DNA of 64,000 nt from Bacillota bacterium (GTDB lineage: Bacteria > Bacillota > Dehalobacteriia > UBA4068). A program made the translations under genes and the position numbers. The number at the start of each line of letters is the position of its first letter. Within the stretch, counting starts at the first letter, position 1. The stretch lies in NCBI GenBank assembly GCA_024679955.1, contig JAILCQ010000010.1, positions 15,277 through 79,276 of the forward strand, read 5' to 3'. This document shows positions 1 to 64,000 of the stretch, piece by piece. Under the pieces are notes generated by a model. The model worked only from the letters and a program-made list of their open reading frames with translations. It searched no databases and was not told the origin of the DNA.

Positions 1-741
1 CCCGGCATTCTCTTCGGCGTGGCCCTGATGATACTCTCTTATTTCACCGCCAAAAAGAATCATTGGGTCGGTACGGGCGAAAAACCGTCTTTGCGCAAAG
101 TCGGCAAATCGTTTGTTGAGGCCTTTTGGTCCCTGTTGGCCCCTGTCATCATTCTGGGCGGTATTTACAGCGGTATATTTACGCCTACGGAAGCCGCTGT
201 GGTCGCCGTGGTCTATTGCTTCATCATCGGCACTTTTGTTTACAAAGAATTGAATTTAAAAACGTTATACAAAACGTTATTCGATACGATGGTCATCAAC
301 GGCCAGTGCATGTTTATGATCGGTTTGTCCATGGCCTTTGCCAATTATCTGAGCTTGGCCCGGGTGCCCGGCAAGATTGCCACTGCTCTGTTGGGCCTTA
401 CCGATAATTATGTGATCCTGATGTTGATCATCAACCTTTTCCTGTTGATCGTCGGCTGCTTATTGGATATCATCCCCGCCATTATCGTGCTTACCCCGGT
501 TTTGTTGCCGGTGGTCACACAGTTGGGTATGGATCCCATCACCTTCGGCGTGGTCATCGTCGCCAACCTGGCCATCGGTTTCGTCACGCCGCCTTACGGC
601 CCCAACCTGTTTGTGGCCGCCGCCGTGGCGCGAATCAAGATGGGCACGATGATCCCATATGTCAAGTGGATGATTTTGGCCATGGTCGCCGCTTTGCTGC
701 TGATCACCTTCTGGAAACCCTTGACCCTGTGCTTCATATAG
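1..741 (+). CDS. dctM: TRAP transporter large permease subunit (DctM family), C-terminal part; 5' end lies outside window
   Basis: Reading frame is open to the window edge. Hydrophobic multi-TM protein with DctM-type C-terminal motifs. Stop at 739-741. Confidence 0.8.
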   Translation, partial: PGILFGVALMILSYFTAKKNHWVGTGEKPSLRKVGKSFVEAFWSLLAPVIILGGIYSGIFTPTEAAVVAVVYCFIIGTFVYKELNLKTLYKTLFDTMVINGQCMFMIGLSMAFANYLSLARVPGKIATALLGLTDNYVILMLIINLFLLIVGCLLDIIPAIIVLTPVLLPVVTQLGMDPITFGVVIVANLAIGFVTPPYGPNLFVAAAVARIKMGTMIPYVKWMILAMVAALLLITFWKPLTLCFI

Positions 742-774
742 GCCGGCGCCTATGGTTCGGCCTATGGAAAAAGC

Positions 775-803
775 TGGACAAAGCATCGTTTTTACGGTAT
801 AAT
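775..803 (+). promoter_or_regulatory. sigma-A-type promoter (TGGACA-17-TATAAT) driving the cobalamin riboswitch leader
   Basis: TGGACA at 775-780, 17-nt spacer, TATAAT at 798-803. Confidence 0.55.
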
Positions 804-904
804 ACTTTCATCTGCCGGCGACTGTTTCGGCCCTCTTATGCCGCCGGCTCCATGCTCCAAACAACTGCATATCACGTTTAAGCCACATAAATTAGATATA
901 GCCT

Positions 905-1080
905 TACTGTATTTGATTTATTTAGAGGAATCGGGTGAAAGTCCCGAACGGTACCGCCGCTGTAAGCGTTTGGCGCTATGTTCGTTGGCGAAAGTCAGTC
1001 ACTGGGAAACTGGGAAGGCAGAACATAGGGCGCAGGCGAAGCCTGAAAACGCAAGTCAGAATACCAGCTTAAATGGTTTC
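905..1080 (+). promoter_or_regulatory. Cobalamin (AdoCbl) riboswitch
   Basis: Contains AGGAATCGGGTGAAAGTCCCGAACGGTACCGCCGCTGTAAGCG, matching the GGGAA / GGUGnAAnUCC / GCCGCUGUAAG core. B12-box-like GTCACTGGGAAACTGGGAAGGC, then AAGTCAGAATACCAGC resembling AGUCAGGAGACCUGCC. Matches the E. coli btuB leader pattern. Confidence 0.85.
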
Positions 1081-1136
1081 CGTCTGTAGAACGACGCATT
1101 GTCGGTACGGATACGCCGATGGGATTTATGCACAGA

Positions 1137-1174
1137 AATAAGGCTGTGGCGCTTGCCACAGCCTTTATTTTTTG
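1137..1174 (+). terminator. Intrinsic terminator / riboswitch expression platform
   Basis: AAGGCTGTGGC-GCTT-GCCACAGCCTT hairpin followed by TATTTTTTG. Confidence 0.75.
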
Positions 1175-1315
1175 CGAAAGCTCCCCTTGTCCCGGCGCTT
1201 GCCGGGAAGCTTTCGCCGCTTTGCCGCCGGCTGCCGGCGGAAACAGGACTTTCCCCTTGGCGAATGATCCCGCCCGGGACTGGGCGCATGATTCTGGAAA
1301 AAGGAAGGACATAGC

Positions 1316-1600
1316 ATGAAGTATAGCTTTACCGATGAGGAATTCAGCAAACAGGAAGCGGATTTCGCCAGAGAGCATCGGGAGGACAGCGACGAACAAT
1401 TGCTGCAGTACGTGCGGCAACGGGCGGAAGAATTGGGAAGGAACCCCAAAAAACATGAAGTAGTGGGTTTCGTATATATCAAAAACCGCATCGGCCCCTG
1501 GCCGGTGGTATTGGAACAAGCCGGTTTGAAAAGCGTCAGCCGCAAAAGACAGGCCAGGGCGGCAATGAAAGAAAAAATCAAAAACGCCGCCAATTCATAA
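1316..1600 (+). CDS. Hypothetical 94-aa protein downstream of cobalamin riboswitch
   Basis: RBS AAGGAAGG 8 nt before ATG 1316. No recognisable family. Only plus-strand gene available to the riboswitch. Confidence 0.6.
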   Translation: MKYSFTDEEFSKQEADFAREHREDSDEQLLQYVRQRAEELGRNPKKHEVVGFVYIKNRIGPWPVVLEQAGLKSVSRKRQARAAMKEKIKNAANS

Positions 1601-1659
1601 GCGACGTTTTTATCGGTAGGCGGCGCGGCTTCGACCCTTTCCGGGGCGGCCCGATCCGC

Positions 1660-2283
1660 CTAGCGGATAAAGTTGGTAAAAATGGGCGTTTCCTGCTGCG
1701 GCAGGGGCACGCCGGCTTTGGCTCCCGCCTCTTTGCAGCGCAGGAACCAGGCCATATTCCTGGCCAATATCCGCATGGTCTGCAGGCCTTCCAGGTCTTT
1801 TCCCACCTGCTCTTTGTTGGAGCCGTGTACCATGTTCCAATAGCGGGAAGAGATCACCGGCATCTGGTTGATGGTAAAATACTTGTTCAATTGATCGAAA
1901 GCGGCGGTGGTTCCCGCCCTTCTGGCCGAGAGTATGCAGGCCGCCGGCTTCAGATAATAAATGCTTTTGTCAGCCGCGAAAAAGGCTCTGTCCATAAACG
2001 CGGTCAAACTGCCGCTGGCGGCGGCGTAATGCACCGGCGAGCCGAATATGAAACCGTCCGCCTCTTTGGCCAGGCGGATAAAACGGTTCACCGCGTCGTC
2101 GATGGCGCATTCCCCTTTGCCGGCGCAGCGTCCGCAAGCGATGCAGCCGGAAATGGGCTGTACGCCCAACTGAAACACTTGGGAGGCAATGCCTTCGGCC
2201 GCCAGCGTTTTATGGATCTCCATCAAGGCAGTATACGTGCAGCCTTCTTTATGCGGGCTGCCGTTTACGAGCATTACATTCAT
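1660..2283 (-). CDS. Flavodoxin-fold NAD(P)H-dependent FMN reductase / iron-sulfur flavoprotein family
   Basis: 207 aa with an N-terminal MNVMLVNGSPHKEG flavodoxin-like start and a Cys cluster CIACGRCAGKGEC. Typical of Isf / NADPH-dependent FMN reductase. Confidence 0.75.
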   Translation of the reverse strand: MNVMLVNGSPHKEGCTYTALMEIHKTLAAEGIASQVFQLGVQPISGCIACGRCAGKGECAIDDAVNRFIRLAKEADGFIFGSPVHYAAASGSLTAFMDRAFFAADKSIYYLKPAACILSARRAGTTAAFDQLNKYFTINQMPVISSRYWNMVHGSNKEQVGKDLEGLQTMRILARNMAWFLRCKEAGAKAGVPLPQQETPIFTNFIR

Positions 2284-2517
2284 TTTCTTTTCTCCTTTTC
2301 CTATTTTTGCGAAGGCGCCGCATTGCGGCGTCTTTTGCGTTTACCGGATACAATATGCCGGCCAGGTGCAAAAGATACGCCTTATGCATCTGTATATCTG
2401 CCGCTTATGGGCAGGGACAAATCGCGCCGTTTGTGCGGAAAAACACCGTGGATAGAAACAGTATAACATTGTCGAAAGATTCTCTCAAGCAAATCTTACG
2501 GTTTTCCGCCCTGCCCC

Positions 2518-2546
2518 TTGTTTAGCGGTTTTTTTGCGGGTATAAT
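2518..2546 (+). promoter_or_regulatory. sigma-A promoter (TTGTTT-17-TATAAT) for fchA-folD
   Basis: TTGTTT 2518-2523, 17-nt spacer, TATAAT 2541-2546. Confidence 0.6.
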
Positions 2547-2600
2547 GAAATGGAGACAGTTTCGCATGTATTTCGTATATACAAGAGGTTGGTGATCAGG

Positions 2601-3227
2601 ATGGATTATACTACCAAGACTTGTCAGGAATTTGCCGCTGCATTGGCCAGCAAAGAGCCGATCCCCGGCGGCGGCGGCGCCTCGGCTTACGTAGGCGCCT
2701 TAGGGATCGCATTGGGCAATATGGTCGGCAATTTGACCTTGGGCAAGCCCAAATATCAGGCGGTGGAGCAGGATATCGCCGAACTGATGCAGCAGGCACA
2801 GGAAACCCAGGCGCAGTTGTTGTCCCTGGTGAACGAAGACGCGACGGCCTTTTTGCCTTTGTCCAAGGCTTACGGCTTGCCCAAGAATACGCCGGAAGAA
2901 AAAGCCCATCGGGCGGCGGTGATGGAAGAAGCCCTGCAAGGGGCTTGCGCCGTTCCTCTGAAAATCATGGAGGCATGCGCCCGGGCCATCCGCATCTTGC
3001 AGGATTTCGCTGTCAAAGGCAGCTCCATCGCCATCAGCGACGTGGGCGTCGGCGTGGCGCTTTGCCAGGCGGCGCTGAAAGGGGCCTCGCTGAACATATT
3101 TATCAACGTGGGTTTGATGAAAGACCGGCAGGCCGCCGAAGAATGGCAAAGCCGGGCCCAGGGGTTGCTGGATGAATACATCCCCCTGGCGGAGCAGATC
3201 TATCAGCAGGTGACGGCAAGATTATAA
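2601..3227 (+). CDS. fchA: Methenyltetrahydrofolate cyclohydrolase / formiminotransferase-cyclodeaminase-like (FchA)
   Basis: 208 aa cyclodeaminase/cyclohydrolase-family sequence (MDYTTKTCQEFAAALASKEPIPGGGGASAY…). ATG at 2601 chosen over upstream ATG 2550. Confidence 0.8.
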   Translation: MDYTTKTCQEFAAALASKEPIPGGGGASAYVGALGIALGNMVGNLTLGKPKYQAVEQDIAELMQQAQETQAQLLSLVNEDATAFLPLSKAYGLPKNTPEEKAHRAAVMEEALQGACAVPLKIMEACARAIRILQDFAVKGSSIAISDVGVGVALCQAALKGASLNIFINVGLMKDRQAAEEWQSRAQGLLDEYIPLAEQIYQQVTARL

Positions 3228-3295
3228 CCGCCGCCGGCGGCCCCTCTATGGCCGTCAATTGCATAGCATAGAGTAAATGAAAAGGGGGAGCAAGT

Positions 3296-4147
3296 ATGGG
3301 GCAGATTTTGCAAGGCAAGCCGGTGGCCCTGGCCTTGAGCCAACAACTGAAGGAAAGGGTGGCGGATATGCGCCGGCAGGGAAAGACCCCGCGTTTGGCC
3401 ATTGTCCGCCTGGGAGAAGCGCCGGATGATATTGCCTATGAAAAAAGCGCGATCAAATGCTGCCGGGATCACGAGGTGGACGTACAGAGCATCGTTTTGC
3501 CTGCCGGCACCGGGGAAGAACAACTGTTGGCGCATTTGCAGGCCGTCAACGACGACAAACAAACAGATGGTTGCCTGTTGCTCAAGCCGTTGCCGCCTGG
3601 CATTCGCGAAAGCAAAGCGGCGGAAGCATTAGCCCCGCAAAAAGACGTGGATGGTATCACCCCCGGTTCTTTGGCCCATTTGTGCGGCCTGGATATCGCC
3701 GGTTTCCCGCCCTGTACCGCCCAGGCCTGCCTGGAAATATTGGATCACTATCAGATAGACGCGGCCGGCAAACGGGCCGTGATCATCGGCCGCAGTCTGG
3801 TGGTAGGCAAACCTTTGGCCATGCTGCTGTTGGCCAGGAACGCCACGGTGACGGTTTGCCACAGCAAAACCAAGGACTTGCCCGCCGTCGTCCGGGAGGC
3901 GGATATCGTGGTCGCCGCCATGGGCCGGGCCCGGTTGTTGGGCGCGGAGTATTTCCGTCCGGGGCAAATCGTTTTGGATGTGGGCATCAATTTTGACGAT
4001 CAGGGCAAAATGTGCGGCGATGTGGACTTTGCCCAGGTAGAGCCGATCGTTGCCGCCATTACGCCGGTGCCGGGAGGCGTGGGCGCGGTCACCAACCGGG
4101 TGCTGCTGAAGCATGTGGTGGACGCCGCCCAGCGTGTTTTGGGTTAA
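3296..4147 (+). CDS. folD: Bifunctional methylenetetrahydrofolate dehydrogenase / methenyl-THF cyclohydrolase FolD
   Basis: 283 aa, classic FolD N-terminus (ILQGKPVA…LAIVRLGE…) and Rossmann C-domain. RBS GGGGGAG. Confidence 0.92.
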   Translation: MGQILQGKPVALALSQQLKERVADMRRQGKTPRLAIVRLGEAPDDIAYEKSAIKCCRDHEVDVQSIVLPAGTGEEQLLAHLQAVNDDKQTDGCLLLKPLPPGIRESKAAEALAPQKDVDGITPGSLAHLCGLDIAGFPPCTAQACLEILDHYQIDAAGKRAVIIGRSLVVGKPLAMLLLARNATVTVCHSKTKDLPAVVREADIVVAAMGRARLLGAEYFRPGQIVLDVGINFDDQGKMCGDVDFAQVEPIVAAITPVPGGVGAVTNRVLLKHVVDAAQRVLG

Positions 4148-4158
4148 GGAGAACGAGT

Positions 4159-4629
4159 ATGGAAGACAAACACTACAGACACGAGGGCATAGGCAATCCC
4201 AGCAGCCGCCAAACGGCGCAAGCCGCCATTATGATGGCCATCAGCGACAACCGGGATGAAGAAAAGCTTTTGAAGCAAAAATACGCCGCCGCCGGTATGC
4301 GGGTGGCCGCCATGGATTTCGGCGGCGAAGCGGTCACCGCCGTATCGAAAATCATCGAACGGGCGGTGGTTGGCGCCAAGCGGGAAGGGGTCATCAGCGA
4401 CTGTCATGCGGATGAAGGCGCCGTAGCCGGCGCCACCCATGAGATACTCAGCCAGGTGATGAGCCGTTCCATCGGCCTGAATTTCGGCGGCAAGATCGGC
4501 GTGGCCCGGCAAGGCGATCATCTTTGCGTGGCGGTATTTTTCGCCATTGGCATGCTGCATTTGGACGATGTGGCCATCGGCATTTCCCACCGGGCTTTAT
4601 CTACCGGCAGCAAGGGACATGCTCTGTAA
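4159..4629 (+). CDS. HutP-family protein (hut operon antiterminator-like), about 156 aa
   Basis: Sequence MEDKHYRHEGIGNPSSRQTAQAAIMMAI…GKIGVARQGDHLCVAVFFAIGMLHLDD resembles HutP. RBS AAGGAGAACGAGT. No hut genes nearby. Confidence 0.6.
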   Translation: MEDKHYRHEGIGNPSSRQTAQAAIMMAISDNRDEEKLLKQKYAAAGMRVAAMDFGGEAVTAVSKIIERAVVGAKREGVISDCHADEGAVAGATHEILSQVMSRSIGLNFGGKIGVARQGDHLCVAVFFAIGMLHLDDVAIGISHRALSTGSKGHAL

Positions 4630-4646
4630 AGTAAGGAGGCAAAAGG

Positions 4647-5315
4647 ATGGTAGCCAAACAAATCGCCATCGACGGCCCGGCCGGCGCGGGAAAAAGCACG
4701 GTGGCCAAAGCTCTGGCGGCCCGTTTGGGCTATTTGTATATCGATACCGGGGCCATGTACCGCTGCATCGCCTGGCTGGCTTTGCAGCAGGGAATTGACT
4801 TGTCGGATGAAGCCGCTTTGACCGCTTTGGCGGAGACGGCCCGTGTGGATTTGGTCAACGGCGCCGGCGGATATCGGGTGTATTGCAATGACCAAGACGT
4901 CAGCGAGGAGATCCGCCGTCCGCAGGTAGGGGCCGCCGCCAGCCCGGTTTCGGCGGTGGATGGCGTACGCCGGGCTTTGGTCCGGCAGCAGCAGGCTTTG
5001 GCGGCGCGGGGCTGCGTGGTGATGGACGGCCGGGATATTGGCACCAAGGTGCTGCCCCACGCCCAATGCAAGATCTTTTTGACCGCTCCCTTGTCCGTGC
5101 GGGCAGCCCGGCGGGCGTCGGAATTGCGGGACAAGGGGTTGGATGTGGATATATCACAGATCGAAGCGGAGATCGCCGAAAGGGACCGGCGGGATTCCAC
5201 CCGGGCCAATTCCCCCCTGATCCAGGCGGCGGACGCCATATATGTGGATACCGGGGATATGACCGTAGAGCAGGTGATCGATCATCTGCTGCAGTTGGCA
5301 AAACAAGGGGAGTAA
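4647..5315 (+). CDS. cmk: Cytidylate kinase
   Basis: IAIDGPAGAGKST P-loop, YLYIDTGAMYR motif. Conserved position upstream of plsC-rpsA. Confidence 0.93.
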   Translation: MVAKQIAIDGPAGAGKSTVAKALAARLGYLYIDTGAMYRCIAWLALQQGIDLSDEAALTALAETARVDLVNGAGGYRVYCNDQDVSEEIRRPQVGAAASPVSAVDGVRRALVRQQQALAARGCVVMDGRDIGTKVLPHAQCKIFLTAPLSVRAARRASELRDKGLDVDISQIEAEIAERDRRDSTRANSPLIQAADAIYVDTGDMTVEQVIDHLLQLAKQGE

Positions 5316-5333
5316 AGGGGAGCGTAGAAAAAC

Positions 5334-5960
5334 ATGATGCTATATCGCTTCGGCAAATGGTTATGCGGCATATGCCTGAAGATATCCGGACTGCAGATCA
5401 TCGGCAAAGAAAACGTGCCGGCGGATCAACCGGTTTTGGTGATCGCCAATCATTTGTCTTTTGCCGATCCGCCCATTTTGGCCCAGGCTTTCCCCTATCA
5501 TTTGACCTTTATCGCCAAGGAGGATTTTGCCAAACACGCTTTCACCCGCATTTTGTTCGGCGCGCTGGGCGCGGTTTTCCTGAAACGGGGGGAATCGGAT
5601 CTGTCCGCCATGCGCAGGGTGCTGGCGCTGTTGAAAGAAAAGCATTCCGCGGCGATTTTTCCGGAAGGCCGGCGCACCTTTGAGCAGGGCTTGGCGGAAT
5701 TCCAGCCCGGCGCCGCTTTCCTGGCGGCCCGGAGCAATACGCCGGTGGTGCCGGTAGCTTTGGTCAACAGCGGACATTTTTTCAAGTTTTGGAAACGGGA
5801 TATCCTGATGCATGTGGGAGAAGTCATCGATCCGCAGCAATTGGATTTGCCTATGCATGAAAAGATCCCGGCTTTGAATCAAATGTTTCAGGAAAGCGTA
5901 GCCGCCTTGAAACAGCAAAGTGAAGATATATTGACGGAACGGAAAAGATTGCCCCGATGA
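5334..5960 (+). CDS. plsC: 1-acyl-sn-glycerol-3-phosphate acyltransferase
   Basis: NHLSFADP (HX4D) and FPEGRRT acyltransferase motifs. Confidence 0.88.
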   Translation: MMLYRFGKWLCGICLKISGLQIIGKENVPADQPVLVIANHLSFADPPILAQAFPYHLTFIAKEDFAKHAFTRILFGALGAVFLKRGESDLSAMRRVLALLKEKHSAAIFPEGRRTFEQGLAEFQPGAAFLAARSNTPVVPVALVNSGHFFKFWKRDILMHVGEVIDPQQLDLPMHEKIPALNQMFQESVAALKQQSEDILTERKRLPR

Positions 5961-6072
5961 CCCGATAGGATTATTATTTTTTGAACCCCGGCAGGAAAAC
6001 AGATTCTGACGGCGAAAATAATATAATTACGGTTTGTATGAACTTTTGCAAGAAAGAGACAGGGAGAACGAA

Positions 6073-8315
6073 GTGGAAATCATCGTAGACCGGCACGCCG
6101 GCTTTTGCACCGGCGTCAGGCGAGCGATCGCGTTGGCGGAAGACGCGGCACATAAATATGGTTCATGCTGCACCTGGGGTCAATTGATTCACAACCCACA
6201 GGAAATCGCCAGGCTGAAAAAAAAAACGTGCTTCCGGTTGAGAACGTTGGGGAAATCCAGTCTCCGTGTTTGGTAATACGAGCCCATGGCGCGGGTCCGG
6301 AGATTTATCATTGGGCGCAAGCGCAGGATTTGACTTTGGTAGACGCCACCTGCCCTTTTGTAAAAAAGGTGCAAAAGACGGCCGTGGAGGCGCAGAATGA
6401 CGGCCGGCAGGTTTATATCGTCGGCGACCCCCATCATCCCGAGGTCCTGGGCATTTGCCAATGGGCCGAAGGGGCCGCGGTCGTTGCGGACGTGCAGGCG
6501 GCCCGGGAAATAGAGGGCGCGCCCCGGGGTTTCGTCCTTTGCCAAACCACTCAAACGGAAGAAAACTTTTCTCTGGTGGCGGCGGTATTGACCGCCAAAT
6601 GCCACGACTGTATCATAAATCGAACGATTTGCCCCAGCACCGTTACCAAACAGCGGGCTGCGGCGGAACTGGCGAGAACCGTGGACGTGATGATTGTTAT
6701 CGGCGGAAAAAACAGTTCCAATACCCAAAAATTGGCAAAAATATGCAAAGCTGCCGGCGCGGAAACCTACTGCATCCAGCGTTGGGCGGATTTGGATATA
6801 AATAAAGTTCGAGGCGCCGGCCGGGTGGGCGTTACCGCCGGGGCTTCAACGCCAGATTGGATTATTGAGGAGGTAGTAGTACAGATGACCGAATTGGAAA
6901 AGACCCAGGATTGCGCAGTGAACGAGGAAAATTTAGAAAAGGAAATTTGCGAGCATGCGGATGCTCTTGAGCAAACGGCGGCTTCCCAGGAAGAGGCCGT
7001 GAATCAGCAGCCGGAAGCGGCTGCCGAAATAGATGCCGCGGAAAACGCGGCCGACGCCGAAGCTTCTCAGGAAGAGGAAGAAAAGAGCCTGGCCGACGCC
7101 TTTGCCGAAGAATACGGCGATATGAAAGAAATCCGCCGCGGCGCCAGAGTCAAAGGCGTGGTGGTACAGGTAAAAGACGACGAATTGCTGGTGGACATCG
7201 GCGGCAAAAGCGAAGGCGTTTTGTCGGCCTCCGAACTGAGCCCGGAAGACGCCAAGAATATCCGGGAAAGATTCCATGTAGGCGACGAGATGGACGTTTT
7301 GATCCTGCGCCGGGAAAATCAGGAAGGTTACCCCATCCTTTCCAAGAAAAGAGTGGATCAGGATATCGCCTGGGATAAATTGGCGCAAATGAAAGCGGAT
7401 AAGGAAATCGTCAGCGGCGTCGTTACCGAAGTGGTAAAAGGCGGTTTGCTGGTGGACGTGGGCCTGCGCGGTTTTGTTCCCGCTTCCCTGGTCAGCTTGG
7501 GCTATGTGGAGGATCTTTCTACCTATGTAGGCAAAGAGCTGCAAATGAAAATCATCGACTGCGATAAGCATAGCAATAAACTGGTGCTTTCCGCCAAAGC
7601 CGTGCTGCGTAAACTGTCCCAGAATATGAAAGAAAAAACCTGGGCGGAGATCGCCGAAGGGCAAACCCGTCACGGCGTGGTGCGCCGTTTGACCAATTTC
7701 GGCGCTTTTGTGGACATCGGCGGCGTAGACGGCTTGCTGCATGTTTCGGAAATGGCCTGGTACCGGGTAAATCATCCTTCGGATCTGCTGAAAGAAGGGG
7801 ATGAGATCGACGTCTATATCCTGGGCGTGGATGCGGAAAATGAAAAAATTTCTTTGGGCCTGAAACAGCTTACGCCCAATCCCTGGACCACCGCAGCGGA
7901 AAAATATCCGGAAGGCAGCGTGATCACCGCGAAAGTGATGCGCACCGCCACCTTTGGCGCCTTCCTGGAAGTGGAACCCGGTGTGGAAGGCTTGGTTCAT
8001 ATTTCTCAAATGGCCCATCATCGGGTAGAAAAAACCGAAGATGTGGTAAAACCCGGCGATATCGTGCAGGTGAAGGTTTTGTCCGTGGATCCCGAAGCCA
8101 AACGGATGAGCCTCTCCATCAAAGCCACCTTGCCGAAAGAAACCGAAGAAGCTGCGCCGGTGGAAGAAGCTGCGCCGGTGGAAGAAGCCGCCCTGGTTGA
8201 GGAAGCTGCGCCGGTAGAAGAAGCTGCCCCGGTTGAGGAAGCCGCGCCAGTAGAAGAAGCCGCCCCGGCGGAAGAAGCCGCCCCGGTAGAAGAAGCTGCG
8301 CCCGATGCCGAATAA
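6073..8315 (+). CDS. ispH: Bifunctional 4-hydroxy-3-methylbut-2-enyl diphosphate reductase / 30S ribosomal protein S1 (IspH-RpsA fusion); reading frame broken by a frameshift in an A10 tract at 6222-6231
   Basis: GTG 6073 with RBS AGGGAG. N-terminal IspH (HAGFCTGVRRAI…) runs in frame 1 to 6276. Continuation (NVLPVENVGEI…ATCPFV…) plus four S1 domains is in frame 3 from 6165. One extra A, or two fewer A's, in aaaaaaaaaa restores a single ORF. Confidence 0.85.
8143..8310 (+). repeat. 9 x 18-bp tandem repeat encoding (EEAAPV)n acidic C-terminal tail of S1
   Basis: gaagaagctgcgccggtg and close variants repeated head-to-tail nine times before the stop at 8313-8315. Confidence 0.9.
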
Positions 8316-8351
8316 GCTGAATAAGACGCCGTTATGCGCCTGATCGCGAAA

Positions 8352-8393
8352 AAGGGAATGTCTGTAGACAGGCATTCCCTTTGTTTTCTTTTT
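8352..8393 (+). terminator. Intrinsic terminator after ispH-rpsA
   Basis: AAGGGAATGTCTG-TAGA-CAGGCATTCCCTT then TGTTTTCTTTTT. Confidence 0.8.
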
Positions 8394-8433
8394 GCCGCAA
8401 GACAACGGTAAACCAAAAGGGGGAAGTAAGCCT

Positions 8434-9813
8434 ATGAAATTATGGGGTGGCCGCTTTGCCGGCACAACCGACAAATTTGCCGAAGACTTTCAGTCTTCTA
8501 TCGGTTTTGATCAACGTTTATATCGGGAAGATATTCAAGGCTCTATCGCCCATGCTACGATGTTGGGAAGCCAAGGGATCATCAGCCAGGAGGAAGCCCG
8601 ACGCATATGCCAGGCTTTGCAGGAGATCGAAAAGGAGATACAAGAGGGGAAAGTGGTTTTCAACGTGGCGGCGGAAGATATTCATATGAATATCGAACAG
8701 TTGCTGACGGAAAAATTGGGCGAACTGGGCAAAAAACTGCACACCGCCCGCAGCCGCAACGATCAAATCGCCGTGGATATGCGCCTGTGGATGCGGGGGC
8801 ATATGGCCGAAGTCCGGGAAAAATTGCTGGATTTGGAAAAGGTTTTGCTGCGCAAGGCAGAGGAGCATGTGGATACGGTAATGCCCGGCTATACCCATTT
8901 GCAAATTGCCCAACCCATCACCTTTGCCCATCATTTGCTGGCCTATGTGCAGATGTTCCACAGAGACCGGCAGCGTTTGGCGGATTGTAGCCGCCGCATG
9001 AATCAGTCTCCCCTGGGCAGCGGCGCTTTGGCCGGCACCACCTTTCCCATCGACCGGCGGCAAACCGCGGCGGCTTTGGGCTTTGACGCGCCTACCGCCA
9101 ATTCCCTGGACGGCGTATCCGACCGGGATTTCCTTTTGGAATACATGGCGGCGGCCTCCATCCTGATGATGCATTTGTCCCGTTTCTGCGAGGAAATCAT
9201 TCTCTGGAGCAGCCACGAATATGCTTTCGTTACTTTGGACGACGCTTTTTCCACCGGTTCTTCCATTATGCCGCAAAAAAAGAATCCGGATATGGCGGAA
9301 TTGATCCGCGGCAAAACCGGCCGGGTGTACGGGAATCTGATGGGCCTGCTGACGGTGATGAAAGGCCTGCCGCTGGCCTACAACAAAGATATGCAGGAAG
9401 ACAAAGAGGCGGTTTTCGAGGCGGCGGATACGGTGCTGGCTTGCCTGACCGTGTTCATCCCCATGCTGGATACCATGCGGATCAATAAGCAGAATATGCG
9501 GAACGCCGCCGGCGGCGGTTTTATCAACGCCACCGACATGGCCGATTATCTGGTCAAGCGGGGATTGCCTTTCCGGGACGCCCATGGGGTGACCGGACGG
9601 CTGGTTTTATATTGCGAGGCCCAGAAGAAAGAATTGGGTCAGTTGACCCTGGAGGAATTGCGCCGGGAATGCGACCTGTTTGACGAGGATCTCTATCAGG
9701 CCATATCCCTGCAGCAATGCGTGGCCGCCCGGGAAAGCGAAGGCGGACCCGCGCCCCGGGCCGTTTTGGCGGCGATACGCCGGGCCAAAGAAGAATTGGA
9801 GCTAAGCGAATAA
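8434..9813 (+). CDS. argH: Argininosuccinate lyase
   Basis: [19 protein letters not shown]… N-terminus and fumarate-lyase signature region. RBS AAAGGGGGAAG. Confidence 0.93.
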
Positions 9814-12612
9814 ATGCATACCTTCGCCGTTTTAGATTTGGAGACCACCGGTCTGGATAGCAAAGGGGACGCCATCATCGAAGTGGCGGCGGTAAAAATC
9901 AAGCGGGGTTTGATCGTGGATCAGTATGCCACGCTGATCCACAGCCCGACGCCGCCGGATGATTTTATCGTGGATTTGACGGGCATAACCCCGGAGATGC
10001 TGTTGGATCAGCCCACCATCGAGGAAGCCATCGGGCCTTTGGCCGATTTTATCGGCGACGCGGTGATTTGCGCCCATAACGCGCCTTTCGACCGGGAGTT
10101 TTTATCCCGCCATTGGCAGGATCAGCGGGAATGGCTGGATACTTTGACTTTGGCGCAAATCGTTTACCCCTGCCTGCCCAGCTATTCTTTGGCCTGGCTG
10201 GCGGAGACCCTGGGCGTGGAGAACCCTTCCGCCCATCGGGCCCTGGCGGACGCCCTGACCACGGCGCAGATATTTATTCACTTAAAGAACAAGATGAAGA
10301 CCCTGCCGGCGGCGGCCCGCCAGGATCTGCTGCAGCTGGCCGGCGATGACGAGACGCCTTTGTGCCAACTGATCCGCCGGGAATGCTCTTTGCCCGGCGC
10401 GGCCCCGGCGGCGGCCCCGCAAGGGGAAAAACCTCCGCTTTTTTGCGGCGACCATCCGGCCCCGCAGCCGGATTTTCGGATAGAGCCTGAGGAAATCGAA
10501 AGCTATCTGGGGAAAAACGGGCGCTTTGCCGCCGCCATGGAGCATTTTGAATACCGGCCGCAGCAGGTGGAAATGTCCCAGGCGGTGGCGGACGCTTTCC
10601 AAAACCGGCAGTTTTTATTGGCCGAGGCAGGCACCGGCACCGGTAAATCCTTGGCCTATTTGCTGCCCGCCGCTTTGTTTACCGCCGGTTCCGGCTACAA
10701 AGTGGCCATTTCCACCCATACCAAAAATTTGCAGGAACAACTGCTGCACAAGGATATCCCGCTGCTATGCCAATTGTTGGACCGTCCTTTGTCCGCTGTA
10801 CTGCTGAAAGGGCGAGGCAATTATCTTTGCCGCCGCCTGTACCGCTATCTGCTCAGGCAGCCGCCGGAAAGCATGCGCTATTTCCTGATGCGCATCGCCG
10901 TATGGCAGGCAGGCACGGAAAGCGGCGACGGCGACGAATTGCTGCTGAACGGCTATGATCAAGGCCGTTGGCAGGCGATTTGCGCTTCCAAGGACAATTG
11001 CGCCGTATTTTGCCCCCTGCGCAAAAGCGGCGCTTGCTATGTGCAGAAATCCCGCATGGCGGCAAACGACAGCGATATTTATATTCTCAACCATTCTCTG
11101 TTGACGGCCAACGCCGCCATGGAAAACGCCGCTTTGCCGCCGTTTTCCTATCTGATCATCGACGAAGCCCACCATTTGGAAAAAGCCGCGGAGGCGCAAT
11201 TGACCGCCACGGTGGACTTTTATGCGCTGCTGAACCTTTTGGGCCGTTTGCGGCGGCATGAAAAAGGCAAGGAAACGGGCTGCATCCGCAGCTTGCGCCA
11301 TGCCTGCGACAGCATTTTCCTGCCGGAAGGCAATAAGGAGCTTTTGCTGCGGAAAATCGACGGTTTGGAAGATGGCCTGGAGCAGTGCCTGTCGGCGGCG
11401 GAAGCATTCTTTGCCCTGACGCAGCAGGCCTTTGCCGCCGAAGCGGCCAGACAAAGCTATATGCCGGCCACCGTACGCCTGTTGCCCGCCCATTACCGGC
11501 AGGATTTTTGGCCGCTTTTGCAGGACAAGGGGGCCGCTTTGCAGGGGGCATTGAACGCCCTGGCCCAGAGTATGTTTGCTTTGCAGGAAGACCTTGCCGC
11601 TTTGGCAACGGAAGGGGACGCCGACCCTGCGCCCATGCCCGGAACCGGAGAATTGCCGGGACTGACGGCTCAGGCCCGGGAAATCGCCGCTACCGTAGGC
11701 CGCTGCCTGGCGGAGGAACAGGAAAATTATGTGGTGTGGCTGCGCTTCGGTGAAGGGGAGAGAAAGCCCTCCTGGCATATCGCGCCCATCGAATTGGCGG
11801 AAATTTTGCAGGATCGTTTGTTCAGCCGCTGCGATTCCGTGGTTTTGACTTCCGCCACCATGGCGGCGGGCGCTTCCTTTTCTTTTTTCAAACGCCGCCT
11901 GGGGCTGGATCTGTTACCGGAACCGCCTGTGGAAAAGGTTCTGCCCTCGCCCTTTTTCTATCGGGAACAGGCGTTGTTCACGGTGGTGAACGACTTGCCG
12001 GATTGGAGCAAGACTTCGGAGATCCTGGCGGTAGAGGCCATTTCCGCCTCCCTGACGGAGTTGCTGGCCGCCTCCCGGGGCCGGGCCTTGGTTTTGTTCA
12101 CCTCCCATCAGCAATTGCAGGCCGTATACCGGCAAATCCGCCGCCCCCTGCTGCAGCAGGGCATACAGGTGCTGGCTCATGGCGTCAACGGCGGGCCGGT
12201 GCAATTGCTGCAGCGGATGAAGCATGAGCCCTGCTGCGCCGTGTTGGGTACCAACAGCTTTTGGGAAGGGGTGGACGTGGCCGGCGAGGCCCTGTCCCTG
12301 TTGGTGATTGTGCGCTTGCCTTTCTCCCCGCCCAATAATCCCCTGACCGCCGCCAAATCGGCCAAACTGGAAGCCGAGGGGCGTTCCTCTTTCGCGGAAT
12401 ACAGCTTGCCCCAGGCCATCCTCCGCTTCAAGCAGGGCTTTGGCCGTTTGATCCGCAGCGGCGAGGATTGCGGCCTGTTTTGCGTTTTAGACAGGCGCAT
12501 CGTGGATAAACAGTACGGCAAACGCTTTATCGACGCCCTGCCGCCTATGGAAAGACGGCAAGGGTCCAGCCGGGATGTAGCCGCCTGGATCCGGGAATGG
12601 CTGAACGGTTAA
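9814..12612 (+). CDS. dinG: DinG-family ATP-dependent helicase with N-terminal DnaQ-like 3'-5' exonuclease domain
   Basis: N-terminus FAVLDLETTGL…HNAPFDREFL (DEDD exonuclease). Then AGTGTGKS Walker A, DEAHH box and C-terminal helicase domain. 932 aa. Confidence 0.9.
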   Translation: MHTFAVLDLETTGLDSKGDAIIEVAAVKIKRGLIVDQYATLIHSPTPPDDFIVDLTGITPEMLLDQPTIEEAIGPLADFIGDAVICAHNAPFDREFLSRHWQDQREWLDTLTLAQIVYPCLPSYSLAWLAETLGVENPSAHRALADALTTAQIFIHLKNKMKTLPAAARQDLLQLAGDDETPLCQLIRRECSLPGAAPAAAPQGEKPPLFCGDHPAPQPDFRIEPEEIESYLGKNGRFAAAMEHFEYRPQQVEMSQAVADAFQNRQFLLAEAGTGTGKSLAYLLPAALFTAGSGYKVAISTHTKNLQEQLLHKDIPLLCQLLDRPLSAVLLKGRGNYLCRRLYRYLLRQPPESMRYFLMRIAVWQAGTESGDGDELLLNGYDQGRWQAICASKDNCAVFCPLRKSGACYVQKSRMAANDSDIYILNHSLLTANAAMENAALPPFSYLIIDEAHHLEKAAEAQLTATVDFYALLNLLGRLRRHEKGKETGCIRSLRHACDSIFLPEGNKELLLRKIDGLEDGLEQCLSAAEAFFALTQQAFAAEAARQSYMPATVRLLPAHYRQDFWPLLQDKGAALQGALNALAQSMFALQEDLAALATEGDADPAPMPGTGELPGLTAQAREIAATVGRCLAEEQENYVVWLRFGEGERKPSWHIAPIELAEILQDRLFSRCDSVVLTSATMAAGASFSFFKRRLGLDLLPEPPVEKVLPSPFFYREQALFTVVNDLPDWSKTSEILAVEAISASLTELLAASRGRALVLFTSHQQLQAVYRQIRRPLLQQGIQVLAHGVNGGPVQLLQRMKHEPCCAVLGTNSFWEGVDVAGEALSLLVIVRLPFSPPNNPLTAAKSAKLEAEGRSSFAEYSLPQAILRFKQGFGRLIRSGEDCGLFCVLDRRIVDKQYGKRFIDALPPMERRQGSSRDVAAWIREWLNG

Positions 12613-12689
12613 ATGTCCGGCGGCCAGGCACCAAAAGCATTTTCCGGCATACTTTGGCATAGAATAAAAACGGCGAGGGGATGAAACCT

Positions 12690-12800
12690 ATGAAAATATT
12701 CTATATTCCGTTACCGCCGCTGCTGCGGAAAATGCTGGGCGGGCGCAAAAAAACGACGGCATATGGGGATGCCGCCGATATGGCAGAAGCTGCGTTGTAG
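12690..12800 (+). CDS. Possible small ORF (36 aa, MKIFYIPLPPLLRKMLGGRKK…)
   Basis: RBS GAGGGG 9 nt upstream. Preceded by CATAGAATA / CATACTTT sporulation-sigma-like -10 elements. Too short for homology. Confidence 0.25.
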   Translation: MKIFYIPLPPLLRKMLGGRKKTTAYGDAADMAEAAL

Positions 12801-12805
12801 CAAAC

Positions 12806-12850
12806 AAAACCTTGATTAAATGAAATGCGTTTAATCAAGGTTTCTGTTTG
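12806..12850. terminator. Bidirectional hairpin terminator
   Basis: AAAACCTTGATTAAA-loop-TTTAATCAAGGTTT with T-runs on both strands. Sits between dinG (+) and membrane protein gene (-). Confidence 0.7.
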
Positions 12851-12884
12851 CCTATGACCGCGCCGGCATGGTCGTCTTTCGGGG

Positions 12885-13223
12885 CTATCTGACGCCGGCA
12901 ATACCGCCGGCTGCGGCGGCAAGCAGGCAAAGGAGCGTTTTTCCCAACCATTGCCCGTGTATGCCGCCGCATACAGCCATCAGCGCCAGGATCAGCCCGC
13001 CTACGGCCAGTCCCAGCAGCATCCCTTTGGCTCCGGCCTTTTTCCCGGCGGCCAGGCCGCCGGCGAATAAAGCGGCCGCGTCGATGATCACCGCGGCCAC
13101 GGACAGCGTTTGCTGATCCAGCGGCGTATAATAGACGCAGGCCGCCGCCGCCAAAGATAGGGAAAACAGCAGGGCCAGGCTGAGCCCCGTTCCCCATAAA
13201 ATCCCCTTTGCCATTCGATTCAT
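12885..13223 (-). CDS. Small hydrophobic membrane protein (Gly/Ala-rich, 3-4 TM)
   Basis: 112 aa, RBS GGGAGGGAGCG, strongly hydrophobic with GxxxG-rich helices. Family not recognised. Confidence 0.6.
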   Translation of the reverse strand: MNRMAKGILWGTGLSLALLFSLSLAAAACVYYTPLDQQTLSVAAVIIDAAALFAGGLAAGKKAGAKGMLLGLAVGGLILALMAVCGGIHGQWLGKTLLCLLAAAAGGIAGVR

Positions 13224-13284
13224 ATCGCTCCCTCCCGATGCTACCGGCTTGTATTTTACTGTATGCGCCGCCTGCCGGATTATG

Positions 13285-13313
13285 CTTGACGGAACAGGCT
13301 AAAAGGCATAAAA
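13285..13313 (+). promoter_or_regulatory. sigma-A promoter (TTGACG-17-TAAAAT) for folE
   Basis: TTGACG 13285-13290, 17-nt spacer, TAAAAT 13308-13313. Leaves a roughly 180-nt structured leader before folE. Confidence 0.6.
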
Positions 13314-13501
13314 TAATAGTGTTATCGTTCTATATGACAAACGACTGTCCGGGGAAAGCAGCCTGTACCGGAAATCGGTTTTGCCCCGGCCGCGACCGTT
13401 TTTCCGCCAAACGCCATGGCGGAAACGATAGCGCCGGATACGGGGGCAAGGCAGTTCGTGGGCAAGGATAACGTCATTTTAGGAAAAGCAGAGGATTGCA
13501 G

Positions 13502-14071
13502 ATGACCACTAGCATTGATAAAGAAAAAATCGTCGCCGCGGTGGAGCAGATCCTGCAGGCCATCGGCGAGGATCCGCAGCGGGAAGGCCTGCAAAGAACG
13601 CCCCAACGGGTGGCGAATATGTATGAAGAATTGTTCAGCGGCAGCTCCATCGATCCCAAGACCTTTTTGACCACCCAGTTTACCGAGGACAAGCACGGCG
13701 AAATGGTGATCGTCAAGGACATACCCTTTTTCTCCATGTGCGAACATCATATGCTGCCCTTCGTGGGCAAGGCCCATGTGGCGTATATCCCCGGCGACGG
13801 CAAAATCACCGGGCTTTCCAAAATCGCCCGGGTGGTGGAGGGCTATTCCCACCGTTTGCAATTGCAGGAACGGCTGACCACCCAGGTAGCCGACGCTTTG
13901 ATGGAGGTGCTGCAGCCCCAGGGCGTATTGGTCGTCATCGAGGCGGAGCATATGTGCATGACCATACGGGGGGTAAAGACCCCCGGCGCGCTGACCGTTA
14001 CCTCGGCGGTGCGGGGCACCTTCCATAAAAACGTGACCCGCAGCGAAGCGCTGAGCTTGATCAAAGGCTAA
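13502..14071 (+). CDS. folE: GTP cyclohydrolase I
   Basis: Conserved GCH-I sequence (…[19 protein letters not shown]…MCEHHMLPF…). RBS AGAGGA. Confidence 0.92.
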
Positions 14072-14093
14072 ACGATCCTTATGAGGTACAGGA

Positions 14094-14672
14094 ATGAAAC
14101 AAAAAAAACATAGATCCGGACCGATCGCTTTGCCGGAAAAACCGGCAATCAAAGGCAGTTTTCTCAAAGAAACAGCAAAAGTTTTTGCGATGGCTTTGGT
14201 CATAGCCATCGTATTAAAGATGTTCATTGTGGACAGCCGTGTGGTGCCCAGCTCTTCCATGTATCCCACCATCGAAGAACAGGACCGTATCGTCCTCAAC
14301 AAGTTGGCTTATGTGGGCGATCGGGCGCCGCAGCGGGGAGATATCGTGGTATTTAAGGCGCCCGAAGAATTGGACAGCCCCTACGACCTGGTAAAACGGG
14401 TCATCGGTTTGCCCGGAGAAATGCTGGAAGTAAAAGACGGGGCGGTGTATATCGACGGCGAGGCTTTGCAGGAAGGCTACGTATTCGAAGCGCCGGGTTA
14501 TGCCTATGGGCCGGTCACCGTACCGGAAAACTGCTATTTTATGATGGGCGACAATCGCAATCACAGTCTGGACAGCCATTATTGGGAGGAGCCTTTTGTT
14601 CCGGAGCAGGAGATCAAGGGCAAAGTGGTTCTTCGTTATTGGCCATTTTCTTCGTTTGGGGTGCTGGAATGA
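14094..14672 (+). CDS. lepB: Signal peptidase I
   Basis: SSSMYPT and GDNRNHSLDSHYW signal-peptidase boxes. Confidence 0.9.
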   Translation: MKQKKHRSGPIALPEKPAIKGSFLKETAKVFAMALVIAIVLKMFIVDSRVVPSSSMYPTIEEQDRIVLNKLAYVGDRAPQRGDIVVFKAPEELDSPYDLVKRVIGLPGEMLEVKDGAVYIDGEALQEGYVFEAPGYAYGPVTVPENCYFMMGDNRNHSLDSHYWEEPFVPEQEIKGKVVLRYWPFSSFGVLE

Positions 14673-15445
14673 ACATATTATTAACCAATGATGACGGAAT
14701 ACAATCTTCCGGTTTGCGCATATTGGCGGAGGCGCTGCTGGAATTGGGCGACATATATATCGCCGCCCCTTCCCTGGAACAAAGCGGCGTCAGCCATGGT
14801 CTTACCGCCCATGTGCCATTGCGGGCGCATCGGATAGACTATGCGGCAGCCGTCAAATGCGCCTGGTCCATAGACGGCACGCCGGCGGATTGCGTCAAGC
14901 TGACAATCGAAAGATTGCTGCCGCAAAAGCCGGATGTGGTGATCTCCGGGATCAACTTTGGGGCAAATTTGGGCACGGATGTGATTTATTCGGGAACGGT
15001 GGCCGGCGCTATGGAAGGCTATTTGTTCGGCCTGCCGGCCATGGCCCTGTCGGTCACCGGCATACGCCGGGGCGTGGGCCAAGGGAATTTTGCCTATGCC
15101 GCCCGGCTCTGCCAACAAATATGCCTGACCTGGCAGCAGCAGGATTTTAAGCCCCGCACCATGTTGAACATAAACGTGCCTGGGCAAAACCCGCAGGAGA
15201 TCAAGGGCGTTCGCTTTACCCGCCTGGGTTGGCGCTGGTATCATGACGCCTATGAGCAAAGGCTGGATCCCAATGGACGGCCCTATTACTGGCTGCAGGG
15301 TACCGCTTACGACGGCGAAGATCCGGGGGATACGGACGTATCCGCCTGCCGGGAAGGCGTGGTATCGATCACCCCTTTGTTCAATGATATGACCGATACG
15401 GCCGCCTTGCAAACGCTGCAGCATACTTTTGACCTTCCGCGTTGA
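14669..15445 (+). CDS. surE: 5'/3'-nucleotidase SurE
   Basis: MNILLTNDDGIQSSGL N-terminus. 4-nt overlap with lepB stop. Confidence 0.9.
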   Translation: MNILLTNDDGIQSSGLRILAEALLELGDIYIAAPSLEQSGVSHGLTAHVPLRAHRIDYAAAVKCAWSIDGTPADCVKLTIERLLPQKPDVVISGINFGANLGTDVIYSGTVAGAMEGYLFGLPAMALSVTGIRRGVGQGNFAYAARLCQQICLTWQQQDFKPRTMLNINVPGQNPQEIKGVRFTRLGWRWYHDAYEQRLDPNGRPYYWLQGTAYDGEDPGDTDVSACREGVVSITPLFNDMTDTAALQTLQHTFDLPR

Positions 15446-15635
15446 CGGAGATCGCATAGATATATGGAACCATACATAGAGAAGAAATGCTTACAAAGCC
15501 GTCCCGGGACGGCTTTTTCTTATGCCCGAAAAGATGCTAAGCTGCCAGCCCAAAGCTGCCTCCCGGTGGCGGAGATATCCGTCATTCGGGGCAGGGAGGG
15601 GTTGCGCCCGGCGGTCGCTTTTTCGCAAAATAATA

Positions 15636-15676
15636 AAAACGCGTGATCTTACAAGGAAGATCACGCGTTTTATAAT
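15636..15676. terminator. Bidirectional terminator between surE (+) and the minus-strand methyltransferase operon
   Basis: AAAAACGCGTGATCTT-ACAAGG-AAGATCACGCGTTTT with flanking A and T runs. Confidence 0.8.
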
Positions 15677-15715
15677 CTGCATTTTCAGCCGATCGAATAT
15701 ATCATCCCGATGGGC

Positions 15716-16819
15716 TTAGGCCAGGATTTCTTTAAAGGCAGCAACCAGTTTTTTGTTCATTTCCATGGTGCCGATGCTGATCCGGGAGCAGGTGGGGCAA
15801 TTCCAGCCGCCGCCCACGGCGATCAACAGGCCTTGACGGCGCAATTTGTCGGCGATTTCTCTGGCGTCCCGATGGAAATCCACAAAGATAAAGTTGGTGT
15901 AGGAAGGTTGGCAGGTGAAGCCCATGGCGGTAAATTCTTTGGTCAGATATTCTTTACCTTCTTTGTTCACCGCCAGAGTCTTATGCAGGAATTCTTCGTC
16001 GTCCATGGCCGCCAAAGCCGCATCCTGGGCCACACGGTTCACGGCAAAATATTCCACGGTCCGGCGCATCAATTCGATCAGGTATTCCGGTCCCATGATG
16101 TAACCGATACGGCAGCCGGCCATACCGAAGATTTTCGATAAGGTACGGATGACCAGGACTTTTTTACCGGCATTTACATATTGCAGGCTGTTGGGATAAT
16201 CGGCGGCGTCCACAAATTCCGCATAGGCTTCGTCAAATATCACGATCACATTGTCCGGAATGTCTTTCATGAATTCTTTGACTTCATCTTCTTTGACAAT
16301 GGTGCCGGTGGGGTTATTGGGGTTGCAGACCATGATCAGCTTGGTTTTGGGCGTGATGGCCGCTTTTATGGCTTTCAGATCCACGGTGTAATTTTTCAGG
16401 GGAACCGTGACCAATTTGCCGCCTACCAATTGCACCGTGGTGTTATAAACGAAGAAATGGGGGCTGCCGACGATCATTTCTTCCCCTTCGTTGAGGAAGG
16501 TTTCCGTCAGCATCAGCAAAACATTGTCTGCGCCGTTGCCAAACAATACTTGCATTTCGTCAATGCCGTTGGCTTTGGCCACTTTGCGGCGCAATTCGGT
16601 GCAGGTGGCGTCAGGATAAAGGAAAACGTCTTTGGCATGTTCCTGAATCGCCGCGATGGCTTTGGGAGAAGTGCCCAAAGGATTTTCATTGCAATTAAAA
16701 GACAATACTTCTTTTAAGTTGAATTCTTTTTTCAATTCTTCATTGGTTTGTTCCGGCAGATTGGGGTCGTTTCCCAAGATACAGGGTCTTACCAGTTCAG
16801 CGCCTTTGACATTAGCCAT
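15716..16819 (-). CDS. Class-II (HisC/CobD-family) PLP aminotransferase; last gene of the minus-strand methyltransferase transcription unit
   Basis: 367 aa with NPNNPTG and SKIFGMAGCRIGY motifs. HisC versus threonine-phosphate decarboxylase CobD cannot be distinguished by eye. Confidence 0.8.
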   Translation of the reverse strand: MANVKGAELVRPCILGNDPNLPEQTNEELKKEFNLKEVLSFNCNENPLGTSPKAIAAIQEHAKDVFLYPDATCTELRRKVAKANGIDEMQVLFGNGADNVLLMLTETFLNEGEEMIVGSPHFFVYNTTVQLVGGKLVTVPLKNYTVDLKAIKAAITPKTKLIMVCNPNNPTGTIVKEDEVKEFMKDIPDNVIVIFDEAYAEFVDAADYPNSLQYVNAGKKVLVIRTLSKIFGMAGCRIGYIMGPEYLIELMRRTVEYFAVNRVAQDAALAAMDDEEFLHKTLAVNKEGKEYLTKEFTAMGFTCQPSYTNFIFVDFHRDAREIADKLRRQGLLIAVGGGWNCPTCSRISIGTMEMNKKLVAAFKEILA

Positions 16820-16933
16820 GTTGCATACCTTCCTCTCGGTTAAAATTTGATACCAAAACGGTTTTTTTATAAGATGAGGCCAAGAAGTGATAACCTCTTG
16901 GCCTCATGCCATACCAAAGTGAAACGATTAAGA

Positions 16934-18310
16934 TTAGTAAATGAAGTTGACGCCCATCTTGGCGACTTCTTCTTTACATTTGTAGAACAGATCCAGGTAT
17001 TCGGGCTTGGGAACGCATTTGAGCACGTCGTAAGCTTCATGGAAGGGCACGCCATAGTTGTCATGCGGGATCTTCTCTTCGTATTTGGCCAAGAGTTTGT
17101 TGACAACTTCGCTGGCTTCTTCGCGGGTCATATGCTGCGCAACTACGCTGTGGGCAACTTCCGCGGCGAAGCGGGCTTCCAAGGGAGTACCATGGTTGTG
17201 GATCTTGTTGCGGCAGGGCGCGCAGGTCCACAGGTTGTTACCGGAAACGACGCTGGAAATAGCATGGGCAGCGCCTTCATAGAACAGCATGTCGGTCATG
17301 GGGCCGGCATTGGCGAAGCAGTTGGAGTCGTTGACCAGATGGGTGTTGCGGGCAACGGCTTGGGTGTAGGCGCTGATGATCCACAGCATCTCTCTGCCGG
17401 TGTTGGAACCGTAGAGGAGATGGAAGGGGAAGTTCTGGGAGAAGGAAGCGCCGTATACGCACAAACCTTGGAGAATGAAAGCGATCTGCAGGATGGCGGT
17501 ACCTTCCGCGCCGCCGGCATAACCGCCGTAGATGGCGCCGGGCAGGATGGCGCAGAGGTTACCCATTTGGTTGTAATGGATCGCTTTGTTCAGCATCTGG
17601 TTGTTGGTCATCAATTCGGTGATACCGCCGCACAGACGGGCGTCGCCGGCGCGTACACCCCATTGATCGTTGCTGACCGCGATCTGGGCCATATCGGATT
17701 CAGCAGTACCGACGGCTACGAAGAAGACGTCGGGACGGCCGGCCAAACGGGCGGTTTCTCTCAGGGTCATGGCATGGTGCATGGAGCCGCCGATTTCCAG
17801 CGGGAAGTGAGAGGTCATGGGACGTCCCATGAAGTCGCCCAGCAACGGGGAGCAAATGCCGTCCAGCAAGGGCTCTTTCAGGTAAGACAAGCAGGCGTTG
17901 AAGAAGACCTGTTCGTCATAGGTGATGTCCGGGCTCATGATGATGAACGGTTTTTCGGTATCTTCGACTTTGCGGTGACCGTAACGACGGAGGTCATGGT
18001 TTTTGCCGACCAGGTAGTAAGAAGGCGCGGCAAACAAATCTTCGTTGACTTCCCGTTCGTCAAATTCGATCACGCGATGGGTATCTTGGTTGTAAACGCC
18101 GACCGTGAGGAACAGTTCTTTACCGGCTTGCCAAACTTTGTCGGCCAGCTCGTCGCTGGTGTTGACCGGTTTGGACAGGTCCGCTTTGATCTCGTATTTG
18201 CGGATCAATTTTTTGATGGTCGGCATCAAGCTCTTTTTAACAAAATAATTTTCTTCCATGAAGGGGCCGTTTTGCGCCCGTTCCATTACTTCCCAAAGTC
18301 TAACTGCCAT
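16934..18310 (-). CDS. MtmB-family (monomethylamine:corrinoid methyltransferase-like) MT1, 458 aa, no in-frame UAG/pyrrolysine codon
   Basis: Colinear similarity to archaeal MtmB: GVYNQDTHRVIEF, IYGGYAGGAEGTA, LLYGSNTGREML, NAGPMTDMLFYEGAAHAI, TPLEARFAAEVA, EAYDVLKCVPKPEY. Same length as MtmB. The region aligned to the Pyl site reads LAGRPDVFFVAVGTAES. RBS GGGGGTG. Confidence 0.8.
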   Translation of the reverse strand: MAVRLWEVMERAQNGPFMEENYFVKKSLMPTIKKLIRKYEIKADLSKPVNTSDELADKVWQAGKELFLTVGVYNQDTHRVIEFDEREVNEDLFAAPSYYLVGKNHDLRRYGHRKVEDTEKPFIIMSPDITYDEQVFFNACLSYLKEPLLDGICSPLLGDFMGRPMTSHFPLEIGGSMHHAMTLRETARLAGRPDVFFVAVGTAESDMAQIAVSNDQWGVRAGDARLCGGITELMTNNQMLNKAIHYNQMGNLCAILPGAIYGGYAGGAEGTAILQIAFILQGLCVYGASFSQNFPFHLLYGSNTGREMLWIISAYTQAVARNTHLVNDSNCFANAGPMTDMLFYEGAAHAISSVVSGNNLWTCAPCRNKIHNHGTPLEARFAAEVAHSVVAQHMTREEASEVVNKLLAKYEEKIPHDNYGVPFHEAYDVLKCVPKPEYLDLFYKCKEEVAKMGVNFIY

Positions 18311-18325
18311 TTATCTACACCCCCG

Positions 18326-18964
18326 TTATTTTTGTACTAAATTGTTTACCAGCGTCACGGCTTCCGCAGCACTTTCGGCCCAACCGTCGGCGCCGATATC
18401 TTTCGCCCAATTGGGATTGGTGGGCGCGCCGCCAACGATAACTTTGAATTTGCCATACAAGTCTTTGTCTCTCAAAAGATTGATCACTTCGGTCGCGCCG
18501 GGCATGGTGGTGGTCATCAAAGCGGAAACGCCGATAACGTCGGCTTCGTTTTCAACGGCTTTGTTGACATAATCAATGGCGGGGACGTTTTTGCCGAGGT
18601 CAACTACGTCAAAACCGTCAGCGGTCAAAACGGTGACAACGATGTTCTTACCGATTTCATGCATGTCGCCAGGGGCGGTGCCCAGAACGACGGTGCCTTT
18701 CTTTTGGATGTCGCCGCTTTCCGCGAGGACGGGTCCAAAGATGTCCATGGCGGCGACCATGGCGTCGGCGGACAGGATCATTTCGGGCAGGAAGATTTCC
18801 ATAGCTTCGAATTGACGGCCCAGTTCACGCATGGTGTCGGTGAGCTTTTCAATAACGGGTTTCAGATCCGCTTTGGCATCGACGATTTCCTGTGCCGCTT
18901 CAGCGGATACTTCGTCGTCGCCATCCATGATGGCTTCAGTTAATTTCTTGATGCTTTCTTCCAT
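18326..18964 (-). CDS. Cobalamin-binding corrinoid protein (MtmC/MtaC-like)
   Basis: 213 aa from ATG with RBS GGAGGT. N-terminal helical cap domain, then a B12-binding Rossmann domain with GDMHEIGKNIV (DxHxxG) and VIGVSALMTTTM. 15 nt upstream of the MT1 gene. Confidence 0.88.
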   Translation of the reverse strand: MEESIKKLTEAIMDGDDEVSAEAAQEIVDAKADLKPVIEKLTDTMRELGRQFEAMEIFLPEMILSADAMVAAMDIFGPVLAESGDIQKKGTVVLGTAPGDMHEIGKNIVVTVLTADGFDVVDLGKNVPAIDYVNKAVENEADVIGVSALMTTTMPGATEVINLLRDKDLYGKFKVIVGGAPTNPNWAKDIGADGWAESAAEAVTLVNNLVQK

Positions 18965-19177
18965 AAATATACCTCCATTTTTTGTTCTGCTGCAAGCAGA
19001 TGAAAGAAGTTCCGCTTGCGTCCCCCTCCGACAGAAACCGTCCCGGCCATGGGAACATGTCCCAGGCATAGGCCAAGACATAAAGATAATAATTTATCTT
19101 GATGAAACTATTTTATCACATGAGAAAAAAAACTACAATAGGTATTTTATAAAAATTGAAAAAAATTGCCGAAAAAA

Positions 19178-20806
19178 TTATTCCGCTTTGATCCGGGGAA
19201 AACTCATGGCGCCGATGAACTCTTCCTGAAAATTGGGACAGTCGGCCAATTCCACATGTTCGATCTCCGCCAGCTTGTTGTAAATGTACTGCCGCTCCTT
19301 GGAGGACAGCAAGGCGATGGAGGAGCCTGCGCCGGCGGCGTTGCCCAGAGGAATGATATGATCCAAGGGAATATTGGGCAGCAGCCCCAAAACCACGGCG
19401 CTTTCCTTATTAATAAAGTTGCCGAAAGCGCCGGCCAGCAGCACGGTGTCGATATCCGCCACGGTTTTGCCGGCGGCCTGCAGCATCAGCAGGATGCCGC
19501 TGTAGATGGCCCCTTTGCCCAATTGCATTTGCCGTACGTCTTTGTGGTTGAGGACGATTTCCCGTCCGTCGTCGCCTTGGGCCAAAACGAACTCGGTGAT
19601 ATTGTCTTCGGTCTTGTGCAAACGCCATGCCAGATCCGGCGGCAATTCCTGCTGCGCCGCTTTCTGGCTGATCATTTTGCCGGAGGGCAGGATGACGCCG
19701 GCGGTGATCAGCGCCGCGGTGGCGTCGATCAGGCCGGAGCCGCAAATGCCCCTGGCTGGCGCGTCGTCTACGGTATGCACCAGCAGCTTGCCTTCGATGA
19801 CCTTGACGCTTTCAATGGCGCCGGCGGCGGCCCGCATGCCGTGATGGATGGAAGCCCCTTCAAAGGCCGGGCCGGCTGCGGTGGAGCAGGCCCAGGTATG
19901 GCCGTCGGCCTGCAGGATCACTTCGCCGTTGGTGCCCAGGTCGATGAGGATATGCACGCCGCTTTTTTCCATCAGGCGGGAGGTCAATATGCCCGCCACC
20001 AGGTCGGAACCTACATGGCCGGCGATATTCGGCAGCAAGTAGACGTCGCCTTCCGGATGGATGCGAATGCCGATCTCCGTGGCTTTTAATTCCTTGGGGC
20101 CGGTAAAGGCCGGCGTAAAGGGTATCCTGGCCAGGGTGGAAGGGGAGAGGCCCAGGAACAAATGGCTCATGGTGGTATTGCCAACCACGGTGGCTTTGCG
20201 GATTAAGTCCCGCTGGATGGAATGCCTTTCGATCAGCGTATCCGCCAGTTCGTTGAGACAGCCGATGATTTTATCGTGCATGACCTGCAGATTGCCGGGC
20301 TTTTCTTCGCAGTAGTTGATCCTGGTGATGACGTCCGCGCCGAAAACGCTCTGAGGATTGGTTTGGGCGGCAATGTCGATCAATTCTGCCTCTTTCATAT
20401 CCCACAGCATACATACCACGGTGGTGGTGCCGATATCGAAAGCCAGACCGTAGCATTGCTCTGCGGTTTTTTCCGGTACGAAATCATCGGGGAAATATAA
20501 CAGTTTGGTCTTGCGGGCGTCGGCGTTTTTCATCTTCGGCACCAGGATGCGCATATTGTCTATGACATGCACCCGGCAGGCCAGGCGATAGCCCTGATCC
20601 AATTCTTCTTGAGGGATCAGCTCCTTTTCCGCTTCGTCCGCCGGCGGGGTTTTGCCGGAAACCACCTGGATCTTGCAGCAGCCGCAAACGCCGGCCCCGG
20701 CGCAGCTGCCGTCGATATGTATACCGGCCTCGAACAATACCTGCAGCAAAGAGGTGCCTTCCGCTACCTGGCATTTGATATTATTGGGCAAAATGGTTAT
20801 TTCCAT
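19178..20806 (-). CDS. ramA: RamA-type reductive activator of corrinoid proteins (N-terminal 2Fe-2S ferredoxin + ASKHA ATPase domain)
   Basis: 542 aa. N-terminal CAGAGVCGCC…C ferredoxin cysteines. DIGTTTV and LIDLGTNGE actin-fold phosphate motifs. RBS AAAGGAG. Confidence 0.85.
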   Translation of the reverse strand: MEITILPNNIKCQVAEGTSLLQVLFEAGIHIDGSCAGAGVCGCCKIQVVSGKTPPADEAEKELIPQEELDQGYRLACRVHVIDNMRILVPKMKNADARKTKLLYFPDDFVPEKTAEQCYGLAFDIGTTTVVCMLWDMKEAELIDIAAQTNPQSVFGADVITRINYCEEKPGNLQVMHDKIIGCLNELADTLIERHSIQRDLIRKATVVGNTTMSHLFLGLSPSTLARIPFTPAFTGPKELKATEIGIRIHPEGDVYLLPNIAGHVGSDLVAGILTSRLMEKSGVHILIDLGTNGEVILQADGHTWACSTAAGPAFEGASIHHGMRAAAGAIESVKVIEGKLLVHTVDDAPARGICGSGLIDATAALITAGVILPSGKMISQKAAQQELPPDLAWRLHKTEDNITEFVLAQGDDGREIVLNHKDVRQMQLGKGAIYSGILLMLQAAGKTVADIDTVLLAGAFGNFINKESAVVLGLLPNIPLDHIIPLGNAAGAGSSIALLSSKERQYIYNKLAEIEHVELADCPNFQEEFIGAMSFPRIKAE

Positions 20807-21009
20807 GCAGAGAAACTCCTTTAAATCGTGGAACGGTGAAAAGACAGATTATGGATGCTATTTCAGTGTGCTGCCGTCAAAAAACGTTCCGAATTTATTA
20901 TTCAACATATAGTATTGTGTGTGTAAGTCTAAACTCCTGCCGGGATGCCCACTGTTTTCCATATATTTTTGCGGGGAAATTTTTTTCGGCGAAAGCGATG
21001 GATTGCCGC

Positions 21010-21062
21010 TTGTATTCCCTCCGTTTTTTTGGTAATATATTAGGGTAGATCATGTATGATCT
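21010..21062 (+). promoter_or_regulatory. Promoter (TTGTAT-17-TAATAT) with a 16-bp palindrome AGATCATgtATGATCT at the predicted start site: candidate operator of the YheO-type regulator gene
   Basis: TTGTAT 21010-21015, TAATAT 21033-21038. Perfect 7-bp inverted arms at 21047-21062. Confidence 0.5.
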
Positions 21063-21156
21063 GCTTTTGTGTCTATTTTTTTCTTCGCCATTCGACGCCG
21101 GGTCCCAAGCCCTCCGGCAGACAAAACCAACGTTTGGCGGCTGCGGAGGTATCGCT

Positions 21157-21804
21157 GTGCATGAAAAACTGAAATTCTATTTGGACTTTGCTGAGTTTTT
21201 AGGCAAATCCGTGGATAAGAATACCGAAGTCGTTTTGCATGAGACGGTAGGCGACAATCCCGGTATCGTATATATTTATAACGGATATGTCAGCGGCCGG
21301 CAGGTCGGCGCGCCGTTAAGCGAGTTTTCTCAGGAAATGGTCAACAATAAAGAAGACCATTCCCTTTACCGCGTCAATTATGCCACGGTGGCCAACGATG
21401 GCAGCATCCTTCGTTCGTCCAGTTTCTTTATCCGCGACGACGACAATACGCTGCTGGGAATATTGTGCATCAATTCCAATGTTTCCCAGTACCTGCAGCT
21501 CAGCGAACAATTGCGGGAGCTGGCCGGGCTGTCTTTTGATGAAGAAGTGTCGGACGGCGACGATACGCAAATCTATCTGACTTCCGCCAAAGATGTTATA
21601 TTGGAAAATATCCAAAGCATTTTGACTGATATGAACGTCAACACACCGCCCAACCGTTTGACCGCCGCCGAAAAACAAATCGTCATCAATGTGCTGCACA
21701 AACGGGGTATTTTCAATCTAAAGGGATCCGTGGCCAAGGTGGCGGCCATCATGTGCGTTTCCGAGCCGACGATATACCGCTATTTGCCGAAAAGCAATCT
21801 GTAA
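21157..21804 (+). CDS. YheO-type transcriptional regulator (PAS-like sensor + C-terminal HTH)
   Basis: Matches E. coli YheO blocks (VVLHE…, GYVSGRQVGAPLS, LLGILCINSNV, EKQIVINVLHKRGIFNLKGSVAKVAA…EPTIYRYL). GTG 21157 preceded by GGAGGT. Upstream ATG 21052 lies inside the promoter/operator. Confidence 0.78.
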   Translation: MHEKLKFYLDFAEFLGKSVDKNTEVVLHETVGDNPGIVYIYNGYVSGRQVGAPLSEFSQEMVNNKEDHSLYRVNYATVANDGSILRSSSFFIRDDDNTLLGILCINSNVSQYLQLSEQLRELAGLSFDEEVSDGDDTQIYLTSAKDVILENIQSILTDMNVNTPPNRLTAAEKQIVINVLHKRGIFNLKGSVAKVAAIMCVSEPTIYRYLPKSNL

Positions 21805-21888
21805 AAGCAGGCCGGGACGGTGGGCGCAAAATGTTTTCCCTGCGCCTTGGCCGGAGAAAAATTTTTTTCTTTTCGCGATAAAAATTTA

Positions 21889-21917
21889 TCAAAAGGGATT
21901 GCAATTCTTAGTGATTT
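21889..21917 (+). promoter_or_regulatory. sigma-A promoter (TTGCAA-17-TAGAAT) for the MT2-GTPase operon
   Basis: TTGCAA 21889-21894, 17-nt spacer, TAGAAT 21912-21917, in an AT-rich 190-nt spacer. Confidence 0.55.
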
Positions 21918-21994
21918 GGTATAGAATTAAAACAAAAATTTAGCGTAAAGCTAATTGGTCAATCATATATATTATATTTTAGGAGGTCTTTTGC

Positions 21995-23356
21995 ATGAAC
22001 GGAAAAGAATTACTGTTTGAAGTGTTGCGTCATCATGACACGCCGCGGGTTCCTTGGGTGCCTTTCGCCGGTATCCATGCCGGTAAACTGGCCAACTACA
22101 CCGCCCAGGAAATCCTCATGGACGGAGACAAACTCTTTAAATCCCTGATGGAGGTCAACAAAATTTACCGTCCCGACGGACAACCGGTATTGTTCGACCT
22201 GCAAATGGAAGCGGAAATTTTGGGCTGCGAATTGCTGTGGGCCGAATACGCGCCTCCGTCCGTAATGAGCCATCCCCTGGAAAACACCAAAACCATTCCC
22301 TGCTCCTGCACCATTCCGGAAAAAACCGACGGACGTCTGCCCATGGCCTTGGACGTCATGCGCCGGATGAAAGAGGCCGTTGGCGAAACCACCGCTTTGT
22401 ACGGCCTGACCACCGGTCCTTTGACCCTGGCTTCCCATTTGCGGGGCACCAATCTGTTCCGGGATATGCGCAAAGACGGCGAATATGTAAAAGAGCTGTT
22501 TAATTACTGCAACGAAGTCAACAAAGCCATGGCGGACTACTATATCGAAGCCGGCATGGACGTGATCGCCGCCGTTGACCCGGTATTGTCCCAGATCTCC
22601 GCCAAGCACTTTGAGACTTATCTGATGGATTGCTATACGGATCTGTTCAACCACATCCGTGAAAAAGGCGCTTTTGCCGCGTTCTTCGTCTGCGGCGACG
22701 CCACCCGCAACATCGAAGTGATGTGCCAATCCGGTCCGGACTGCATCGCCGTGGACGAAAACGTCAACATGGCCCAGGCCAAGGAAATCACCGACAAATA
22801 CAATATCGCCCTGTGCGGCAATATCCCGCTGACCACCACCATGTTGTTCGGCACCCAGCAGGACAATATGAAATACGCCTTGGAAATGCTGGATACCCTG
22901 AATCATCACAACCTGATTATTGCCCCCGGCTGCGATATGCCCTATGATATCCCCATCGAAAACACCGTGGGTGTGGTACAGGCCCTGCATGAACCGGAAC
23001 AGGTTCGCGAAATCCTCAAGAACTACGAAGCGCCTATCGACGAAGACGTGGATGTGGAACTGCCGGATTACAACAATCTGCCCCGTCCTTTGGTGGAAGC
23101 CTATACTTTGGACTCCGCTTCCTGCGCCGCCTGCACCTATATGTATGCCGCCGCTATGGACGTCAAGAAACATTTCGGCGACAAAGTCGACGTGGTGGAA
23201 TACAAATACATCAACAAGGAAGATATCCCGCGCTTCAAAAAGCTCGGCATCCAGCATCTGCCCAGCCTCTTGATCAACGGCGAACTGAAATATTCCTCCA
23301 TCATTCCCGAACGGCAGGAATTGTTTGATGAAGTCGAAAAACTCTTGAACAAATAA
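21995..23356 (+). CDS. URO-D-family methylcorrinoid methyltransferase (MtaA/MtbA-like MT2) fused to a C-terminal thioredoxin-like CxxC domain
   Basis: Residues about 1-340 show the URO-D/MtaA pattern (…LIIAPGCDMPYDIPIENT…). Residues about 355-453 (LVEAYTLDSASCAACTYMY…VDVVEYKY…LPSLLINGELKYS…) give the beta-CxxC-alpha / cis-Pro-beta thioredoxin_3 / glutaredoxin-like pattern. RBS AGGAGG. Confidence 0.8.
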   Translation: MNGKELLFEVLRHHDTPRVPWVPFAGIHAGKLANYTAQEILMDGDKLFKSLMEVNKIYRPDGQPVLFDLQMEAEILGCELLWAEYAPPSVMSHPLENTKTIPCSCTIPEKTDGRLPMALDVMRRMKEAVGETTALYGLTTGPLTLASHLRGTNLFRDMRKDGEYVKELFNYCNEVNKAMADYYIEAGMDVIAAVDPVLSQISAKHFETYLMDCYTDLFNHIREKGAFAAFFVCGDATRNIEVMCQSGPDCIAVDENVNMAQAKEITDKYNIALCGNIPLTTTMLFGTQQDNMKYALEMLDTLNHHNLIIAPGCDMPYDIPIENTVGVVQALHEPEQVREILKNYEAPIDEDVDVELPDYNNLPRPLVEAYTLDSASCAACTYMYAAAMDVKKHFGDKVDVVEYKYINKEDIPRFKKLGIQHLPSLLINGELKYSSIIPERQELFDEVEKLLNK

Positions 23357-23466
23357 AGCATAATCATATCAAACACAACCATCAAAGCATAACGCGCCAG
23401 GGTTTATTTCCTTTGGCGTGTTATGCTTTATGAGCAAGCGTATGCGGAAAGGGAAAGGGAAAGGCT

Positions 23467-24438
23467 ATGTTTAAGATTTCTGACGAAGGTATGAGCATTG
23501 CCAGCGGCAGGATCAAACTGTATATCGTCAACGGCTTTTTGGGCGCCGGCAAAACCACGATGATGCAGCAATTGATGGACGTTTGGCATGACAAAAAAAT
23601 GGCAATCATCGTCAACGAATTCGGCGACGCCGGCATGGACGGCGCCGTTTTGGCCCAGGAAGGCATCAAATTAACGGAGATCAATAACGGCTCCATATTC
23701 TGCACCTGCCGGGCGGAGAATTTTATCGAAGCTTTGGTACAGATGACCAATTTAGACGTTTCCTTGGTGCTGGTAGAAAGCTCCGGTCTGGCCAATCCCG
23801 CCGGCGTGGGCAAAATCGTTTCTTTGGTGCAAAAAATGACCAATGACAGCTATGAGTATAAGGGCAGCCTGACCATGGTGGACGTCCTGGGCTTCTGGGA
23901 TGTGCGCTATACCTCGGTCATGGCGCAGCAGCAGGTGATCTGCAGCGATCTGCTGGTGGTGAATAAAATCGATTTGGCCACAGAAGAGGAAATCGAAGAA
24001 ATCGAAGCGGAATTGCGCCAGATGAACCCCTATGCCGATATCGTTCGCGCCACCTTTGCCAAAGTGGACCGCAAAGTCTTCGACCAGATGGACGGACATT
24101 ACAGCGCCAGCGACCGCAACTGGGGTGGCGGCAAAGTGATCGGCACCCAAAAATGGCTGGTTTCCTTCAAAGGCGATTACCGTCAGGAAGATGTGGAACA
24201 ATGGCTGAAGCTGATCGCCCCCTATATGTACCGGGCCAAAGGCTTTGTGAAGATCGACGGAGCCTGGCATTACATCGACAGCACCAATACCTTGATCAGC
24301 ATCAAGGATACCAATATCGAGCCGGAAGAAGACAGCGCGGTGATTTTGGCCCCCGGTAATCAGCCCATCAAAGAAAAAATGGACGAAGCCTGGAAACAAG
24401 TCTTCGGCGGCAGCGATAAAGAACTGGTCTATATGTGA
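23467..24438 (+). CDS. COG0523 / CobW-family G3E GTPase (metallochaperone-type)
   Basis: GFLGAGKTT Walker A, a Cys-x-Cys metal motif (SIFCTCRAE), VVNKIDL G4 box and a C-terminal CobW_C-like domain. Partial hairpin terminator between it and the MT2 gene. Confidence 0.8.
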   Translation: MFKISDEGMSIASGRIKLYIVNGFLGAGKTTMMQQLMDVWHDKKMAIIVNEFGDAGMDGAVLAQEGIKLTEINNGSIFCTCRAENFIEALVQMTNLDVSLVLVESSGLANPAGVGKIVSLVQKMTNDSYEYKGSLTMVDVLGFWDVRYTSVMAQQQVICSDLLVVNKIDLATEEEIEEIEAELRQMNPYADIVRATFAKVDRKVFDQMDGHYSASDRNWGGGKVIGTQKWLVSFKGDYRQEDVEQWLKLIAPYMYRAKGFVKIDGAWHYIDSTNTLISIKDTNIEPEEDSAVILAPGNQPIKEKMDEAWKQVFGGSDKELVYM

Positions 24439-24674
24439 TCGCTTTTGCGACTTATCTGGGTTCAAACATCACATCAGCAACATCAGCGGGGGCGGTTCTT
24501 TGTCTCAGGATTGATACCAAGGAACCGTCCCCGGTGAATAATAACGGCGAATGTTTGAATCCTACTATCGCCAAGCCGCAAGTTTTTCTTTACATTCCTC
24601 AAAACAGGCTCTCACCCTGCGCCGGTTTATGGCATATGATGTGCCATAGATAAAGCGTAAGGGTGAGTTTTTAT

Positions 24675-25547
24675 ATGGCGAAACAAAAAATAGCGTTTTT
24701 GGGAGGGGACAAGAGAAACGTTTATATCCTGCGCCGCCTGTGGGAATTGGGCTATCGGGGGTCGGCTTTCGCGATCCCGCCGCAGTTTTTGCCGCCGGGT
24801 GTGGATTTTGCGGAAAGCGCCGGGGAGGCGTTGTCCCGGGCGGCGGCGGTGGTGCTGCCCGTAGGCGGTTTGGGCCCGGCGGGCTATCTGCCGAATTTGC
24901 TGGGCGATCCGGTCTATGCCGGTGCGGAGGATTGGGCGGAGATTATGCCCGGGGCCGTCGTCCTCACCGGGGTCTGCGGCGAGTATTTGCCGGATATCGC
25001 CAAGGCCCATGATTTGCGCATGGTTTCCGCCATGGACTACGAGGAAGTGGCTCAGCCTTTGGCGGCGGCCACTGCGGAGGGGGCTTTGGCCATGGCCATC
25101 AGCCTGAGCGAAGGCCTGCTGGCGGCCAGCCGTTGCCTGGTGGTGGGCTACGGCCGTATCGGCCGGGAGCTATCCCGGCGGCTGCGGGCTTTGTCCGCTG
25201 AAGTCATCGTGTTCAATCGCGGCTCCCGCCGGGGCAACCGGGCCCGGGCGGAGGGCTTTGATTTGGCCCCTTGGCAGGATTTGCCGGAACGCCTGGAACA
25301 GGCGGATCATATTTTCTCTACCGTACCGGCGCTGGTCTTTGACCGGGAACTGCTGCGGCGGATCCCCGACGGCGCTTTGCTGATCGATCTGGCCTCGTCG
25401 CCGGGGGGCGTGGATTGGGCTGCGGCGGCGGAGCTGCCGGTGCAGGCGGTTCCGGGCAACGGCTTGCCGGGAAAATACGCGCCGGCTTTTGCCGGCCGGG
25501 TGATGGCCGGTCTGTACGGCCGTATCCTGGCGGAATCTTTATCCTAG
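24675..25547 (+). CDS. dpaA: Dipicolinate synthase subunit A
   Basis: SpoVFA-like dehydrogenase-fold sequence. ATG 24675 with RBS AAGGGTGAG. Followed by dpaB-asd-dapA as in the B. subtilis spoVF-asd-dapA region. Confidence 0.85.
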   Translation: MAKQKIAFLGGDKRNVYILRRLWELGYRGSAFAIPPQFLPPGVDFAESAGEALSRAAAVVLPVGGLGPAGYLPNLLGDPVYAGAEDWAEIMPGAVVLTGVCGEYLPDIAKAHDLRMVSAMDYEEVAQPLAAATAEGALAMAISLSEGLLAASRCLVVGYGRIGRELSRRLRALSAEVIVFNRGSRRGNRARAEGFDLAPWQDLPERLEQADHIFSTVPALVFDRELLRRIPDGALLIDLASSPGGVDWAAAAELPVQAVPGNGLPGKYAPAFAGRVMAGLYGRILAESLS

Positions 25548-25561
25548 GGGAGGCGACGTCC

Positions 25562-26170
25562 ATGTGCCATTCGGGCTTGAACGGATTGAAAATAGGTTTT
25601 GCTTTGACCGGCTCCCATTGTTCCCTGGCCAAAGCCCTGTCGGTGATGGCCGCTCTCAAAGAACAGGGCGGGGAGATATTGCCCATCCTTTCGCCCAGCG
25701 TCCAGTCTACCGACAGCCGCTTCGGCGAAGCCGTCTATTGGCGGCGGGAGATCCGGCGCGTCAGCGGCGCGGCGCAGATCATCGACAGCATCCCCCTGGC
25801 GGAGCCCATCGGGCCGAAAAAGCTTTTGGATATTCTGTTGATCTGCCCCTGCTCCGGCAATACTTTGGCCAAATTGGCCGCCGGCATCACCGATACGCCG
25901 GTGTTGATGGCCGCCAAGGCGCATCTGCGCATCGGCCGCCCTTTGACCCTGGCTGTGGCCACCAACGACGCCTTGAGCGCCAACGCCAAAAATATCGGCC
26001 AGCTTTTGAATTGCAAAAACGTCTTTTTTGTGCCCTTTCGCCAGGACGCCCCCTTTGAAAAGCCCAATTCCCTGGTGGCGGCCTGGGATCTGGTGGCGGA
26101 AACTTTGCTTTGCGCTCTGGAATACAAACAAAAGCAGCCTTTGCTTTTGGCTTCTCCGGCTCCGGTATGA
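25562..26170 (+). CDS. dpaB: Dipicolinate synthase subunit B (flavoprotein)
   Basis: 203 aa with block-by-block match to SpoVFB (GFALTGSHCS…PVLMAAKAHLR…IFFVPFRQDAPF…). RBS GGGGAGG. Confidence 0.88.
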   Translation: MCHSGLNGLKIGFALTGSHCSLAKALSVMAALKEQGGEILPILSPSVQSTDSRFGEAVYWRREIRRVSGAAQIIDSIPLAEPIGPKKLLDILLICPCSGNTLAKLAAGITDTPVLMAAKAHLRIGRPLTLAVATNDALSANAKNIGQLLNCKNVFFVPFRQDAPFEKPNSLVAAWDLVAETLLCALEYKQKQPLLLASPAPV

Positions 26171-26389
26171 CGGCCTGCCCCCAAAGCCGCTGTCGGGAAA
26201 TGCATTTTTTCATTCTCCATGGATATGCCGGGCGGGCTATTGCCTTTTGCGGGAATAAGGTGTTATAATAATACAATATAAACGGTTGCGCGAAACCGCC
26301 GGGCGTATCGCCCCTATGCATTTTCACCGGCGTATGGGGGAACGCGGAGGCGGTAATATAAATCTATTAAATCGTATAGGAGTAAAACA

Positions 26390-27415
26390 ATGACGGGTTA
26401 TCATGTCGCGATCGTCGGCGCCACCGGCGCCGTCGGCCATGAATTGCTGAAGATTTTGGCGGAAAGAAATTTCCCCGTAGAACGGCTGACCTTGCTGGCC
26501 AGCGAGCGCAGCGAAGGCAAAACCATCCAATGGCAGGGACGGGAGTATCAGGTACATCAAACCACGGAGCACAGCTTTGCCGGCGTGGATATCGCTTTGT
26601 TCGCCGGCGGTTCCGCCGCCCTGACCTATGGCCCCCCTGCCGTAAAGGCCGGCGCTGTGGTCATCGACAACAGTAGCAATTTCCGCTACGATCCTCAAGT
26701 GCCTTTGGTGGTCCCCGAGGTGAATCCGGAAGACGTCCGTTGGCATAAGGGCATCATCGCCAATCCCAATTGTTCCACGATACAAATGGTAGTGGCTTTG
26801 AAACCTTTGCATGACGCCGCCAAAATCAAAAAAATCATCGTCTCCACCTATCAGGCGGTCAGCGGCGCCGGCTTGCCCGGCCTGCGGGAATTGCAAACCC
26901 AAACCGAGCAGATTTGCCGCGGCGAGCAGGTCACGCCTTCCGCTTTTCCCTATCAGATCGCTTTCAACGTCATCCCCAACATAGACGTGTTGCTGGACAA
27001 CGGCTACTACAAAGAAGAAATGAAAATGGTATGGGAAACCCGGAAAATGTTCCATGACGAAGATATCAAGGTAAGCGCCACCGCGGTGCGGGTGCCCGTG
27101 TACCGCAGCCACAGTGAAGCGATCACCATAGAAACGGAACGTCCCCTTTCGCCGGAGCAGGCGCGGGAGATCTTATCCGCCGCCGAAAATGTGGTGGTGG
27201 TGGACGATCCGGCCAATAAAAAATATCCTATGCCCTTGTACTGCAGCGATACGGATCAGGTGTATGTGGGCAGGATCCGCAAGGATTTGGTGTTTGACAA
27301 CGGCCTTTCCCTTTGGGTCGTGGCCGACCAGATCCGCAAAGGCGCCGCCACCAACGCCGTACAGATCGCTGAATTGCTGGTTCGTGAAAATATGTTAGGT
27401 GCAAACAGGGGGTAG
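26390..27415 (+). CDS. asd: Aspartate-semialdehyde dehydrogenase
   Basis: VAIVGATGAVG NAD fold and active-site region IANPNCSTIQ. Confidence 0.93.
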   Translation: MTGYHVAIVGATGAVGHELLKILAERNFPVERLTLLASERSEGKTIQWQGREYQVHQTTEHSFAGVDIALFAGGSAALTYGPPAVKAGAVVIDNSSNFRYDPQVPLVVPEVNPEDVRWHKGIIANPNCSTIQMVVALKPLHDAAKIKKIIVSTYQAVSGAGLPGLRELQTQTEQICRGEQVTPSAFPYQIAFNVIPNIDVLLDNGYYKEEMKMVWETRKMFHDEDIKVSATAVRVPVYRSHSEAITIETERPLSPEQAREILSAAENVVVVDDPANKKYPMPLYCSDTDQVYVGRIRKDLVFDNGLSLWVVADQIRKGAATNAVQIAELLVRENMLGANRG

Positions 27416-27419
27416 AATC

Positions 27420-28298
27420 ATGGATTTTGGTACGGTTATTACCGCTATGGCAACGCCTATGGATGCAAATCGGGCGGTGGATTATGATGGCGCGCAGCGT
27501 TTGGCCGAATATTTGCTGGCCAACGGTTCCGACGCTTTGGTGGTTTGCGGCACCACCGGCGAATCCCCTACGTTGAGCAAAGAAGAAAAACTAAAAATGT
27601 TTGCCGCCGTCCTGGAAGTGGCCAAAGGCAAAGCGCCGGTGATCGCCGGCACCTCTACCTATGATACGGCGGCGTCAGTGGAATTGAGCAAAAAGGCGGA
27701 GGCTTTGGGCGTAGACGGTTTGCTGACCGTGACGCCGTATTATAACAAACCGCCGCAGGAAGGGGTTTTCCAGCATTTGCAGGCCATCGCTCAGGCCGTT
27801 TCCCTGCCGGTGATCCTCTACAATGTGCCCTCTCGTACCAATGTGAATCTGATGCCGCAAACCGTAGCCCGTTTGGCGCAGATCGAAAACGTGGTGGCGG
27901 TGAAAGAGGCTTCCAGCAACCCGGAACAGGTGATGGCTATACGCCAATGTACGCCGCCGGATTTTATCATCTATTCCGGCGACGATGCTGAGACCCTGCA
28001 TGTTTTGGAGTTGGGCGGTATAGGCGTGATCAGCGTGGCTTCTCATTTGGTGGGCAAGCAGATCAAGGAAATGATCGACTGTTACAATCGGGACGATATG
28101 GCGGGCGCCCAGGCGCTGCATGAGAAATACGGTATGCTGTTTAAAAAAATGTTCTTATGCGCCAATCCCATCCCGCTGAAATTCTGCCTGAATCAGTTGG
28201 GCTTACCGGCCGGCCCCTGCCGTTTGCCTTTATGCGAAGCATCGGCGGACATTCAGGAACAGTTAGTGGAAATGCTGCGGCAATATGAATTGCAATAA
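27420..28298 (+). CDS. dapA: 4-hydroxy-tetrahydrodipicolinate synthase
   Basis: TAMATPM…VVCGTTGESPTLS…TPYYNKP DapA motifs. RBS GGGGGT. Confidence 0.92.
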   Translation: MDFGTVITAMATPMDANRAVDYDGAQRLAEYLLANGSDALVVCGTTGESPTLSKEEKLKMFAAVLEVAKGKAPVIAGTSTYDTAASVELSKKAEALGVDGLLTVTPYYNKPPQEGVFQHLQAIAQAVSLPVILYNVPSRTNVNLMPQTVARLAQIENVVAVKEASSNPEQVMAIRQCTPPDFIIYSGDDAETLHVLELGGIGVISVASHLVGKQIKEMIDCYNRDDMAGAQALHEKYGMLFKKMFLCANPIPLKFCLNQLGLPAGPCRLPLCEASADIQEQLVEMLRQYELQ

Positions 28299-28299
28299 G

Positions 28300-28400
28300 C
28301 AAATCGCAGTAAGAGATCGCAATAAAGAAATCGCGAAGAACTCGCAATACGTAAATCGCAATAAGAAAACTACGGTAAGAAAAACACAATAAAAATCGCG
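28300..28400 (+). repeat. Degenerate tandem array (6-7 copies) of an 11-14-bp unit ATCGCAATAAGAA
   Basis: aaatcgcagtaagag / atcgcaataaagaa / atcgcgaagaac / tcgcaatacgta / aatcgcaataagaaaac / tacggtaagaaaaac. Immediately after the dapA stop, before a GCGGCG hairpin. Confidence 0.7.
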
Positions 28401-28635
28401 GCGATATGGTTTCGCCGCTTGCATACGCGCTTTTTGCACGATGGGTTTATACCCGACTCTTTTGGGGTATACTGATCGATGCGTTTAGAATACTTAGGAT
28501 ACGGCGAGCGCCCCAGGCGGTTCGCCTCCAGGTTGATATATCCTGCACAAGTAAATGCAGGGCGTATCAGCCTTCCTTTGCTGTAGCCAATTTACAGCTA
28601 TGGCTGGGAACGTAATACCGGAAAGGGAGGAATGT

Positions 28636-30732
28636 ATGGCTGAAAGAATAGCGTCCAAACGCGGCGCCGGCGGTAAACAGGCTGCGGCGGCCGGGATTTT
28701 GGATTGGCAACAGAGTGACGCAGTAGAAGAAAAACGAAAACGGACCCGGCAGACCGCCGGCAAAAAATCCACCGCCAAAACAGCGGGCGGTGAAACTGCC
28801 GCCGCAAGCAAGGGCAATAGCAAGAAAACTACGGATAGCGCCGCAGTGACAGGCCAAGGGAAAAAGCGCAAAGACCCGGCGGCGGGCGGCGGTGAAAAAA
28901 GCAACGGCAAAGCGCGCAAACAAAGCGAAAGCGGCAAAAACGGCCGCGGCAAAAAGCAAAACCCGCTGCCGGAGGAACGCTCCTCCTCCCACGCCTTTGT
29001 CAGCAATCCCCTGGCCAATGATCCTTTATCCCTGCGCAGCAATGTGTCCGGCACGGACAAGCATGGCGGCGAGAACGGATCGGAACGGAAATTAAAAATC
29101 ATACCTTTGGGCGGTATGGGCGAAGTGGGCAAAAACATGACGGTGATCCAATACGGCGAGCAGATCGTGGTGGTGGACGCAGGGGTCATGTTTCCCACCG
29201 ATGAAATGCTGGGCATCGATCTGGTGATACCCGATTACAGTTATTTGATCGAACACCGCCAACAGGTGCAGGCTTTTCTGCTGACCCATGGCCACGAAGA
29301 CCATATCGGCGCTTTGCCCTATTTGCTGAAAGATATCGAAGCCCCGGTTTACGGCTCCCGCCTGACTTTGGGCCTGGTCAAAGGCAAGCTGAACGAGCAT
29401 CGCATCGAAGCCGACCTGCGGCAGGTGGCCCCCAGGGAAACCATAAACGCCGGCGTATTCAAGGTGGAGTTTTTCCGCATCACCCACAGCATCCCCGATT
29501 CTATGGGCATGGCGGTGCATACCCCGGTGGGCGTGATTTTGCTGATCAGCGACTTCAAAATCGATATGTCTCCCATCGACGGGCGTCTGATGGATTTGTC
29601 CCGTATCGCCGCTTTGGGCGAAAAGGGCGTTTTGCTGCTGATGGCCGACAGCACCAATGTGGAACGGGACGGCTATACCGGCAGCGAAAAGACCATCGGC
29701 TCTACTTTTGAAAAATTGTTCAGCAAGGCGGAAGGCCGCATCATCCTTACCACCTTCGCTTCCAATGTACACCGGGTGCAGCAGGCCATGTGGGCGGCGG
29801 AACGTTCCGGCCGTAAAGTGGCGATCGTCGGCCGGGGCATGCAAAACGTTTGCGCCATAGCCCGGGAGCTGGGCTATTTGCAGATCCCGGACGATATCCT
29901 CATCGGCGTGGAAGAGGTGAACAGCCTGCCCGCCCATAAGATTTTGATCCTTACCACCGGCTCCCAGGGCGAGCCTTTATCCGGTTTGACCCGCATGAGT
30001 TCCGGCGAACACCGGCAGGTGCATATCATCCCCGGCGATTTGGTGATTATTTCCGCCACGCCGATCCCCGGCAATGAAAGGACCGTGGCCAGAACCGTGG
30101 ACAACCTTTTCCGCCAGGGCGCCATGGTGGTGCATGAACGCAGCGAAGGCACCCATGTTTCCGGGCACGGCTCCAAAGAAGAATTAAAAATATTGATCAA
30201 TATGGTCAAGCCCCGCTTCTTTTTGCCGATGCACGGCGAATACCGGATGCTGTATAAGCATGCCCAGCTGGCCCAATTTTTGGGCATGGCCCTGGAAAAC
30301 ACCTTCGTGATGGAAAACGGCCAGATCCTGGAAGTAGGCCGCCGCCATTGCCGGATCAACGGTTCCGTAACCAGCGGACAGGTCCTCATCGACGGCCTGG
30401 GCGTAGGCGACGTGGGCAATTATGTTTTAAAAGAAAGAAGACAGCTTTCGGAAAGCGGTATTATCATCGTCAACCTGGTCTACAGCCGGAAAAAAGAGCC
30501 GCATATCCTCTACGGCCCGGAAATCATTTCCCGTGGATTCATATTTGAAAAGGAATATGAGCATATTATCGGTGAAGCAAAAGAAAAAGTAGCGGCTCTT
30601 TGCACCGATCAACGGCTCACAGACGGCAGTCTTTATGATTTGCGCAATCAATTGCGCAGCGTATTGGGAAGATTTGTTTTGGAGCGAACCGGCAGAAGGC
30701 CGGTGATCATCGACGTGATCAATGAGGTGTAA
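28636..30732 (+). CDS. rnj: Ribonuclease J (beta-CASP metallo-beta-lactamase RNase) with about 150-aa Lys/Ala/Gly-rich N-terminal extension
   Basis: ATG 28636 behind RBS GGGAGG. Catalytic core starts [16 protein letters not shown]; HGHEDH motif; C-terminal domain. N-terminal 150 aa is low-complexity and basic ([13 protein letters not shown]…[10 protein letters not shown]…[12 protein letters not shown]…). Confidence 0.9.
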
Positions 30733-30758
30733 GCAGCCCTGCTCAAGGAGGGTTGGTT

Positions 30759-31619
30759 ATGTCCAGTACCAAGGGTTTACTATCCGGAGCGGCCAGATTG
30801 CGCAACGAGCTGAATCCGGATACGCCGCCTGAGGAAAGCAATGATTCAAACGACGAACAGGGGAACCATTTAAACGATTACGGGGAATTGCGATTGCCGG
30901 AAATGCATGGCAATATCCATGTGATCACCATTATCGGCCAGGTGGAAGGTCATCTGATCATGCCGTCGCAAAACAAAGCCACCAAGTACGAGCATATCAT
31001 TCCCCAGCTGGTGGCGGTGGAACAAAGCCCGGAGATCGAAGGCTTGCTGGTGATCCTCAATACCGTGGGCGGCGACGTGGAGGCGGGTTTGGCTTTGGCG
31101 GAAATCATCGCTTCCATGTCCAAGCCCACGGTCTCCCTGGTTTTGGGCGGCGGTCATTCCATCGGCGTGCCCATCGCCGTGGCGGCGGATTATTCTTTTA
31201 TCGCCCCCACCGCCACCATGACCATTCATCCCATCCGCCTTACCGGTATGGTGGTGGGCGTGCAGCAGTCCTTTGATTATCTGGAAAAGATGCAGGACCG
31301 GATCATCGATTTTGTGGCGCGGCATTCCCATATCAGCGCTGCCCAGTTCCGGCAGATGATGACCACCACCGGAGAATTGGCCAGGGATGTGGGCACCGTG
31401 GTGGTGGGCGAAGCCGCCGCCGAATGCGGGCTGATCGATGAAACCGGCGGCCTGTCCCAGGCCATGGATAAGCTGCGGCAGATGATCGAAGACCATAAAG
31501 CCTCCGAGCAGGGGCAGGAAGCCCGGATCGATCCGCCCCGGGAAAAGGCCCCGGCGGACAAGCCCGGCCCAATATTCAAACGTCCCCATCGCGATTGGCG
31601 AAAGGGGGAAAAGCCGTGA
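30759..31619 (+). CDS. tepA: ClpP-family TepA-like protein
   Basis: ClpP-fold sequence (…[13 protein letters not shown]…[13 protein letters not shown]…). Position after rnj matches the B. subtilis ymfA-tepA-ylzJ synteny. Confidence 0.82.
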
Positions 31620-31822
31620 TCTGGAGCATCATCAGCGAGGAAGATATCTTTGCCGGTCAGCCGGTGGACATGCCGGCTTTGCGCAGCGTAGATCACCTGG
31701 GAAAGCGCCTGCTGATCCGCCCCGGCAGCGACGGCTGGGGTGAAATCGTTTCTTTGCTCAGCACCGCTCCGGCGGATTTTTTGGACGGACGCTTCGCCCC
31801 GGGAACCAGGATACGCCTGTAA
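31595..31822 (+). CDS. ylzJ: YlzJ-like small protein (about 70 aa)
   Basis: Small ORF overlapping the tepA 3' end. Likely true start is GTG 31616. Conserved partner of tepA. Confidence 0.6.
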
Positions 31823-31823
31823 A

Positions 31824-31870
31824 TATACTGCCGGCTGATTTTTGGCCGGCAGTATATTTTTGCCTTTTTT
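31824..31870 (+). terminator. Intrinsic terminator
   Basis: ATATACTGCCGGC-loop-GCCGGCAGTATAT then TTTTTGCCTTTTTT. Confidence 0.85.
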
Positions 31871-31924
31871 CGCAGATACTAGTTTGCGTGAAAGCGAACT
31901 TGCTGACGATGGAGGTATTTTTTT

Positions 31925-32485
31925 ATGAAAGCGACTGGTATTGTGCGGCGCATCGACGATTTGGGTCGGGTGGTGATCCCCAAAGAGATCCGCCGCAATT
32001 TGCGTATCCGGGAAGGCGACCCTTTGGAAATATTCGTAGACCGGGACGGAGGCATCATCCTCAAAAAGTATTCGCCCATCGGTGAATTGGCCAATTTTGC
32101 CCGGGAATATGCCGACGCTATGTGCGAGGTTTTGAAAAAACCGGTGCTGATCAGCGATCGGGATAATATCGTGGCGGTATCCGGCGCGGCGAAAAAGGAT
32201 TTTTTAGGCAAAAGCATCGGCAGATTGGTGGAAAAATCCATGGAAGAAAGAAGGGCAGTCTTCAATCATTCTCAAAGCGACGCGTCCGGGCGGGGCGGCA
32301 ATATCATCGCCGACGACAAGGGCGAGGAAAGCTATCGCTTCGACAGCGAGATGATCCTGCCGATCATCGCTCAGGGTGACCCGGTGGGCGCGGTGATCAT
32401 CTGCGGCCGGGAAGACCTAGGGGAAACCGAACGCAAGGTAGCCCAATCCGCCGCCGGCGTATTGGCCAGACAAATGGAACAGTAA
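31925..32485 (+). CDS. spoVT: Stage V sporulation protein T (AbrB-type N-domain + GAF domain)
   Basis: MKATGIVRRIDDLGRVVIPKEIRRNLRIREGDPLEIF… AbrB/SpoVT swapped-hairpin N-terminus. 186 aa. Confidence 0.92.
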   Translation: MKATGIVRRIDDLGRVVIPKEIRRNLRIREGDPLEIFVDRDGGIILKKYSPIGELANFAREYADAMCEVLKKPVLISDRDNIVAVSGAAKKDFLGKSIGRLVEKSMEERRAVFNHSQSDASGRGGNIIADDKGEESYRFDSEMILPIIAQGDPVGAVIICGREDLGETERKVAQSAAGVLARQMEQ

Positions 32486-32487
32486 AC

Positions 32488-32524
32488 AAAGACCTTGACC
32501 CAAACGGTCAAGGTCTTTGTTTAG
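32488..32524 (+). terminator. Intrinsic terminator after spoVT
   Basis: AAAGACCTTGACC-CAAAC-GGTCAAGGTCTTT then GTTT. Confidence 0.85.
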
Positions 32525-32582
32525 ATTGCAGCGGGCGGCGTTGGATTCGGACCTCGCCTTTGTCACATTATTATTGTGTTTT

Positions 32583-32598
32583 TTGTGATATTTATCAC
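32583..32598. promoter_or_regulatory. Perfect inverted repeat TGTGATA-tt-TATCACA (TGTGA-N6-TCACA, CRP/FNR- or Rex-type operator geometry)
   Basis: Read directly at 32583-32598, about 320 nt upstream of uvrA in an AT-rich spacer. Confidence 0.4.
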
Positions 32599-32922
32599 AT
32601 TTTTATTCATTGCTGTACGCAGCCGTTTTTAATCAAAATAACAATTTTGCCCGCTTTGCGGCGCAGCGGAAGAACAGACGGTGCGCATCAGCGCTGGAGC
32701 TACAGGATTACCGGCGGCAGGCAGGAATCTCTTCCGCATATTTTCCCCCGCCGTTTGTGACGGGGAACGGAGAGGACAGGGAAAGATTTGCGGAAAAGAT
32801 TTCCTGGGGCCGGCGGTGAAAAAGAATAAAATGCGGAGCAAAATATGCTATAATAATAGAAACGGTTTCCGCTTTCCGGCCGCCGTTACCAACATAATAT
32901 TTCGCACATACAGGAGTATGGT

Positions 32923-35778
32923 ATGACCCAGGAAAAAATCACCGTTCGCGGCGCACGGCAGCATAATTTGAAAAATATAGATGTGGATATCCCCCGGGAT
33001 CGATTGGTGGTGATCACCGGCCTGTCCGGCAGCGGCAAAAGCTCGTTGGCCTTCGATACCATTTATGCGGAGGGACAACGGCGCTATGTGGAAAGCTTGT
33101 CCTCCTATGCCCGGCAGTTTCTGGGCCTGATGAGCAAGCCGGATGTGGATCAGATCGACGGGCTGTCGCCGGCCATTTCCATAGATCAAAAATCCACCAG
33201 CCATAATCCCCGTTCCACCGTGGGCACGGTGACGGAAATCCATGATTATCTGCGCCTATTGTACGCCCGGGTGGGCCTGCCCCATTGCCCCCAATGCGGC
33301 AAACCCATCACCCAGCAAAGCGTGGATCAGATGATCGATATCATCATGCAATGGCCGGAGGGCAGCAAACTGACGCTGGCCGCTCCCCTGGCCCGGGGAC
33401 GAAAAGGGGAGTTTCAAAAGCTTTTTGCCGACCTGCGGGCCCAGGGCTATGTCCGGGTGCGGGTAGACGGCGAGATTCTGGATCTGTCCCAGCCTATCGC
33501 TTTGAACAAAAGGCAAAACCACAGCATCGAATTGGTGGTGGATCGCCTGATCGTCCGGCCGGGCTGTGAAAAAAGATTGGCGGATTCTTTGGAGCTGGCT
33601 TTGCATATGGGCGACGGCCTGGCCATGACCTTTGTCGCAGAACCCGACGGCGGGACGGCGGAGCATATCTTCAGCCAGAATTTTGCCTGTCCGGATTGCG
33701 GCGTCAGCATGGAAGAGCTTTCGCCCCGGATGTTTTCTTTCAATAATCCTTTCGGCGCTTGCCCGGATTGTACCGGTTTGGGCTATTCCCAGCATATCGA
33801 CGCCTCTTTGATGATCAACGATGAGACGCTAAGCCTGCGTCAAGGGGCTTTGCTGCCGGTTAATAGGGAAAACGGCTGGTATTTCCGGAACCTGGCGGCG
33901 CTCTTCGCCAAACGGGGCTATGATTTGGATATGCCGTTCAAGGATTTGCCGCAGCAGGCCAAGGATGAGATTTTTTACGGCTGCGGCCAGGAAAAGTTTT
34001 CCGTATCCTTTGTGGATGAAGACGGCGACGAACAAATTTGGCCTCGCCCCTGGGAAGGCTTGGTGCCGAATATCAGCCGCCGCTATCAGGAAACCAATTC
34101 GGATTTCATGCGCGGCGAGTTTGAAAAATATATGCTGGTCTCCACCTGCAAAACCTGCGGCGGCGCCAGGCTAAAACCGGAAAGCCTGGCGGTGACGGTG
34201 GGCGGCAAAAACATCGACGAATTGAGCCGCATGACCGTTTCCCAGGCCTACGATTTTATAGACAACCTGCGCCTGAACCAGCGGGAACAACTGATCGGCC
34301 AAAGGATACTCAAAGAGATCAAGGACCGTCTGAGCTTTTTGAATACGGTGGGGCTGGACTATTTGACCCTAAGCCGCAGCGCGGTTTCCCTTTCCGGCGG
34401 CGAAGCCCAGCGTATCCGTTTGGCCACGCAGATCGGCTCCCATTTGACCGGCGTTCTCTATGTGTTGGACGAGCCCAGCATCGGTTTGCATCAGCGGGAC
34501 AATCATAAACTGATTCAAGCCCTGAAGGAATTGCGGGATCTGGGCAATACGGTTTTGGTGGTGGAGCATGACGAGGATATGATGCGGGCGGCGGATTATC
34601 TTTTGGATGTGGGCCCGGCGGCCGGCTTCGGCGGCGGACGGATTGTGGCTGCAGGTACGCCGCAGGAAGTCATGGCCAATGCGGATTCCATTACCGGCCA
34701 GTACTTAAGCGGCGCGAAAGAGATCCCCGTGCCCCAAAAACGGCGGGCGGGCAACGGCCGCACCGTCACCGTCCGGGGGGCCGCCGTCAACAATCTGCAG
34801 GATATCGACGTCACTTTTCCCCTGGGGCTGTTTGTTTGCGTCACCGGCGTCTCCGGGTCGGGAAAGAGTTCTTTGGTCAACGAGATACTCTATAAAGCCT
34901 GCGCCCGCCGCTTGAACCGGGCCTTTGTCACCCCCGGCCCCCATCGTTCCGTGGAAGGGCTGGAAAATCTGGAAAAAGTGATCATGATCGATCAGTCGCC
35001 CATCGGTCGCACGCCCCGTTCCAATCCGGCCACTTATACCGGGGTGTTCGATTTGATTCGCCAATTGTTCAGCGTGACGCCGGAGGCCAAGGCCAGAGGC
35101 TATAAACCGGGGCGCTTCAGCTTTAATGTGCGGGGCGGCCGCTGCGAGGCCTGCCAGGGCGACGGCATCATCAAGGTCAATATGAATTTTCTCCCCGACG
35201 TCTACGTCCCCTGCGAAGTGTGCAAGGGCAAACGGTATAATCGGGAGACTTTGGACGTTCGTTACAAAGACAAAAACATCGCCGATGTTTTGGATATGAC
35301 TGTGGACGAGGCGGTGGCCTTCTTTGGCAATATCCCCAAGATCAAGCGGAAATTGTCCACCCTGCAGCAAGTAGGTCTGGGCTATATCCGCCTGGGCCAA
35401 AGCGCCACCACTTTGTCGGGGGGCGAGGCCCAGCGGGTGAAGTTGGCCACGGAGCTTTCCCGCCGTTCCAACGGACGCAGCCTGTATATCCTGGACGAAC
35501 CCACCACCGGTTTGCATGCGGACGATATCCGCCGTTTGCTGGATGTGCTCAATCAATTGGTGGAGGCCGGCGATACCGTGGTGGTGATCGAGCATAATCT
35601 GGACGTGATCAAAACCGCCGACTATCTCATCGACTTGGGGCCGGAGGGCGGCGGCGGCGGCGGACGGCTGGTGGCCTGGGGCACGCCGGAGCAGGTGGCG
35701 GAAAACCCGCACAGCTACACCGGCCAATTCCTGCGCCGGACATTGGGCGCCGCCGGGAAAGGGCCTGACCATGAATGA
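32923..35778 (+). CDS. uvrA: Excinuclease ABC subunit A
   Basis: 951 aa, two ABC ATPase modules ([25 protein letters not shown]), zinc-finger cysteines. Confidence 0.95.
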
Positions 35779-37693
35779 TACCTTGCGGCAAAAATTGGCG
35801 GATCTGCCGGAACGACCCGGCTGCTATTTGATGAAAGACCAAAACGGGACCGTCATTTATGTGGGCAAAGCGGTGAATTTGAAAAACCGGGTCCGCTCCT
35901 ATTTTCAGTCCGCCGCCTCCCATAGCGGCAAAACCAATCTGCTGGTGGAGCATATCGCCGATTTGGATACCGTGGTGGTCAACAGCGAAGCCGACGCTTT
36001 GATCCTGGAAGCCAATCTGATCAAGGAATACAGCCCGCATTATAATATCCTGATGCGGGACGACAAATACTATCCCTATCTGTGCCTCACCGTCAGCCAG
36101 CCCTATCCCCGTTTGATCGTGGCCCGCCGGGCCAAAAACGACGGCGACAAATATTTCGGCCCCTATCCGGATGTGGGCGGCATGCGGCAGGTGATGAAGC
36201 TGCTGCAGGAATTATTTCCGTTGCGGTTGTGCGCCCATCGCTCTTGGCCCAAAGGGCACCGCGCCTGTCTGAACGCTCATATCGGCCGTTGTCCGGCCCC
36301 CTGTGAAGGCAAAATTTCTCAGGAAGCCTATCTGCGTACCGTGGCCCAGGTGGAGGACTTTTTGCGGGGCAAAACCACCGGCCTGCTGAAACATATGGAA
36401 AAGCAGATGGCTCTGGCCAGCGAAGAGCTGCGCTTTGAAGACGCGGCCCGCTATCGGGACTGGGCGGCGAAGATCCGTCAGGTCCAGGCCCAGCAGCAGC
36501 TGGATCTCAGCGCCGGCGGCGAAAACTACGATGTGCTGGCCCTGGCCGGCGACGAAGATCAGGCGGTGGCCCAGTTGTTTTTCGTGCGCCGGGGAAAGGT
36601 GGTGGGCCGGGAACATTTCTTTCTCACCAACCGGCAAAGCGCCCCGCTGCCGGTGCTGATTTGCCGGTTTCTCCAGGAATACTACGGCGGCGGCCAGTTG
36701 ATCCCTCCGGTGATCTATGTCAACGCTCCGCCGGAGGACGGCGAATTATTGGCGGGCCAGTTTTCCCAGGCCAGCGGCAGAAAAGTGTCGCTGATTTGCC
36801 CGCAAAGAGGGGATAAACGGCGCTTGATGCGCCTGGTGCAGGAAAACGCCGCCTTGATCTTGCAGCAATCGCTGCAGAATCAAAAACAGCGCCAGGAAGG
36901 GGACGCCGCCGCGGTGGAATCTTTGCGGCAAGTCCTTGGTTTGAAAAAAACGCCCGGCCGCATAGAATGCTATGATATCAGCCATATACAGGGCAGCCAT
37001 ATGGTCGGTTCCATGGTGGTGTTCATCAACGGCGCGCCTGCGCCCAAGCTGTACCGCCGTTTCAAAATCAAGACCCTGTCCGGCAGCAACGATTTCGCCG
37101 CTTTGCAGGAGGTGCTGGATCGCCGCTGGCGGCGGGGCCGGGAAGAACGGGAAAAGGGCAAGCAACCGCTGGATTTCGGCCATTTTCCCGATTTGCTGGT
37201 GATCGACGGCGGCAAAGGCCAGTTGTCTGCGGTGTGCAGCCAGTTGGCGGCTTTGTCCGCCGCCCCCACGCCGATCATCTCTTTGGCCAAGCGGGAGGAG
37301 GAAATCTTTTTACCTGGTCAAAGCCAATCCCTGCGCCTGCCGGAAAATCATGATGCCCGCAAACTGCTGCAGAGGATACGCGATGAAGCCCATCGCTTCG
37401 CCATTACCTATCACCGGCGGCTGCGGCAAAAATCCCAAACCCAGTCCTTTTTGGACGATGCGCCGCAAATCGGCGTCAAGCGCCGGCAGGCTTTGCTGAA
37501 AGCCTTCGGCTCCCTGAAACAGATCCGGGCGGCTTCCGTAGAGGAGCTCAGCGCCGTGCCGGGCATGAACGAAAAAGCCGCCGCCGCTTTGTTCGATTAT
37601 TTGCATAAGCGGCAGGAAAACGATGGAAATGAAACGAAATGGAAAGCGGAAACGGAAACGGTTTGCTATACAAATGAGGGTGACAGAGGATGA
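35771..37693 (+). CDS. uvrC: Excinuclease ABC subunit C
   Basis: GIY-YIG N-terminus (GCYLMKD…[18 protein letters not shown]), UvrBC-interaction region, RNase H-like and HhH C-terminal domains. 8-nt overlap with uvrA. Confidence 0.93.
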
Positions 37694-38625
37694 ACGCGCA
37701 AAAGCCAATCGCCCCGATCCAAGCAAAAAAAGCGGGCGGCGACAACCCCAATACTGAAAAAATACTGATCATCACCGGCATGAGCGGCGCCGGCAAAAGC
37801 CGCACCATCGGCGCGCTGGAAGATATCGGCTATTATTGCGTGGACAATCTGCCGCCGGCCATGTTCGGCCAATTGATCGAAAACCGCCGCCTGGCCCAAC
37901 GCCTGCCGGCGAAAATCGCTTTGGTGGCGGATATCCGCGGCGGCGCGGATAGCCTGGGGCAGATTTTGTCTGCTTTGGCCGACATCAAAAAAATGGGTAT
38001 CCAATACCAAATTATTTTTTTGGAAGCCGACGACGCCGTTTTGGTACGCCGCTATAAAGAGACCCGCCGTCCCCATCCCCTGGCTACCGGCGGCCGCAGC
38101 ATTTTGGACGCCATACGGGAAGAACGGCGCATCTTGAGCGAGCTGCGGGGCTATGCGGATATCGTCATCGATACCACGGATCTGATCAATCAATCCCTGA
38201 CCCGGCATATCACCGAACTGTTCGGCGGCAATACCGCCTCCGGCCCTTCGGTGTCGGTGACGTCCTTCGGCTTCAAATACGGCCTGCCCATCGACGCCGA
38301 CCTGGTGATCGACGTGCGCTTCATCGCCAATCCTTACTATATACCGGAGCTGAAGCCTTTGACCGGCCTGGACGATCGGGTGCGGGATTTTGTGCTGGAA
38401 GACAATTTGAGCAAAGAATTTTTGCGCCATTATTTGCGTTTGGTGCGCTTTTTATTGCCCCATTATTTCAATGAAGGGAAAAAACATATCTCCATCGCGG
38501 TAGGCTGCACCGGCGGCCGCCATCGCTCGGTGGCCTTGGCGGAGGCCGTGGGGAAGCATCTGAAAGCAGACGGTTATGCGGTGAATATCGCCCACCGGGA
38601 TATGGATCGGGGCGGAAAAAAATAG
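37690..38625 (+). CDS. rapZ: RapZ/YvcJ-family P-loop RNase adaptor protein
   Basis: LIITGMSGAGKS Walker A, conserved C-terminal domain. Overlaps the uvrC stop. Confidence 0.88.
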   Translation: MNAQKPIAPIQAKKAGGDNPNTEKILIITGMSGAGKSRTIGALEDIGYYCVDNLPPAMFGQLIENRRLAQRLPAKIALVADIRGGADSLGQILSALADIKKMGIQYQIIFLEADDAVLVRRYKETRRPHPLATGGRSILDAIREERRILSELRGYADIVIDTTDLINQSLTRHITELFGGNTASGPSVSVTSFGFKYGLPIDADLVIDVRFIANPYYIPELKPLTGLDDRVRDFVLEDNLSKEFLRHYLRLVRFLLPHYFNEGKKHISIAVGCTGGRHRSVALAEAVGKHLKADGYAVNIAHRDMDRGGKK

Positions 38626-38635
38626 GGGAACGGAA

Positions 38636-39604
38636 ATGACTTTTTCCTTAGAGGTAAAAGAGGATTTAAACCGGGTGACGCCCGGCAAAGTATGCTGCCG
38701 CCATGCGGAGTTCGCCGCCTTTTTTTTGTTGAACGGCAATATCCATATCGGCGAAAAGCATAAACTGTCCCTGACCATGGAAAGCGAAAATTCGGCTACC
38801 GCCCGGAAAATGTTTACCCTGGCCAAGGATTACGGCCTGCATTTGGATATTATGGTTTACCGGCGGGAAAAACTGCGCCGCAATCCCGTCTATTTGCTGT
38901 CCGCCCCGCCTCAGGCCGGCGTCGGCGCCTTTTTGCAGGATTTGTCCATACTGGGCGACGGCCAGCTTTGGGATTTGCGTTTCCCCGGCGAATTGCCGCA
39001 AACGCTGTTGGCCGAAGATTGCTGCAAACGGGCCTATTTGCGGGGCGCTTTTTTGGCCGCCGGCTCCCTGGCCGATCCTGACGGCGCTTACCATCTGGAA
39101 ATCGACCGTCTGGCCGCGGCCCAGGCGGAGCTGCTCCGGCAATTGCTGGCCCATTTCGGCATCCATGCCAAACAGGCCAAACGGAAAAATTATCAGCTTC
39201 TTTATTTGAAAGACGCGGAACAAATCAGCCATTTTCTCAATGTGATCGGTTCCCACCGTTCTTTGCTGCAATTTGAAAACATACGGGTGGAAAAAGGGGT
39301 GCGCAATCGGGTCAACCGCTTGGTCAACTGCGATAAAGCCAACGTCAACAAAACGGTGACCGCCGGTATGCGGCAGGCGGCGGATATCGATTATATCGAT
39401 AAAACATTAGGCGTGGGCCGTTTGCCCAAACCGCTGCAAACCGTGGCGGAATTGCGGCTGGAAAACCCCGAGGCCGCCTTAAGCGATTTGGCTGCCCTTT
39501 CTGGGCTGGGCCGTTCCGCCGTCAACCACCGTCTCCGCCGTTTGCAGGAGATCGCCGCCAATATCCGGGATTTCGGGCCGGAGCAGTGGCGGGGAAAAGA
39601 TTGA
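38636..39604 (+). CDS. whiA: Sporulation/cell-division transcription factor WhiA
   Basis: LAGLIDAEG-like double homing-endonuclease-derived core plus C-terminal HTH (…AALSDLAALSGLGRSAVNHRLRRL…). Confidence 0.9.
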   Translation: MTFSLEVKEDLNRVTPGKVCCRHAEFAAFFLLNGNIHIGEKHKLSLTMESENSATARKMFTLAKDYGLHLDIMVYRREKLRRNPVYLLSAPPQAGVGAFLQDLSILGDGQLWDLRFPGELPQTLLAEDCCKRAYLRGAFLAAGSLADPDGAYHLEIDRLAAAQAELLRQLLAHFGIHAKQAKRKNYQLLYLKDAEQISHFLNVIGSHRSLLQFENIRVEKGVRNRVNRLVNCDKANVNKTVTAGMRQAADIDYIDKTLGVGRLPKPLQTVAELRLENPEAALSDLAALSGLGRSAVNHRLRRLQEIAANIRDFGPEQWRGKD

Positions 39605-39905
39605 CTCGTATGGATCGTATTTGGCGGATGATTTGCCTGTCTATAGGAAGGGTTTTTTCTCTTAAATATAGAATGACAAAATGGTAAAAGATATAGAAAA
39701 GAATGTATAAATAAAGTATAATAAAGACGGAGGCGTCGTTGGACGGACCGGCGGTGTTTCCGCCCGGTTTGTCCACGGGGGATCCCTGGGGCATACGGCG
39801 GATTTTTGCGCGTTTCCGGCGAAACCGTCTTTCCCCACCGGCGCGCCGCAAAACGATGCTTTGGCGTTGGCAAACAAGTATCCAAGAAAACTGAGGAGGT
39901 ATCTT

Positions 39906-40910
39906 ATGGTCGTAAGAGTTGCAATCAATGGATTTGGCCGTATCGGCCGCCCCTTTTTCCGTTTGGCTTTTGACAATCCGGAATTGGAAATCGTCGCCAT
40001 CAACGGCAGAACCAATCCGAAATCATTCGCTCATTTGCTGAAATACGATTCTACCCATGGCCGTTATGATAAAGAGGTTACCTGGGATGAGCAAAATTTG
40101 ATCGTCGAAGGTAAAAAAATCCCGGTTTTGGCGGAGCCCGATCCGGCGCTGCTGCCTTGGAAAGACATGAACGTGGACGTGGTTTTGGAATCCACCGGTA
40201 AGTTCAAAGATTATGACGGCGCGTATAAGCATATCACCGCCGGCGCGAAAAAAGTCGTTATCAGCTCGCCGGGCAAAAACGAAGACATCACTATGGTCTA
40301 CGGCGTCAATCATACGGACTACGATCCGTCCAAGCATACCATTATTTCCAATGCTTCCTGCACCACCACGGCTTTGGCGCCGGTCATCAAGGTGATACTG
40401 GAACAGTTCGGCATTAAAAAAGGCTTGATGACTACGGTGCATTCTTATACCAACGATCAGCAGATTTTGGATAAATCCCATAAGGATTTCCGTCGGGCCC
40501 GTTCCGCGGCCTGCTCCATCATTCCCACCACCACCGGCGCCGCCAAAGCGGTGGGCCTGGTGCTGCCGGAGGTCAAAGGCAAACTGAACGGTTTCGCCCT
40601 GCGGGTGCCGACGCCCAACGTTTCTTTGATCGACCTGGCTTTGGAATTGGCGAAACCCGCCACCGCCGAGGAGATCAACCAGGCTTTGGCCGCCGCCGCC
40701 GAAGGCGAATTGAAAGGCGTCTTGGGCTATTCCGACGAGCCTTTGGTCAGCATAGACTACAACGGCGAATGCCTGAGCGGCGTGGTAGACGGCCTTTCCA
40801 CCATGGTGGTAGGCGACGACCTGGCCAAGATCGTGGTATGGTATGACAACGAATGGGGCTACAGCTGCCGCATTTTGGATATGATTCTGCATGTGGGAAA
40901 AAAACTATAA
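39906..40910 (+). CDS. gap: Glyceraldehyde-3-phosphate dehydrogenase
   Basis: VAINGFGRIGR NAD motif, ASCTTNAL active-site block. RBS GGAGG. Confidence 0.95.
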   Translation: MVVRVAINGFGRIGRPFFRLAFDNPELEIVAINGRTNPKSFAHLLKYDSTHGRYDKEVTWDEQNLIVEGKKIPVLAEPDPALLPWKDMNVDVVLESTGKFKDYDGAYKHITAGAKKVVISSPGKNEDITMVYGVNHTDYDPSKHTIISNASCTTTALAPVIKVILEQFGIKKGLMTTVHSYTNDQQILDKSHKDFRRARSAACSIIPTTTGAAKAVGLVLPEVKGKLNGFALRVPTPNVSLIDLALELAKPATAEEINQALAAAAEGELKGVLGYSDEPLVSIDYNGECLSGVVDGLSTMVVGDDLAKIVVWYDNEWGYSCRILDMILHVGKKL

Positions 40911-40939
40911 CAGTCGCTTAGTGGAAGGGAGACAAATCC

Positions 40940-42133
40940 ATGGGGTCCGCTTATTTGGATAAAAAATCGGTTCGGGATATTGATGTTGCCCATAAAAAAG
41001 TCTTTGTTCGCGTGGATTTCAACGTACCCATCGCCGACGGGCAGGTAAAAGATGCCAGCCGCATCGTGGCGGCTTTGCCCACCATTCGCTATCTGCTGGA
41101 GAATCAGGCGGCGGTGATCTTGGCCTCGCATCTGGGCCGTCCCGGCGGCCAGGCCAATCCGGAATTCAGCCTGCGCCCGGTGGCGGAGACGTTGAGCAAG
41201 ATTTTGTCCATGCCGGTACAGTTCGTCGGCGATTGCGTAGGACCGGAGGTCAAACAGGCCGTATCGCAATTGCAGGATGGCCAGCTCCTGATGCTGGAAA
41301 ACGTTCGTTTCCATGCGGAAGAAGAAAACAACAATCCGGATTTCGCCTGGGAATTGGCGCATCTGGCAGACATTTATGTCAACGACGCCTTTGGCACGGC
41401 CCATCGGGCCCATGCCAGCACGGCGGGGATCGCAGAGTATGTGCCGGCGGTGTCCGGTTTCCTGATGGAAAAAGAGCTGCAGGGCCTGGGCGTGGCTTTG
41501 GCCGGAGCCAAGCATCCGTTCATCGCCATCATCGGCGGCGCGAAAGTATCGGATAAAATCAAATTTATCGACAATCTGCTGCAAAAAGTGGATAAATTGC
41601 TTTTGGGCGGCGGCATGGCCAATACTTTTTTGGCCGCTGCCGGTTACGATATGCAAGCCTCCAAGGTGGAACAGGACAAATTGGACTGGGCAGCCGAATA
41701 TTTGCAGAAGGATATCGCCAAGGAAAAAATGATATTGCCTGTGGATTTGCTGGCGGCCTCCGCCTTCGCAGCGGATGCGGAAACCAAAGTCGTGGCTTTG
41801 GACGGCGTGCCCGCCGGTTGGCAGGTTTTGGATATCGGCCCGGAGACCCGGCGCCTGTTCGACGCGGAAATCTCCGCCGCCAGCACGGTGTTATGGAACG
41901 GGCCTATGGGCGTGTTTGAAATGGATCCTTTTGCCGGCGGTACCATGTCGGTGGCGGCAAGCGTCGCCAACAGCCCCGCTTTCAGCATCATCGGCGGCGG
42001 CGACTCGGTGGCGGCCGTTAAAAAAGCCGGTTTGGAAGACAAAATCGATCATTTGAGCACCGGCGGCGGCGCTTCTCTGAAATTCTTGGAGGGCAAAAAA
42101 TTACCAGGCGTTACGGCTTTGTTGGATAAATAA
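40940..42133 (+). CDS. pgk: Phosphoglycerate kinase
   Basis: Classical PGK blocks (VFVRVDFNVP, ASHLGRP, GGGASLE). Confidence 0.95.
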   Translation: MGSAYLDKKSVRDIDVAHKKVFVRVDFNVPIADGQVKDASRIVAALPTIRYLLENQAAVILASHLGRPGGQANPEFSLRPVAETLSKILSMPVQFVGDCVGPEVKQAVSQLQDGQLLMLENVRFHAEEENNNPDFAWELAHLADIYVNDAFGTAHRAHASTAGIAEYVPAVSGFLMEKELQGLGVALAGAKHPFIAIIGGAKVSDKIKFIDNLLQKVDKLLLGGGMANTFLAAAGYDMQASKVEQDKLDWAAEYLQKDIAKEKMILPVDLLAASAFAADAETKVVALDGVPAGWQVLDIGPETRRLFDAEISAASTVLWNGPMGVFEMDPFAGGTMSVAASVANSPAFSIIGGGDSVAAVKKAGLEDKIDHLSTGGGASLKFLEGKKLPGVTALLDK

Positions 42134-42216
42134 CGAAAAAGCATAGCGGTTTTGCCGGACTGTAACGGTCCGGCAAAACCTGTTTTGGCAAAACCAATAG
42201 TGGAGGATGATAAAAG

Positions 42217-42966
42217 ATGCCGGCAGAGCGACAAAAAATTTTTGCCGCGAATTGGAAAATGTACAAAAATGGTGAGGAAGCGGAGATATTTATTCGGGAT
42301 ATGCGCCGGACGGCGGAGAATTGTCCCCATGAACTGATTATTTTTCCGCCCTCGGTTTATCTGGAACGCAGCGCCACCGCCGCCAAAGGCAGCCCCATCC
42401 ATATCGGTGCGCAAAACATTCACTGGCAAGCGGAAGGGGCTTATACCGGTGAGATTTCCGCCGCTATGGCGGCGGACGCCGGCTGCACCTATTGTTTATG
42501 CGGCCATTCCGAACGGCGGCATCAATATGGCGAAAGCGCGGAAATGGTGGCCAGAAAAGCCCACGCCGCGATCCATAACGGTTTGATCCCCGTGATTTGC
42601 CTGGGGGAAACCCTGATTCAGCGGGAGAACGGCGAAACTTTGGAGGTGCTGTATAACGACGCCAACGCTTCGCTGTCGGGCATCGAGGCCGATCCCCGCC
42701 TGGTGGTGGCCTACGAACCGGTTTGGGCCATCGGCACCGGCCGCACCGCCACCCCGGAGGACGCCCAAACCGCCTGCGCCTTCCTCCGCAAGGTGATCGG
42801 AGAAAAGTGGGGCGATTGCGCGCAGCAGATCCGCATCCTCTATGGCGGCAGCGTCAATCCGGATAATATCCTGTCGCTGATGGAATGCCCGGATATCGAC
42901 GGGGCTTTGGTAGGCGGCGCCTCTTTGTATTTGGAAAAGTTTACCAAGATCATCCGCTGCAAATGA
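42217..42966 (+). CDS. tpiA: Triosephosphate isomerase
   Basis: AANWKM, CGHSERR, AYEPVWAIGTG motifs. Confidence 0.95.
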   Translation: MPAERQKIFAANWKMYKNGEEAEIFIRDMRRTAENCPHELIIFPPSVYLERSATAAKGSPIHIGAQNIHWQAEGAYTGEISAAMAADAGCTYCLCGHSERRHQYGESAEMVARKAHAAIHNGLIPVICLGETLIQRENGETLEVLYNDANASLSGIEADPRLVVAYEPVWAIGTGRTATPEDAQTACAFLRKVIGEKWGDCAQQIRILYGGSVNPDNILSLMECPDIDGALVGGASLYLEKFTKIIRCK

Positions 42967-43021
42967 CGGCGGCGATTGGCACAGCGCAGAAGGAAAACAG
43001 CAAAATCCAGGGAGAAGAATC

Positions 43022-44602
43022 ATGAAATTTGCCGGCAAACCTTTAATGCTGATGATATTGGACGGTTGGGGCATGCGGCAGGGCGGGCCTGCCGACGCTA
43101 CCGCTTTGGCCGATGTAAGCAATTTTGACCGCCTGTGGGCCAATTATCCCCATTGCCAATTGCAGGCCTCCGGCGGCAATGTGGGATTGCCCGACGGGCA
43201 AATGGGAGACAGCGAGGTCGGCCATATGAATATCGGCGCCGGCCGCATTATGTACCAGGACTTTACCAAAATCAATAAGGAGATCGCCGAAGGGAATTTC
43301 TTCAAAAACCAGGCTTTTCTCGACGCCTGCCGGGCGGCGGTGGAAAACCATGGGGCTTTGCATTTGATGGGGCTGACCTCCGATGGGGGCATTCACAGCC
43401 ATATCACCCATTTGTTCGCATTGCTGCAGTTGGCGAAAATGGAAAACGTGCCGGAGGTCTATGTGCATTGCTTTACCGACGGCCGGGATACCGCCAACGC
43501 CATCGCCGGACGTTTTGTGGCCCAATTGGAAGAACGCCTGACCGGGTTTCCCCGGGGCCGCATCGCCACGGTGATGGGGCGTTTTTACGCCATGGACCGG
43601 GACAAACGCTGGGACCGGGTGCGCCGGGCCTATCAGGCCATGGTGTACGGGGAAGGCCATCAGGCCGCTTCCGCCGGGGAAGCGGTGGAGCTTTCCTATC
43701 AGCGGGGCCAAACCGATGAATTCATCGAACCCACGGTGATCATGGAAGACGGCAAACCCGCCGGTTTGGTCAAAGACGGGGACAGCGTCATCTTTTTCAA
43801 TTACCGTTCCGACCGGGCCCGGGAGATCAGCCATGTGTTCACCGACAGCCATTTCGATTTCTTCGACCGGGGCGCAGGATTCCCCCATGTGCATTATGTG
43901 TGCCTGACCAATTACGACGACGCGCTGGTCAATGCGGATATCGCTTATCCGCCCCATCCGCCGCAAAACACCTTCGGCCGGACTTTGGCCAAAAACGGTT
44001 TGCGCCAATTGCGCATTGCCGAAACGGAAAAATACGCCCACGTCACCTTTTTCTTTAACGGCGGGGTGGAAAAAATGGAAGCGGGCGAAGACCGGGTGAT
44101 GATCCCTTCGCCCAATGTCAAAACCTATGATTTACAGCCGCGAATGAGCGCCGCCGCCGTGACCAACGCTTTGGTGGATCGGATCCGCAGCGGCATATAC
44201 GACGTGATCATCGTCAATTTCGCCAATCCGGATATGCTGGGCCATACCGGCGATATCAAAGCCACGGTGCAGGCCCTGGAATATGTGGATCAATGTCTGG
44301 GCCGGCTGGAGGAGGAGATCCGCGAAGCCGGCGGCACGCTGTTGATCACCGCCGATCACGGCAATGTGGAGAAAATGGTGGAAAACGGCCTGCCCATGAC
44401 CTCCCACACCACCAATCCGGTGCCTTTTATCGTGGTGGACGACAATATGCGCTACCTGCATCTGCGGGACGGCGGCAAACTGGAGGATATCGCCCCGACC
44501 ATGCTGCAGCTTTTGGGCCTGCGGCAGCCGGAAGAAATGACGGGCCGCAGCCTGATCGATCAGGGATTGAAACAGTTTGATCAACTGGAATTGTTCGCCT
44601 GA
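43022..44602 (+). CDS. gpmI: 2,3-bisphosphoglycerate-independent phosphoglycerate mutase
   Basis: MILDGWG…SEVGHMNIGAGR N-terminus, metalloenzyme-domain blocks. Confidence 0.93.
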   Translation: MKFAGKPLMLMILDGWGMRQGGPADATALADVSNFDRLWANYPHCQLQASGGNVGLPDGQMGDSEVGHMNIGAGRIMYQDFTKINKEIAEGNFFKNQAFLDACRAAVENHGALHLMGLTSDGGIHSHITHLFALLQLAKMENVPEVYVHCFTDGRDTANAIAGRFVAQLEERLTGFPRGRIATVMGRFYAMDRDKRWDRVRRAYQAMVYGEGHQAASAGEAVELSYQRGQTDEFIEPTVIMEDGKPAGLVKDGDSVIFFNYRSDRAREISHVFTDSHFDFFDRGAGFPHVHYVCLTNYDDALVNADIAYPPHPPQNTFGRTLAKNGLRQLRIAETEKYAHVTFFFNGGVEKMEAGEDRVMIPSPNVKTYDLQPRMSAAAVTNALVDRIRSGIYDVIIVNFANPDMLGHTGDIKATVQALEYVDQCLGRLEEEIREAGGTLLITADHGNVEKMVENGLPMTSHTTNPVPFIVVDDNMRYLHLRDGGKLEDIAPTMLQLLGLRQPEEMTGRSLIDQGLKQFDQLELFA

Positions 44603-44696
44603 GGCCGCTGCCCGGCCTGTCCGCTTTTCGGACGGGGCCTGCCATCCGGAGCGGCTTCTAAGTGGAGAGAAATCTGTGACTTTTCACAATTTTATA

Positions 44697-44725
44697 TTGT
44701 GTTACGGATAAAGTTATGCTAAAAT
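44697..44725 (+). promoter_or_regulatory. sigma-A promoter (TTGTGT-17-TAAAAT) for secG-hppA
   Basis: TTGTGT 44697-44702, 17-nt spacer, TAAAAT 44720-44725. Confidence 0.55.
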
Positions 44726-44823
44726 ATTTAGGTACATTTATGGGAGTAGTGTGTGGTGTGCGCATTATGCCGCTCCCGGTATTACCGTAGCATACGGCTA
44801 ATTTTGAAACGGAGGATATTGCG

Positions 44824-45048
44824 GTGGTTTTAGCTTTAACGATTCTTCAGGTTTTGGTTTGTATCGCTCTGATTGCCGTCGTTTTGTTGCAATCAGGGAA
44901 AAGCGCCGGTTTGTCCGGCTCCATTGCCGGCGGTGCGGAAGTCTTTTTCGGCAAAAAAAAAGGAATGGATGAGTTTTTGGGCAAACTCACCAAAATTTTG
45001 GGCGGTATATTTTTTGTCCTGACTTTGGTGATTGCGATATTGCAGTAA
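44824..45048 (+). CDS. secG: Preprotein translocase subunit SecG
   Basis: 74 aa, two TM helices with a central LLQSGKS…G motif. GTG start behind GGAGGA. Confidence 0.8.
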   Translation: MVLALTILQVLVCIALIAVVLLQSGKSAGLSGSIAGGAEVFFGKKKGMDEFLGKLTKILGGIFFVLTLVIAILQ

Positions 45049-45075
45049 AATCTAAATAGTACAGGAGGATAAGTT

Positions 45076-47112
45076 GTGGGCACAGAATTAATGATTTTAG
45101 CTCCAATTGCCGGCTTGATCGCGCTGTTGTTCGCTTTGTTCTTGATTGCGCGCATCACCAAAATGGACGCCGGTAACGAGCGCATGCGGGAAATCGCGGA
45201 AGCGATTCATTCCGGTGCAATGGCGTTTTTGAAACGTCAGTACAGGACCTTGATTATTTTCATTTTGGCAATCGTTGTAATTATCTCTGTGATCGGTTTG
45301 TCCACCAGCGGCGAAGGCAGCCTGAAATGGCAAACCGCCGTGGCTTTTGCCATCGGCGCTTTCTGCTCCATTCTGGCTGGTAACATCGGTATGCGCATCG
45401 CCACCAAAGCCAATGTGCGCACCGCCAATGCCGCGCAAACCAGCGGCCTGAACAAAGCCTTGAATTGCGCTTTCTCCGGCGGCGCGGTCATGGGTATGAG
45501 CGTGGTCGGTCTGGGCCTGTTGGGCTTGGGCATCGTGGTTTTGATCTTCAACAACGATTCTTCTATCGTTAACGGTTTCAGCTTCGGCGCTTCTTCCGTG
45601 GCCTTGTTCGGCCGTGTGGGCGGCGGTATCTACACCAAAGCCGCCGACGTCGGCGCGGACCTGGTGGGTAAAGTCGAAGCCGGTATCCCGGAAGACGATC
45701 CCCGGAACCCCGCCGTGGTCGCCGACAACGTGGGCGACAACGTAGGCGACGTGGCCGGTATGGGCTCCGACTTGTTTGAATCCTATGTGGGTTCCATCGT
45801 GGCCTCCATCGCTTTGGGCGCTTCCCTGGGCATCGGCGCTCACGGCGAAGGCGTTTTGGCTCCTTTGCTGATCGCCGCCATCGGCATCATCGCTTCCATC
45901 CTCGGCACTTTCTTCGTCAGCGCCAAAGAAGGCGGCGACCCGCAGAAATCCCTCAACAAAGGGAATATCACCGCTACCATTCTGTCGATCATCGGTATCT
46001 ATGCCGTGACCAAGCTGATCCTGCCGGAAACCTATGAGGCTATGGGTCATACCTATTCCAGCTTCGGCGTATTCATCGCCGCCGTTGCCGGTCTGCTGGT
46101 CGGCTTCCTCATCGGTAATGTGACCGAATACTATACTTCCGCCAAGTACAATCCCGTAAAACGGATTGCCGCTTCCTGCGAGACCGGTACGGCCACCAAC
46201 GTGATCACCGGCGTCGCCACCGGTATGGCTTCCACCGCCATCCCCATTATCCTGGTGGCTTTGGGCATTTGGGCCGCTTATCATTTTGCCGGCCTCTACG
46301 GTATCGCCATGGCCGCCGTGGGCATGCTGTCCACCACCGGTATGGTCGTCGCGGTGGACGCTTACGGCCCGATCTCCGACAATGCCGGCGGTATCGCCGA
46401 AATGTCGAAACTGCCGCCGCAAGTGCGTAACATCACCGACCATTTGGATTCCGTCGGCAACACCACCGCGGCCATCGGCAAAGGTTTCGCCATCGGTTCC
46501 GCCGCTTTGACCGCTTTGGCCCTGTTCTCCGCTTATACGCAAGCCGTTGGTATTTCCACCATCAACATTTTGGAACCCGACGTGGTCATCGGCTTGTTCA
46601 TCGGCGGTATGCTGCCGTTCTTCTTCTGCTCCATGACCATGCAATCCGTTGGCCGGGCTGCCAGTCACATGATCGAAGAAGTTCGCCGTCAGTTCCGTGA
46701 AATCGCCGGTTTGATGGAAGGCACGGCCAAAGCCGATTATGCCCGCTGCGTGGATATCAGCTGCCAGGCTGCCTTGAAAGAAATGATCGCTCCCAGCCTG
46801 CTGGCGGTCATCGTTCCGCTGCTGGTCGGTTTGACCCTTGGCCCCGCCTGCTTGGGCGGCGTGCTCTGCGGCACTTTGGTTACCGGCTTCCTGCTGGCTA
46901 TTTTCCTGGCCAATTCCGGCGGCGCCTGGGATAACGCCAAGAAATACATCGAAGAAGGCAATTATGGCGGAAAAGGTTCTCCCGCCCATGCGGCCGCCGT
47001 CAACGGCGACACCGTCGGCGATCCTTTCAAAGATACCTCCGGTCCTTCTTTGAACATCCTGATCAAATTGATGACCATCATCTCTTTGGTCTTTGCACCC
47101 TTGTTTATCTAA
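45076..47112 (+). CDS. hppA: Membrane-bound H+/Na+-translocating pyrophosphatase
   Basis: 678 aa, multi-TM, conserved DNVGDNVGD and GGAWDNAKK PPase motifs. GTG start behind AGGAGG. Confidence 0.93.
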
Positions 47113-47136
47113 TTGCCCATACATACATGGGTTTGC

Positions 47137-47169
47137 AAAAAGCCGGGCGGGGAACCGCCCGGCTTTTTG
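47137..47169 (+). terminator. Intrinsic terminator after hppA
   Basis: AAAAAGCCGGGCGG-GGAA-CCGCCCGGCTTTTT. Confidence 0.88.
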
Positions 47170-47191
47170 AGGACTATGACGGACTATAACG

Positions 47192-48376
47192 ATGAAAAGA
47201 AGCATTTATTTTGACAACAGCGCCACTACAAAAGTCTGCCCTCAGGCGGTGCAGGCCGCTTTGACGGCCATGGAGGAAGGTTTCGGCAATCCTTCTTCTC
47301 TGCATGGCCCCGGCGCGGCGGCGGCCCGGGCTTTGACCGCCGCCCGGCATGCGCTTTCCGCCTGCCTGCAGGCGAAAGAATCGGAGATTTATTTCACTTC
47401 CGGCGGCAGCGAGGGCAACAATACGGTCATCCACGGCGCGGCCGCCTATTGGGCCAACAAAACCGGCAAACGCATATTGGTTTCCGCCGTGGAGCATCCC
47501 TCGGTTTTGGAACCGGCAAAGTATTGGGCCGCCAAAGGCTATGATGTACAGAAGATCCCCGTGGACGAAAAAGGGTTGATACAGTTAGAGGCTTTGTCCG
47601 CGCTGCTGAACCGGGAGACCTGCCTGGTTTCGGTGATGCATGTGAACAATGAAACCGGCGCGGTGCAGCCTTTGGCGGAAATTGGCGAAAGGATACGCCG
47701 CCTGGCCCCGGAAGCCTTGTATCACATTGACGGCGTGCAGGCCTTTGGACGGCTGCCGGCCCAGTTATCCTTATGGCAGGCGGACGCCTATACCCTGAGC
47801 GGCCATAAAATCCACGCCCCCAAAGGCTGCGGCGCGTTGTGGCTGCGGCAGGGAAAATATTTGCCGCCCCTGATCTTAGGCGGCGGGCAGGAAAAAAATT
47901 TGCGCTCCGGCACGGAAAATATGCCGGGGATCCTGGCTTTGGCCGCCGCGGCGGAAGAGATCTGCGGCCGCATGCAGGAGAATGACACGGCCATGCGCCG
48001 GATAAAAAACGCTTTTTTGCAGGGGTTGCAGCAGGCGGATTGTCCGGAATGGCTGATCAACGGCCCGGACGTGGCGGAGGCTGCGCCGCATATCCTGAAT
48101 ATTTCTTTCCCCGGCGCCAAAAGCGAGGTTTTGCTGCATTATCTGGAAGGGGAGGGCGTTTACGTGTCCTCCGGCAGCGCCTGCTCTTCCCACAGCCAAA
48201 AGGTCAGCCATGTGCTGAGCGCCATGGGCCTGTCGCCGGGTCGCATCGAATCGGCGCTGCGTTTCAGCTTTTGTCCCTATAATACGGTGGAAGAAGCGGA
48301 GCAGGCGGCGAAGGCGACGGCGGCAGCCGTGCGGGAAGTGCAGAGGATGATGGGGGCCGGAAAAAAAAGAAGATAG
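47192..48376 (+). CDS. nifS: Cysteine desulfurase (NifS/IscS class V aminotransferase)
   Basis: IYFDNSATT N-terminus, SGHKIHAPKG PLP-lysine region, SSGSACSS active-site Cys loop. Confidence 0.9.
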   Translation: MKRSIYFDNSATTKVCPQAVQAALTAMEEGFGNPSSLHGPGAAAARALTAARHALSACLQAKESEIYFTSGGSEGNNTVIHGAAAYWANKTGKRILVSAVEHPSVLEPAKYWAAKGYDVQKIPVDEKGLIQLEALSALLNRETCLVSVMHVNNETGAVQPLAEIGERIRRLAPEALYHIDGVQAFGRLPAQLSLWQADAYTLSGHKIHAPKGCGALWLRQGKYLPPLILGGGQEKNLRSGTENMPGILALAAAAEEICGRMQENDTAMRRIKNAFLQGLQQADCPEWLINGPDVAEAAPHILNISFPGAKSEVLLHYLEGEGVYVSSGSACSSHSQKVSHVLSAMGLSPGRIESALRFSFCPYNTVEEAEQAAKATAAAVREVQRMMGAGKKRR

Positions 48377-48404
48377 AGGCAAAAAAGAAGATAGGGGTAG
48401 GGCA

Positions 48405-49574
48405 ATGAAACAGTTGATTTTGATTCGCTATGGCGAACTGGGACTGAAGGGAAAGAACAAAAACAAATTCATAGAGCGCTTGGTAGAAAACATCGACGGG
48501 GCCTGCAACGATATTGCCGGCTTTTCCGTCCGCTCCACCTGGGGCAGGATTTGGGTGGAGGTGGACGCCGCCGCCTATCCCCAGGCCGTGGCCAGGCTGC
48601 GCCGGGTCTTCGGCATCTATTCCCTGTCGCCGGTGGTTTCCGTGCCCCGGGATATGCAGGCCATACAGCAGGCGGCCTATGAGGTTTTGCGCAAATGCCT
48701 GCCCCAGGGCGGCGGCTTTAAGGTGGAAACCCGCCGGGCGGATAAAACCTTCCCCATGACTTCTCCGGAAATCAGCCGGGCGGTGGCCAACGATTTGTTC
48801 CACCGTCTGGATGACAACTATTGGGCGGATATGCACGACCCGCCGTTTACCCTGCAGATCGAGATCCGCGGCGAAGGCAATTTCGTTTACGGCGAGACCG
48901 TCCACGGCGCCGGCGGCCTGCCGGTGGGCTGCGGGGGCAAAGCCGCGCTGATGCTCTCCGGCGGCATCGACAGCCCGGTGGCCGGCTGGATGGCGCTGAA
49001 ACGGGGGGTATCCGTGGAAGGCATACATTTTTACAGCTTCCCCTTCACCGGCGAGCAAAGCAAGCAAAAGGTGATGGATCTGGCCCATATTCTGGCCGGT
49101 TGGCAGGGCGCGCCCTTTACCCTGCATGTGGTGCACTTTACGGAGATACAAAAAGCCATTCATCAGTTTTGCCGGGAAGATTACGGCATCACCCTGATGC
49201 GGCGTATGATGTTCCGCCTGGCGGAGCGAATCGCCAAACAAAACCGCTGCCTGGCCCTGTATACCGGCGAAAGCGTGGGGCAGGTGGCCAGCCAAACCCT
49301 GGAAAGCATGTCCGTGATCAACGAAGTTACCAATATGCCGGTTTTGCGCCCGTTGATCGGCATGGACAAAGAAGAGATCATGGCCATCGCCAAAAAAATC
49401 GGCACCTATGATACTTCCATTTTGCCGTATGAAGATTGCTGCACGATTTTCCTGCCCAAATATCCGAAAATCCGCCCCCGTTTGCAGGAGGCCAAGGAAA
49501 TGGAGCAGGCTTTGGATATAGAAGCTTTGCTGGCGGAGGCCCTGGCCAAAACGGAAACGCTGACCATCGAATAG
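48405..49574 (+). CDS. thiI: tRNA 4-thiouridine synthase ThiI
   Basis: ILIRYGELGLKGKN THUMP N-terminus, SGGIDSPVA PP-loop. Paired with nifS as usual. Confidence 0.92.
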   Translation: MKQLILIRYGELGLKGKNKNKFIERLVENIDGACNDIAGFSVRSTWGRIWVEVDAAAYPQAVARLRRVFGIYSLSPVVSVPRDMQAIQQAAYEVLRKCLPQGGGFKVETRRADKTFPMTSPEISRAVANDLFHRLDDNYWADMHDPPFTLQIEIRGEGNFVYGETVHGAGGLPVGCGGKAALMLSGGIDSPVAGWMALKRGVSVEGIHFYSFPFTGEQSKQKVMDLAHILAGWQGAPFTLHVVHFTEIQKAIHQFCREDYGITLMRRMMFRLAERIAKQNRCLALYTGESVGQVASQTLESMSVINEVTNMPVLRPLIGMDKEEIMAIAKKIGTYDTSILPYEDCCTIFLPKYPKIRPRLQEAKEMEQALDIEALLAEALAKTETLTIE

Positions 49575-49689
49575 AGGCGTTTATTTTAGATTTTTTTGCA
49601 AGCTTTGCGGGCATTTGCCTGTATATATTAGGAGACGCTTGTGCTATAATAAATGTAAGGGGCATTCCCAGCGGAAAGGAGTTGAGCGC

Positions 49690-50163
49690 ATGGCGGGAAA
49701 TAAAACCGGCGTAAAGATCATCTGCGAAAACCGCAAAGCCCGCCATGAATATCATTTCCTGGAACTTTTTGAGGCGGGTATCTCTCTACAGGGTACGGAA
49801 GTGAAGTCCCTGCGAGCGGGGCGCGGCAATTTACAGGACGCCTTCGCCAAAGTGGAAAACGGCGAAATGATGCTGTACAATATGCATATCAGCCCCTACG
49901 AAATGGGCAATCGCTTCAATCATCAGCCCAAACGTACCCGCCGGCTGCTGCTGCATAAATCGGAGATCCGTCACATCTACGCCAAGGTGCGGGAAAAAGG
50001 CCTGACGGTGATCCCGGTAAAGGCCTATTTTTCCGGCAGCCGGGTAAAGGTGGAACTGGCCTTGGCCCAGGGCAAAAAGCTTTACGATAAGCGCCAGGAT
50101 ATGATGGCCAAAGACGCCAGGCGGGATATGGATCGGGCGCTCAAGGAAAGGAGCAGGCAATAA
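49690..50163 (+). CDS. smpB: SsrA-binding protein SmpB
   Basis: Conserved SmpB sequence (…ICENRKARHEYHF…GISLQGTEVKSLR…). Immediately upstream of tmRNA. Confidence 0.93.
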   Translation: MAGNKTGVKIICENRKARHEYHFLELFEAGISLQGTEVKSLRAGRGNLQDAFAKVENGEMMLYNMHISPYEMGNRFNHQPKRTRRLLLHKSEIRHIYAKVREKGLTVIPVKAYFSGSRVKVELALAQGKKLYDKRQDMMAKDARRDMDRALKERSRQ

Positions 50164-50378
50164 TGGGATTGTTCAGCGGCGAACAGGCGCAGCCCGTTTC
50201 CGTGGCGGGACAGGAACTGATTTGCCCGGTATGCGGCGGCAAGCATTTTTTTCAGCGGGAGACCCAGTTGAACACCGCCGGCATGACATTTTTGGGTCTG
50301 GATTGGGCCAATGCCTGCGCGGAGAATTATTATTGCGCCCAATGCGGTTATATGTTTTGGTTTCATCCTTTGCCTTAA
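50163..50378 (+). CDS. Small zinc-ribbon-like protein (CxxC…CxxC), hypothetical
   Basis: 71 aa, CPVCGGK…CAQCGY. Start overlaps the smpB stop (TAATG). RBS AAAGGAG. Confidence 0.5.
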   Translation: MGLFSGEQAQPVSVAGQELICPVCGGKHFFQRETQLNTAGMTFLGLDWANACAENYYCAQCGYMFWFHPLP

Positions 50379-50404
50379 AGTTTGGGTATGGCCATATACA
50401 ATAT

Positions 50405-50753
50405 GGGGCTGTACCGGTTTCGACGGGGGATGGATTGGCGAAATAAGCGAGCCGGGATCCCACTTGCCCGTAAAACAGTGGAAACAAATTAATTTGCCAA
50501 AACAAATTCTTCTTTAGCTGCTGCTTAAGCAGTCTAACCCTGTGACCGCCTGGCCTGTAGGGTAGTTTACAGGGTCATGCATACAGGCTGCCTCCGACGG
50601 CTTTTCCCGTCCGGCGGAGGGAGAAACAGGGAATAGCGTCGATTCAGGCCGTTGGCAGCCGGTTTCGCCGCGAATACAAAGTGCCAACTGCGCTCGGAGA
50701 AGGTTTTGTGGATCCTCTTTCGGACAGGAGTTCGACTCTCCTCAGCTCCACCA
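50405..50753 (+). ncRNA. ssrA: tmRNA (SsrA)
   Basis: 5' GGGGCTGTACCGGTTTCGACGGGG…, T-arm GGAGTTCGACTCTCC and 3' CAGCTCCACCA. Candidate tag ORF GCC AAA ACA AAT TCT TCT TTA GCT GCT GCT TAA (A-KTNSSLAAA) at 50496-50528. Confidence 0.92.
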
Positions 50754-50756
50754 CAA

Positions 50757-50799
50757 AAGAACGGTAATTTTGATAGAATTGCCGTTCTTTTCTTTTTAT
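50757..50799 (+). terminator. Intrinsic terminator after tmRNA
   Basis: AAGAACGGTAA-loop-GCCGTTCTT then TTCTTTTT. Confidence 0.85.
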
Positions 50800-50893
50800 G
50801 GTAGAATGATGTGGTCAAGTAAGGTCAAGGGAGCCTGTCTGCGATGCTGGACGACTGGTAACCTATTATTTTTACAAGAAAGGAGGGTCACAG

Positions 50894-51571
50894 TTGGGTA
50901 ATGATTTGGAAAGAGCAAAAGCGCTCTTCGCTTCGATCCCACCTGATTGGGAAAAAATACAAAACGTTCTCTCTACCTCCAAATTCTCAAAGGAAGAATT
51001 GGCGCGAATAGCAATTGATCTCACGGATAACTGCTTTTGCGAATACAGGGATGCAATGGATCCCGAAGTGGAAGATGTCACGATTGACACCATGCATAGC
51101 AGCTATTTAATCGATTCTCTGCAGATACTGCTTGATTATGGCCTTGACCCCAATACCGTTGTTGAAGATGAAAATGTGATGTGGGATACCCAATGGGTCG
51201 ATGCTCCGAATGTCGGCGCTGCTGCGCTTCGGCTTCTTTTAGAAAATGGTGGCAACCCAAACCATTGGATTCCTGCAGAGCGCGAAACGCTTTTTGATTA
51301 TGTTGCATTCGAGGTCTCATATGATCAATACTCACACGAGTGGATGCACACTGTACAATGCTGGTTGGTGTTGATGGCTTTCGGCGGCTGTTGGCACGAT
51401 GGGAATATCCCACTTACAATGTTAAGTGGCAATCAAGTTGATATTCTCAAATCGTTTGAAGACTACGACTACACAATTGAGCCACTACCGCAGGAGCCGG
51501 GTAAATACGGATGCTGGATAATGCATATCTTTCGCATAGAGACTCAAGAGGAAGTTGCATGCTATAAATGA
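50894..51571 (+). CDS. Hypothetical protein with two ankyrin-like repeats (TTG start)
   Basis: TTG 50894 six nt after AGGAGGG. Motifs LQILLDYGLDPNTV and LRLLLENGGNPNHW resemble ankyrin repeat ends. No other family recognised. Confidence 0.6.
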   Translation: MGNDLERAKALFASIPPDWEKIQNVLSTSKFSKEELARIAIDLTDNCFCEYRDAMDPEVEDVTIDTMHSSYLIDSLQILLDYGLDPNTVVEDENVMWDTQWVDAPNVGAAALRLLLENGGNPNHWIPAERETLFDYVAFEVSYDQYSHEWMHTVQCWLVLMAFGGCWHDGNIPLTMLSGNQVDILKSFEDYDYTIEPLPQEPGKYGCWIMHIFRIETQEEVACYK

Positions 51572-51941
51572 GAAGAAAGTCCCCTTATCGTTCACTTTTC
51601 CCCCCTTCTGCAAGTGAACCCTAAGAGGGGGCGGTGAGTCCCCTCGGAGGATTCTCTATCAAAACGCAGTGCCTTTTCCTTTTGCCGGACGATCCTTTGC
51701 TTTCGGGCGCTTCCGGCCATCGGCATTATGAGAACCGCCGCCGCGGCGTTCTTGCCGCTGCGGCGCTTTCGTATGTTCATGGTTTTCCCCAGCTTCTCCC
51801 GGACAAATCGTTTTCACAGAGGGGCGTGGTTCAATTTGAGGTCTGCACAAGGTTTTTATGTAGATTTTTCAGCGGCTGTGCAGTATAATGTGTTCATCTA
51901 CAAATGTGAGCGGTGAAGATATGCGCGTTGCGAAGGAAAAC

Positions 51942-52691
51942 ATGGAACACGGTTTTAGTACATTGGATATACTGGAAATCCGCTTTGATGAAAACTTTCC
52001 CAAAAGCGAATATTATGCAAACCTGCCTGCCGTGAAGCAGATCCTTGAAGAAGGCGGCATGGTCCTGACAAAGCCGATCACTTTTTTCATCGGAGAAAAC
52101 GGCGCCGGCAAATCGACAATTTTGGAAGCAATAGCTGTTGCGGCAGGTTTTAACCCAGAAGGCGGGACCAGAAACTATAGCTTTTCCACCGCCGACTCGC
52201 ATTCGACGCTTCATGAGCACACCCATCTGGCGCGGGGAATCGGACGTCATGCCGACGGCTATTTTTTCAGAGCGGAAAGCTTTTACAATGCGGCGTCCTA
52301 TTTGGACGCCTTGGACAGCGATGTGCTTTTGTCCTATGGCGGGAAATCCTTGCACCAACTATCCCATGGAGAGAGCTTTTTGGCTCTTGTGGAAAACCGT
52401 TTTTCCCCGGACGGCCTGTTTATTCTGGATGAGCCGGAAGCCGCAATTTCACCCATGCGCATGCTGCGCCTGATGGCCGATATCCACGACTTGGCAAAAC
52501 AGGGCGCGCAGTTTATCATCTCCACGCATTCGCCGGTTTTAATAACCCTGCCGGATGCGGATATCATCCAATTTACCGATCAAGGCTTCGAGCATGTCAA
52601 ATATCAGGATACGGAGCATTATCAGGTAATAAAAGGCTTTCTGGCCGACCCGGAACGGATGCTGCGCATTCTTTTGGGAGAGGAAGATTGA
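51942..52691 (+). CDS. Standalone AAA_21/ABC-type ATPase (about 249 aa)
   Basis: FFIGENGAGKSTILEAI Walker A, LSHGES signature-like, LFILDEPEAAISP Walker B, FIISTHSP H-loop. ATG 51942 chosen because ORF-track start 51888 sits inside a TATAAT at 51884-51889. Confidence 0.75.
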   Translation: MEHGFSTLDILEIRFDENFPKSEYYANLPAVKQILEEGGMVLTKPITFFIGENGAGKSTILEAIAVAAGFNPEGGTRNYSFSTADSHSTLHEHTHLARGIGRHADGYFFRAESFYNAASYLDALDSDVLLSYGGKSLHQLSHGESFLALVENRFSPDGLFILDEPEAAISPMRMLRLMADIHDLAKQGAQFIISTHSPVLITLPDADIIQFTDQGFEHVKYQDTEHYQVIKGFLADPERMLRILLGEED

Positions 52692-52696
52692 GAGGC

Positions 52697-52740
52697 TGCG
52701 CCTCCTCGTTTTTCTCTGCAAGCGCGGAGGCGCTTTTGAC
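52697..52740 (+). terminator. Intrinsic terminator after ATPase gene
   Basis: GCGCCTCC-loop-GGAGGCGC then TTTTG. A second hairpin/T-run lies at about 52808-52856. Confidence 0.7.
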
Positions 52741-53016
52741 CGTTCTTCTTTAACGGCAAAGAGCCGTTAAAGGCAAAAAGGCGTCGGAGCAAACGCCCGG
52801 CTTCCGCAAAAAAACGGCTATATCGGGGATGATGGCTCGATTTAGCCGTTTTTTGTACCGTCGGAAGACGTCACACAAACATGGTTTTCTGAAACAGCCC
52901 CGGCGCGTCTCCTTTCGCGGGCCTGTCTCGCTTGGCCCTATAAGATTTTAGCGACAAGGCCGGGGGCTTGTGGCATTGCCGGCGCATGGTAAAACCGTAG
53001 GGGGAATCGGGATGCT

Positions 53017-53250
53017 TTACTTCTTTGTCATCTTATGGACGATCCATTTGATCAGCAGTATCCCTCCCGCAATGGCAGCGACCTTCAACAGAGAAACCAA
53101 AAGCGTTGTGACAATAAGCGGAACGATCTGTTCTTTGGGCATGGTCGTGTAAATGGCTATGATATCTTTTTTGGCCCACATATATACGATATAGGCAATG
53201 GCGATACTTCCGACAATAATTCTCCACGGCTCTCTTTTTGAGTTTTTCAT
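53017..53250 (-). CDS. Small (77 aa) two-helix membrane protein, hypothetical
   Basis: RBS GAGGAT, Lys-rich termini, two hydrophobic helices. AT-rich coding sequence. Confidence 0.5.
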   Translation of the reverse strand: MKNSKREPWRIIVGSIAIAYIVYMWAKKDIIAIYTTMPKEQIVPLIVTTLLVSLLKVAAIAGGILLIKWIVHKMTKK

Positions 53251-53513
53251 CTCTTATCCTCGCTAAATCCCTTGCTTTTCAACTGTCCGCTGTGAAAATC
53301 GGAAACGGTTGGCATATCTACTTACCGATTCCTAGGCTGCCCATCGCCGCGCCCCGTCTGAACGGGTTTCCGATATTATACAACAAATACCTGCTCGTTT
53401 CACCCCTCAAATCCGGAGTTGTCAACGGATTTTCCCAGTGTCATGAAAACGCCCGCGCACCCTAGGAAAAGGGGGGCTTGCCCAGCAGATACCGATAAAT
53501 CCATCCGATAAAA

Positions 53514-53542
53514 TTGACAGCGCAGCGGACGAGGAATATAAT
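53514..53542 (+). promoter_or_regulatory. Consensus sigma-A promoter (TTGACA-17-TATAAT) for buk
   Basis: TTGACA 53514-53519, 17-nt spacer, TATAAT 53537-53542. Confidence 0.7.
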
Positions 53543-53599
53543 GTTATATATTCGGCTATATTTTATGATCCAGATCAATCTTTTCGGAGGAATTCCGCT

Positions 53600-54718
53600 A
53601 TGCCTGAAAATAAAAACTTTACCCTGTTGGTTATCAATCCCGGCTCCACCTCCACCAAGGTGAGCGTCTATGACAACGAAGTTTCCCGCTTTGAGCGGAG
53701 CGTCAAACACGAGGCCCAGGAGCTGCTGCAGTTCCCGCATGTGAACGATCAGGTGCCCATGCGTTGCCGGGTGATCGAGGAGATGCTGGCCAAAGAAGGC
53801 GTGTCCCTTGCCGATATCGATGTGTTCATCGGCCGCGGCGGCAGCGCCCACACCCAGCCCGGCGGCGTCACCGTGATCGATCAGCGCCTGTATGACGACA
53901 CCGTGGCCGGCGTCGGCGGCAGCGAGCATGCCGCCAAGCTGGGCGTGATGATCGCCTGGGTGTTCATGAACCAATATCACAAGCCCGGCTATACACTGAA
54001 CCCCACCAATGTGGACGAATACTGCGACTACGCCCGCCTGACGGGCATCAAGGGGCTGTACCGCACGCCCCATTCCCATGTGCTGAACCCCAAGGCCGTT
54101 GCGGAGCATCATGCCCAGGTGCTGGGCAGGCAATATGAGGATTGCAGTTTTGTCGTCGCCCATATCGACGGCGGCGTGACGCTGACCGCCCATAAGAACG
54201 GGCGCATCATCGACGGCACTTTGGGCGCGGACGGCGACGGCCCCTTTGCGCCCACGCGTATCGGCGCTACGCCTGTGCTGGCGCTGCTGGACTACCTGGA
54301 GACCCACAGTCTGGACGAGGTGCGGGTGGCCTGCTCCCGCGGGGGCGGATTTGTCAGCCTGTTCGGCACTTCCAATTCGGATACGGTCCACGCCCTGGTG
54401 GAAAAAGGCGACCCCAAGGCCGTGTTGGTGTGGAACACCATGATTTATCAGATCTGCAAATGCGTGGGCGCGCTCAGCTGCGTGCTGGAGGGCAAAGTGG
54501 ACGCCATCCTGCTCACCGGCGGCCTGATGCGCTTTGACGACATCACCGAAGGCATACGCAAACGCTGCGGCTGGATCGCGCCCATCGTCGTTTATCCCGG
54601 CGAGATGGAACAGGACGCCATGGCGCTGCCCGTGATGAAGGTGCTGCGCGGCCAACGACAGGCCATGATCTACAGCGGCCAAGACGTCTGGCAGGGCTTC
54701 GGCGATATGGATCTTTAG
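53600..54718 (+). CDS. buk: Butyrate (short/branched-chain fatty acid) kinase, ASKHA family
   Basis: LVINPGSTSTK N-terminus and acetate/butyrate kinase blocks. No ptb adjacent. Confidence 0.85.
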   Translation: MPENKNFTLLVINPGSTSTKVSVYDNEVSRFERSVKHEAQELLQFPHVNDQVPMRCRVIEEMLAKEGVSLADIDVFIGRGGSAHTQPGGVTVIDQRLYDDTVAGVGGSEHAAKLGVMIAWVFMNQYHKPGYTLNPTNVDEYCDYARLTGIKGLYRTPHSHVLNPKAVAEHHAQVLGRQYEDCSFVVAHIDGGVTLTAHKNGRIIDGTLGADGDGPFAPTRIGATPVLALLDYLETHSLDEVRVACSRGGGFVSLFGTSNSDTVHALVEKGDPKAVLVWNTMIYQICKCVGALSCVLEGKVDAILLTGGLMRFDDITEGIRKRCGWIAPIVVYPGEMEQDAMALPVMKVLRGQRQAMIYSGQDVWQGFGDMDL

Positions 54719-54907
54719 TGTAAAGGCAGAGAAAAAGGCTATACAACCTGCAAAACAGGCGCGTGAACCCCACGGCCGCTTTTGGAAGGCCCGGCAACGC
54801 CGGCCAAAGGTCAGGTGTTGCAGGGATTTTTCGGAAAAACAGGTTGGAACTTGCTATAAAATAGGAGGTCAGTCCATGGGCTGGCCTCTTTTCCGCAAGA
54901 GAGGAAA

Positions 54908-55018
54908 ATGGAAATACCGTTTCAAATCATCCGCAACGACATCACAAAGGTCAAGGCAGACTCTATTGTCAATACGGCGAACCCAAAGCCTTGCTTTCCT
55001 GGAGGAGACGGATTTTGA
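54908..55018 (+). pseudogene. Remnant of a macro-domain (O-acetyl-ADP-ribose deacetylase-like) gene
   Basis: Encodes MEIPFQIIRNDITKVKADSIVNTANPKPCFPGGDGF-stop. This matches a macro-domain N-terminus (…IVNAAN…GGGVDGAI…) and breaks off after 36 codons. Strong RBS AGGAGG at 54862 upstream. Confidence 0.4.
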
Positions 55019-55100
55019 GGATGTGATCCGCATGGCGGTATCCTTGGGCGGCAATCCAATCCCACCGCAGGGAGCCGGCAAGCAAAGGAGGAAAGAAAAA

Positions 55101-55766
55101 ATGAGTAGTATGAGAACGATACGCGTAATCGGCAAGGGACAAATCAAGGTGAAACCGGATATGACCAGGATCACCCTGTCGCTGGAGGGAATATATCCCG
55201 AGTACGGAGAGGCCCTCCGCAGTTCCGCAGAGGATACGGAGCGTTTGAGGGATCTGCTGACCGGCTTCGGCTTTGCCCGTACCGATCTGAAAACGCTGAA
55301 CTTCAGCGTGGATACGGAATATGAGAGCTATCAGGAAAGGGGCGTATACAAGCAGCGCTTTCTCGGTTACAAATTCCAGCACAGGATGAAGGTGGAGTTT
55401 CTCTCCGACAACGACCGTCTGGGCAAGATACTCTATGCCCTGGCCAACAGTCCGGTAAAGCCGGAGTTCCGTCTCAGCTATACAGTGAAAGAGCCGGAAG
55501 CGGCAAAAAACCGGCTGCTGGGCAAAGCCGTGGCGGACGCCAGGGAAAAAGCCGCCGCCTTGACTCAGGCGGCAGGCGTGCTCCTCAAGGATATCCAGAG
55601 CATCGATTATTCCTGGGGCCAGATCCATTTCGAGGTGCAGCCAATGAACCGGATGCTCCTGTCAGAAGAATGCTGCAAAGCCCAGGCCGGCAGCTACGAC
55701 ATGGATATCGAACCGGAGGATATCGAGGTTTCCGATACGGTGACGGTAGTCTGGGAAATCGGCTGA
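55101..55766 (+). CDS. SIMPL-domain (DUF541, YggE/BP26-like) protein
   Basis: ATG 55101 behind AAAGGAGGAAAG. Sequence TIRVIGKGQIKVKPDMTRITLSLEG… is typical of the SIMPL family. Confidence 0.75.
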   Translation: MSSMRTIRVIGKGQIKVKPDMTRITLSLEGIYPEYGEALRSSAEDTERLRDLLTGFGFARTDLKTLNFSVDTEYESYQERGVYKQRFLGYKFQHRMKVEFLSDNDRLGKILYALANSPVKPEFRLSYTVKEPEAAKNRLLGKAVADAREKAAALTQAAGVLLKDIQSIDYSWGQIHFEVQPMNRMLLSEECCKAQAGSYDMDIEPEDIEVSDTVTVVWEIG

Positions 55767-55821
55767 CCGCGCCTGATAACGATCCCCGGCTTATCCCGGC
55801 AACGATCCCGATCTTATAAGC

Positions 55822-55880
55822 GGCAAGGGCTTTTCCAAAACCGCCGGAGAAACCGGCGATACGGTGGAAGCCCTTGCTTT
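55822..55880 (+). terminator. Intrinsic terminator after SIMPL gene
   Basis: GCAAGGGCTT-long loop-AAGCCCTTGC then TTTTT. Confidence 0.7.
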
Positions 55881-56024
55881 TTGGCCTTTTCCGGCGCTTA
55901 TCATACTGGAAAAGGCTTTTTTATCTCTGCGCCGTTTTCCCCGCCCTCTCCGCTGACCGCTTTCCCCGTCCGGGATGAGAGCTGCGTCTCGAGGAAAATT
56001 TTTTTGCCGCCGGGAAGGACATTC

Positions 56025-56051
56025 ACCGCTTTTTTGCCGCCGCATACTATA
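56025..56051 (+). promoter_or_regulatory. Sporulation-type promoter with CATACTATA -10 (sigma-E/sigma-K class) in front of sigK
   Basis: CATACTATA at 56043-56051 fits the sigma-K CATAnnnTA and sigma-E CATACAnT consensus. AC dinucleotide about 17 nt upstream. Confidence 0.45.
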
Positions 56052-56071
56052 TAGCAATTCGCAAAGCGGGG

Positions 56072-56770
56072 GTGAAGCGTACGATTATTTTAGTAAACGG
56101 CCGGCCTTTGGTTGCGGCGGCGTTGATCGCCTATTTATATAACAGCGTGTTTCCGCCTTTGCTCTCCGAAGAGGAGGAGGCGGATTGTATCCGCCGCTGG
56201 CAGCAGGGGGATATGGAGGCCCGCAATACCTTGGTGGAACGGAATTTGCGCCTGGTGGCGCATATCTGCAAAAAATTTGAAAGCGATAACATCGATAAGG
56301 ACGATTTGATCTCTATTGGCACCATTGGCCTGATCAAGGCCATCAATACGTTTTCCCCGGAAAAAAAGGTAAAGCTGGCCACCTACAGCGCCCGCTGCAT
56401 CGAAAACGAGGTGCTGATGCATTTTCGCGCCAGCCGCAATCAGAAAAGAGAGGTGTCCCTGTACGACCCCATGGGCCATGACAAAGAGGGGAACGAGGTC
56501 TCCCTGATCGACATTTTAGGCAGCCGGGGCGAAACGGTGCAGGATAAAATGGAGCAGGAAGAGGAAAAACAATTGTTGCAAAGCAAATTGCCGATTTTGG
56601 AAGAAAAAGAAAGAACGGTGCTGTGCTTTCGCTACGGCCTCAGCGGCTTCCCCCGCAAAACCCAAAGGGAAATCGCCAGGCAGCTGGGAATTTCCCGCTC
56701 CTATGTCAGCCGCATAGAAAAAAAGGCGGTGGATAAATTGCGGCAGGCTTTCCGGGAAAGCCAGGGCTGA
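56072..56770 (+). CDS. sigK: RNA polymerase sporulation sigma factor K (pro-sigma-K, uninterrupted)
   Basis: Pro-sequence YLYNSVFPPLLSEEEE parallels B. subtilis YVKNNAFPQPLSSSEE. Then NLRLVAHI…DLISIGTIGLIKA…ATYSARCIENE…REIARQLGISRSYVSRIEK. GTG start. No skin-type intervening element. Confidence 0.88.
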   Translation: MKRTIILVNGRPLVAAALIAYLYNSVFPPLLSEEEEADCIRRWQQGDMEARNTLVERNLRLVAHICKKFESDNIDKDDLISIGTIGLIKAINTFSPEKKVKLATYSARCIENEVLMHFRASRNQKREVSLYDPMGHDKEGNEVSLIDILGSRGETVQDKMEQEEEKQLLQSKLPILEEKERTVLCFRYGLSGFPRKTQREIARQLGISRSYVSRIEKKAVDKLRQAFRESQG

Positions 56771-56949
56771 AACGGCGGTTTTCCCCGCCGCCAAGCTGCG
56801 AATGGGAAGGCGTTTCCCGCCGGGGCCGGTTTTTGCCGTCATATTTGCGGAGGTTGGCGCGCCAGGCAGGAAACGCCGTCCCTATGTGGAAATAGCAAAC
56901 GTTTGCATTTTTTATCGCCGGCCCCGGCGTCGGAAAGGAAGCGGTATCC

Positions 56950-57942
56950 ATGGAAAAACTGGTGGAAATCACTCGAGGCGTTTTAAGCGAAAAGACCATC
57001 CGCGGCTCCATCGTGGTTTTGGACGAGCAGGGGGAAATAGAGCGGGACCTGGGAGACGTGCATTTTCTTACCTATATGCGTTCCGCGGCCAAACCTTTGC
57101 AGGCCACGCCGGCGGTGGAAAGCGGCGCCGTCGACGCTTTCGGCATAGATGGCCGGGAGCTGGCGGTCATGTGCGGTTCCCATATTGGCGAGGAAGAGCA
57201 TGTGGCGGCCGTTTTGTCCATTTTGCGCAAATTGGGCCTGAAAGAAGAGGATCTGACCCTGGGGGCGGATCTGTCTCTTTCCCGCGCCCTGCGGGAGCAG
57301 CGCCTGGCCGAAGGCATAGCGTCGCGCAAGGCGTTTAACAATTGCTCCGGCAAGCATGCCTGCATGCTGGCCCTGTGCCGTTTTTATGGCTGGCCCACCG
57401 CCGCCTATCAAGCGCCGCAGCATCCGGTGCAGCAATTGATCCTGTCGGTGGTGGCGGAATATGCCCAATTGCCCAAAGAGGATATCATCGTCGGCGTGGA
57501 CGGCTGCGGCGTGCCGGTATTCGGTATGCCCCTGTCCCATATGGCCAAAGCTTATTATCGTCTGGCCCATCCGCAAACTTTGCCGGAGCGCCGCGGACAG
57601 GCTGCCGCGCGCATCACCCGCGCCATGGGCGCGTATCCCACCATGGTGGCAGGCAGGGGACGGTTTTGCAGTGAATTGATGCGGGTCACCCAAGGGCGCA
57701 TCATCGGCAAGCTGGGCGCCGACGGCATATATTGCAGCGCCGTACTGAACGGCCCGGCCCTGGCCCTCAAGGTGGAGGACGGCAATATGGAGGTGCTGCC
57801 TTTGATCATGGTGACCGCTTTGCGCCAGTTGGGCTGGCTGAAAGCGGAAGAGGCGGCGGCCTTGGCCCATTTTGCCGCCATGGATAATATCAATTGTCAG
57901 AACGAAAAAGTAGGGGAAGCCAAAGCGGTGTTTTCCTTGTAA
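56950..57942 (+). CDS. Asparaginase family protein (asparaginase II, PF06089-like)
   Basis: 330 aa, sequence pattern (…CSGKHACMLAL…GVDGCGVP…) recalls the asparaginase II family. Confidence 0.65.
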   Translation: MEKLVEITRGVLSEKTIRGSIVVLDEQGEIERDLGDVHFLTYMRSAAKPLQATPAVESGAVDAFGIDGRELAVMCGSHIGEEEHVAAVLSILRKLGLKEEDLTLGADLSLSRALREQRLAEGIASRKAFNNCSGKHACMLALCRFYGWPTAAYQAPQHPVQQLILSVVAEYAQLPKEDIIVGVDGCGVPVFGMPLSHMAKAYYRLAHPQTLPERRGQAAARITRAMGAYPTMVAGRGRFCSELMRVTQGRIIGKLGADGIYCSAVLNGPALALKVEDGNMEVLPLIMVTALRQLGWLKAEEAAALAHFAAMDNINCQNEKVGEAKAVFSL

Positions 57943-57963
57943 AACAAAGGTGTGGAGGCGGCT

Positions 57964-58443
57964 ATGCTGAAACCGGATTTGCTCTGCGAGTCCGTGCAGG
58001 ATATTCCTTTTGCCGACTTGTGGCGGCAAGGCTATCGCGGTTTGATTTTTGATTTGGACAATACCCTGGTGCCCTGGCATCAGTATGGGGAAAATCCGGC
58101 CCTGGGCCTGTGGATGCGGGACTTGTGCAGCCGGGGTTTTCGCGTTTGTCTTTTGTCCAACAGCGCCTATGAAAAGGTGGCGCCGGTAGGCCGCTGGCTG
58201 GGCATACCGGTGGTTTGCGGCGGCAAGAAACCGCTGAAGACCGGCTACCGCCGGGCCCTGGCTTTGCTGGAGGTGCCGGCGCAGCATTGTGTGATGATTG
58301 GCGATCAATTGCTCACCGACGTTTTCGGGGCGAAACGGTCGGGCATCTATACCGTGCTGACCCCCCGGCTGAGCCCCCGCGAGCAATGGGGCACCCGGCA
58401 TTTGTCCCGCCCGCTGGAACGGTGGATCAAAAAAAGCTGGTAA
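57964..58443 (+). CDS. yqeG: YqeG-family HAD-IIIA phosphatase
   Basis: LIFDLDNTLVPW motif I and GDQLLTDV motif III. ATG 57964 behind GGTGTGGAGG. Confidence 0.82.
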   Translation: MLKPDLLCESVQDIPFADLWRQGYRGLIFDLDNTLVPWHQYGENPALGLWMRDLCSRGFRVCLLSNSAYEKVAPVGRWLGIPVVCGGKKPLKTGYRRALALLEVPAQHCVMIGDQLLTDVFGAKRSGIYTVLTPRLSPREQWGTRHLSRPLERWIKKSW

Positions 58444-58454
58444 ATATGGCATGA

Positions 58455-58555
58455 AAAACCGCCGCCCCTTTCGGGCGGCGGCATAGCGGCGGCAAAACCG
58501 GCAAAGGCCCGGCTTTTGCCTCAGACGGCGTGATTCGGCTCACGCCGTTTTTTTG
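58455..58555. terminator. Cluster of hairpin terminators between convergent genes
   Basis: CCGCCGCCCC-TTTC-GGGCGGCGG at 58455-58482. GACGGCGTGA-TTCGGC-TCACGCCG + TTTTTTTG at 58524-58555. A further AGCAAAGCCC…GGGCTTTGCT hairpin at about 58608-58640 serves the minus-strand HTH gene. Confidence 0.75.
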
Positions 58556-58650
58556 TATAAAGAAAACCACGCGCTAGTCGCGTGGCGCCAAAATTATCAA
58601 AACAGCAAAGCCCGGATGCCAAAAGCAAGGGCTTTGCTGTTCTCGTCTAA

Positions 58651-58875
58651 CTATTTTTCAGCTGGGATGAACTCCAAAAGCTCGCCGATCTCGCAATCCA
58701 GAACCGAACACAGCCTTGCCAATACGTCAATATCCAGGCGGGTGATGGTATTGTTGCAGTAGTTGTTTAGCTGCGTTCTCTGCATTTCCGCCCTTTGGCT
58801 CAACTTATTCTTGCTGATGCCCCGCACCTTGATCAGCTCATCCAGATGAATTTTTATGACGCCGTATCTATCCAT
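58651..58875 (-). CDS. XRE/Cro-type helix-turn-helix transcriptional regulator (74 aa)
   Basis: IKVRGISKNKLSQRAEMQRTQLNNYCNN…DVLARLC matches the HTH_XRE pattern. Confidence 0.75.
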   Translation of the reverse strand: MDRYGVIKIHLDELIKVRGISKNKLSQRAEMQRTQLNNYCNNTITRLDIDVLARLCSVLDCEIGELLEFIPAEK

Positions 58876-58998
58876 AGCCCAACCGCCCTTATTTGAAACC
58901 CCTTCTCTAGTATTGACATCCCCAGTATAGCTTTGATAGATTTAAATTATAAGCTGTAAGAAGTCTTGTGCTACTAACAGCACATAGGGGGTGGAATA

Positions 58999-59433
58999 AT
59001 GTTGACCGTGACTTTTTGCGGACATGCGGATTATTCCGGGGAAAAGGCCGTGCGGGAATGGCTGGCAACCACTGTGGATGCTCTGATTACAAGAGGCGCC
59101 GGGCAATTCCTGCTGGGCGGCTACGGCGGTTTTGACCGGGAGGCGGCCGCCGTTGTATGGGAAGCGAAGGAGCGGCATCCCCATATTGCCTCGACCCTTG
59201 TTCTGCCATATCTGGACAGAACCGTTTTTGCCTGCCAATACGACGGAACAACCTACCCGCCTCTGGAAAGCGTTCCCCGCCGTTTTGCGATTTCCAAACG
59301 AAACGAATGGATGGTGCAGGCGGCGGATATCGTCGTGGCCTATGTCTTGCACGGATGGGGCGGTGCCGCGGCGATGCTGCGCTGCGCCCTGCGAAAGAAA
59401 AAAGAAGTGATACGCTACGTCCTCCCGCGCTGA
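58999..59433 (+). CDS. LOG/SLOG-superfamily Rossmann-like protein (DUF1273/YpsA-like), hypothetical
   Basis: TVTFCGHADYSG…LLGGYGGFDREAA…ADIVVAYVLHGWGG follows the LOG-family CG…GG..G… nucleotide-binding pattern. Promoter-like TTGACA-17-ATAGAT at about 58910-58938. Confidence 0.5.
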   Translation: MLTVTFCGHADYSGEKAVREWLATTVDALITRGAGQFLLGGYGGFDREAAAVVWEAKERHPHIASTLVLPYLDRTVFACQYDGTTYPPLESVPRRFAISKRNEWMVQAADIVVAYVLHGWGGAAAMLRCALRKKKEVIRYVLPR

Positions 59434-59657
59434 AAGAACGCAAAAATGTGATGGAAAGCAACACGCCCTAATATCGTGCTGCCCAAGCGGAAACGGCGGC
59501 CATTCCCATGCGGTTTTGGGAAAATGAGAAGACTAAAACATCCGTATACAACAAAAAGCGGGGTTTTCCAGCCTCGCTTTTTATCGTATACGAACAATGC
59601 AATGCCTATCTGTATTTTTCTCGGAGGCTTGGCCCAGGGGCAGAAGCCGCGGTTTTG

Positions 59658-61343
59658 CTAGGTTTCATTTTCCGCCGCCTCATTATGCCAGACGGCCAGC
59701 ATTTCCTTGGCCTGCCGGCGGGTGGTGGGAGTGATATTGTTTCCCGCGATCATGCGGGCGATTTCTTCGATCCTGGCTTCGCCGGTTTGTTCCCGGGCGG
59801 ATACCACGGTGCGGCCTTCGATCACTTCTTTGCGGATATGGATTTGCCGGCCGGCGGCCGCCGCCATCACCGCCCCATGGCTGACCACCAGGGTTTGGGT
59901 ATGCCGTCCCACCACGGCCAGACGTTCCGCTACCGCGTCCAGGGCCCGGCCGGATAGCCCCGTATCCACCTCGTCAAAGATCAGGGTGGGCACCTGATCC
60001 AATTGACAAAGTACCACCTTCAAGCCTAGGACGATCCGGGAAAGTTCGCCGCCGCTGGCGACTTTGGCCACCGGCAGGAAGGTTTCGCCCACATTGGAGC
60101 ATACCATGAATTGCGCTTTCTCCATGCCGCCCGGGCCCGGCGGGCAAGACGGCAGATCCACCCGGAATACCGCCTGGGGCATGGCCAGCTTCTGCAATTC
60201 GCCGGTGACGGCCTCTCCCAGCATCAAAGCGGTCTTTTGCCGGAGCAGGCTCAAATATTCCGCTTTGTGGCGGTAATCCTGGGCCGCCGCTTCCTCCCGG
60301 GCGCTGAGCGAGGGGCCGGATATCTCCGTTTCCGCCAGGGCGGCCTGTTCTTCTTTGGCCGTTTCCAGATAATGCAATATATCGTCCACGGAAGCGCCGT
60401 ATTTCTTTTTCAGGCGGCCGATCTGGGCCAGCCGGTTTTCCACCTCTTCCAAACGATAGGGGTCCGCGTTGACGCCCAGGCGATAGCTGCTGATTTCCCG
60501 TTGGCAATCTTCCGCCTCGTAATACAGGGATTCCAAACGATCGGAAAGCGCCGCCGCCTGTTTATCCCAGGCCGCCGCCTGCCGGAAATTGGCCGCCGCC
60601 TGATGCAAGGCGTTCAGCCCCGCAGCCTCCAGGGCCTGATGGGCCTGATCGGAAAGCTGCAGCAGCTTTTCCCCGTGATCCAGGCGTTGGGATTCTTCTT
60701 CCAATTCTTCTTCTTCGCCGGGACGCAGGCCGGCGTTTTCGATTTCATCGATTTGATAGGTAAGCCAATCCAGCCGCTGGGAACGGCCCTGTTTGTCGTT
60801 CTCATAGGCCGCCAGATCGCTTTTGGCTTGCTGCCAGGCGGCAAAGGCCGCCGCCGTCGCTTCTTTGGCCGCCGTTTGATTATCGCCGCCGAAGCTGTCC
60901 AGCAGCTGGGTCTGTTTATCTTCTTCCAGCAGCAGCATATGCTCGTGCTGGCCGTGAATATTGATCAGCAATTTGCCGGCCTGCTTCAGCAGGCTGAGAT
61001 TCACCGCCCGGCCGTTGATGCGGCAAACGCCCCGGCCGCCCCGGGACAGTTCCCGGCTGACGATCAGCGTATCCTCCGGGCTTTCTTCATCCCAATAGCC
61101 GTCCAACAGGGCATAAAGCTCATCCGGGTAGGGGGCGGCGAATACCCCCTCCACCCGGCAGCGGTTGCAGCCGCTGCGGATCAGATTTTCATTGGCTTTG
61201 CCGCCGGTCAAAAGCGCCATGGCGTCCACGATCAGCGATTTCCCCGCACCGGTTTCGCCGGTCAGGGCGTTGAAGCCGGGGGATAACGGCAAAGACAGGC
61301 CTTGGATCAAAGCGAAATTTTCTACCGATAATTCATACAGCAT
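59658..61343 (-). CDS. recN: DNA repair protein RecN
   Basis: LTGETGAGKS Walker A, long coiled-coil, C-terminal signature/Walker B. Confidence 0.93.
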   Translation of the reverse strand: MLYELSVENFALIQGLSLPLSPGFNALTGETGAGKSLIVDAMALLTGGKANENLIRSGCNRCRVEGVFAAPYPDELYALLDGYWDEESPEDTLIVSRELSRGGRGVCRINGRAVNLSLLKQAGKLLINIHGQHEHMLLLEEDKQTQLLDSFGGDNQTAAKEATAAAFAAWQQAKSDLAAYENDKQGRSQRLDWLTYQIDEIENAGLRPGEEEELEEESQRLDHGEKLLQLSDQAHQALEAAGLNALHQAAANFRQAAAWDKQAAALSDRLESLYYEAEDCQREISSYRLGVNADPYRLEEVENRLAQIGRLKKKYGASVDDILHYLETAKEEQAALAETEISGPSLSAREEAAAQDYRHKAEYLSLLRQKTALMLGEAVTGELQKLAMPQAVFRVDLPSCPPGPGGMEKAQFMVCSNVGETFLPVAKVASGGELSRIVLGLKVVLCQLDQVPTLIFDEVDTGLSGRALDAVAERLAVVGRHTQTLVVSHGAVMAAAAGRQIHIRKEVIEGRTVVSAREQTGEARIEEIARMIAGNNITPTTRRQAKEMLAVWHNEAAENET

Positions 61344-61397
61344 AGCTTTGCTCCTTTAATGTATACAGCATGGCTTTGCTTCTTTTCGCGAGCCGTT

Positions 61398-61850
61398 TTA
61401 TTGAGCCAGGGAATGGATCTTATCCGTCAACGAAGCCACGGTATATCCTTCCCGCAGGGCCAAAAATACCGTATCGTCGCCGGCCAGGGTGCCTGCGATT
61501 TCGTTCCAGTTCAGTCCGTCGATGCAAAAGGCCACCCCTTGGGCGGTGCCGGGCAGGGTTTTCAGGATCACCAGGCCGCTGCCGACTTCCACCCGCAGCA
61601 AATTGTCGCGAAACATCCTTTTTGCCCGGTCAAAGCTGTTGCCCGCCAAAAGCCCCGGGGGAAAACTATAACGAAAGGAGTTTGCGCCGGCGGATATTTT
61701 GATCAGACCCATTTCTTTGATATCCCGGGAAATGGTAGCCTGGGTCACGTTAAATCCATGCCGCCTTAATTCTTCCGTAAGCTGACATTGGGTTTCTATG
61801 CTTTTTTCTTCGATTATTTCTCTGATAACCTTATGCCTGCGGTTTTTCAT
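61398..61850 (-). CDS. argR: Arginine repressor
   Basis: Winged-helix N-terminus (…QATISRDIKE…) and C-terminal arginine-binding/oligomerisation domain (GDDT). Confidence 0.92.
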   Translation of the reverse strand: MKNRRHKVIREIIEEKSIETQCQLTEELRRHGFNVTQATISRDIKEMGLIKISAGANSFRYSFPPGLLAGNSFDRAKRMFRDNLLRVEVGSGLVILKTLPGTAQGVAFCIDGLNWNEIAGTLAGDDTVFLALREGYTVASLTDKIHSLAQ

Positions 61851-61867
61851 ACGCGTTCCTCCTTTTG

Positions 61868-62758
61868 TTATTGGTTTTTGCGTAAAGTGGGCGGAAGCGG
61901 AGCATCCATATCCAAATGAAAATCGTAATTGAGTTTGCTTTTGATGCGGTCGTAGAAGCAGATCTCGCCAAAGCGGATCATGCGCACTTTATCTTTGGCC
62001 GTGGCCACTTTCAGTGTGTCGTCCAGCCGCAAGTTGGAGGCGAATTGTCCGTCTATGGTCAAGGATATATGGTCGGATTTGCTGCGGCAAACGATTTCCA
62101 CATCGCTTTGGGCCGATACGATGATGGGCCGGGAAAAAAAGGAATGGGGACATACCGGCGTGATCATCATCAAATCCATTTGGCAGGCGACGATGGGACC
62201 GCCGGCGGAAAAGGAATAGCCGGTGGAACCGGTGGGCGTGGAGACGATGAGGCCGTCGGCCTGATAGGCGTTGACCAGCTTGCCGTCGATCAGCAAATTG
62301 AGGATGACCGAGCGGGCATAGTGGCTGTTTTTCACCACCAGATCATTGAAAGCGGTGGCGGAGGCCAGGACTTTCCCCTGACGCCACAACGAGCTTTGCA
62401 AAAGCATCCTTTGCTCCAGCTGATAATCTTGGGCCAGCATGCGGTCGCAGGCGCGGAAAGCGTCGGATACTTCCACTTCCGTAAGAAAGCCCACTTTTCC
62501 CATATTGACGCCCAGCAGCGGCACATTGTATTTGGACATGATCCTGCCGGAGGCCAAAACGGTGCCGTCGCCGCCTAAAACCACGGCGGCGTCCACGCCG
62601 CTGAAATCATATTTTTTTATATCGTCCAAAGTAAAGCCGTATTTTTGATCCGGATGGAACAATTCGGCCCCCTGGGCGTTCAAATAGTTGGCAAGTTTTT
62701 GGCAAAAGGCATTGGCTTCCTCGCTTCTGCCATTATAAACAATAGCTATTTTGCTCAT
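61868..62758 (-). CDS. nadK: NAD kinase
   Basis: GGDGT motif and NE/D kinase blocks. Conserved nadK-argR-recN order. Confidence 0.92.
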   Translation of the reverse strand: MSKIAIVYNGRSEEANAFCQKLANYLNAQGAELFHPDQKYGFTLDDIKKYDFSGVDAAVVLGGDGTVLASGRIMSKYNVPLLGVNMGKVGFLTEVEVSDAFRACDRMLAQDYQLEQRMLLQSSLWRQGKVLASATAFNDLVVKNSHYARSVILNLLIDGKLVNAYQADGLIVSTPTGSTGYSFSAGGPIVACQMDLMMITPVCPHSFFSRPIIVSAQSDVEIVCRSKSDHISLTIDGQFASNLRLDDTLKVATAKDKVRMIRFGEICFYDRIKSKLNYDFHLDMDAPLPPTLRKNQ

Positions 62759-63099
62759 GTTTTCCTCCTTGGCATAGAACGGAAAATAACGAAGGATGCT
62801 GCCGTAAACCGCCGTTTTATGCGTTTATAAACATTGTATAATATGAATACTGTCAATTCAAGAGTTTTCCGCTTTTTTGATGAATAATTTTTCGTTGCAA
62901 ATGAATAGAAGCGTTAGTAGGAAGAACAGCTTGTCTGATAAAGGGAGAAAATGTCTGAAAATTTTATAAGAAAAGTGCAGGTATAGATTGATCTCCGCCA
63001 GAATACACTTTAACGAAAACGGTATCCGGCGCGAGGAAATCGCCTGCCGGTTTGAAAAGCAGTGATTAGGTTTGCATCAATAGACAAGGCGGTATGAAC

Positions 63100-63639
63100 A
63101 TGACGAATAACGAAAAGAAGAATAATATTGTGTTGATCGGTTTTATGGGCAGCGGCAAAACGGTAGTGGGACGGACCCTGGCCGGCTTGCTGGATTATGA
63201 CTTTGTGGATACGGATGAACAGATCCGGCAGGTGACCGGTTTGACTTTGCCGCAGTTGTTCCGCAAACACGGGGAAATCCGTTTCCGTTCCGAAGAGGAA
63301 TTGGTGGTGAAAAGAACCGCCGCCAAACAAAAACAGGTGATCGCCACCGGCGGCAGTTTGACGCCTATGGCCAAGAATTTTGATTTATTGCGGCAAAACG
63401 GTTGGTTTGTGCTGTTGTCTGCCGATCCGCAAACGATTTTAAGCCGGATCAGCCGCAAAAACGACCGTTTGTTGCTATGCGGCAAGCCGGATCTGCCGTC
63501 CTTGGAGAATATGGTGCGGGAAAGGGAAGAAGCCTACCGGCAAACCGCGGATTTCATTGTGGATACGACGAAAATGGGCGTGGAAGACGCCGCCGCCGCC
63601 ATCGCCCGGCAATACCGGGCCTATGCGGCAGGCGAATAA
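63100..63639 (+). CDS. aroK: Shikimate kinase
   Basis: IVLIGFMGSGKT Walker A and shikimate kinase fold. Second ATG (63100) has better RBS spacing than 63094. Confidence 0.88.
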   Translation: MTNNEKKNNIVLIGFMGSGKTVVGRTLAGLLDYDFVDTDEQIRQVTGLTLPQLFRKHGEIRFRSEEELVVKRTAAKQKQVIATGGSLTPMAKNFDLLRQNGWFVLLSADPQTILSRISRKNDRLLLCGKPDLPSLENMVREREEAYRQTADFIVDTTKMGVEDAAAAIARQYRAYAAGE

Positions 63640-63715
63640 ACGTTGGCCCGGGCGGCCGCGCCCCACTGAAAAAAGCATGGTTTGCCGTTTTGGCGCCGGG
63701 CCCGGCCCGGAGGAT

Positions 63716-63744
63716 TTGTCAAACCGGCAAAAGCATGATATAAT
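63716..63744 (+). promoter_or_regulatory. Near-consensus sigma-A promoter (TTGTCA-17-TATAAT)
   Basis: TTGTCA 63716-63721, 17-nt spacer, TATAAT 63739-63744. Drives a roughly 230-nt structured leader. Confidence 0.65.
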
Positions 63745-63749
63745 AGCCG

Positions 63750-63950
63750 CGCGGGAATCCGGGCCGTCAGCCGGTTCGCCGTCTTGCCAGGGCCGCTTCC
63801 CGCAGGGAAAGCCGTTGGCAAACCCAACAGCGGCTATGATCGTAGAATACAATAGCCAGCCGGGAAAAACGTTTCGGTTTTGTCCCCCGGGGTATTGTAT
63901 ATCCTGCCGTCTTCGACAGGCGAAGGCGCGGCCTTGGGCCGCGATAGGAC
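63750..63950 (+). promoter_or_regulatory. Structured leader, possible divergent cobalamin riboswitch
   Basis: Elements appear in the right order: AGGGAAAGCCGTTGGCAAACCCAACAGCGGC (AGGGAA + hairpin), AGCCAGCCGGGAAAAAC (B12-box-like), …TATATCCTGCCG (CCUGCC). The match is much weaker than at 905-1080. Confidence 0.35.
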
Positions 63951-63979
63951 AATGCCGCAAAGCTTGCGGCATTTTTTTT
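63951..63979 (+). terminator. Intrinsic terminator / expression platform at end of leader
   Basis: ATGCCGCAAAGCTTGCGGCAT then TTTTTTTT. A possible start (ATGCAGATG) follows at the window edge. Confidence 0.75.
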
Positions 63980-64000
63980 ACGAGGTATGCAGATGATACA

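Follow-up and report, generated by a model that had tools for sequence, protein, structure and literature searches.

What does a cobalamin riboswitch control when the only gene behind it encodes a protein of 94 amino acids? The question is raised by a locus at the beginning of the stretch of DNA analyzed here, which has a length of 64 kb and is referred to as the window. The first-pass annotation of this DNA had described a B12 riboswitch with a promoter and a terminator hairpin of its own, followed by an orphan ORF of no recognisable family.

Structure of the riboswitch leader

A scan of the whole window with Rfam models yielded one cobalamin riboswitch. The aptamer (RF00174) is located at 877..1086 (+) and was matched by cmscan over the full model (positions 1-189 of 189) with 54.8 bits and E=6.9e-11, above the gathering score of 31.5. 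The orthologous aptamers of the loci L001-L003, L005 and L006 reached 53.7-53.9 bits. Thus, the class of the riboswitch had been named correctly, but to call its core a textbook AdoCbl core was generous, as related loci scored 33-114 bits and the window lies in the lower half of these values. As a riboswitch, it belongs to a known family and is not unusual within it.

A sigma-70-type promoter is located upstream of the aptamer at 775..803 (+). It consists of the -35 hexamer TGGACA (775..780), a spacer of 17 nt and the -10 hexamer TATAAT (798..803), and matched the consensus at 11 of 12 positions in a scan which by itself did not exceed chance (2 sites against 1.5 expected). In the aligned leaders of the window, L001 and L006, which are orthologous but diverged, both hexamers were invariant and their flanks differed. 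The riboswitch can therefore be credited with its own promoter, as had been proposed.

The terminator hairpin reported in the first-pass annotation was recovered as well. This intrinsic terminator (1140..1173, +) starts 54 nt past the aptamer and is composed of a stem-loop at 1140..1165 with 11 base pairs, 7 of them G-C, and the T-run TATTTTTT at 1166..1173. It dominated both the MFE and the centroid folds of the region 1040..1330 (z=-3.6), and the hairpin alone was predicted at -20.8 kcal/mol. L001 and L006 have kept the terminator with wobble-compatible changes. Of 40 riboswitch-bearing loci, the window included, 35 have a terminator-like hairpin in the interval from the aptamer to the small gene.

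Of 38 cobalamin riboswitches found functional in a published reporter study, 37 were equipped with an intrinsic terminator and repressed expression in the presence of corrinoids (PMC9600662). From the anatomy of the leader together with this published behaviour of the class we infer a terminator-type OFF switch, in which termination would occur in the ligand-bound state. With plentiful corrinoid the aptamer would fold, the terminator would form and the gene would be off, and with scarce corrinoid the transcription would read through and the small protein would be made.

The counterpart of the terminator was less evident. When the nascent transcript was folded without the 3' arm of the terminator, the 5' arm (1140..1150) paired with 1115..1127 or with 1131..1135, and comparable local hairpins were predicted to form in L001 and L006. 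This local pairing at 1115..1150 (+), which overlaps the terminator 5' arm, is a weak candidate for an antiterminator. A long-range alternative seen in the fold of the full leader, in which the 5' end of the aptamer (882..886) pairs with the terminator 5' arm, was rejected since the complementary bases were conserved neither in L001 nor in L006.

Between the terminator and the ribosome-binding site, the window carries a GC-rich structured insertion of about 124 nt (approximately 1175..1298, +) with three predicted hairpins. It is specific to the lineage of the window and absent from L001 and L006, where the ribosome-binding site follows within about 10-35 nt of the terminator. Within the window no second copy of this spacer was found, and a repeated or mobile element was ruled out on this ground.

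The 94-aa gene and its neighbours

The small gene spans 1316..1600 (+), and its ATG lies 229 nt behind the end of the aptamer. A ribosome-binding site (AAGGAAGG, 1301..1308, +) could be read from the sequence 7 nt before the ATG, and equivalent purine-rich sites were found in L001 and L006. The window protein and its L001 orthologue share 80% of their residues. For this pair we obtained pS=0.66 and pN=0.11 (10.6% of the non-synonymous sites) and an omega of 0.07 at a dS of approximately 1.6. The ORF is a real protein-coding gene, as is evident from the dN/dS ratio of about 0.07 and a confident AlphaFold2 model (see below), and it is preceded by a good ribosome-binding site.

The gene is flanked upstream by a DctM TRAP permease. 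The next real gene downstream is an FMN_red flavoprotein at 1660..2283 (-), which is convergent, as the first-pass annotation had stated. A hairpin at 1579..1612 with a stem of 13 pairs and a T-run overlaps the 3' end of the small ORF. It is terminator-like on the minus strand, where it would serve FMN_red. On the plus strand an A-run precedes the stem and a T-run lies within its 3' arm, and the hairpin is probably bidirectional, so that it may also stop transcription from the riboswitch. With a convergent neighbour and this hairpin across its end, the 94-aa gene is left as the sole same-strand cargo of the locus, in agreement with the earlier reading. For the same hairpin, antisense control of FMN_red by read-through was judged unlikely.

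Family, sequence signature and structure of the small protein

The protein is not an orphan. It matched the Pfam family PF18780 (HNH_repeat, "homing endonuclease associated repeat") with 47.1 bits (cut-off 26; E=3.1e-12), residues 25-72 being aligned to profile positions 2-54 of 54, and an exhaustive HMMER search recovered 761 relatives at E<=0.001. Many of these contain multiple repeats. No NCBIfam model matched the ORF, and in PHROGs the window protein had no match, some relatives matching only phrog_22655, for which no function is known.

Among the relatives a distinct set of single-domain proteins of 85-150 aa with 44-62% identity was found. They share the core DSDEELL.Y.R..A..LGR.PKK.EV.GF.YIK.R.GPWPRVLE.AGLK and are defined here as the small PF18780 subfamily associated with B12 riboswitches, characterized by a length of 85-150 aa, a single domain, the signature GPWP[RV][VI]LE.AGLK, an acidic N-terminal helix and a basic tail. 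All 82 members hit PF18780. In the source annotations the proteins of this set appear as "hypothetical" or "homing endonuclease associated repeat-containing protein". The layout of an acidic N-terminal helix, a basic helical core and a K/R-rich tail corresponds in the window protein to net charges of -6, +4 and +6, respectively. The tail was net positive in 80 of 82 members and consists of K and R to 39%. The window protein carries the signature as well (motif core LGR.PKK.EV.GF.YIK.R.GPWP(R/V)VLE.AGLK). However, V64 takes the place of an arginine in GPWPRVLE that is present in 84% of the family, and the activity of the protein in this lineage may therefore differ. W62 is invariant, and P, G, K and R residues are conserved; no conserved His or Cys ligand was present among the columns with at least 80% conservation in the family alignment.

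The ORF contains a single PF18780 copy and no other domain, neither tandem repeats nor an HNH nuclease domain. It is thus a stand-alone derivative of the module rather than a homing endonuclease. Elsewhere the module is repeated 3 to 22 times, and in one protein (P0141) an HNH nuclease domain is fused to the repeats; the small protein also occurs in two-domain and in tandemly duplicated form. The fusion suggests, by association, that PF18780 may be a nucleic-acid-binding module. No signal peptide or transmembrane segment was found in the proteins of the small subfamily.

An AlphaFold2 model built from the 82-sequence alignment was confident (mean pLDDT 81.7) and all-helical, with five helices at residues 8-20, 26-40, 52-59, 62-68 and 76-93. 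With this model, Foldseek retrieved no significant match from the PDB, where the best E was 3.0 and sigma factors, LexA and TnsB made up the weak hits, or from BFVD, where the best E was 0.11 for an unnamed protein. Likewise, searching PDB sequences with a profile produced nothing but spurious low-complexity matches to designed helical repeats, and LexA_DNA_bind matched 1 of the 82 subfamily members at E=0.097.

Pairing of riboswitch and small gene across species

The combination of a cobalamin riboswitch with this small gene is not a one-off of the window, and is conserved over dozens of Clostridia species, many of them from the gut and from sediments. Our search with the protein pattern, restricted to one genome per species, gave 51 loci from Clostridia and relatives, among them Oscillospiraceae, Christensenellaceae, Peptococcaceae, Pelotomaculum, Sedimentibacter and Anaerovoracaceae. 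As this search took no account of RNA, the riboswitch had no part in the choice of the loci. In 34 of the 51 species loci, RF00174 preceded the conserved domain on the same strand, at no more than 600 nt from the domain start. One further paired locus (L008) has an operon in which the riboswitch is followed by ORFs of 52 and 249 aa and then by the small gene. By resemblance and position, rather than by a Pfam scan, the former ORF is similar to DUF2292 genes and the latter occupies the place of an SseB-like gene. For 3 loci the upstream DNA was too short to judge. In total, 48 species loci could be assessed; in 35 of them, L008 included, the small gene sits behind a same-strand RF00174 riboswitch, and some of the homologues are close to cbiMNQO. 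By our own arithmetic, an even distribution of the 42 RF00174 hits along the 663 kb of strand-specific sequence searched would place about 2 of them in these upstream regions.

The close orthologues with 80% and 73% identity were preceded by RF00174 in all cases in which the contig was long enough on that side, and the independent metagenome contigs L058/59, L061-63, L067 and L068 agreed with the pairing. In the remaining 13 of the 48 assessable loci no upstream riboswitch was found, and 11 riboswitch-less loci which were re-scanned for sub-threshold RF00174 gave no match at E<=0.1. The small family is therefore not strictly bound to B12. As a control, two-repeat PF18780 loci of Bacillus and Listeria were inspected. 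These proteins occur in integrase or resolvase contexts on mobile elements and had no riboswitch, so the link is a property of the small subfamily rather than of PF18780 as a whole. We conclude that the small PF18780 proteins have a conserved place in the regulon of B12 riboswitches in Clostridia and relatives.

Partner genes and the solo form

In 38 of 44 loci the next gene on the same strand encodes a protein with a classical signal peptide. Its start overlaps the stop of the small gene (by -4, -11, -17 or -26 nt) in 13 of the 44; such overlaps fit a stoichiometric partner of the secreted protein at least as well as a regulator. Pfam domains of 39 scanned partners comprised DUF4430 (10), dockerin (9), cadherin-like domains (4), SLH (3) and DUF4465 (1, in locus L014), counts which have to be read with the fact that many of the scanned ORFs end at about 1200 aa, where the locus sequence ends. 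On longer contigs the partners measured 1210 to 2605 aa and combined DUF4430 with SLH or cadherin-like domains. There, cbiQ-cbiO-cbiM-cbiN was part of the same operon, and CobN or BtuFCD-like genes were nearby. Dockerin-only and proline-rich proteins occur among the partners as well, and in L009 and L018 the N-terminal domains linked to dockerin matched no Pfam family. Two further genes, one of the DUF2292 type with about 50 aa and one SseB-like, were seen repeatedly in the operons of the small gene.

Binding of B12 has been demonstrated for DUF4465 domains (PMC13398666), and DUF4430 is the C-terminal domain of transcobalamins (PMC4350170). Given these domains and the signal peptides, the usual module consists of the riboswitch, a cytoplasmic PF18780 protein and a wall-anchored putative corrinoid binder. 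It had been implied for the window that the cargo is unrelated to B12. As the same gene heads or joins operons with DUF4430, DUF4465 and cbiMNQO elsewhere, it has to be placed in a B12-acquisition regulon instead.

The window deviates from the usual module, since no secreted surface protein follows the small gene on the same strand. In the window and in L001-L005 only the riboswitch and the small gene were found, with no adjacent partner, in the shared order DctPQM - riboswitch - small gene - convergent FMN_red - fchA - folD. A tblastn search with 14 partner proteins detected neither a partner-like surface gene nor a paralogue of the small gene in the 64-kb window. In L006, whose small protein is 73% identical to that of the window, a secreted DUF4430 protein is encoded 50 nt downstream. 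Two partner-less lineages which have diverged to a dS of about 1.6 and still show an omega of 0.07 argue that the small gene is maintained on its own.

Proposed function and alternative explanations

Taken together, we consider it somewhat probable that the gene encodes a small cytoplasmic protein that is repressed by B12, belongs to a Gram-positive regulon for corrinoid scavenging and binds nucleic acids, the molecular part of this reading being deduced from the context of the family. Under B12 limitation the protein would act inside the cell as a nucleic-acid-binding factor, probably as a regulator or adaptor in trans, and it would probably neither bind B12 nor act at the surface itself. The step to a trans-acting nucleic-acid binder is put forward tentatively. 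It is drawn by association from the nuclease modules of the family, the basic tail, the lack of an export signal, the duplicated versions and the survival as a solo gene.

A wider proposal goes beyond this step. The PF18780 protein could be the output of a cascade from riboswitch to regulator, binding DNA or RNA to switch on or tune genes without a riboswitch of their own. Its targets could be, for example, the surface capture of corrinoids or a B12-sparing metabolism. Together with the wall-anchored DUF4430 and DUF4465 proteins and the DUF2292 and SseB-like companions, it could form an undescribed Gram-positive counterpart of the Bacteroides proteins BtuG/H/J. Such a cascade would explain why the small gene survives alone behind the riboswitch in this genome; as a whole, the proposal is somewhat doubtful.

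As the main rival we regard a cytoplasmic accessory factor for the secreted corrinoid binders with no share in gene regulation. It could be a chaperone for their export or folding, an adaptor for their targeting or a partner in their assembly. Such a role would suit the signal-peptide protein next to the gene in the 38 loci, the overlaps in 13 loci, which suggest translational coupling, and the two other small cytoplasmic proteins (DUF2292 and SseB-like) of the same operons, and it would be in line with the lack of significant similarity to known DNA-binding folds. However, the window and L001-L005 are partner-less, with no DUF4430-type gene within 64 kb, and yet the gene is under the constraint described above. 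Moreover, partners as heterogeneous as DUF4430, DUF4465, dockerin-only, SLH and proline-rich proteins are hard to square with a specific chaperone, and the domain family is otherwise found in endonucleases. We therefore regard a purely accessory role as unlikely.

The small protein might also bind corrinoid itself in the cytoplasm and serve as a B12 chaperone, storage protein or sensor when B12 is scarce. The known B12-binding folds include the Rossmann-like B12-binding domain and those of the transcobalamin, BtuF, BtuG, BtuH and BtuJ types. A domain of about 50 residues which is all-helical and highly charged resembles none of them, and the conserved columns offer no His or Cys ligand. Its relatives are repeat modules of nucleases. 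Membership in the B12 regulon and co-transcription with B12 binders and cobalt transport genes would suit a corrinoid binder, and the invariant W62 together with the conserved P, G, K and R residues could form a pocket; all in all, we consider this function quite improbable.

Still less can be said for the view that the window locus is a decaying remnant which has lost its binder, so that the small gene left behind serves no purpose by itself. L006 has indeed retained its DUF4430 protein downstream, the 124-nt insertion is unique to the window, and R has changed to V at a conserved position. But promoter, aptamer, terminator and ribosome-binding site are all intact, and the partner-less synteny is shared with L001 over a divergence at which omega remains at 0.07, which makes decay very improbable. 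That the true output is an RNA, either a terminated sRNA (a structured leader of about 360 nt) or an antisense transcript to the convergent FMN_red, with an incidental ORF, in analogy to the regulatory RNAs under B12 riboswitches in Listeria and Enterococcus, is scarcely credible in view of the strong purifying selection on the ORF, its pairing with the riboswitch in dozens of species whatever gene follows and the terminator-like hairpin at 1579..1612 between the ORF and FMN_red.

Novelty and significance

The new part of this locus is its cargo and not its riboswitch. The first-pass annotation was right to regard the cargo as unusual, but both a family and a connection to B12 do exist for it. 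In a literature search largely without subscription journals, no paper on PF18780 and B12 was found, the sole mention being a line in a table of repeat-protein models. The same search found none on riboswitch-controlled DUF4430 or SLH surface proteins in Gram-positives. No functional study of PF18780 was found, and the pairing described here provides a first biological context for this family. At the same time it flags many unannotated surface proteins as candidates for B12 binding.

Competition for B12 shapes communities of the gut and of sediments, and the capture of corrinoids at the surface is well described only for Bacteroides. The riboswitch-controlled module appears to be widespread in Clostridia, including Oscillospiraceae, Christensenellaceae, Peptococcaceae and Anaerovoracaceae, and the small cytoplasmic PF18780 protein is its most constant protein. 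The window represents the minimal form of the module, with the riboswitch and this protein only, and is thus a clean system to study the function. Should the protein be a regulator, the riboswitch would use it to bring further genes into its regulon. An accessory factor, on the other hand, would mark a new machinery which displays B12 binders on Gram-positive walls.

Comparison with known systems

The leader resembles the characterised cobalamin riboswitches of Bacillota (PMC9600662) in its full-length aptamer, in the stem-loop with U-run and in the expected repression by corrinoids via premature termination. It differs from characterised terminator riboswitches by the structured spacer of 124 nt inserted between the terminator and the ribosome-binding site. 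A further difference concerns the cargo, which is a PF18780 protein instead of the transporter, cob/cbi gene or B12-independent isozyme usually found behind RF00174.

With the PF18780 modules of homing endonucleases the small proteins share the unit ...ELL..V...A.ELGR.P...E......R.G.W...L..AGL. They are set apart from these modules by a single copy within 85-150 aa, an extra acidic N-terminal helix, the signature GPWP(R/V)VLE.AGLK, the basic tail, the lack of a nuclease domain and the association with the riboswitch.

Like the btuB-btuG-btuH-btuJ loci of Bacteroides (PMC8941943, PMC10404256, PMC13398666), the loci related to the window combine a riboswitch with secreted proteins of B12-binding type. 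DUF4465, the fold of BtuJ, is common to the Bacteroides loci and L014. In contrast to Bacteroides, the related Clostridia loci are Gram-positive, anchor their proteins by SLH, dockerin or cadherin-like domains, have no TonB-dependent transporter and mostly rely on DUF4430 for the putative binders; the window locus itself, unlike the Bacteroides capture loci, has no surface protein at all. To our knowledge, a small cytoplasmic PF18780 gene has not been described for the B12-capture loci of Bacteroides.

Regulatory outputs of B12 riboswitches are known from Listeria and Enterococcus, where the non-coding RNAs AspocR and EutX/Rli55 act on PocR and sequester EutV, respectively. The cascade considered here would likewise be a regulatory output which extends the B12 response to other genes. 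In contrast to these RNAs, the output of the window riboswitch is a conserved and translated small protein, to which a regulatory role may be attributed.

Operon companions of the small PF18780 gene

Two further genes, a DUF2292 gene of approximately 50 aa and an SseB-like gene, were recurrently found in riboswitch-controlled operons together with the small PF18780 gene and a giant surface protein. Among the related loci from other genomes and metagenome contigs these companions were located in L061 (7886..8946), L062 (8229..8861), L067 (6300..6452), L068 (4809..5815) and L008 (2746..3752), the assignment in L008 and that of the 52-aa gene of L068 being based on position and resemblance alone. 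This suggests that the small PF18780, DUF2292 and SseB-like genes form a putative multi-component cytoplasmic set. In L067 a single riboswitch-led operon (2841..10225) comprised cbiQ-cbiO-cbiM-cbiN, the small PF18780 gene, DUF2292 and a DUF4430+SLH protein of 1210 aa. The genes cbiQ-cbiO-cbiM-cbiN encode cobalt ECF transport.

The small gene itself was also found in duplicated form. Locus L047 carried one riboswitch followed by two tandem paralogous small PF18780 genes (3495..4001 and 4001..4330). In L014-L017, L021, L022, L025 and L029 the two PF18780 domains were instead fused into a single protein of 181-194 aa.

Dockerin-bearing secreted partners

Secreted proteins of approximately 400 aa with a C-terminal dockerin were encoded behind the small gene in L009 (3922..5133), L018 (4322..5566) and about seven similar loci. 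The N-terminal ~330 aa of these partners had no Pfam match. These regions may represent a new corrinoid-binding domain presented on cellulosome-like scaffolds.

Leader of the window and residue 64

In the window, a GC-rich insertion of ~124 nt (~1175..1298, forward strand) with three predicted hairpins followed the riboswitch terminator and preceded the RBS of the 94-aa gene. It had no counterpart in the leaders of the orthologous loci L001 and L006, and no second copy was found within the window. The insertion could represent a second control layer, or it could be neutral. Besides the cobalamin riboswitch, the sole Rfam match in the window was a tmRNA gene (RF00023, 50405..50753, forward strand, 175.1 bits).

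Residue 64 of the small protein (window 1505..1507) lies in the GPWPRVLE signature. This position was Val in the window and in the related database proteins P0002 and P0003, and Arg in 84% of the subfamily. The Val may mark a change in function, both in the partner-less branch, which has the riboswitch and the small gene without an adjacent surface-protein gene, and in its nearest relative.

Number and placement of the riboswitches

Tandem RF00174 aptamers (781..1005, 66.1 bits, and 1158..1376, 69.5 bits) were present immediately 5' of the small PF18780 gene in L038. Cobalamin riboswitches were situated downstream, not upstream, of the small gene in L031 (4295..4511) and L037 (5221..5409 and 6139..6343). 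Riboswitch-less members of the family preceding rpsO had T-box-like leaders upstream on the opposite strand (L048 3399..3648, L049 3443..3692 and L050 1768..2024 (-)), which remained below threshold with 66-77 bits versus a gathering score of 93.

PF18780 outside the riboswitch-linked subfamily

PF18780-like units made up nearly the whole length of the giant database proteins P0004 (1313 aa), P0005 and P0008, as many as 22 stretches being matched. The B12 riboswitch was absent from the PF18780 loci of Bacillus (L064) and Listeria booriae (L066). In the former, a row of five PF18780 genes (2427..6346) adjoined integrase and HTH genes; in the latter, a PF18780 copy adjoined a resolvase gene, and the neighbourhood also contained TIR_2 and DUF4145 genes and a RatA antitoxin RNA. 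Both settings are mobile-element contexts.

Follow-up and report, generated by a model that had tools for sequence, protein, structure and literature searches.

The window (the whole analyzed stretch of 64,000 nucleotides, from a spore-forming Bacillota bacterium) contains an 8.7-kb block (positions 15716–24438) with a complete gene set for B12-dependent methyl transfer, comprising seven genes in two divergent groups (Table 1). The seven open reading frames of the earlier note were recovered at the same positions, and every domain call was confirmed by Pfam or NCBIfam searches. The four components that it had listed for such a corrinoid-based system are also present: an MT1, a corrinoid protein, a candidate MT2 with the MtaA fold, and an ATP-dependent activase.

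Table 1 Genes and sequence elements of the methyl-transfer block and its borders (positions in the window)
Feature	Position	Strand	Evidence and details
Intrinsic terminator	15636–15671	−	15-bp perfect stem, 6-nt loop, T run; 45 nt past the aminotransferase stop codon; closes the minus-strand unit
HisC-family class I/II PLP aminotransferase, 367 aa	15716–16819	−	PF00155 210 bits; TIGR01141 (hisC) 298.8 bits (cutoff 276.55)
Inverted repeat	16863–16918		Core GAGGCCAAGA.../...TCTTGGCCTC; in the 114-nt MT1–aminotransferase spacer
MT1, non-Pyl MtmB-family methyltransferase, 458 aa	16934–18310	−	PF05369, 292 bits, profile positions 3–449 of 450
Cognate corrinoid protein, 212 aa from Met40 (probable start)	18326–18964 (ORF reaches 19081)	−	PF02310 and PF02607
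RACo-type reductive activase, ATP-dependent, 542 aa	19178–20806	−	PF00111, PF17651, PF14574
Palindrome AGATCAT-GT-ATGATCT	21047–21062		Divergent promoter region between activase and regulator genes
YheO-family regulator, PAS_6 + HTH_22	21157–21804 (longest ORF from 21052)	+	Pfam; probable start from alignment to L005
Promoter-like site TTGCAA-17-TAGAAT	21899–21927	+	5' of the URO-D/Trx gene
URO-D methyltransferase (MtaA fold) with thioredoxin-like domain, 453 aa, candidate MT2	21995–23356	+	PF01208 171 bits; PF13192 31 bits
16-nt inverted repeat, 94% complementary	23384–23429		Spacer between URO-D/Trx and CobW-like genes
CobW/COG0523-type GTPase, 323 aa	23467–24438	+	PF02492 136 bits; Walker A GFLGAGKTT

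The MT1 reading frame is uninterrupted and full length, and its product (MCR4962723.1, named 'monomethylamine:corrinoid methyltransferase' at NCBI) is a pyrrolysine-free MtmB homologue, as had been proposed. Aligned to Methanosarcina barkeri MtmB1 (PDB 1L2Q; E 1e-43, 25% identity), it carries valine at the pyrrolysine position, where the MtmB1 segment GRPGMGV-X-GPETS (X, pyrrolysine) reads GRPDVFF-V-AVGTAESD. The AF2 model matches 1L2Q and 1NTH with TM 0.79–0.80, and an NCBIfam search gave no match for the protein. The premise that characterized MtmB members need pyrrolysine no longer fully holds: the non-Pyl MtmBs are a long-known group, and one of them, MtqB, was shown to be active in 2026 (PMC13044021). 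Our phylogeny placed the MT1 in a deep clade separate from Pyl-MtmB (23–31% identity to Pyl-proximal non-Pyl proteins); the clade is widespread, however, and in itself the protein is nothing unusual. The clade is tight (hundreds of homologues, 51–95% identity; signature GRPxxFxVA[VA]GTAExD), spans Bacillota, Actinomycetota, Chloroflexota, Desulfobacterota, Spirochaetota, and others, and shares only 25–34% identity with Pyl-MtmB and the compared Pyl-proximal non-Pyl homologues. In a 50%-identity library it was represented by a single sequence (54% identity, 559 bits), with the next matches at ≤37%. Homology alone gives the MT1 no substrate.

The corrinoid gene stops 15 nt short of the MT1 start and probably begins at Met40 (position 18964), which gives 212 aa as in homologues. 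Its DxHxxG motif reads GDMHEIG, and its best NCBIfam matches (MtgC/pyl_corrinoid) fall under the cutoff. Among 84 non-redundant MT1 neighborhoods (61 of them ≥10 kb), 79 contain a corrinoid-protein gene, directly upstream of MT1 in every gene map drawn. The activase, previously called a RamA activator, is present as such but belongs to the bacterial RACo type (RamA TIGR04270: 121 bits, cutoff 500; AcsV-like: 423 bits, under cutoff), with an N-terminal 2Fe-2S ferredoxin domain (Fer2) followed by RACo_middle and RACo_C_ter/ASKHA.

On the opposite strand, the URO-D/Trx fusion (MCR4962727.1) has MtaA as its top PDB match (TMt 0.88; AF2 pLDDT 92.4), and it scores 152 bits against the MtaA/CmuA model TIGR01463 (cutoff 235). 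Alignment to MtaA (4AY7) gives Phe231, Cys233, and Cys313 as site residues; Phe231 replaces the zinc-ligand His of MtaA, so MtaA-like chemistry is not assured. At 22 Desulfobacterales-type loci, Cys313 aligns to a TGA codon accompanied by a SECIS-like hairpin, i.e., selenocysteine. The CAAC motif (C377-A-A-C380) is invariant in 45 homologues. The thioredoxin-like protein is fused in the window, whereas it is a separate adjoining gene in Desulfobacterales. The GTPase that follows is of the CobW/COG0523 type, as previously called, but its metal motif is GSIFCTC rather than the canonical GCxCC, and GSIFCxC is kept in all CobW-like partners of this URO-D type. The CobW-like gene directly follows the URO-D/Trx gene in five related loci (L004, L085, L087, L088, and L089), and in unrelated Clostridia and Anaerolineae the pair adjoins corrinoid proteins that have different partners. 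More than 4,500 homologues were found. The fusion and its GTPase form a module that is widespread and occurs paired with corrinoid proteins. We propose that the GTPase serves as a metal chaperone for the URO-D/Trx enzyme. The earlier note had set the aminotransferase, the fusion, and the GTPase apart from canonical methylamine systems; all three are present, but they are recurrent conserved partners rather than oddities of one locus.

The block (15714–24432) is collinear with a locus of an uncultured Peptococcaceae MAG (L005, 83% nucleotide identity), its flanks on both sides are unrelated or housekeeping DNA (surE, dpaA), and parts of it are found again in distant phyla. This collinearity, the terminator past the aminotransferase gene, and the short gap between the corrinoid and MT1 genes show that the arrangement is one conserved unit and not chance. 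The aminotransferase gene, the final gene of the minus-strand unit, lies within the conserved block (88% amino acid identity to L005). The regulator probably starts at the GTG at 21157, where a GGAGG ribosome-binding site is conserved in L005; among the 84 loci a YheO regulator was seen only in the window and L005, and HutP occurs in other Firmicute relatives. Conservation with L005 is also high from the promoter-like site to the URO-D/Trx ribosome-binding site. Two elements of the earlier note stood in part. The hairpin in the MT1–aminotransferase spacer is present, but its coding strand has no T run after it and it is not a canonical terminator. The palindrome in the divergent promoter region is real and is a possible operator, but L005, the closest relative, has not retained it, which leaves an operator role weakly supported. 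As C1 context, the window also encodes FchA-like and FolD proteins 12 kb from the block.

Genes of amino acid catabolism recur around MT1 relatives. At least one of HutH, HutU, HutI, and HutP was found in 16/84 loci (HutH 11, HutU 9, HutI 6, HutP 3), a HutC-like GntR/UTRA regulator in 20, and a HisC-like aminotransferase and IorA in 7 each. The enzymes pass NCBIfam equivalog cutoffs (HutH 665 vs 539, HutU 437 vs 375, HutI 450 vs 298), and the frequency of hutH (13% of loci) compares with a roughly estimated ~0.5% expected per random 20-kb stretch. HutP-type antiterminator leaders (NAG-N4-NAG-N4-NAG repeats, then intrinsic terminators) precede methyltransferase operons in L085, L012, and L086. 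Indolepyruvate oxidoreductase and ADP-forming acyl-CoA synthetase are further recurrent neighbors. In a Dehalobacterium MAG (MT1 70% identity), HutP, URO-D/Trx, CobW, corrinoid protein, MT1, and aminotransferase genes are followed by IorA, IorB, an ADP-forming acyl-CoA synthetase, and a polar-amino-acid ABC transporter, and Ca. Formimonas warabiya DCMF (62%) encodes HutP, corrinoid protein, MT1, GlcD/GlcF-like proteins, an NhaC/ArcD-like transporter, and an aminotransferase. Homologues of the aminotransferase adjoin MT1 in DCMF (50%), the Dehalobacterium MAG (52%), L048, L056, and L060. In L007 (71%), glutamate mutase and methylaspartase genes directly follow MT1; this enzyme pair is the fermentation route of histidine-derived glutamate. 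The URO-D type adjoins the corrinoid protein and MT1 in 30/84 loci, from both Bacillota and Desulfobacterota. A pterin-type methyl-THF methyltransferase adjoins MT1 in four loci and neither type occurs in 33 of the 61 large ones, observations that count against the reading favored below.

Because such genes are kept beside MT1 relatives in many bacteria, we favor a methylated amino acid over a methylamine as the substrate. The earlier note held the substrate to be unassignable; homology is indeed insufficient, but the conserved neighbors suggest that it is a methylated amino acid and most probably derives from histidine. The block would then be a catabolic system for corrinoid-dependent N-demethylation of a methylated amino acid, most likely a methylated histidine, a reading to which we give about an even chance. 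N-alpha-methyl or ring-N-methyl histidine or a hercynine-derived intermediate would be the candidates; alternatively, the system may demethylate an N-methyl aromatic amino acid. Beyond the observed gene and domain content, absence of pyrrolysine, block conservation, and co-occurrence statistics, we infer the direction of methyl flow and the role of the MT2 as follows. MT1 would use the N-methyl group of the substrate to methylate the adjoining corrinoid protein in its Co(I) state, and the activase would return oxidized Co(II) protein to Co(I) with ATP and a low-potential electron. The URO-D/Trx fusion, metallated by the CobW-like GTPase, would move the methyl group from methyl-Co(III) to an acceptor, which the Cys/Sec site suggests is of the thiol or selenol type, although tetrahydrofolate may serve instead. 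The HisC-type aminotransferase would convert the demethylated amino acid to a 2-oxo acid for fermentation; relatives may go on with indolepyruvate:ferredoxin oxidoreductase and ADP-forming acyl-CoA synthetase, or have HutH/U/I instead. Both divergent operons would be under the YheO-type regulator.

Several observations weigh against this reading. The window's own block contains no hut, ior, or transporter genes, and it has a YheO-type regulator in place of HutP or HutC. The MT1s of hut-bearing loci are only 51–70% identical to it, and specificity could differ among sub-clades. The closest relatives beyond L005 (L004, 80%; L006, 74%) have different neighbors, namely an NhaC/ArcD-like transporter and a PLP enzyme of the D-cysteine-desulfhydrase/CuyA/XcbE family. 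An aminotransferase with Ior and acyl-CoA synthetase fits any aromatic amino acid, and the aminotransferase of the block could be a plain hisC. Without pyrrolysine, taking a methyl group off a secondary amine is difficult chemistry, and to our knowledge all characterized non-Pyl enzymes of the MttB and MtmB families use quaternary amines.

That preference for quaternary amines in both families favors an MtqB-like system acting on a simple quaternary amine such as tetramethylammonium or choline, with the amino acid genes incidental. MtqB, the only characterized non-Pyl MtmB, acts on tetramethylammonium and choline (PMC13044021), non-Pyl MttB homologues lie beside the MT1 clade in 29/84 loci, and hercynine, a quaternary histidine betaine, would fit both this explanation and the histidine link. 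We consider it improbable, however: the MtqB clade is reported to adjoin Pyl-MtmBs (PMC13044021), the window MT1 sits in a separate deep clade with a lone library representative, and none of the 84 loci showed genes for choline or betaine (BCCT transporter, cut, grd), whereas histidine and aromatic amino acid genes recur. Pfam family membership and the NCBI product name would make the MT1 a genuine monomethylamine methyltransferase without pyrrolysine, which is barely credible given valine within a differently conserved motif, the missing NCBIfam match, a window without pyl genes or tRNA, and amino acid catabolic neighbors; moreover, monomethylamine does not support growth of DCMF (PMC9768040), which bears the 62% homologue.

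The two operons might also be functionally separate, with URO-D/Trx and CobW forming a methyl-S/Se methyltransferase (Mlp/MtsA-like) that takes the corrinoid protein as its own carrier, or acts as an MT1, instead of being the MT2 of the MtmB-type enzyme, while amine methyl groups reach tetrahydrofolate via an enzyme encoded elsewhere. Support comes from the published link between bacterial coenzyme M methyltransferase homologues and methyl-S/Se metabolism (PMC10418091), from Sec in place of the active-site Cys in the 22 relatives, and from the occurrence of the module without an MtmB homologue in other genomes; the four pterin-type neighbors as well as FolD and FchA in the window would agree. 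This arrangement is nevertheless unlikely, since the block has a single corrinoid protein and a single activase, the URO-D type recurs beside MT1 across two phyla, the His-Cys-Cys site that defines Mlps is lacking, and L085 has the genes for URO-D/Trx, CobW, corrinoid protein, and MT1 in series, all on a single strand and downstream of a single HutP leader. Likewise, the aminotransferase may be a housekeeping HisC or a CobD/CobC-like cobamide enzyme, a mere neighbor silent on the substrate: it passes the HisC equivalog cutoff, resembles CobD threonine-phosphate decarboxylase (187 bits, under cutoff), is split from MT1 by the hairpin spacer, and has HisC-like counterparts in so few related loci. 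We find this unlikely, because no further his or cob genes lie near it, conservation with L005 includes it while the DNA past it differs, it has 50–52% identical counterparts in the equivalent DCMF and Dehalobacterium clusters, and in the latter IorAB and acyl-CoA synthetase follow it as a catabolic set.

Compared with known systems, the block shares with Methanosarcina MtmB/MtmC/MtbA/RamA (1L2Q/1NTH) the Pfam family, the fold, and the four-part MT1/corrinoid/MT2/activase logic, but it differs in lacking UAG-encoded pyrrolysine (valine instead), in ~25% identity, in a RACo-type activase with 2Fe-2S, and in a bacterial host whose window gives no hint of coenzyme M. Bacterial non-Pyl MttB systems include MtgB (glycine betaine), MtpB (proline betaine), MtcB (carnitine), and MtyB (gamma-butyrobetaine), and their described partners include an MtqC-type corrinoid protein, a pterin-type MT2, and RamQ. 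Bacterial catabolic N-demethylation, pyrrolysine loss with a new substrate, and a RACo-type activase would be common to these systems and the block, whose corrinoid protein is most like their MtgC-type proteins; it differs by an MtmB-family MT1, a candidate MT2 of URO-D fold rather than pterin-binding, and attached amino acid catabolic genes. MtqB/MtqC/MtqA of Methanococcoides methylutens performs tetramethylammonium/choline:CoM methyl transfer (Kashyap et al. 2026, PMC13044021) and likewise combines a non-Pyl MtmB-family MT1, an adjoining cognate corrinoid protein, and an MT2 of MtaA/MtbA (URO-D) fold. That system is archaeal, uses coenzyme M as acceptor, and is set apart by its reported placement beside Pyl-MtmBs (window MT1 25–31% identical to that tree region); the block's neighborhood is one of amino acid genes rather than methylamine genes, and its candidate MT2 differs in having a fused thioredoxin-like domain, no zinc-ligand His, and a CobW-like partner. 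Type 1 mlp clusters, with at least two UroD paralogues (Mlp2, Mlp3) bearing a His-Cys-Cys zinc site (Kountz and Balskus, PMC10418091), resemble the block in their coenzyme M methyltransferase homologues, corrinoid protein, RACo-type activase, and suspected S/Se link, but the block's only UroD gene encodes a Phe-Cys-Cys site, and the block adds the Trx-like fusion, the CobW-like partner, and an MtmB-type MT1. A literature search found no paper in which this gene set has a known substrate, and the block, as a putative demethylation system for methylated amino acids, is a good experimental lead.

The seven genes at 15716–24438 lie in the arrangement that the earlier note had described (see table), and each of its domain calls was borne out by Pfam and NCBIfam. 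As it had claimed, an MtmB-family protein (MT1), a DxHxxG corrinoid protein, a second methyltransferase and an ATP-dependent reductive activase are encoded together in a block that is kept as a unit. The locus is very probably a complete corrinoid methyl-transfer system, with a mode of action like that of the known three-component corrinoid demethylases and their activase. Compared to the nearest relative, an uncultured Peptococcaceae MAG (L005), the block is collinear, with nucleotide identities of 83% in the block and 75–78% in the flanks. In L005, 4.7 kb of unrelated genes (ECF sigma factor, DUF4358, GDSL lipase, DUF4901) are inserted directly past the aminotransferase gene. Because the match spans the block including the aminotransferase, the block behaves as one conserved unit, and its extent is exactly that given by the earlier note.

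Coordinates of features in the window and in related loci (L-numbers)
Feature	Position	Strand	Description
Intrinsic terminator, strong	15671-15636		3' of aminotransferase gene
Block collinear with L005	15714-24432		
Class I/II aminotransferase	15716-16819	minus	114 nt past MT1, spacer with inverted repeat
MT1	16934-18310	minus	458 aa, PF05369 MtmB
Corrinoid protein	18326-18964	minus	B12-binding_2 + B12-binding; DxHxxG is GDMHEIG
RACo-type activase	19178-20806	minus	Fer2 + RACo_middle + RACo_C_ter
Palindrome	21047-21062		
YheO-type regulator	21157-21804	plus	
URO-D + thioredoxin-like fusion	21995-23356	plus	CAAC motif
CobW/COG0523-type GTPase	23467-24438	plus	
Antisense ORF	16847-18340	plus	497 aa
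TRAP DctM gene, truncated	1-738		
Cobalamin riboswitch	877-1086	plus	54.8 bits, gathering score 31.5
ORF without Pfam match	1825-2466		213 aa
FTCD_C/FchA-like gene	2550-3227		
folD	3296-4147		
smpB	49615-50163		
tmRNA gene	50405-50753	plus	Rfam 175 bits
HutP-type leaders	L085:6616-6760; L012:9155-9220; L086:8545-8600 and 9251-9310		Precede methyltransferase operons, three Firmicute relatives
DCMF homologue of MT1, HutP-led cluster	L012, CP017634 5,362,627-5,384,000		62% identity
Molybdopterin oxidoreductase	e.g. L028:6763-8865; L072:1565-4128; L068:12163-16047		
PLP enzyme	L004:4653-5696; L006:8711-9757		About 221 bits
URO-D/Trx + CobW pair with DUF2284 and corrinoid protein	L087:8001-13163; L088:6345-12833		RACo activase in L088
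TGA-bearing URO-D	e.g. L054:12394-13410; L072:12302-13315; L041:12490-13503; L050:4567-5583		L050 is Desulfocicer vacuolatum DSM 3385

Some details of the locus had to be revised. The activase is a reductive activator with RACo middle, ASKHA and Fe-S domains (PF17651 187 bits, PF14574 247 bits, PF00111 50 bits), but it is of the bacterial 2Fe-2S type and not the RamA that had been proposed (archaeal RamA model TIGR04270 far under cutoff). The hairpin described between MT1 and the aminotransferase gene is present as an inverted repeat, though without a T run. Likewise, the palindrome upstream of the regulator gene is real, but its sequence is not kept in L005, which speaks against the operator reading. 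For the corrinoid protein, Met40 (18964) is the probable start, which makes it 212 aa long and in line with its homologues; the regulator probably starts at GTG 21157, with an upstream GGAGG that is kept in L005. The aminotransferase scores above the HisC equivalog cutoff of NCBIfam (TIGR01141: 298.8 bits vs. 276.55).

The flanks consist of housekeeping genes of a spore-forming Bacillota bacterium, including ispH-S1, argH, a DinG-like helicase gene, surE, dpaA, asd, dapA, RNase J, spoVT, uvrAC, whiA, gap-pgk-tpi-gpmI, smpB with tmRNA, argR and nadK. The tmRNA gene, which adjoins smpB, was detected by Rfam; ARAGORN listed neither tRNA nor tmRNA for the window. No riboswitch was found within the locus; elsewhere in the window, a cobalamin riboswitch is followed by an ORF without Pfam match, an FTCD_C/FchA-like gene and folD. 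A truncated DctM gene, 67% identical to the DctM of a Dehalobacterium locus, was left out of the locus due to its distance of 15 kb and the housekeeping genes in between. An ORF antisense to the MT1 gene, and longer than it, was treated as an artefact because of the 292-bit MtmB match on the opposite strand; longest-ORF gene calling wrongly picks it over the MT1 gene.

The placement of MT1 in the MtmB family holds (PF05369: 292.4 bits vs. cutoff 25, profile positions 3–449 of 450), with a phmmer E-value of 1.3e-43 against Methanosarcina barkeri MtmB1 (PDB 1L2Q) and about 25% identity to it. The predicted fold is that of MtmB (TM 0.79–0.80 to 1L2Q/1NTH), in a model with a pLDDT of just 72.7 in which residues 201–263, right after the pyrrolysine (Pyl)-equivalent site, are poorly predicted. 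The absence of a pyrrolysine codon was likewise confirmed: the ORF is uninterrupted, and the Pyl position (residue 202 of M. barkeri MtmB1) is a Val within GRPDVFFVAVGTAESD. This Val sits in a clade-wide motif, GRPxxFxVA[VA]GTAExD, that differs from the one in MtmB1, and VA[VA]GTAExD is kept across the MT1 clade. In the 64-kb window, neither tRNA genes nor, among the ORFs scanned, pyl-like domains were detected.

A search of 5.8 billion proteins returned full-length, uninterrupted MT1 homologues (51–89% identity) from Clostridia, Dehalobacterium, Ca. Formimonas warabiya, Synergistaceae, Actinomycetota, Anaerolineae, Aminicenantes, Spirochaetota, Desulfobacterales and others, the clade occurring in gut, sediment, symbiont and bioreactor anaerobes. 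Of the non-Pyl MtmB homologues, 869 clusters at 50% identity have E-values of 1e-3 or better; in this 50%-identity library, the MT1 clade is one full-length representative (54% identity, 559 bits), and the next matches are at 37% or lower.

To describe gene context, neighbours were scored by tblastn and clustering of all ORFs in 84 non-redundant loci encoding MT1-clade members, of which 61 span 10 kb or more. A corrinoid protein was present in 79 of the 84 loci, a URO-D homologue of the window type in 30, a non-Pyl MttB homologue in 29, a cytoplasmic Mo-oxidoreductase in 23, a HutC-like GntR/UTRA regulator in 20 and a polar-amino-acid ABC transporter in 18. Less frequent were HutH (11 loci), HutU (9), a HisC-like aminotransferase and IorA (7 each), HutI and an ADP-forming acyl-CoA synthetase (6 each), and HutP (3). 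HutH, HutU and HutI each scored above their NCBIfam equivalog cutoffs. Specific markers of histidine utilisation (one or more per locus) occur in 16 loci spanning four phyla; by a rough estimate, this is far above the random expectation for 20 kb.

Individual relatives extend this pattern. In a Dehalobacterium MAG (70% identity), HutP, URO-D/Trx, CobW, corrinoid protein, MT1, aminotransferase, IorA, IorB, acyl-CoA synthetase and ABC transporter genes are contiguous on one strand. The cluster of Ca. Formimonas warabiya DCMF (L012) contains HutP, corrinoid protein, MT1, GlcD/GlcF-like genes, an NhaC/ArcD-like transporter and an aminotransferase; another locus, L086, contains two HutP genes, and in L007 MT1 is followed directly by glutamate mutase and methylaspartase. 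On the 3' side of each hutP lies a leader with NAG-N4-NAG-N4-NAG repeats and then a strong intrinsic terminator, the same layout as that known for HutP antitermination in Bacillus. Judged from these leader sequences, histidine-type antitermination appears to control the corrinoid methyltransferase operon in L085, L012 and L086.

Other neighbours were noted in passing. The Mo-oxidoreductase of the 23 loci is a PhsA/Fdh-like molybdopterin oxidoreductase of ~700 aa beside MT1, the non-Pyl MttB homologue and hut genes, often accompanied by a 4Fe-4S dicluster protein and sometimes by a pyridine-nucleotide-disulfide oxidoreductase; linking it to hercynine, ergothioneine or another thiohistidine is speculation. 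L004 and L006, the next closest relatives after L005, encode an NhaC/ArcD-like transporter and a PLP enzyme of the D-cysteine-desulfhydrase/CuyA/XcbE family that falls under all cutoffs. CuyA is a cysteate sulfo-lyase and XcbE takes part in bacterial coenzyme M synthesis; a sulfur link between the PLP enzyme and the methyl acceptor is conceivable. A radical-SAM-like protein is encoded in L004 between the URO-D/Trx–CobW pair and the activase.

Monomethylamine is the donor in the public name of MT1 (MCR4962723.1, 'monomethylamine:corrinoid methyltransferase'). MT1 shares the Pfam family of the monomethylamine methyltransferases but lacks their defining pyrrolysine feature, and both genomic context and the DCMF phenotype argue against this substrate. 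The public name is probably wrong, and MT1 is one representative of a widespread, uncharacterised and probably mis-annotated clade. Non-Pyl MtmBs have been known for years, and MtqB of Methanococcoides methylutens, acting on tetramethylammonium and choline, was in 2026 the first with a function, others remaining of unknown function (PMC13044021); the earlier premise of a pyrrolysine requirement in every characterised member is thus outdated. The MtqB clade is reported to branch near the Pyl-MtmBs (PMC13044021). In a neighbour-joining tree, the MT1 clade stands apart from MtmB1 and from 21 Pyl-proximal non-Pyl proteins (23–31% identity), and MT1 probably falls outside the MtqB clade, with the position of MtqB taken from its published description. 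In the published DCMF proteome, the protein most strongly induced on dichloromethane is a non-Pyl MtmB paralogue, Ga0180325_111810, described as ~30% identical to other family members. Based on locus number and these ~30% identities, it and the 62% homologue of MT1 at 5.37 Mb are probably different paralogues; the text of the proteome supplement has no entries matching the latter.

Taken together, the hut genes, HutP, aminotransferase/Ior and related neighbours indicate demethylation to an amino acid, in many lineages histidine, which then enters catabolism. Histidine would be processed by the Hut enzymes, or by transamination followed by oxidative decarboxylation and substrate-level phosphorylation. 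The earlier note had held that the substrate cannot be inferred by homology; the context of the relatives nevertheless points, as a hypothesis, to methylated histidine. For the MT1 of the window itself, we give a methylated histidine or aromatic amino acid an even chance, owing to the limits of context at its own locus. The HisC-type aminotransferase is the only amino-acid marker in the block, the YheO-type regulator was seen only in the window and L005, the next closest relatives L004 and L006 have the NhaC/ArcD-like transporter and the PLP enzyme instead, and specificity may differ between MT1 sub-clades. On chemical grounds, a cationic methyl donor, such as hercynine or N-pi- or N-tau-methylhistidine with a protonated N-methylimidazole ring, would suit an enzyme lacking pyrrolysine better than a secondary alpha-amine. 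No link between methylhistidine, hercynine or HutP and corrinoid methyltransferases turned up in a literature search.

The candidate second methyltransferase (MT2) is a URO-D domain (PF01208, 171 bits) fused to a thioredoxin-like domain, listed in NCBI as 'thioredoxin family protein' (MCR4962727.1). Its AF2 model (pLDDT 92.4, pTM 0.87) matched MtaA best among PDB structures (4AY7/4AY8: TMt 0.87–0.88, rmsd 2.4–2.6 Å). It shares the URO-D fold of MtaA/MtbA but lacks the His of their His-x-Cys...Cys zinc site: the zinc-ligand His of MtaA (LHICG) is replaced by a Phe (FFVCG) that is invariant in 45 homologues, and both cysteines, Cys233 and Cys313, are kept. The protein falls under the cutoff of the NCBIfam MtaA/CmuA model (152 vs. 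235) and also differs from the Mlps, which have a His-Cys-Cys site. With one UroD gene and a Phe-Cys-Cys site, the locus is not a type 1 mlp cluster as defined in PMC10418091. URO-D/Trx has >4,500 homologues, and the fusion with a CAAC thioredoxin-like domain is kept in >120 proteins (61–100% identity).

The CobW-like gene lies directly 3' of the URO-D/Trx gene in all contexts examined. Not only does URO-D/Trx occur with MT1, but it is also found near a corrinoid protein in loci without an MtmB homologue. In two clostridial loci (L087 and L088 in the table), it adjoins DUF2284, a corrinoid protein and a protein of 412–431 aa with no Pfam match, which could be an undescribed MT1 family; an Anaerolineae genome has it within a microcompartment locus. 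This modular behaviour across contexts fits a URO-D/Trx that serves as MT2 for different MT1s. In four related loci, a pterin-type methyl-THF methyltransferase stands beside MT1 instead.

The CobW-like protein shares the nucleotide-binding domain (PF02492, 136 bits) and Walker A motif (GFLGAGKTT) of COG0523 GTPases, and its CobW_C domain is weak (16.6 bits vs. 22). The canonical metal-binding motif of COG0523 is GCxCC, in place of which the window protein has GSIFCTC. GSIFCxC was found in 16 of 16 CobW-like partners of this URO-D type (L004, L005, L085, L087, L088 and Desulfobacterales loci), and GGCFCC in L089. This suggests a distinct COG0523 subfamily, possibly with a different metal site.

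In 22 Desulfobacterales-type loci, the URO-D gene beside corrinoid protein and MT1 has TGA, never TAA or TAG, as the codon equivalent to Cys313 (APG-C/U-D, the second zinc-ligand Cys of MtaA). Homology carries on past this codon, and a conserved hairpin with compensatory changes, GATGTTCC-GGC-GGAACATC, begins 15 nt 3' of it; the thioredoxin-like CAAC protein is here a separate gene directly downstream. At the sequence level, TGA, continued homology and hairpin are the signature of selenocysteine (Sec), and the gene product looks like a previously unlisted selenoprotein of the URO-D/MtaA family. A 2026 review table of prokaryotic selenoproteins has no 'uroporphyrinogen' or 'MtaA' entry. The Cys/Sec exchange argues for chalcogen-based catalysis at the Cys313 site.

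Read jointly, the MT1 clade would comprise the first corrinoid-dependent demethylases of methylhistidine (or of a hercynine pathway), and URO-D/Trx with CobW would form a new class of methyl-corrinoid methyltransferase, in which a thiol, selenol or sulfide, and not tetrahydrofolate or coenzyme M, receives the methyl group from a catalytic Cys/Sec, with an unlisted URO-D-family selenoprotein besides. We advance this combined reading tentatively and regard it as rather unlikely. Methylhistidines, hercynine, ergothioneine and ovothiol abound in nature; no paper was found on their corrinoid-dependent demethylation. If true, the reading would mean that anaerobes can turn methylated histidines into histidine by a route not recognised so far. 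The URO-D/Trx–CobW module, with its >4,500 homologues and a Cys/Sec switch at the MtaA metal site, bears on the MT2 question, that is, which methyl acceptor is used by non-methanogenic anaerobes without a pterin-type MT2 beside MT1. For the non-Pyl MtmB homologues, a large family in which one member has a shown function (2026), the locus offers a route to function, as genomic context gives the MT1 clade a specific, testable substrate hypothesis, methylated histidine.

Follow-up and report, generated by a model that had tools for sequence, protein, structure and literature searches.

A pyrrolysine-free bacterial relative of MtmB, encoded in a corrinoid methyl-transfer gene island, is a candidate methylhistidine methyltransferase

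Introduction

MtmB of M. barkeri (PDB 1L2Q, 1NTH; EC 2.1.1.248) is a monomethylamine:corrinoid methyltransferase that depends on pyrrolysine. This residue, Pyl202, is anchored on a strand of the TIM barrel (PMC9842639). Pyrrolysine-free homologues of MtmB are not new as a category, since they are already in the literature and one of them, MtqB (ACT9XH_RS04775, NZ_CP199767.1) of Methanococcoides methylutens Q3c, was characterised in 2026. MtqB demethylates tetramethylammonium and choline and is said to branch near the pyrrolysine-containing MtmBs (PMC13044021); it shows that the MtmB fold can methylate Co(I) without pyrrolysine. In the non-Pyl MttB superfamily (COG5598: MtgB, MtcB, MtpB, MtyB), loss of pyrrolysine has gone together with a switch of the methylated amine, and every known substrate is a quaternary amine. 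A further pyrrolysine-free MtmB-superfamily protein, Ga0180325_111810 of strain DCMF, was the protein most increased on dichloromethane, and a role outside monomethylamine (MMA) metabolism has already been considered likely for it in print (PMC9768040).

Here we describe a gene, MT1, in a 64-kb stretch of DNA from a bacterium (Peptococcaceae); we refer to the whole stretch as the window. MT1 resembles MtmB in Pfam family, length, TIM-barrel fold and the motifs GRPG, GGYAGG and AGPxT, and its gene likewise adjoins that of a cognate MtmC-like corrinoid protein. It differs from MtmB in its host, in amino-acid identity (24-29%), in the lack of a UAG codon and in residues around the pyrrolysine position. 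It also differs in being encoded with RACo as the activase, not RamA, and with a URO-D second methyltransferase (MT2) that has a thioredoxin-like domain, and in belonging to a clade whose partners are histidine-catabolic genes, not methanogenesis genes. Like MtqB, it is a pyrrolysine-free MtmB-superfamily first methyltransferase with an adjoining corrinoid protein, although MtqB comes from an archaeon and supplies CoM and methanogenesis. MT1 and the non-Pyl MttB superfamily have the three-component corrinoid pathway in common, and MT1 would also share with that superfamily the combination of pyrrolysine loss and a new methylated substrate.

Results and discussion

The MT1 gene is intact and is on the minus strand. 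The preliminary description had placed an MtmB-family methyltransferase without pyrrolysine here, with the strand unstated.

16934..18310, minus strand: pyrrolysine-free MtmB-superfamily methyltransferase (MT1), 458 aa, identified by Pfam, PDB, fold and clade alignment

The open reading frame starts with ATG, is preceded by a ribosome-binding site (GGGGGTG, 8 nt 5' of the ATG) and has no internal stop. The absence of an in-frame UAG and the identity in length with MtmB (both MT1 and MtmB1 have 458 aa) were therefore correctly described. A greedy longest-ORF call had instead given an antisense frame of 497 aa (16847-18340, plus strand). We dropped it as an artefact without family support, because the Pfam, PDB and fold matches are all in the minus-strand frame.

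MT1 is in a gene island that, judged by its domains and motifs, is a three-component corrinoid-dependent methyl-transfer system plus activase. The features around MT1 are as follows.

15636..15671, minus strand: terminator-like hairpin with U-tract, at the end of the minus-strand unit past the aminotransferase gene
15716..16819, minus strand: HisC-family class I/II aminotransferase, directly 3' of MT1, above the TIGR01141 cut-off
16874..16907, minus strand: perfect 12-bp hairpin in the spacer between MT1 and the aminotransferase gene, without a U-tract
18326..19081, minus strand: corrinoid protein (CoP) with B12-binding_2 and B12-binding domains and DMHEIG, SALMTTT and VGGAP motifs
19178..20806, minus strand: RACo-type reductive activase of corrinoid proteins, with [2Fe-2S] Fer2, Raco_middle and RACo_C_ter domains
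21052..21804, plus strand: YheO-like regulator, divergently transcribed, with PAS_6 and HTH_22 domains
21995..23356, plus strand: MtaA/CmuA-family (URO-D fold) second methyltransferase (MT2), fused to a C-terminal thioredoxin-like domain
23467..24438, plus strand: CobW/COG0523-type metallochaperone GTPase

All four components (RACo, corrinoid protein, MT1 and URO-D MT2) are thus encoded together, and the adjacent corrinoid protein of the preliminary description is the product of 18326..19081. Its DMHEIG sequence is a DxHxxG motif, and its translation probably starts at Met40 (about 18964), which would give 212 aa as in homologues. In MT2, the HxC of MtaA reads FVC and the thioredoxin-like domain carries a CAAC motif. 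Next to the URO-D gene, a gene for a CobW-type GTPase is conserved at many related loci.

MT1 is a genuine relative of MtmB. It matched the Pfam family PF05369 (MtmB) with 292.4 bits (E 7.9e-87; the gathering cut-off is 25 bits) over profile positions 3-449 of 450. This was its only Pfam match, and no NCBIfam model claims MT1. The match to M. barkeri MtmB (PDB 1L2Q/1NTH) had an E value of 1.3e-43, and the HMMER alignment with M. barkeri MtmB1 showed colinearity both for the six sequence blocks quoted in the preliminary description and for the segment AGRPDVFFVAVGTAES. The AF2 model of MT1 (pLDDT 94.9) superimposed on 1L2Q, 1TV2 and 1NTH with a TM score of 0.95 and an rmsd of 1.5 Å over 454 columns (Foldseek). 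This is the comparison with 1NTH that had been proposed as a check. The similarity is well beyond chance. Against MtgB (2QNE, 9YCE) and MttB (7XCL), the TM score was 0.48-0.56; MT1 has no PF06253 match, and the MttB superfamily is a separate family. Per-column counts in an alignment of 134 sequences indicated that MT1 has kept the MtmB-family motifs, namely GRPG before the pyrrolysine strand, D223, E232, GGYAGG, E269 and AGPxT.

A valine occupies the pyrrolysine position. Both the pairwise alignment and the 134-sequence family alignment placed Val198 of MT1 in the column of Pyl202, which in MtmB is found in the sequence AGRPGMGV-X-GPETSLS, so the claim that pyrrolysine is absent holds. In the AF2 model, Val198 closes the beta-strand 196-198, which fits the barrel-strand anchoring of Pyl202 (PMC9842639). 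The equivalent residue was V or I in all ten clade members inspected and was at least 90% conserved in a 64-sequence clade alignment. A miscalled TAG, the alternative raised in the preliminary description, is consequently not credible. The clade has the motif [FLM][VI]A[VA]GTAE.D in this region, and the alignment gives G201, L226, L256 and N330 in the clade for E205, E229, E259 and Q333 of MtmB, which we take to be the residues surrounding pyrrolysine. No pyl genes were found among the ORFs scanned in the window, and a tRNA scan of the window found no tRNA genes, hence no tRNA-Pyl there.

MT1 belongs to a discrete clade that is distributed over many anaerobic phyla. Members are at least 50% identical to each other and at most 37% identical to anything else. 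Among 869 superfamily clusters (50% identity), the clade had one full-length representative (54% identity and 559 bits to MT1), and the best full-length match outside the clade had 37% identity and 302 bits. The nearest relative, in a Peptococcaceae MAG (L011), is 95% identical to MT1 in amino-acid sequence, is in an island with about 84% nucleotide identity to that of the window, and has the same gene order, RACo-CoP-MT1-aminotransferase. Ca. Formimonas warabiya DCMF also has a member (P0029; CP017634, about 5.37 Mb) that is 62% identical to MT1, in a cluster with the order HutP-CoP-MT1-GlcDF-NhaC-aminotransferase. P0029 and Ga0180325_111810 are probably different paralogues. Like MT1, Ga0180325_111810 is a pyrrolysine-free MtmB homologue in a Peptococcaceae-type Firmicute; it differs in that its identity with the rest of the family is about 30%. 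HutP, MtmB and histidinol-phosphate gave no match in the supplements to the proteomics study of DCMF. Desulfocicer vacuolatum DSM 3385 (L056) is another cultured carrier of a clade member.

Between MT1 and its L011 orthologue there were 86 synonymous and 25 non-synonymous codon differences, indicating purifying selection, and 55 columns of the clade alignment are invariant across phyla. These data speak against the idea that MT1 is the decaying or functionless remnant of a pyrrolysine-dependent gene, for which the loss of pyrrolysine is the sole point in favour. Given this conservation pattern, together with the intact reading frame and ribosome-binding site, the high-confidence structure model and the full accessory gene set, we regard a relic as exceedingly improbable and already effectively refuted.

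The genomic partners of the clade are histidine-catabolic genes and not methylamine genes. Neighbours were counted at 85 clade loci, free of duplicates and adding up to 1.23 Mb. hutH, hutU or hutI genes were nearby in 14 loci, from Actinomycetota, Bacillota, Anaerolineae and Desulfobacterales, with differing gene orders; we estimate that fewer than one such locus would be expected by chance. Representatives of all three proteins scored above the NCBIfam equivalog cut-offs, and ten of ten HutH-like proteins matched TIGR01225. Three hut loci are tightly spaced arrangements on one strand: CoP-MT1-HutU-HutH (L041, with gaps of 23 and 89 nt), MT1-HutH-HutI (L024) and MT1-HutH-HutI-FTCD_C-HutU (L021). 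A divergent GntR regulator with HutC as its best NCBIfam match was present in 21 of the 85 loci. HutP was encoded in three, all from Firmicutes (L001, L004 and L006), and in each of these the stretch from hutP to the CoP-MT1 genes holds a UAG-repeat motif directly against an intrinsic terminator. The triple-TAG motif, which has a background of 0.012 per kb per strand, is complete in L001 and L006, and L004 has two TAGs. A HisC-like aminotransferase was found in seven loci (Firmicutes, Spirochaetes and Desulfobacterales), often together with an IorAB-type 2-oxoacid:ferredoxin oxidoreductase and an ADP-forming acyl-CoA synthetase.

Based on these clade loci with hut genes, HutC-like regulators, HutP and HisC-like aminotransferases, we propose that MT1 is a methylated-histidine:corrinoid methyltransferase that releases L-histidine, a reading to which we give a probability of roughly one half. 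Several observations hold this figure down. The window itself contains no hut genes and no HutP, and its aminotransferase passes the housekeeping hisC model and could be a biosynthetic HisC that is there by chance. In addition, 62 of the 85 loci have no histidine marker within 10 kb, many of them on short contigs. Genes of the MttB family (30 loci) and for a Mo-bisPGD oxidoreductase (26 loci, several phyla) could indicate a more complex or different substrate, such as a betaine or a thio-histidine. Finally, the non-Pyl corrinoid amine methyltransferases characterised so far all use quaternary amines (PMC13044021), and this group would be entering new chemistry with a secondary amine or a methyl-imidazole as substrate.

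Some of the same neighbours would fit demethylation of another N-methylated amino acid or amine, with histidine as one of several downstream links. Candidates are an N-methyl aromatic amino acid, sarcosine or dimethylglycine, and a thio-histidine derivative (ovothiol, or ergothioneine after desulfurisation). The module of aminotransferase, IorAB and acyl-CoA synthetase is a generic one for amino acids of the aromatic type. In the closest outgroup clade (P0121, 37% identity), the neighbours are genes for a tautomerase, an Ldh_2 protein and an aminotransferase; within the clade, a tautomerase and an aminotransferase recur at L007, there together with AFOR, and the Mo-oxidoreductase modules are consistent with such a substrate as well. 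However, HutH, HutU and HutI are histidine-specific and exceeded the equivalog cut-offs wherever scores were read, the HutP and HutC-type regulators point to histidine, and the fact that members from different phyla are at least 50% identical speaks for one conserved substrate. We consider another N-methylated amino acid or amine possible, though doubtful.

The MttB-family neighbours would also fit an MT1 that acts on choline or tetramethylammonium, the kind of quaternary-amine methyltransferase that MtqB represents. Among the non-Pyl MtmBs, MtqB alone has been characterised, the characterised non-Pyl corrinoid amine methyltransferases all use quaternary amines, and bacterial members have been reported in the MtqB branch (PMC13044021). 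Nevertheless, an indirect comparison sets the clade apart from MtqB, which is said to branch near the pyrrolysine-containing MtmBs: clade members are 25-29% identical to MtmB1, against 41-43% for other non-Pyl representatives, and family clusters outside the clade are at most 37% identical to MT1. Neither substrate would explain the hut, HutP and aminotransferase neighbours, and no choline, TMA or DMA follow-up genes were seen in the window. These differences make an MtqB-like activity unlikely. An MttB-family protein as a universal partner, in a hercynine chain, found little support: at 17 Desulfobacterales loci the MttB neighbours group as a single clade, whose identity to the MttB neighbours in other phyla is only 30-41%.

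The source annotation of clade members is 'monomethylamine:corrinoid methyltransferase', the name that hundreds of such proteins have in public databases, which would imply a true MMA methyltransferase that works without pyrrolysine. Two clade genes (L008 and L009) are indeed beside genes for Pyl-type (UAG-split) MttB and MtbB with no Pyl-MtmB visible, and MtqB has a trace of MMA activity (PMC13044021). In contrast, strain DCMF has a clade member and does not grow on MMA (PMC9768040), the positions of E205, E229 and E259 are G, L and L, the neighbourhoods are histidine-catabolic, and MT1 is claimed by no NCBIfam model. We find MMA as the substrate very unlikely and the name probably wrong for this clade. 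The pocket changes, the histidine-catabolic partners and the DCMF phenotype fit the suggestion in the preliminary description of a different substrate or catalytic solution. Such misnaming would inflate inferred methylamine use in sediments, the subsurface and symbionts.

If methylated histidine is the substrate, MT1 would be the substrate-specific first methyltransferase of a bacterial corrinoid-dependent demethylation, with an MtmB TIM barrel that functions without pyrrolysine. RACo would reduce the corrinoid protein to Co(I), and an N-methylated histidine would bind in the barrel cavity of MT1, with Val198 in place of pyrrolysine. The methyl group could be on the alpha-, pi- or tau-nitrogen, or the substrate could be an intermediate of hercynine breakdown; candidate ligands for a substrate resembling an amino acid are the clade-specific polar residues E204, R225, H297, N330, N334, N368 and K369. 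MT1 would transfer the methyl group to Co(I), and the MtaA-like MT2, with metal probably supplied by the CobW-type GTPase, would pass it to tetrahydrofolate or a thiol and on to C1 metabolism. The L-histidine released would be deaminated by the adjoining HisC-family aminotransferase, or in other phyla by the Hut pathway. The analysis demonstrates the fold, the lack of pyrrolysine, the full set of components, the separateness of the clade and its neighbourhood statistics; the substrate, the methyl acceptor and, from a sequence alignment, the roles of the pocket residues are inferred.

More tentatively, and at somewhat less than even odds, the clade may be the first corrinoid-dependent methylhistidine demethylase, anaerobic and laterally spread across at least eight phyla. 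A literature search of limited reach returned no report of methylhistidine or hercynine demethylation by corrinoid or MttB enzymes and nothing linking monomethylamine methyltransferase with urocanate. Possible sources of methylhistidine are anserine or balenine, actin-derived 3-methylhistidine, hercynine or ergothioneine, and ovothiol after a Mo-enzyme step. If the histidine link is correct, a function would be assigned to a large clade that is so far an orphan, in a superfamily (MtmB) where MtqB alone has one, and the first non-Pyl amine methyltransferase with a substrate other than a quaternary amine would be at hand. There would also be an unrecognised anaerobic sink for methylated histidines, with the methyl group entering the C1 pool and histidine entering the Hut or transaminase pathways. 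The rule that a lost pyrrolysine signals a new methylated amine as substrate would then reach from the MttB family to MtmB, and to an amino acid.

An Rfam scan of the window from 12 to 28 kb found nothing, and so no cobalamin riboswitch in that span, and a scan for consensus promoters and terminators gave counts that were not above those in shuffled sequence; from the terminator scan we relied only on the strong terminator past the aminotransferase gene. The spacer between MT1 and the aminotransferase gene is 114 nt long, and the 71-nt stretch that holds its 12-bp hairpin has a folding energy of -27.7 kcal/mol (z -5.25).

MT1 is an MtmB homologue with valine at the pyrrolysine position

The gene for MT1, the pyrrolysine (Pyl)-free MtmB-superfamily methyltransferase, lies next to that of a corrinoid protein (CoP), as the preliminary description had it, in a minus-strand unit flanked by divergent genes.

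Features of the MT1 region of the window
19178-20806, minus: RACo-type corrinoid activase, first of the minus-strand unit
18326-19081, minus: CoP, with motifs DMHEIG, SALMTTT and VGGAP
16934-18310, minus: MT1, MtmB-like, between CoP and the aminotransferase
16874-16907, minus: perfect 12-bp hairpin without a U-tract, within the 114-nt spacer from the MT1 stop to the aminotransferase start
15716-16819, minus: HisC-family aminotransferase (TIGR01141, 298.8 bits; cut-off 276.6)
15671-15636, minus: strong terminator, last element, after the aminotransferase
21052-21804, plus: YheO-like PAS/HTH regulator, divergent from the minus-strand unit
21995-23356, plus: MtaA/CmuA-family URO-D methyltransferase fused to a thioredoxin-like CAAC domain, divergent side
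23467-24438, plus: CobW/COG0523 GTPase, divergent side, after the URO-D gene

MT1 is a full-length member of the MtmB family. Its 458-codon open reading frame has an ATG start, a ribosome-binding site (GGGGGTG) 8 nt 5' of the ATG and no internal stops. The product aligned with PF05369 (MtmB) from profile position 3 to 449 of 450 (292 bits, E = 7.9e-87), and HMMER matched it to PDB chains 1L2Q and 1NTH of MtmB1, the Pyl-dependent monomethylamine (MMA) methyltransferase of M. barkeri (E = 1.3e-43). An AlphaFold2 model built from a 64-sequence alignment (mean pLDDT 94.9, pTM 0.94) was superimposed by Foldseek on 1L2Q, 1TV2 and 1NTH over 454 columns with a TM-score of 0.95 and an rmsd of 1.5 Å; the next matches, MtgB and MttB, reached only about 0.5. 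All of the sequence blocks on which MtmB membership had been proposed were found, colinear with MtmB1 in the HMMER alignment, and the profile and fold matches, far beyond chance, refute a spurious similarity between different folds.

Pyrrolysine is missing from MT1, as had been noted, and there is no in-frame UAG. Val198 (GRPDVFF-V-AVGTAES) occupies the column of MtmB Pyl202 (GRPGMGV-X-GPETSLS) in both a pairwise HMMER alignment and a 134-sequence superfamily MAFFT alignment. Model strand 196-198 terminates at Val198, in agreement with the published anchoring of Pyl202 on a barrel strand (PMC9842639). In MT1's orthologous group (the clade), all ten members inspected have V or I at this position and, immediately after it, a conserved motif, A-[VA]-G-T-A-E-x-D; in the alignment of 64 clade sequences the column shows at least 90% conservation. 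Compared with the orthologue from the nearest relative, a Peptococcaceae MAG (L011), MT1 is 95% identical in amino acids and 90% in nucleotides over the gene, and the differing codons comprise 86 synonymous and 25 non-synonymous. Given this conservation and these codon differences, neither a miscalled TAG nor a decaying pseudogene is credible, and that MT1 is a relic is hardly conceivable.

MtmB residues E205, E229, E259 and Q333 align with G201, L226, L256 and N330 of MT1, and, judged by alignment and model, the clade-invariant E204, R225, H297, N334, N368 and K369 appear to lie near strand ends. These substitutions and invariant residues would be compatible with a zwitterionic amino-acid ligand.

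A 497-aa antisense open reading frame (16847-18340, plus) spans the entire MT1 gene and exceeds its length, and the antisense frame is also open in homologues of 16 loci. It misled the longest-ORF gene caller; we rejected it as a real gene for want of family support and treated it as a codon-usage artefact.

The MT1 clade is a discrete group within a known category

Pyl-free MtmB homologues are a known category. A published tree contains 1,061 MtmBs with and without Pyl, most of which have no known function; the same paper shows demethylation of tetramethylammonium and choline by one of them, MtqB of Methanococcoides methylutens Q3c, according to the authors the first non-Pyl MtmB with a demonstrated function (PMC13044021). 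A non-Pyl MtmB-superfamily protein of Ca. Formimonas warabiya DCMF was noted earlier and a non-MMA role suggested (PMC9768040). The analogy to non-Pyl MttB homologues in the preliminary description was correct, but the concept was already in print.

A word-indexed search found 432 relatives of MT1, the closest in a Clostridiales MAG (89% identity); identity falls to 70% in a Dehalobacterium MAG, to 62% in Ca. F. warabiya and to 51-56% in a broad set of proteins from Aminicenantes, Anaerolineae, Chloroflexota and Desulfobacterales. When 1.84 billion representatives of 50%-identity clusters were searched exhaustively with HMMER, 869 MtmB-family clusters emerged, among which one full-length representative stands for the clade (54% identity, 559 bits); the next full-length match, outside the clade, had 37% identity and 302 bits. 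Based on this drop, and judged by sequence, the clade is a discrete, tightly conserved orthologous group in a very diverse superfamily. It is only 25-29% identical to MtmB1, whereas other non-Pyl representatives are 41-43% identical. Since MtqB is reported to branch near the Pyl-MtmBs (PMC13044021), it is probably outside the clade. We consider it improbable that MT1 is an MtqB-like quaternary-amine enzyme.

The nearest outgroup clades (L091, P0121, 37% identity; L092, P0122) are Pyl-free too; one has a tautomerase, an aminotransferase and Ldh_2 as neighbors, and the other an AbgT-family transporter and an amidohydrolase. Substrates of the N-methyl amino-acid type may therefore be more widespread among bacterial MtmB homologues.

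The corrinoid protein and MT1 are the constant core of the clade loci

We scanned 185,579 species genomes, obtained 80 clade loci and added ten from exact-protein look-ups. Carriers of the 80 were Peptococcaceae, other Bacillota, Synergistaceae, Actinomycetota, Anaerolineae/Chloroflexota, Aminicenantes, Bipolaricaulota, Aerophobetes, Spirochaetota, Gemmatimonadota, Myxococcota and many Desulfobacterales, including Desulfocicer vacuolatum DSM 3385, which is in culture, and a symbiont of Olavius. Neighbors were surveyed by ORF calling and all-against-all BLASTP clustering, with clusters named from Pfam and NCBIfam, over 85 non-duplicate loci (1.23 Mb). CoP was found at 72 of the 85; the other neighbors, by number of loci, were an MttB-family gene (30), a URO-D second methyltransferase (MT2; 27), a cytoplasmic Mo-bisPGD oxidoreductase (26), a HutC-like GntR regulator (21), a polar-amino-acid binding protein (17), RACo (15), hutH/hutU/hutI (14), CobW (13), a HisC-like aminotransferase (7), IorAB (5) and HutP (3). 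CoP and MT1 form the constant core. MT2 differs by lineage (URO-D with CobW, a Pterin_bind protein or a homocysteine-S-methyltransferase domain), and no single orthologue of the MttB partners is conserved across phyla. We conclude that MT1 is a new, uncharacterised non-Pyl MtmB member within a standard corrinoid methyl-transfer system.

Gene neighbors link the clade to histidine catabolism

The hut-linked loci belong to four phyla and have differing gene orders. Representatives exceeded the equivalog cut-offs (HutH, 694 versus 539; HutU, 435 versus 375; HutI, 454 versus 298), and 10 of 10 HutH-like proteins matched the hutH model. Three arrangements are tight and on one strand: CoP-MT1-HutU-HutH in L041 (Anaerolineae; gaps of 23 and 89 nt), MT1-HutH-HutI in L024 (Bacillota) and MT1-HutH-HutI-FTCD_C-HutU in L021 (Actinomycetes). 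Taking hut as about 5 kb of a several-Mb genome, we estimate that chance would place it within 10 kb at fewer than one locus in 85.

Regulatory sequences point the same way. The Bacillus hut operon is controlled by HutP-dependent antitermination, with HutP activated by L-histidine. At three Firmicute loci, UAG repeats abut intrinsic terminators 3' of hutP and 5' of CoP-MT1: L001 (DCMF; 9090-9215), L004 (Dehalobacterium MAG; 6600-6730) and L006 (8540-8600 and 9245-9320). The L001 leader reads TAGATGGTTAGCGAATTAG-GGGGCATGTTTAAG...CTTAAACGTGCCCTTTTTTT; that of L006 is equivalent, and L004 has two TAGs with a 4-nt spacer. Over all collected loci the triple-TAG motif has a background of only 0.012 per kb per strand. 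We take these leaders to have the layout of Bacillus hut antitermination.

At loci without hut genes, the recurrent partner is a HisC-family aminotransferase. An IorAB-type 2-oxoacid:ferredoxin oxidoreductase and an ADP-forming acyl-CoA synthetase often come after it (e.g., L004, L054, L061 and L068), a standard anaerobic route from aromatic or heteroaromatic amino acids to arylacetates and ATP; L022 has the latter two without the aminotransferase. In the window and L011 the aminotransferase occurs without IorAB or acyl-CoA synthetase; that of the window shares 50-52% identity with the DCMF and Dehalobacterium enzymes.

Because CoP-MT1 is tied to hutHUI, HutC-like regulators, HutP leaders and HisC-type transamination, we propose, at roughly even odds (about 0.5), that MT1 would take the methyl group from N-methylated histidine, freeing L-histidine. 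The MttB-family and Mo-oxidoreductase partners hint at a more decorated feedstock in some lineages, e.g., hercynine, ergothioneine or ovothiol. Databases currently label the clade monomethylamine methyltransferase, but DCMF, which carries a clade member, cannot use MMA (PMC9768040), and a true MMA methyltransferase without Pyl is very improbable. These gene associations and the DCMF phenotype support the different substrate or catalytic solution suggested at the outset. The main weakness of the methylhistidine reading at the window is that hut and hutP genes are missing from its 64 kb and that the aminotransferase there may be the biosynthetic HisC; another N-methyl amino acid or amine is a possible, rather unlikely, substrate. 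The literature searched contained no report of methylated-histidine demethylation by such a system, and this analysis adds that testable prediction for a widespread clade.

Additional features of the clade loci and the window

The Mo-bisPGD oxidoreductase (~690 aa, cytoplasmic) accompanies clade members in several phyla, often in the same operon: at ~12.2-17 kb in L048, L058, L063, L071, L074 and L084, at ~1.5-4.2 kb in L046, L052, L077 and L080, and also in L016, L018, L020, L023 and L033. Its top matches, Fdh-alpha, PhsA and NasC, were all far under cut-off. A PadI/DmsB-like ferredoxin is encoded with it, in many cases together with a PadH/NirB-like flavoprotein. Directly 3' of the MtmB-like gene in 20 loci is a conserved ~252-aa protein with a Cys-rich C-terminus (CRRCRMKNC), e.g., L083 11448-12206 (plus) and L033 17749-18507 (plus); it had no Pfam or NCBIfam match and by eye loosely resembles the MetH reactivation domain.

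In L008/L009 (15217-18109, minus), Pyl-type genes called as split pairs (MttB, 125 + 330 aa; Dimeth_Pyl/MtbB, 354 + 109 aa) are no more than 7 kb from a Pyl-free clade member, so one and the same organism uses Pyl for its TMA and DMA enzymes and not for the MtmB homologue. In L032, L034, L035, L036 and L053 (Anaerolineae, Chloroflexota), a PF02574 homocysteine S-methyltransferase-domain protein adjoins CoP-MT1 just upstream, then an MFS transporter, which suggests that the methyl group may be passed straight to methionine.

In the window, the 71-nt stretch holding the 12-bp hairpin folds at -27.7 kcal/mol (z = -5.25), and the hairpin may act as a stabiliser, as a site of processing or as a terminator of partial strength. 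Residues 1-39 of the 251-aa CoP, as called mechanically, have no counterpart in the homologues, which are 212 aa long; translation therefore probably begins at Met40 (~18964), which would leave a ~210-nt spacer after RACo. The URO-D protein, with CAAC in its C-terminal thioredoxin-like domain, reads FVCG where MtaA (4AY7) has HICG, with both Cys retained and Phe replacing a His that we take to be a zinc ligand; CobW follows the URO-D gene here and at many related loci. Candidate methyl acceptors of this MT2 are tetrahydrofolate and a thiol. No pyl genes were found among the scanned ORFs of the 64 kb, no tRNA genes by a tRNA scan of the window and no Rfam elements in 12-28 kb. The island is syntenic with contig CASEQE010000044 of the Peptococcaceae MAG (~84% nucleotide identity). 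Elsewhere the window carries housekeeping genes of a spore-forming Firmicute (fchA-folD, argH, a DinG-like helicase, folE, lepB, surE, dpaA, asd, dapA, RNase J, spoVT, uvrA/C, rapZ, whiA, gap, pgk and gpmI) and, unrelated to MT1, a 716-aa LytB/IspH fusion with four S1 RNA-binding domains (6165-8315, plus).
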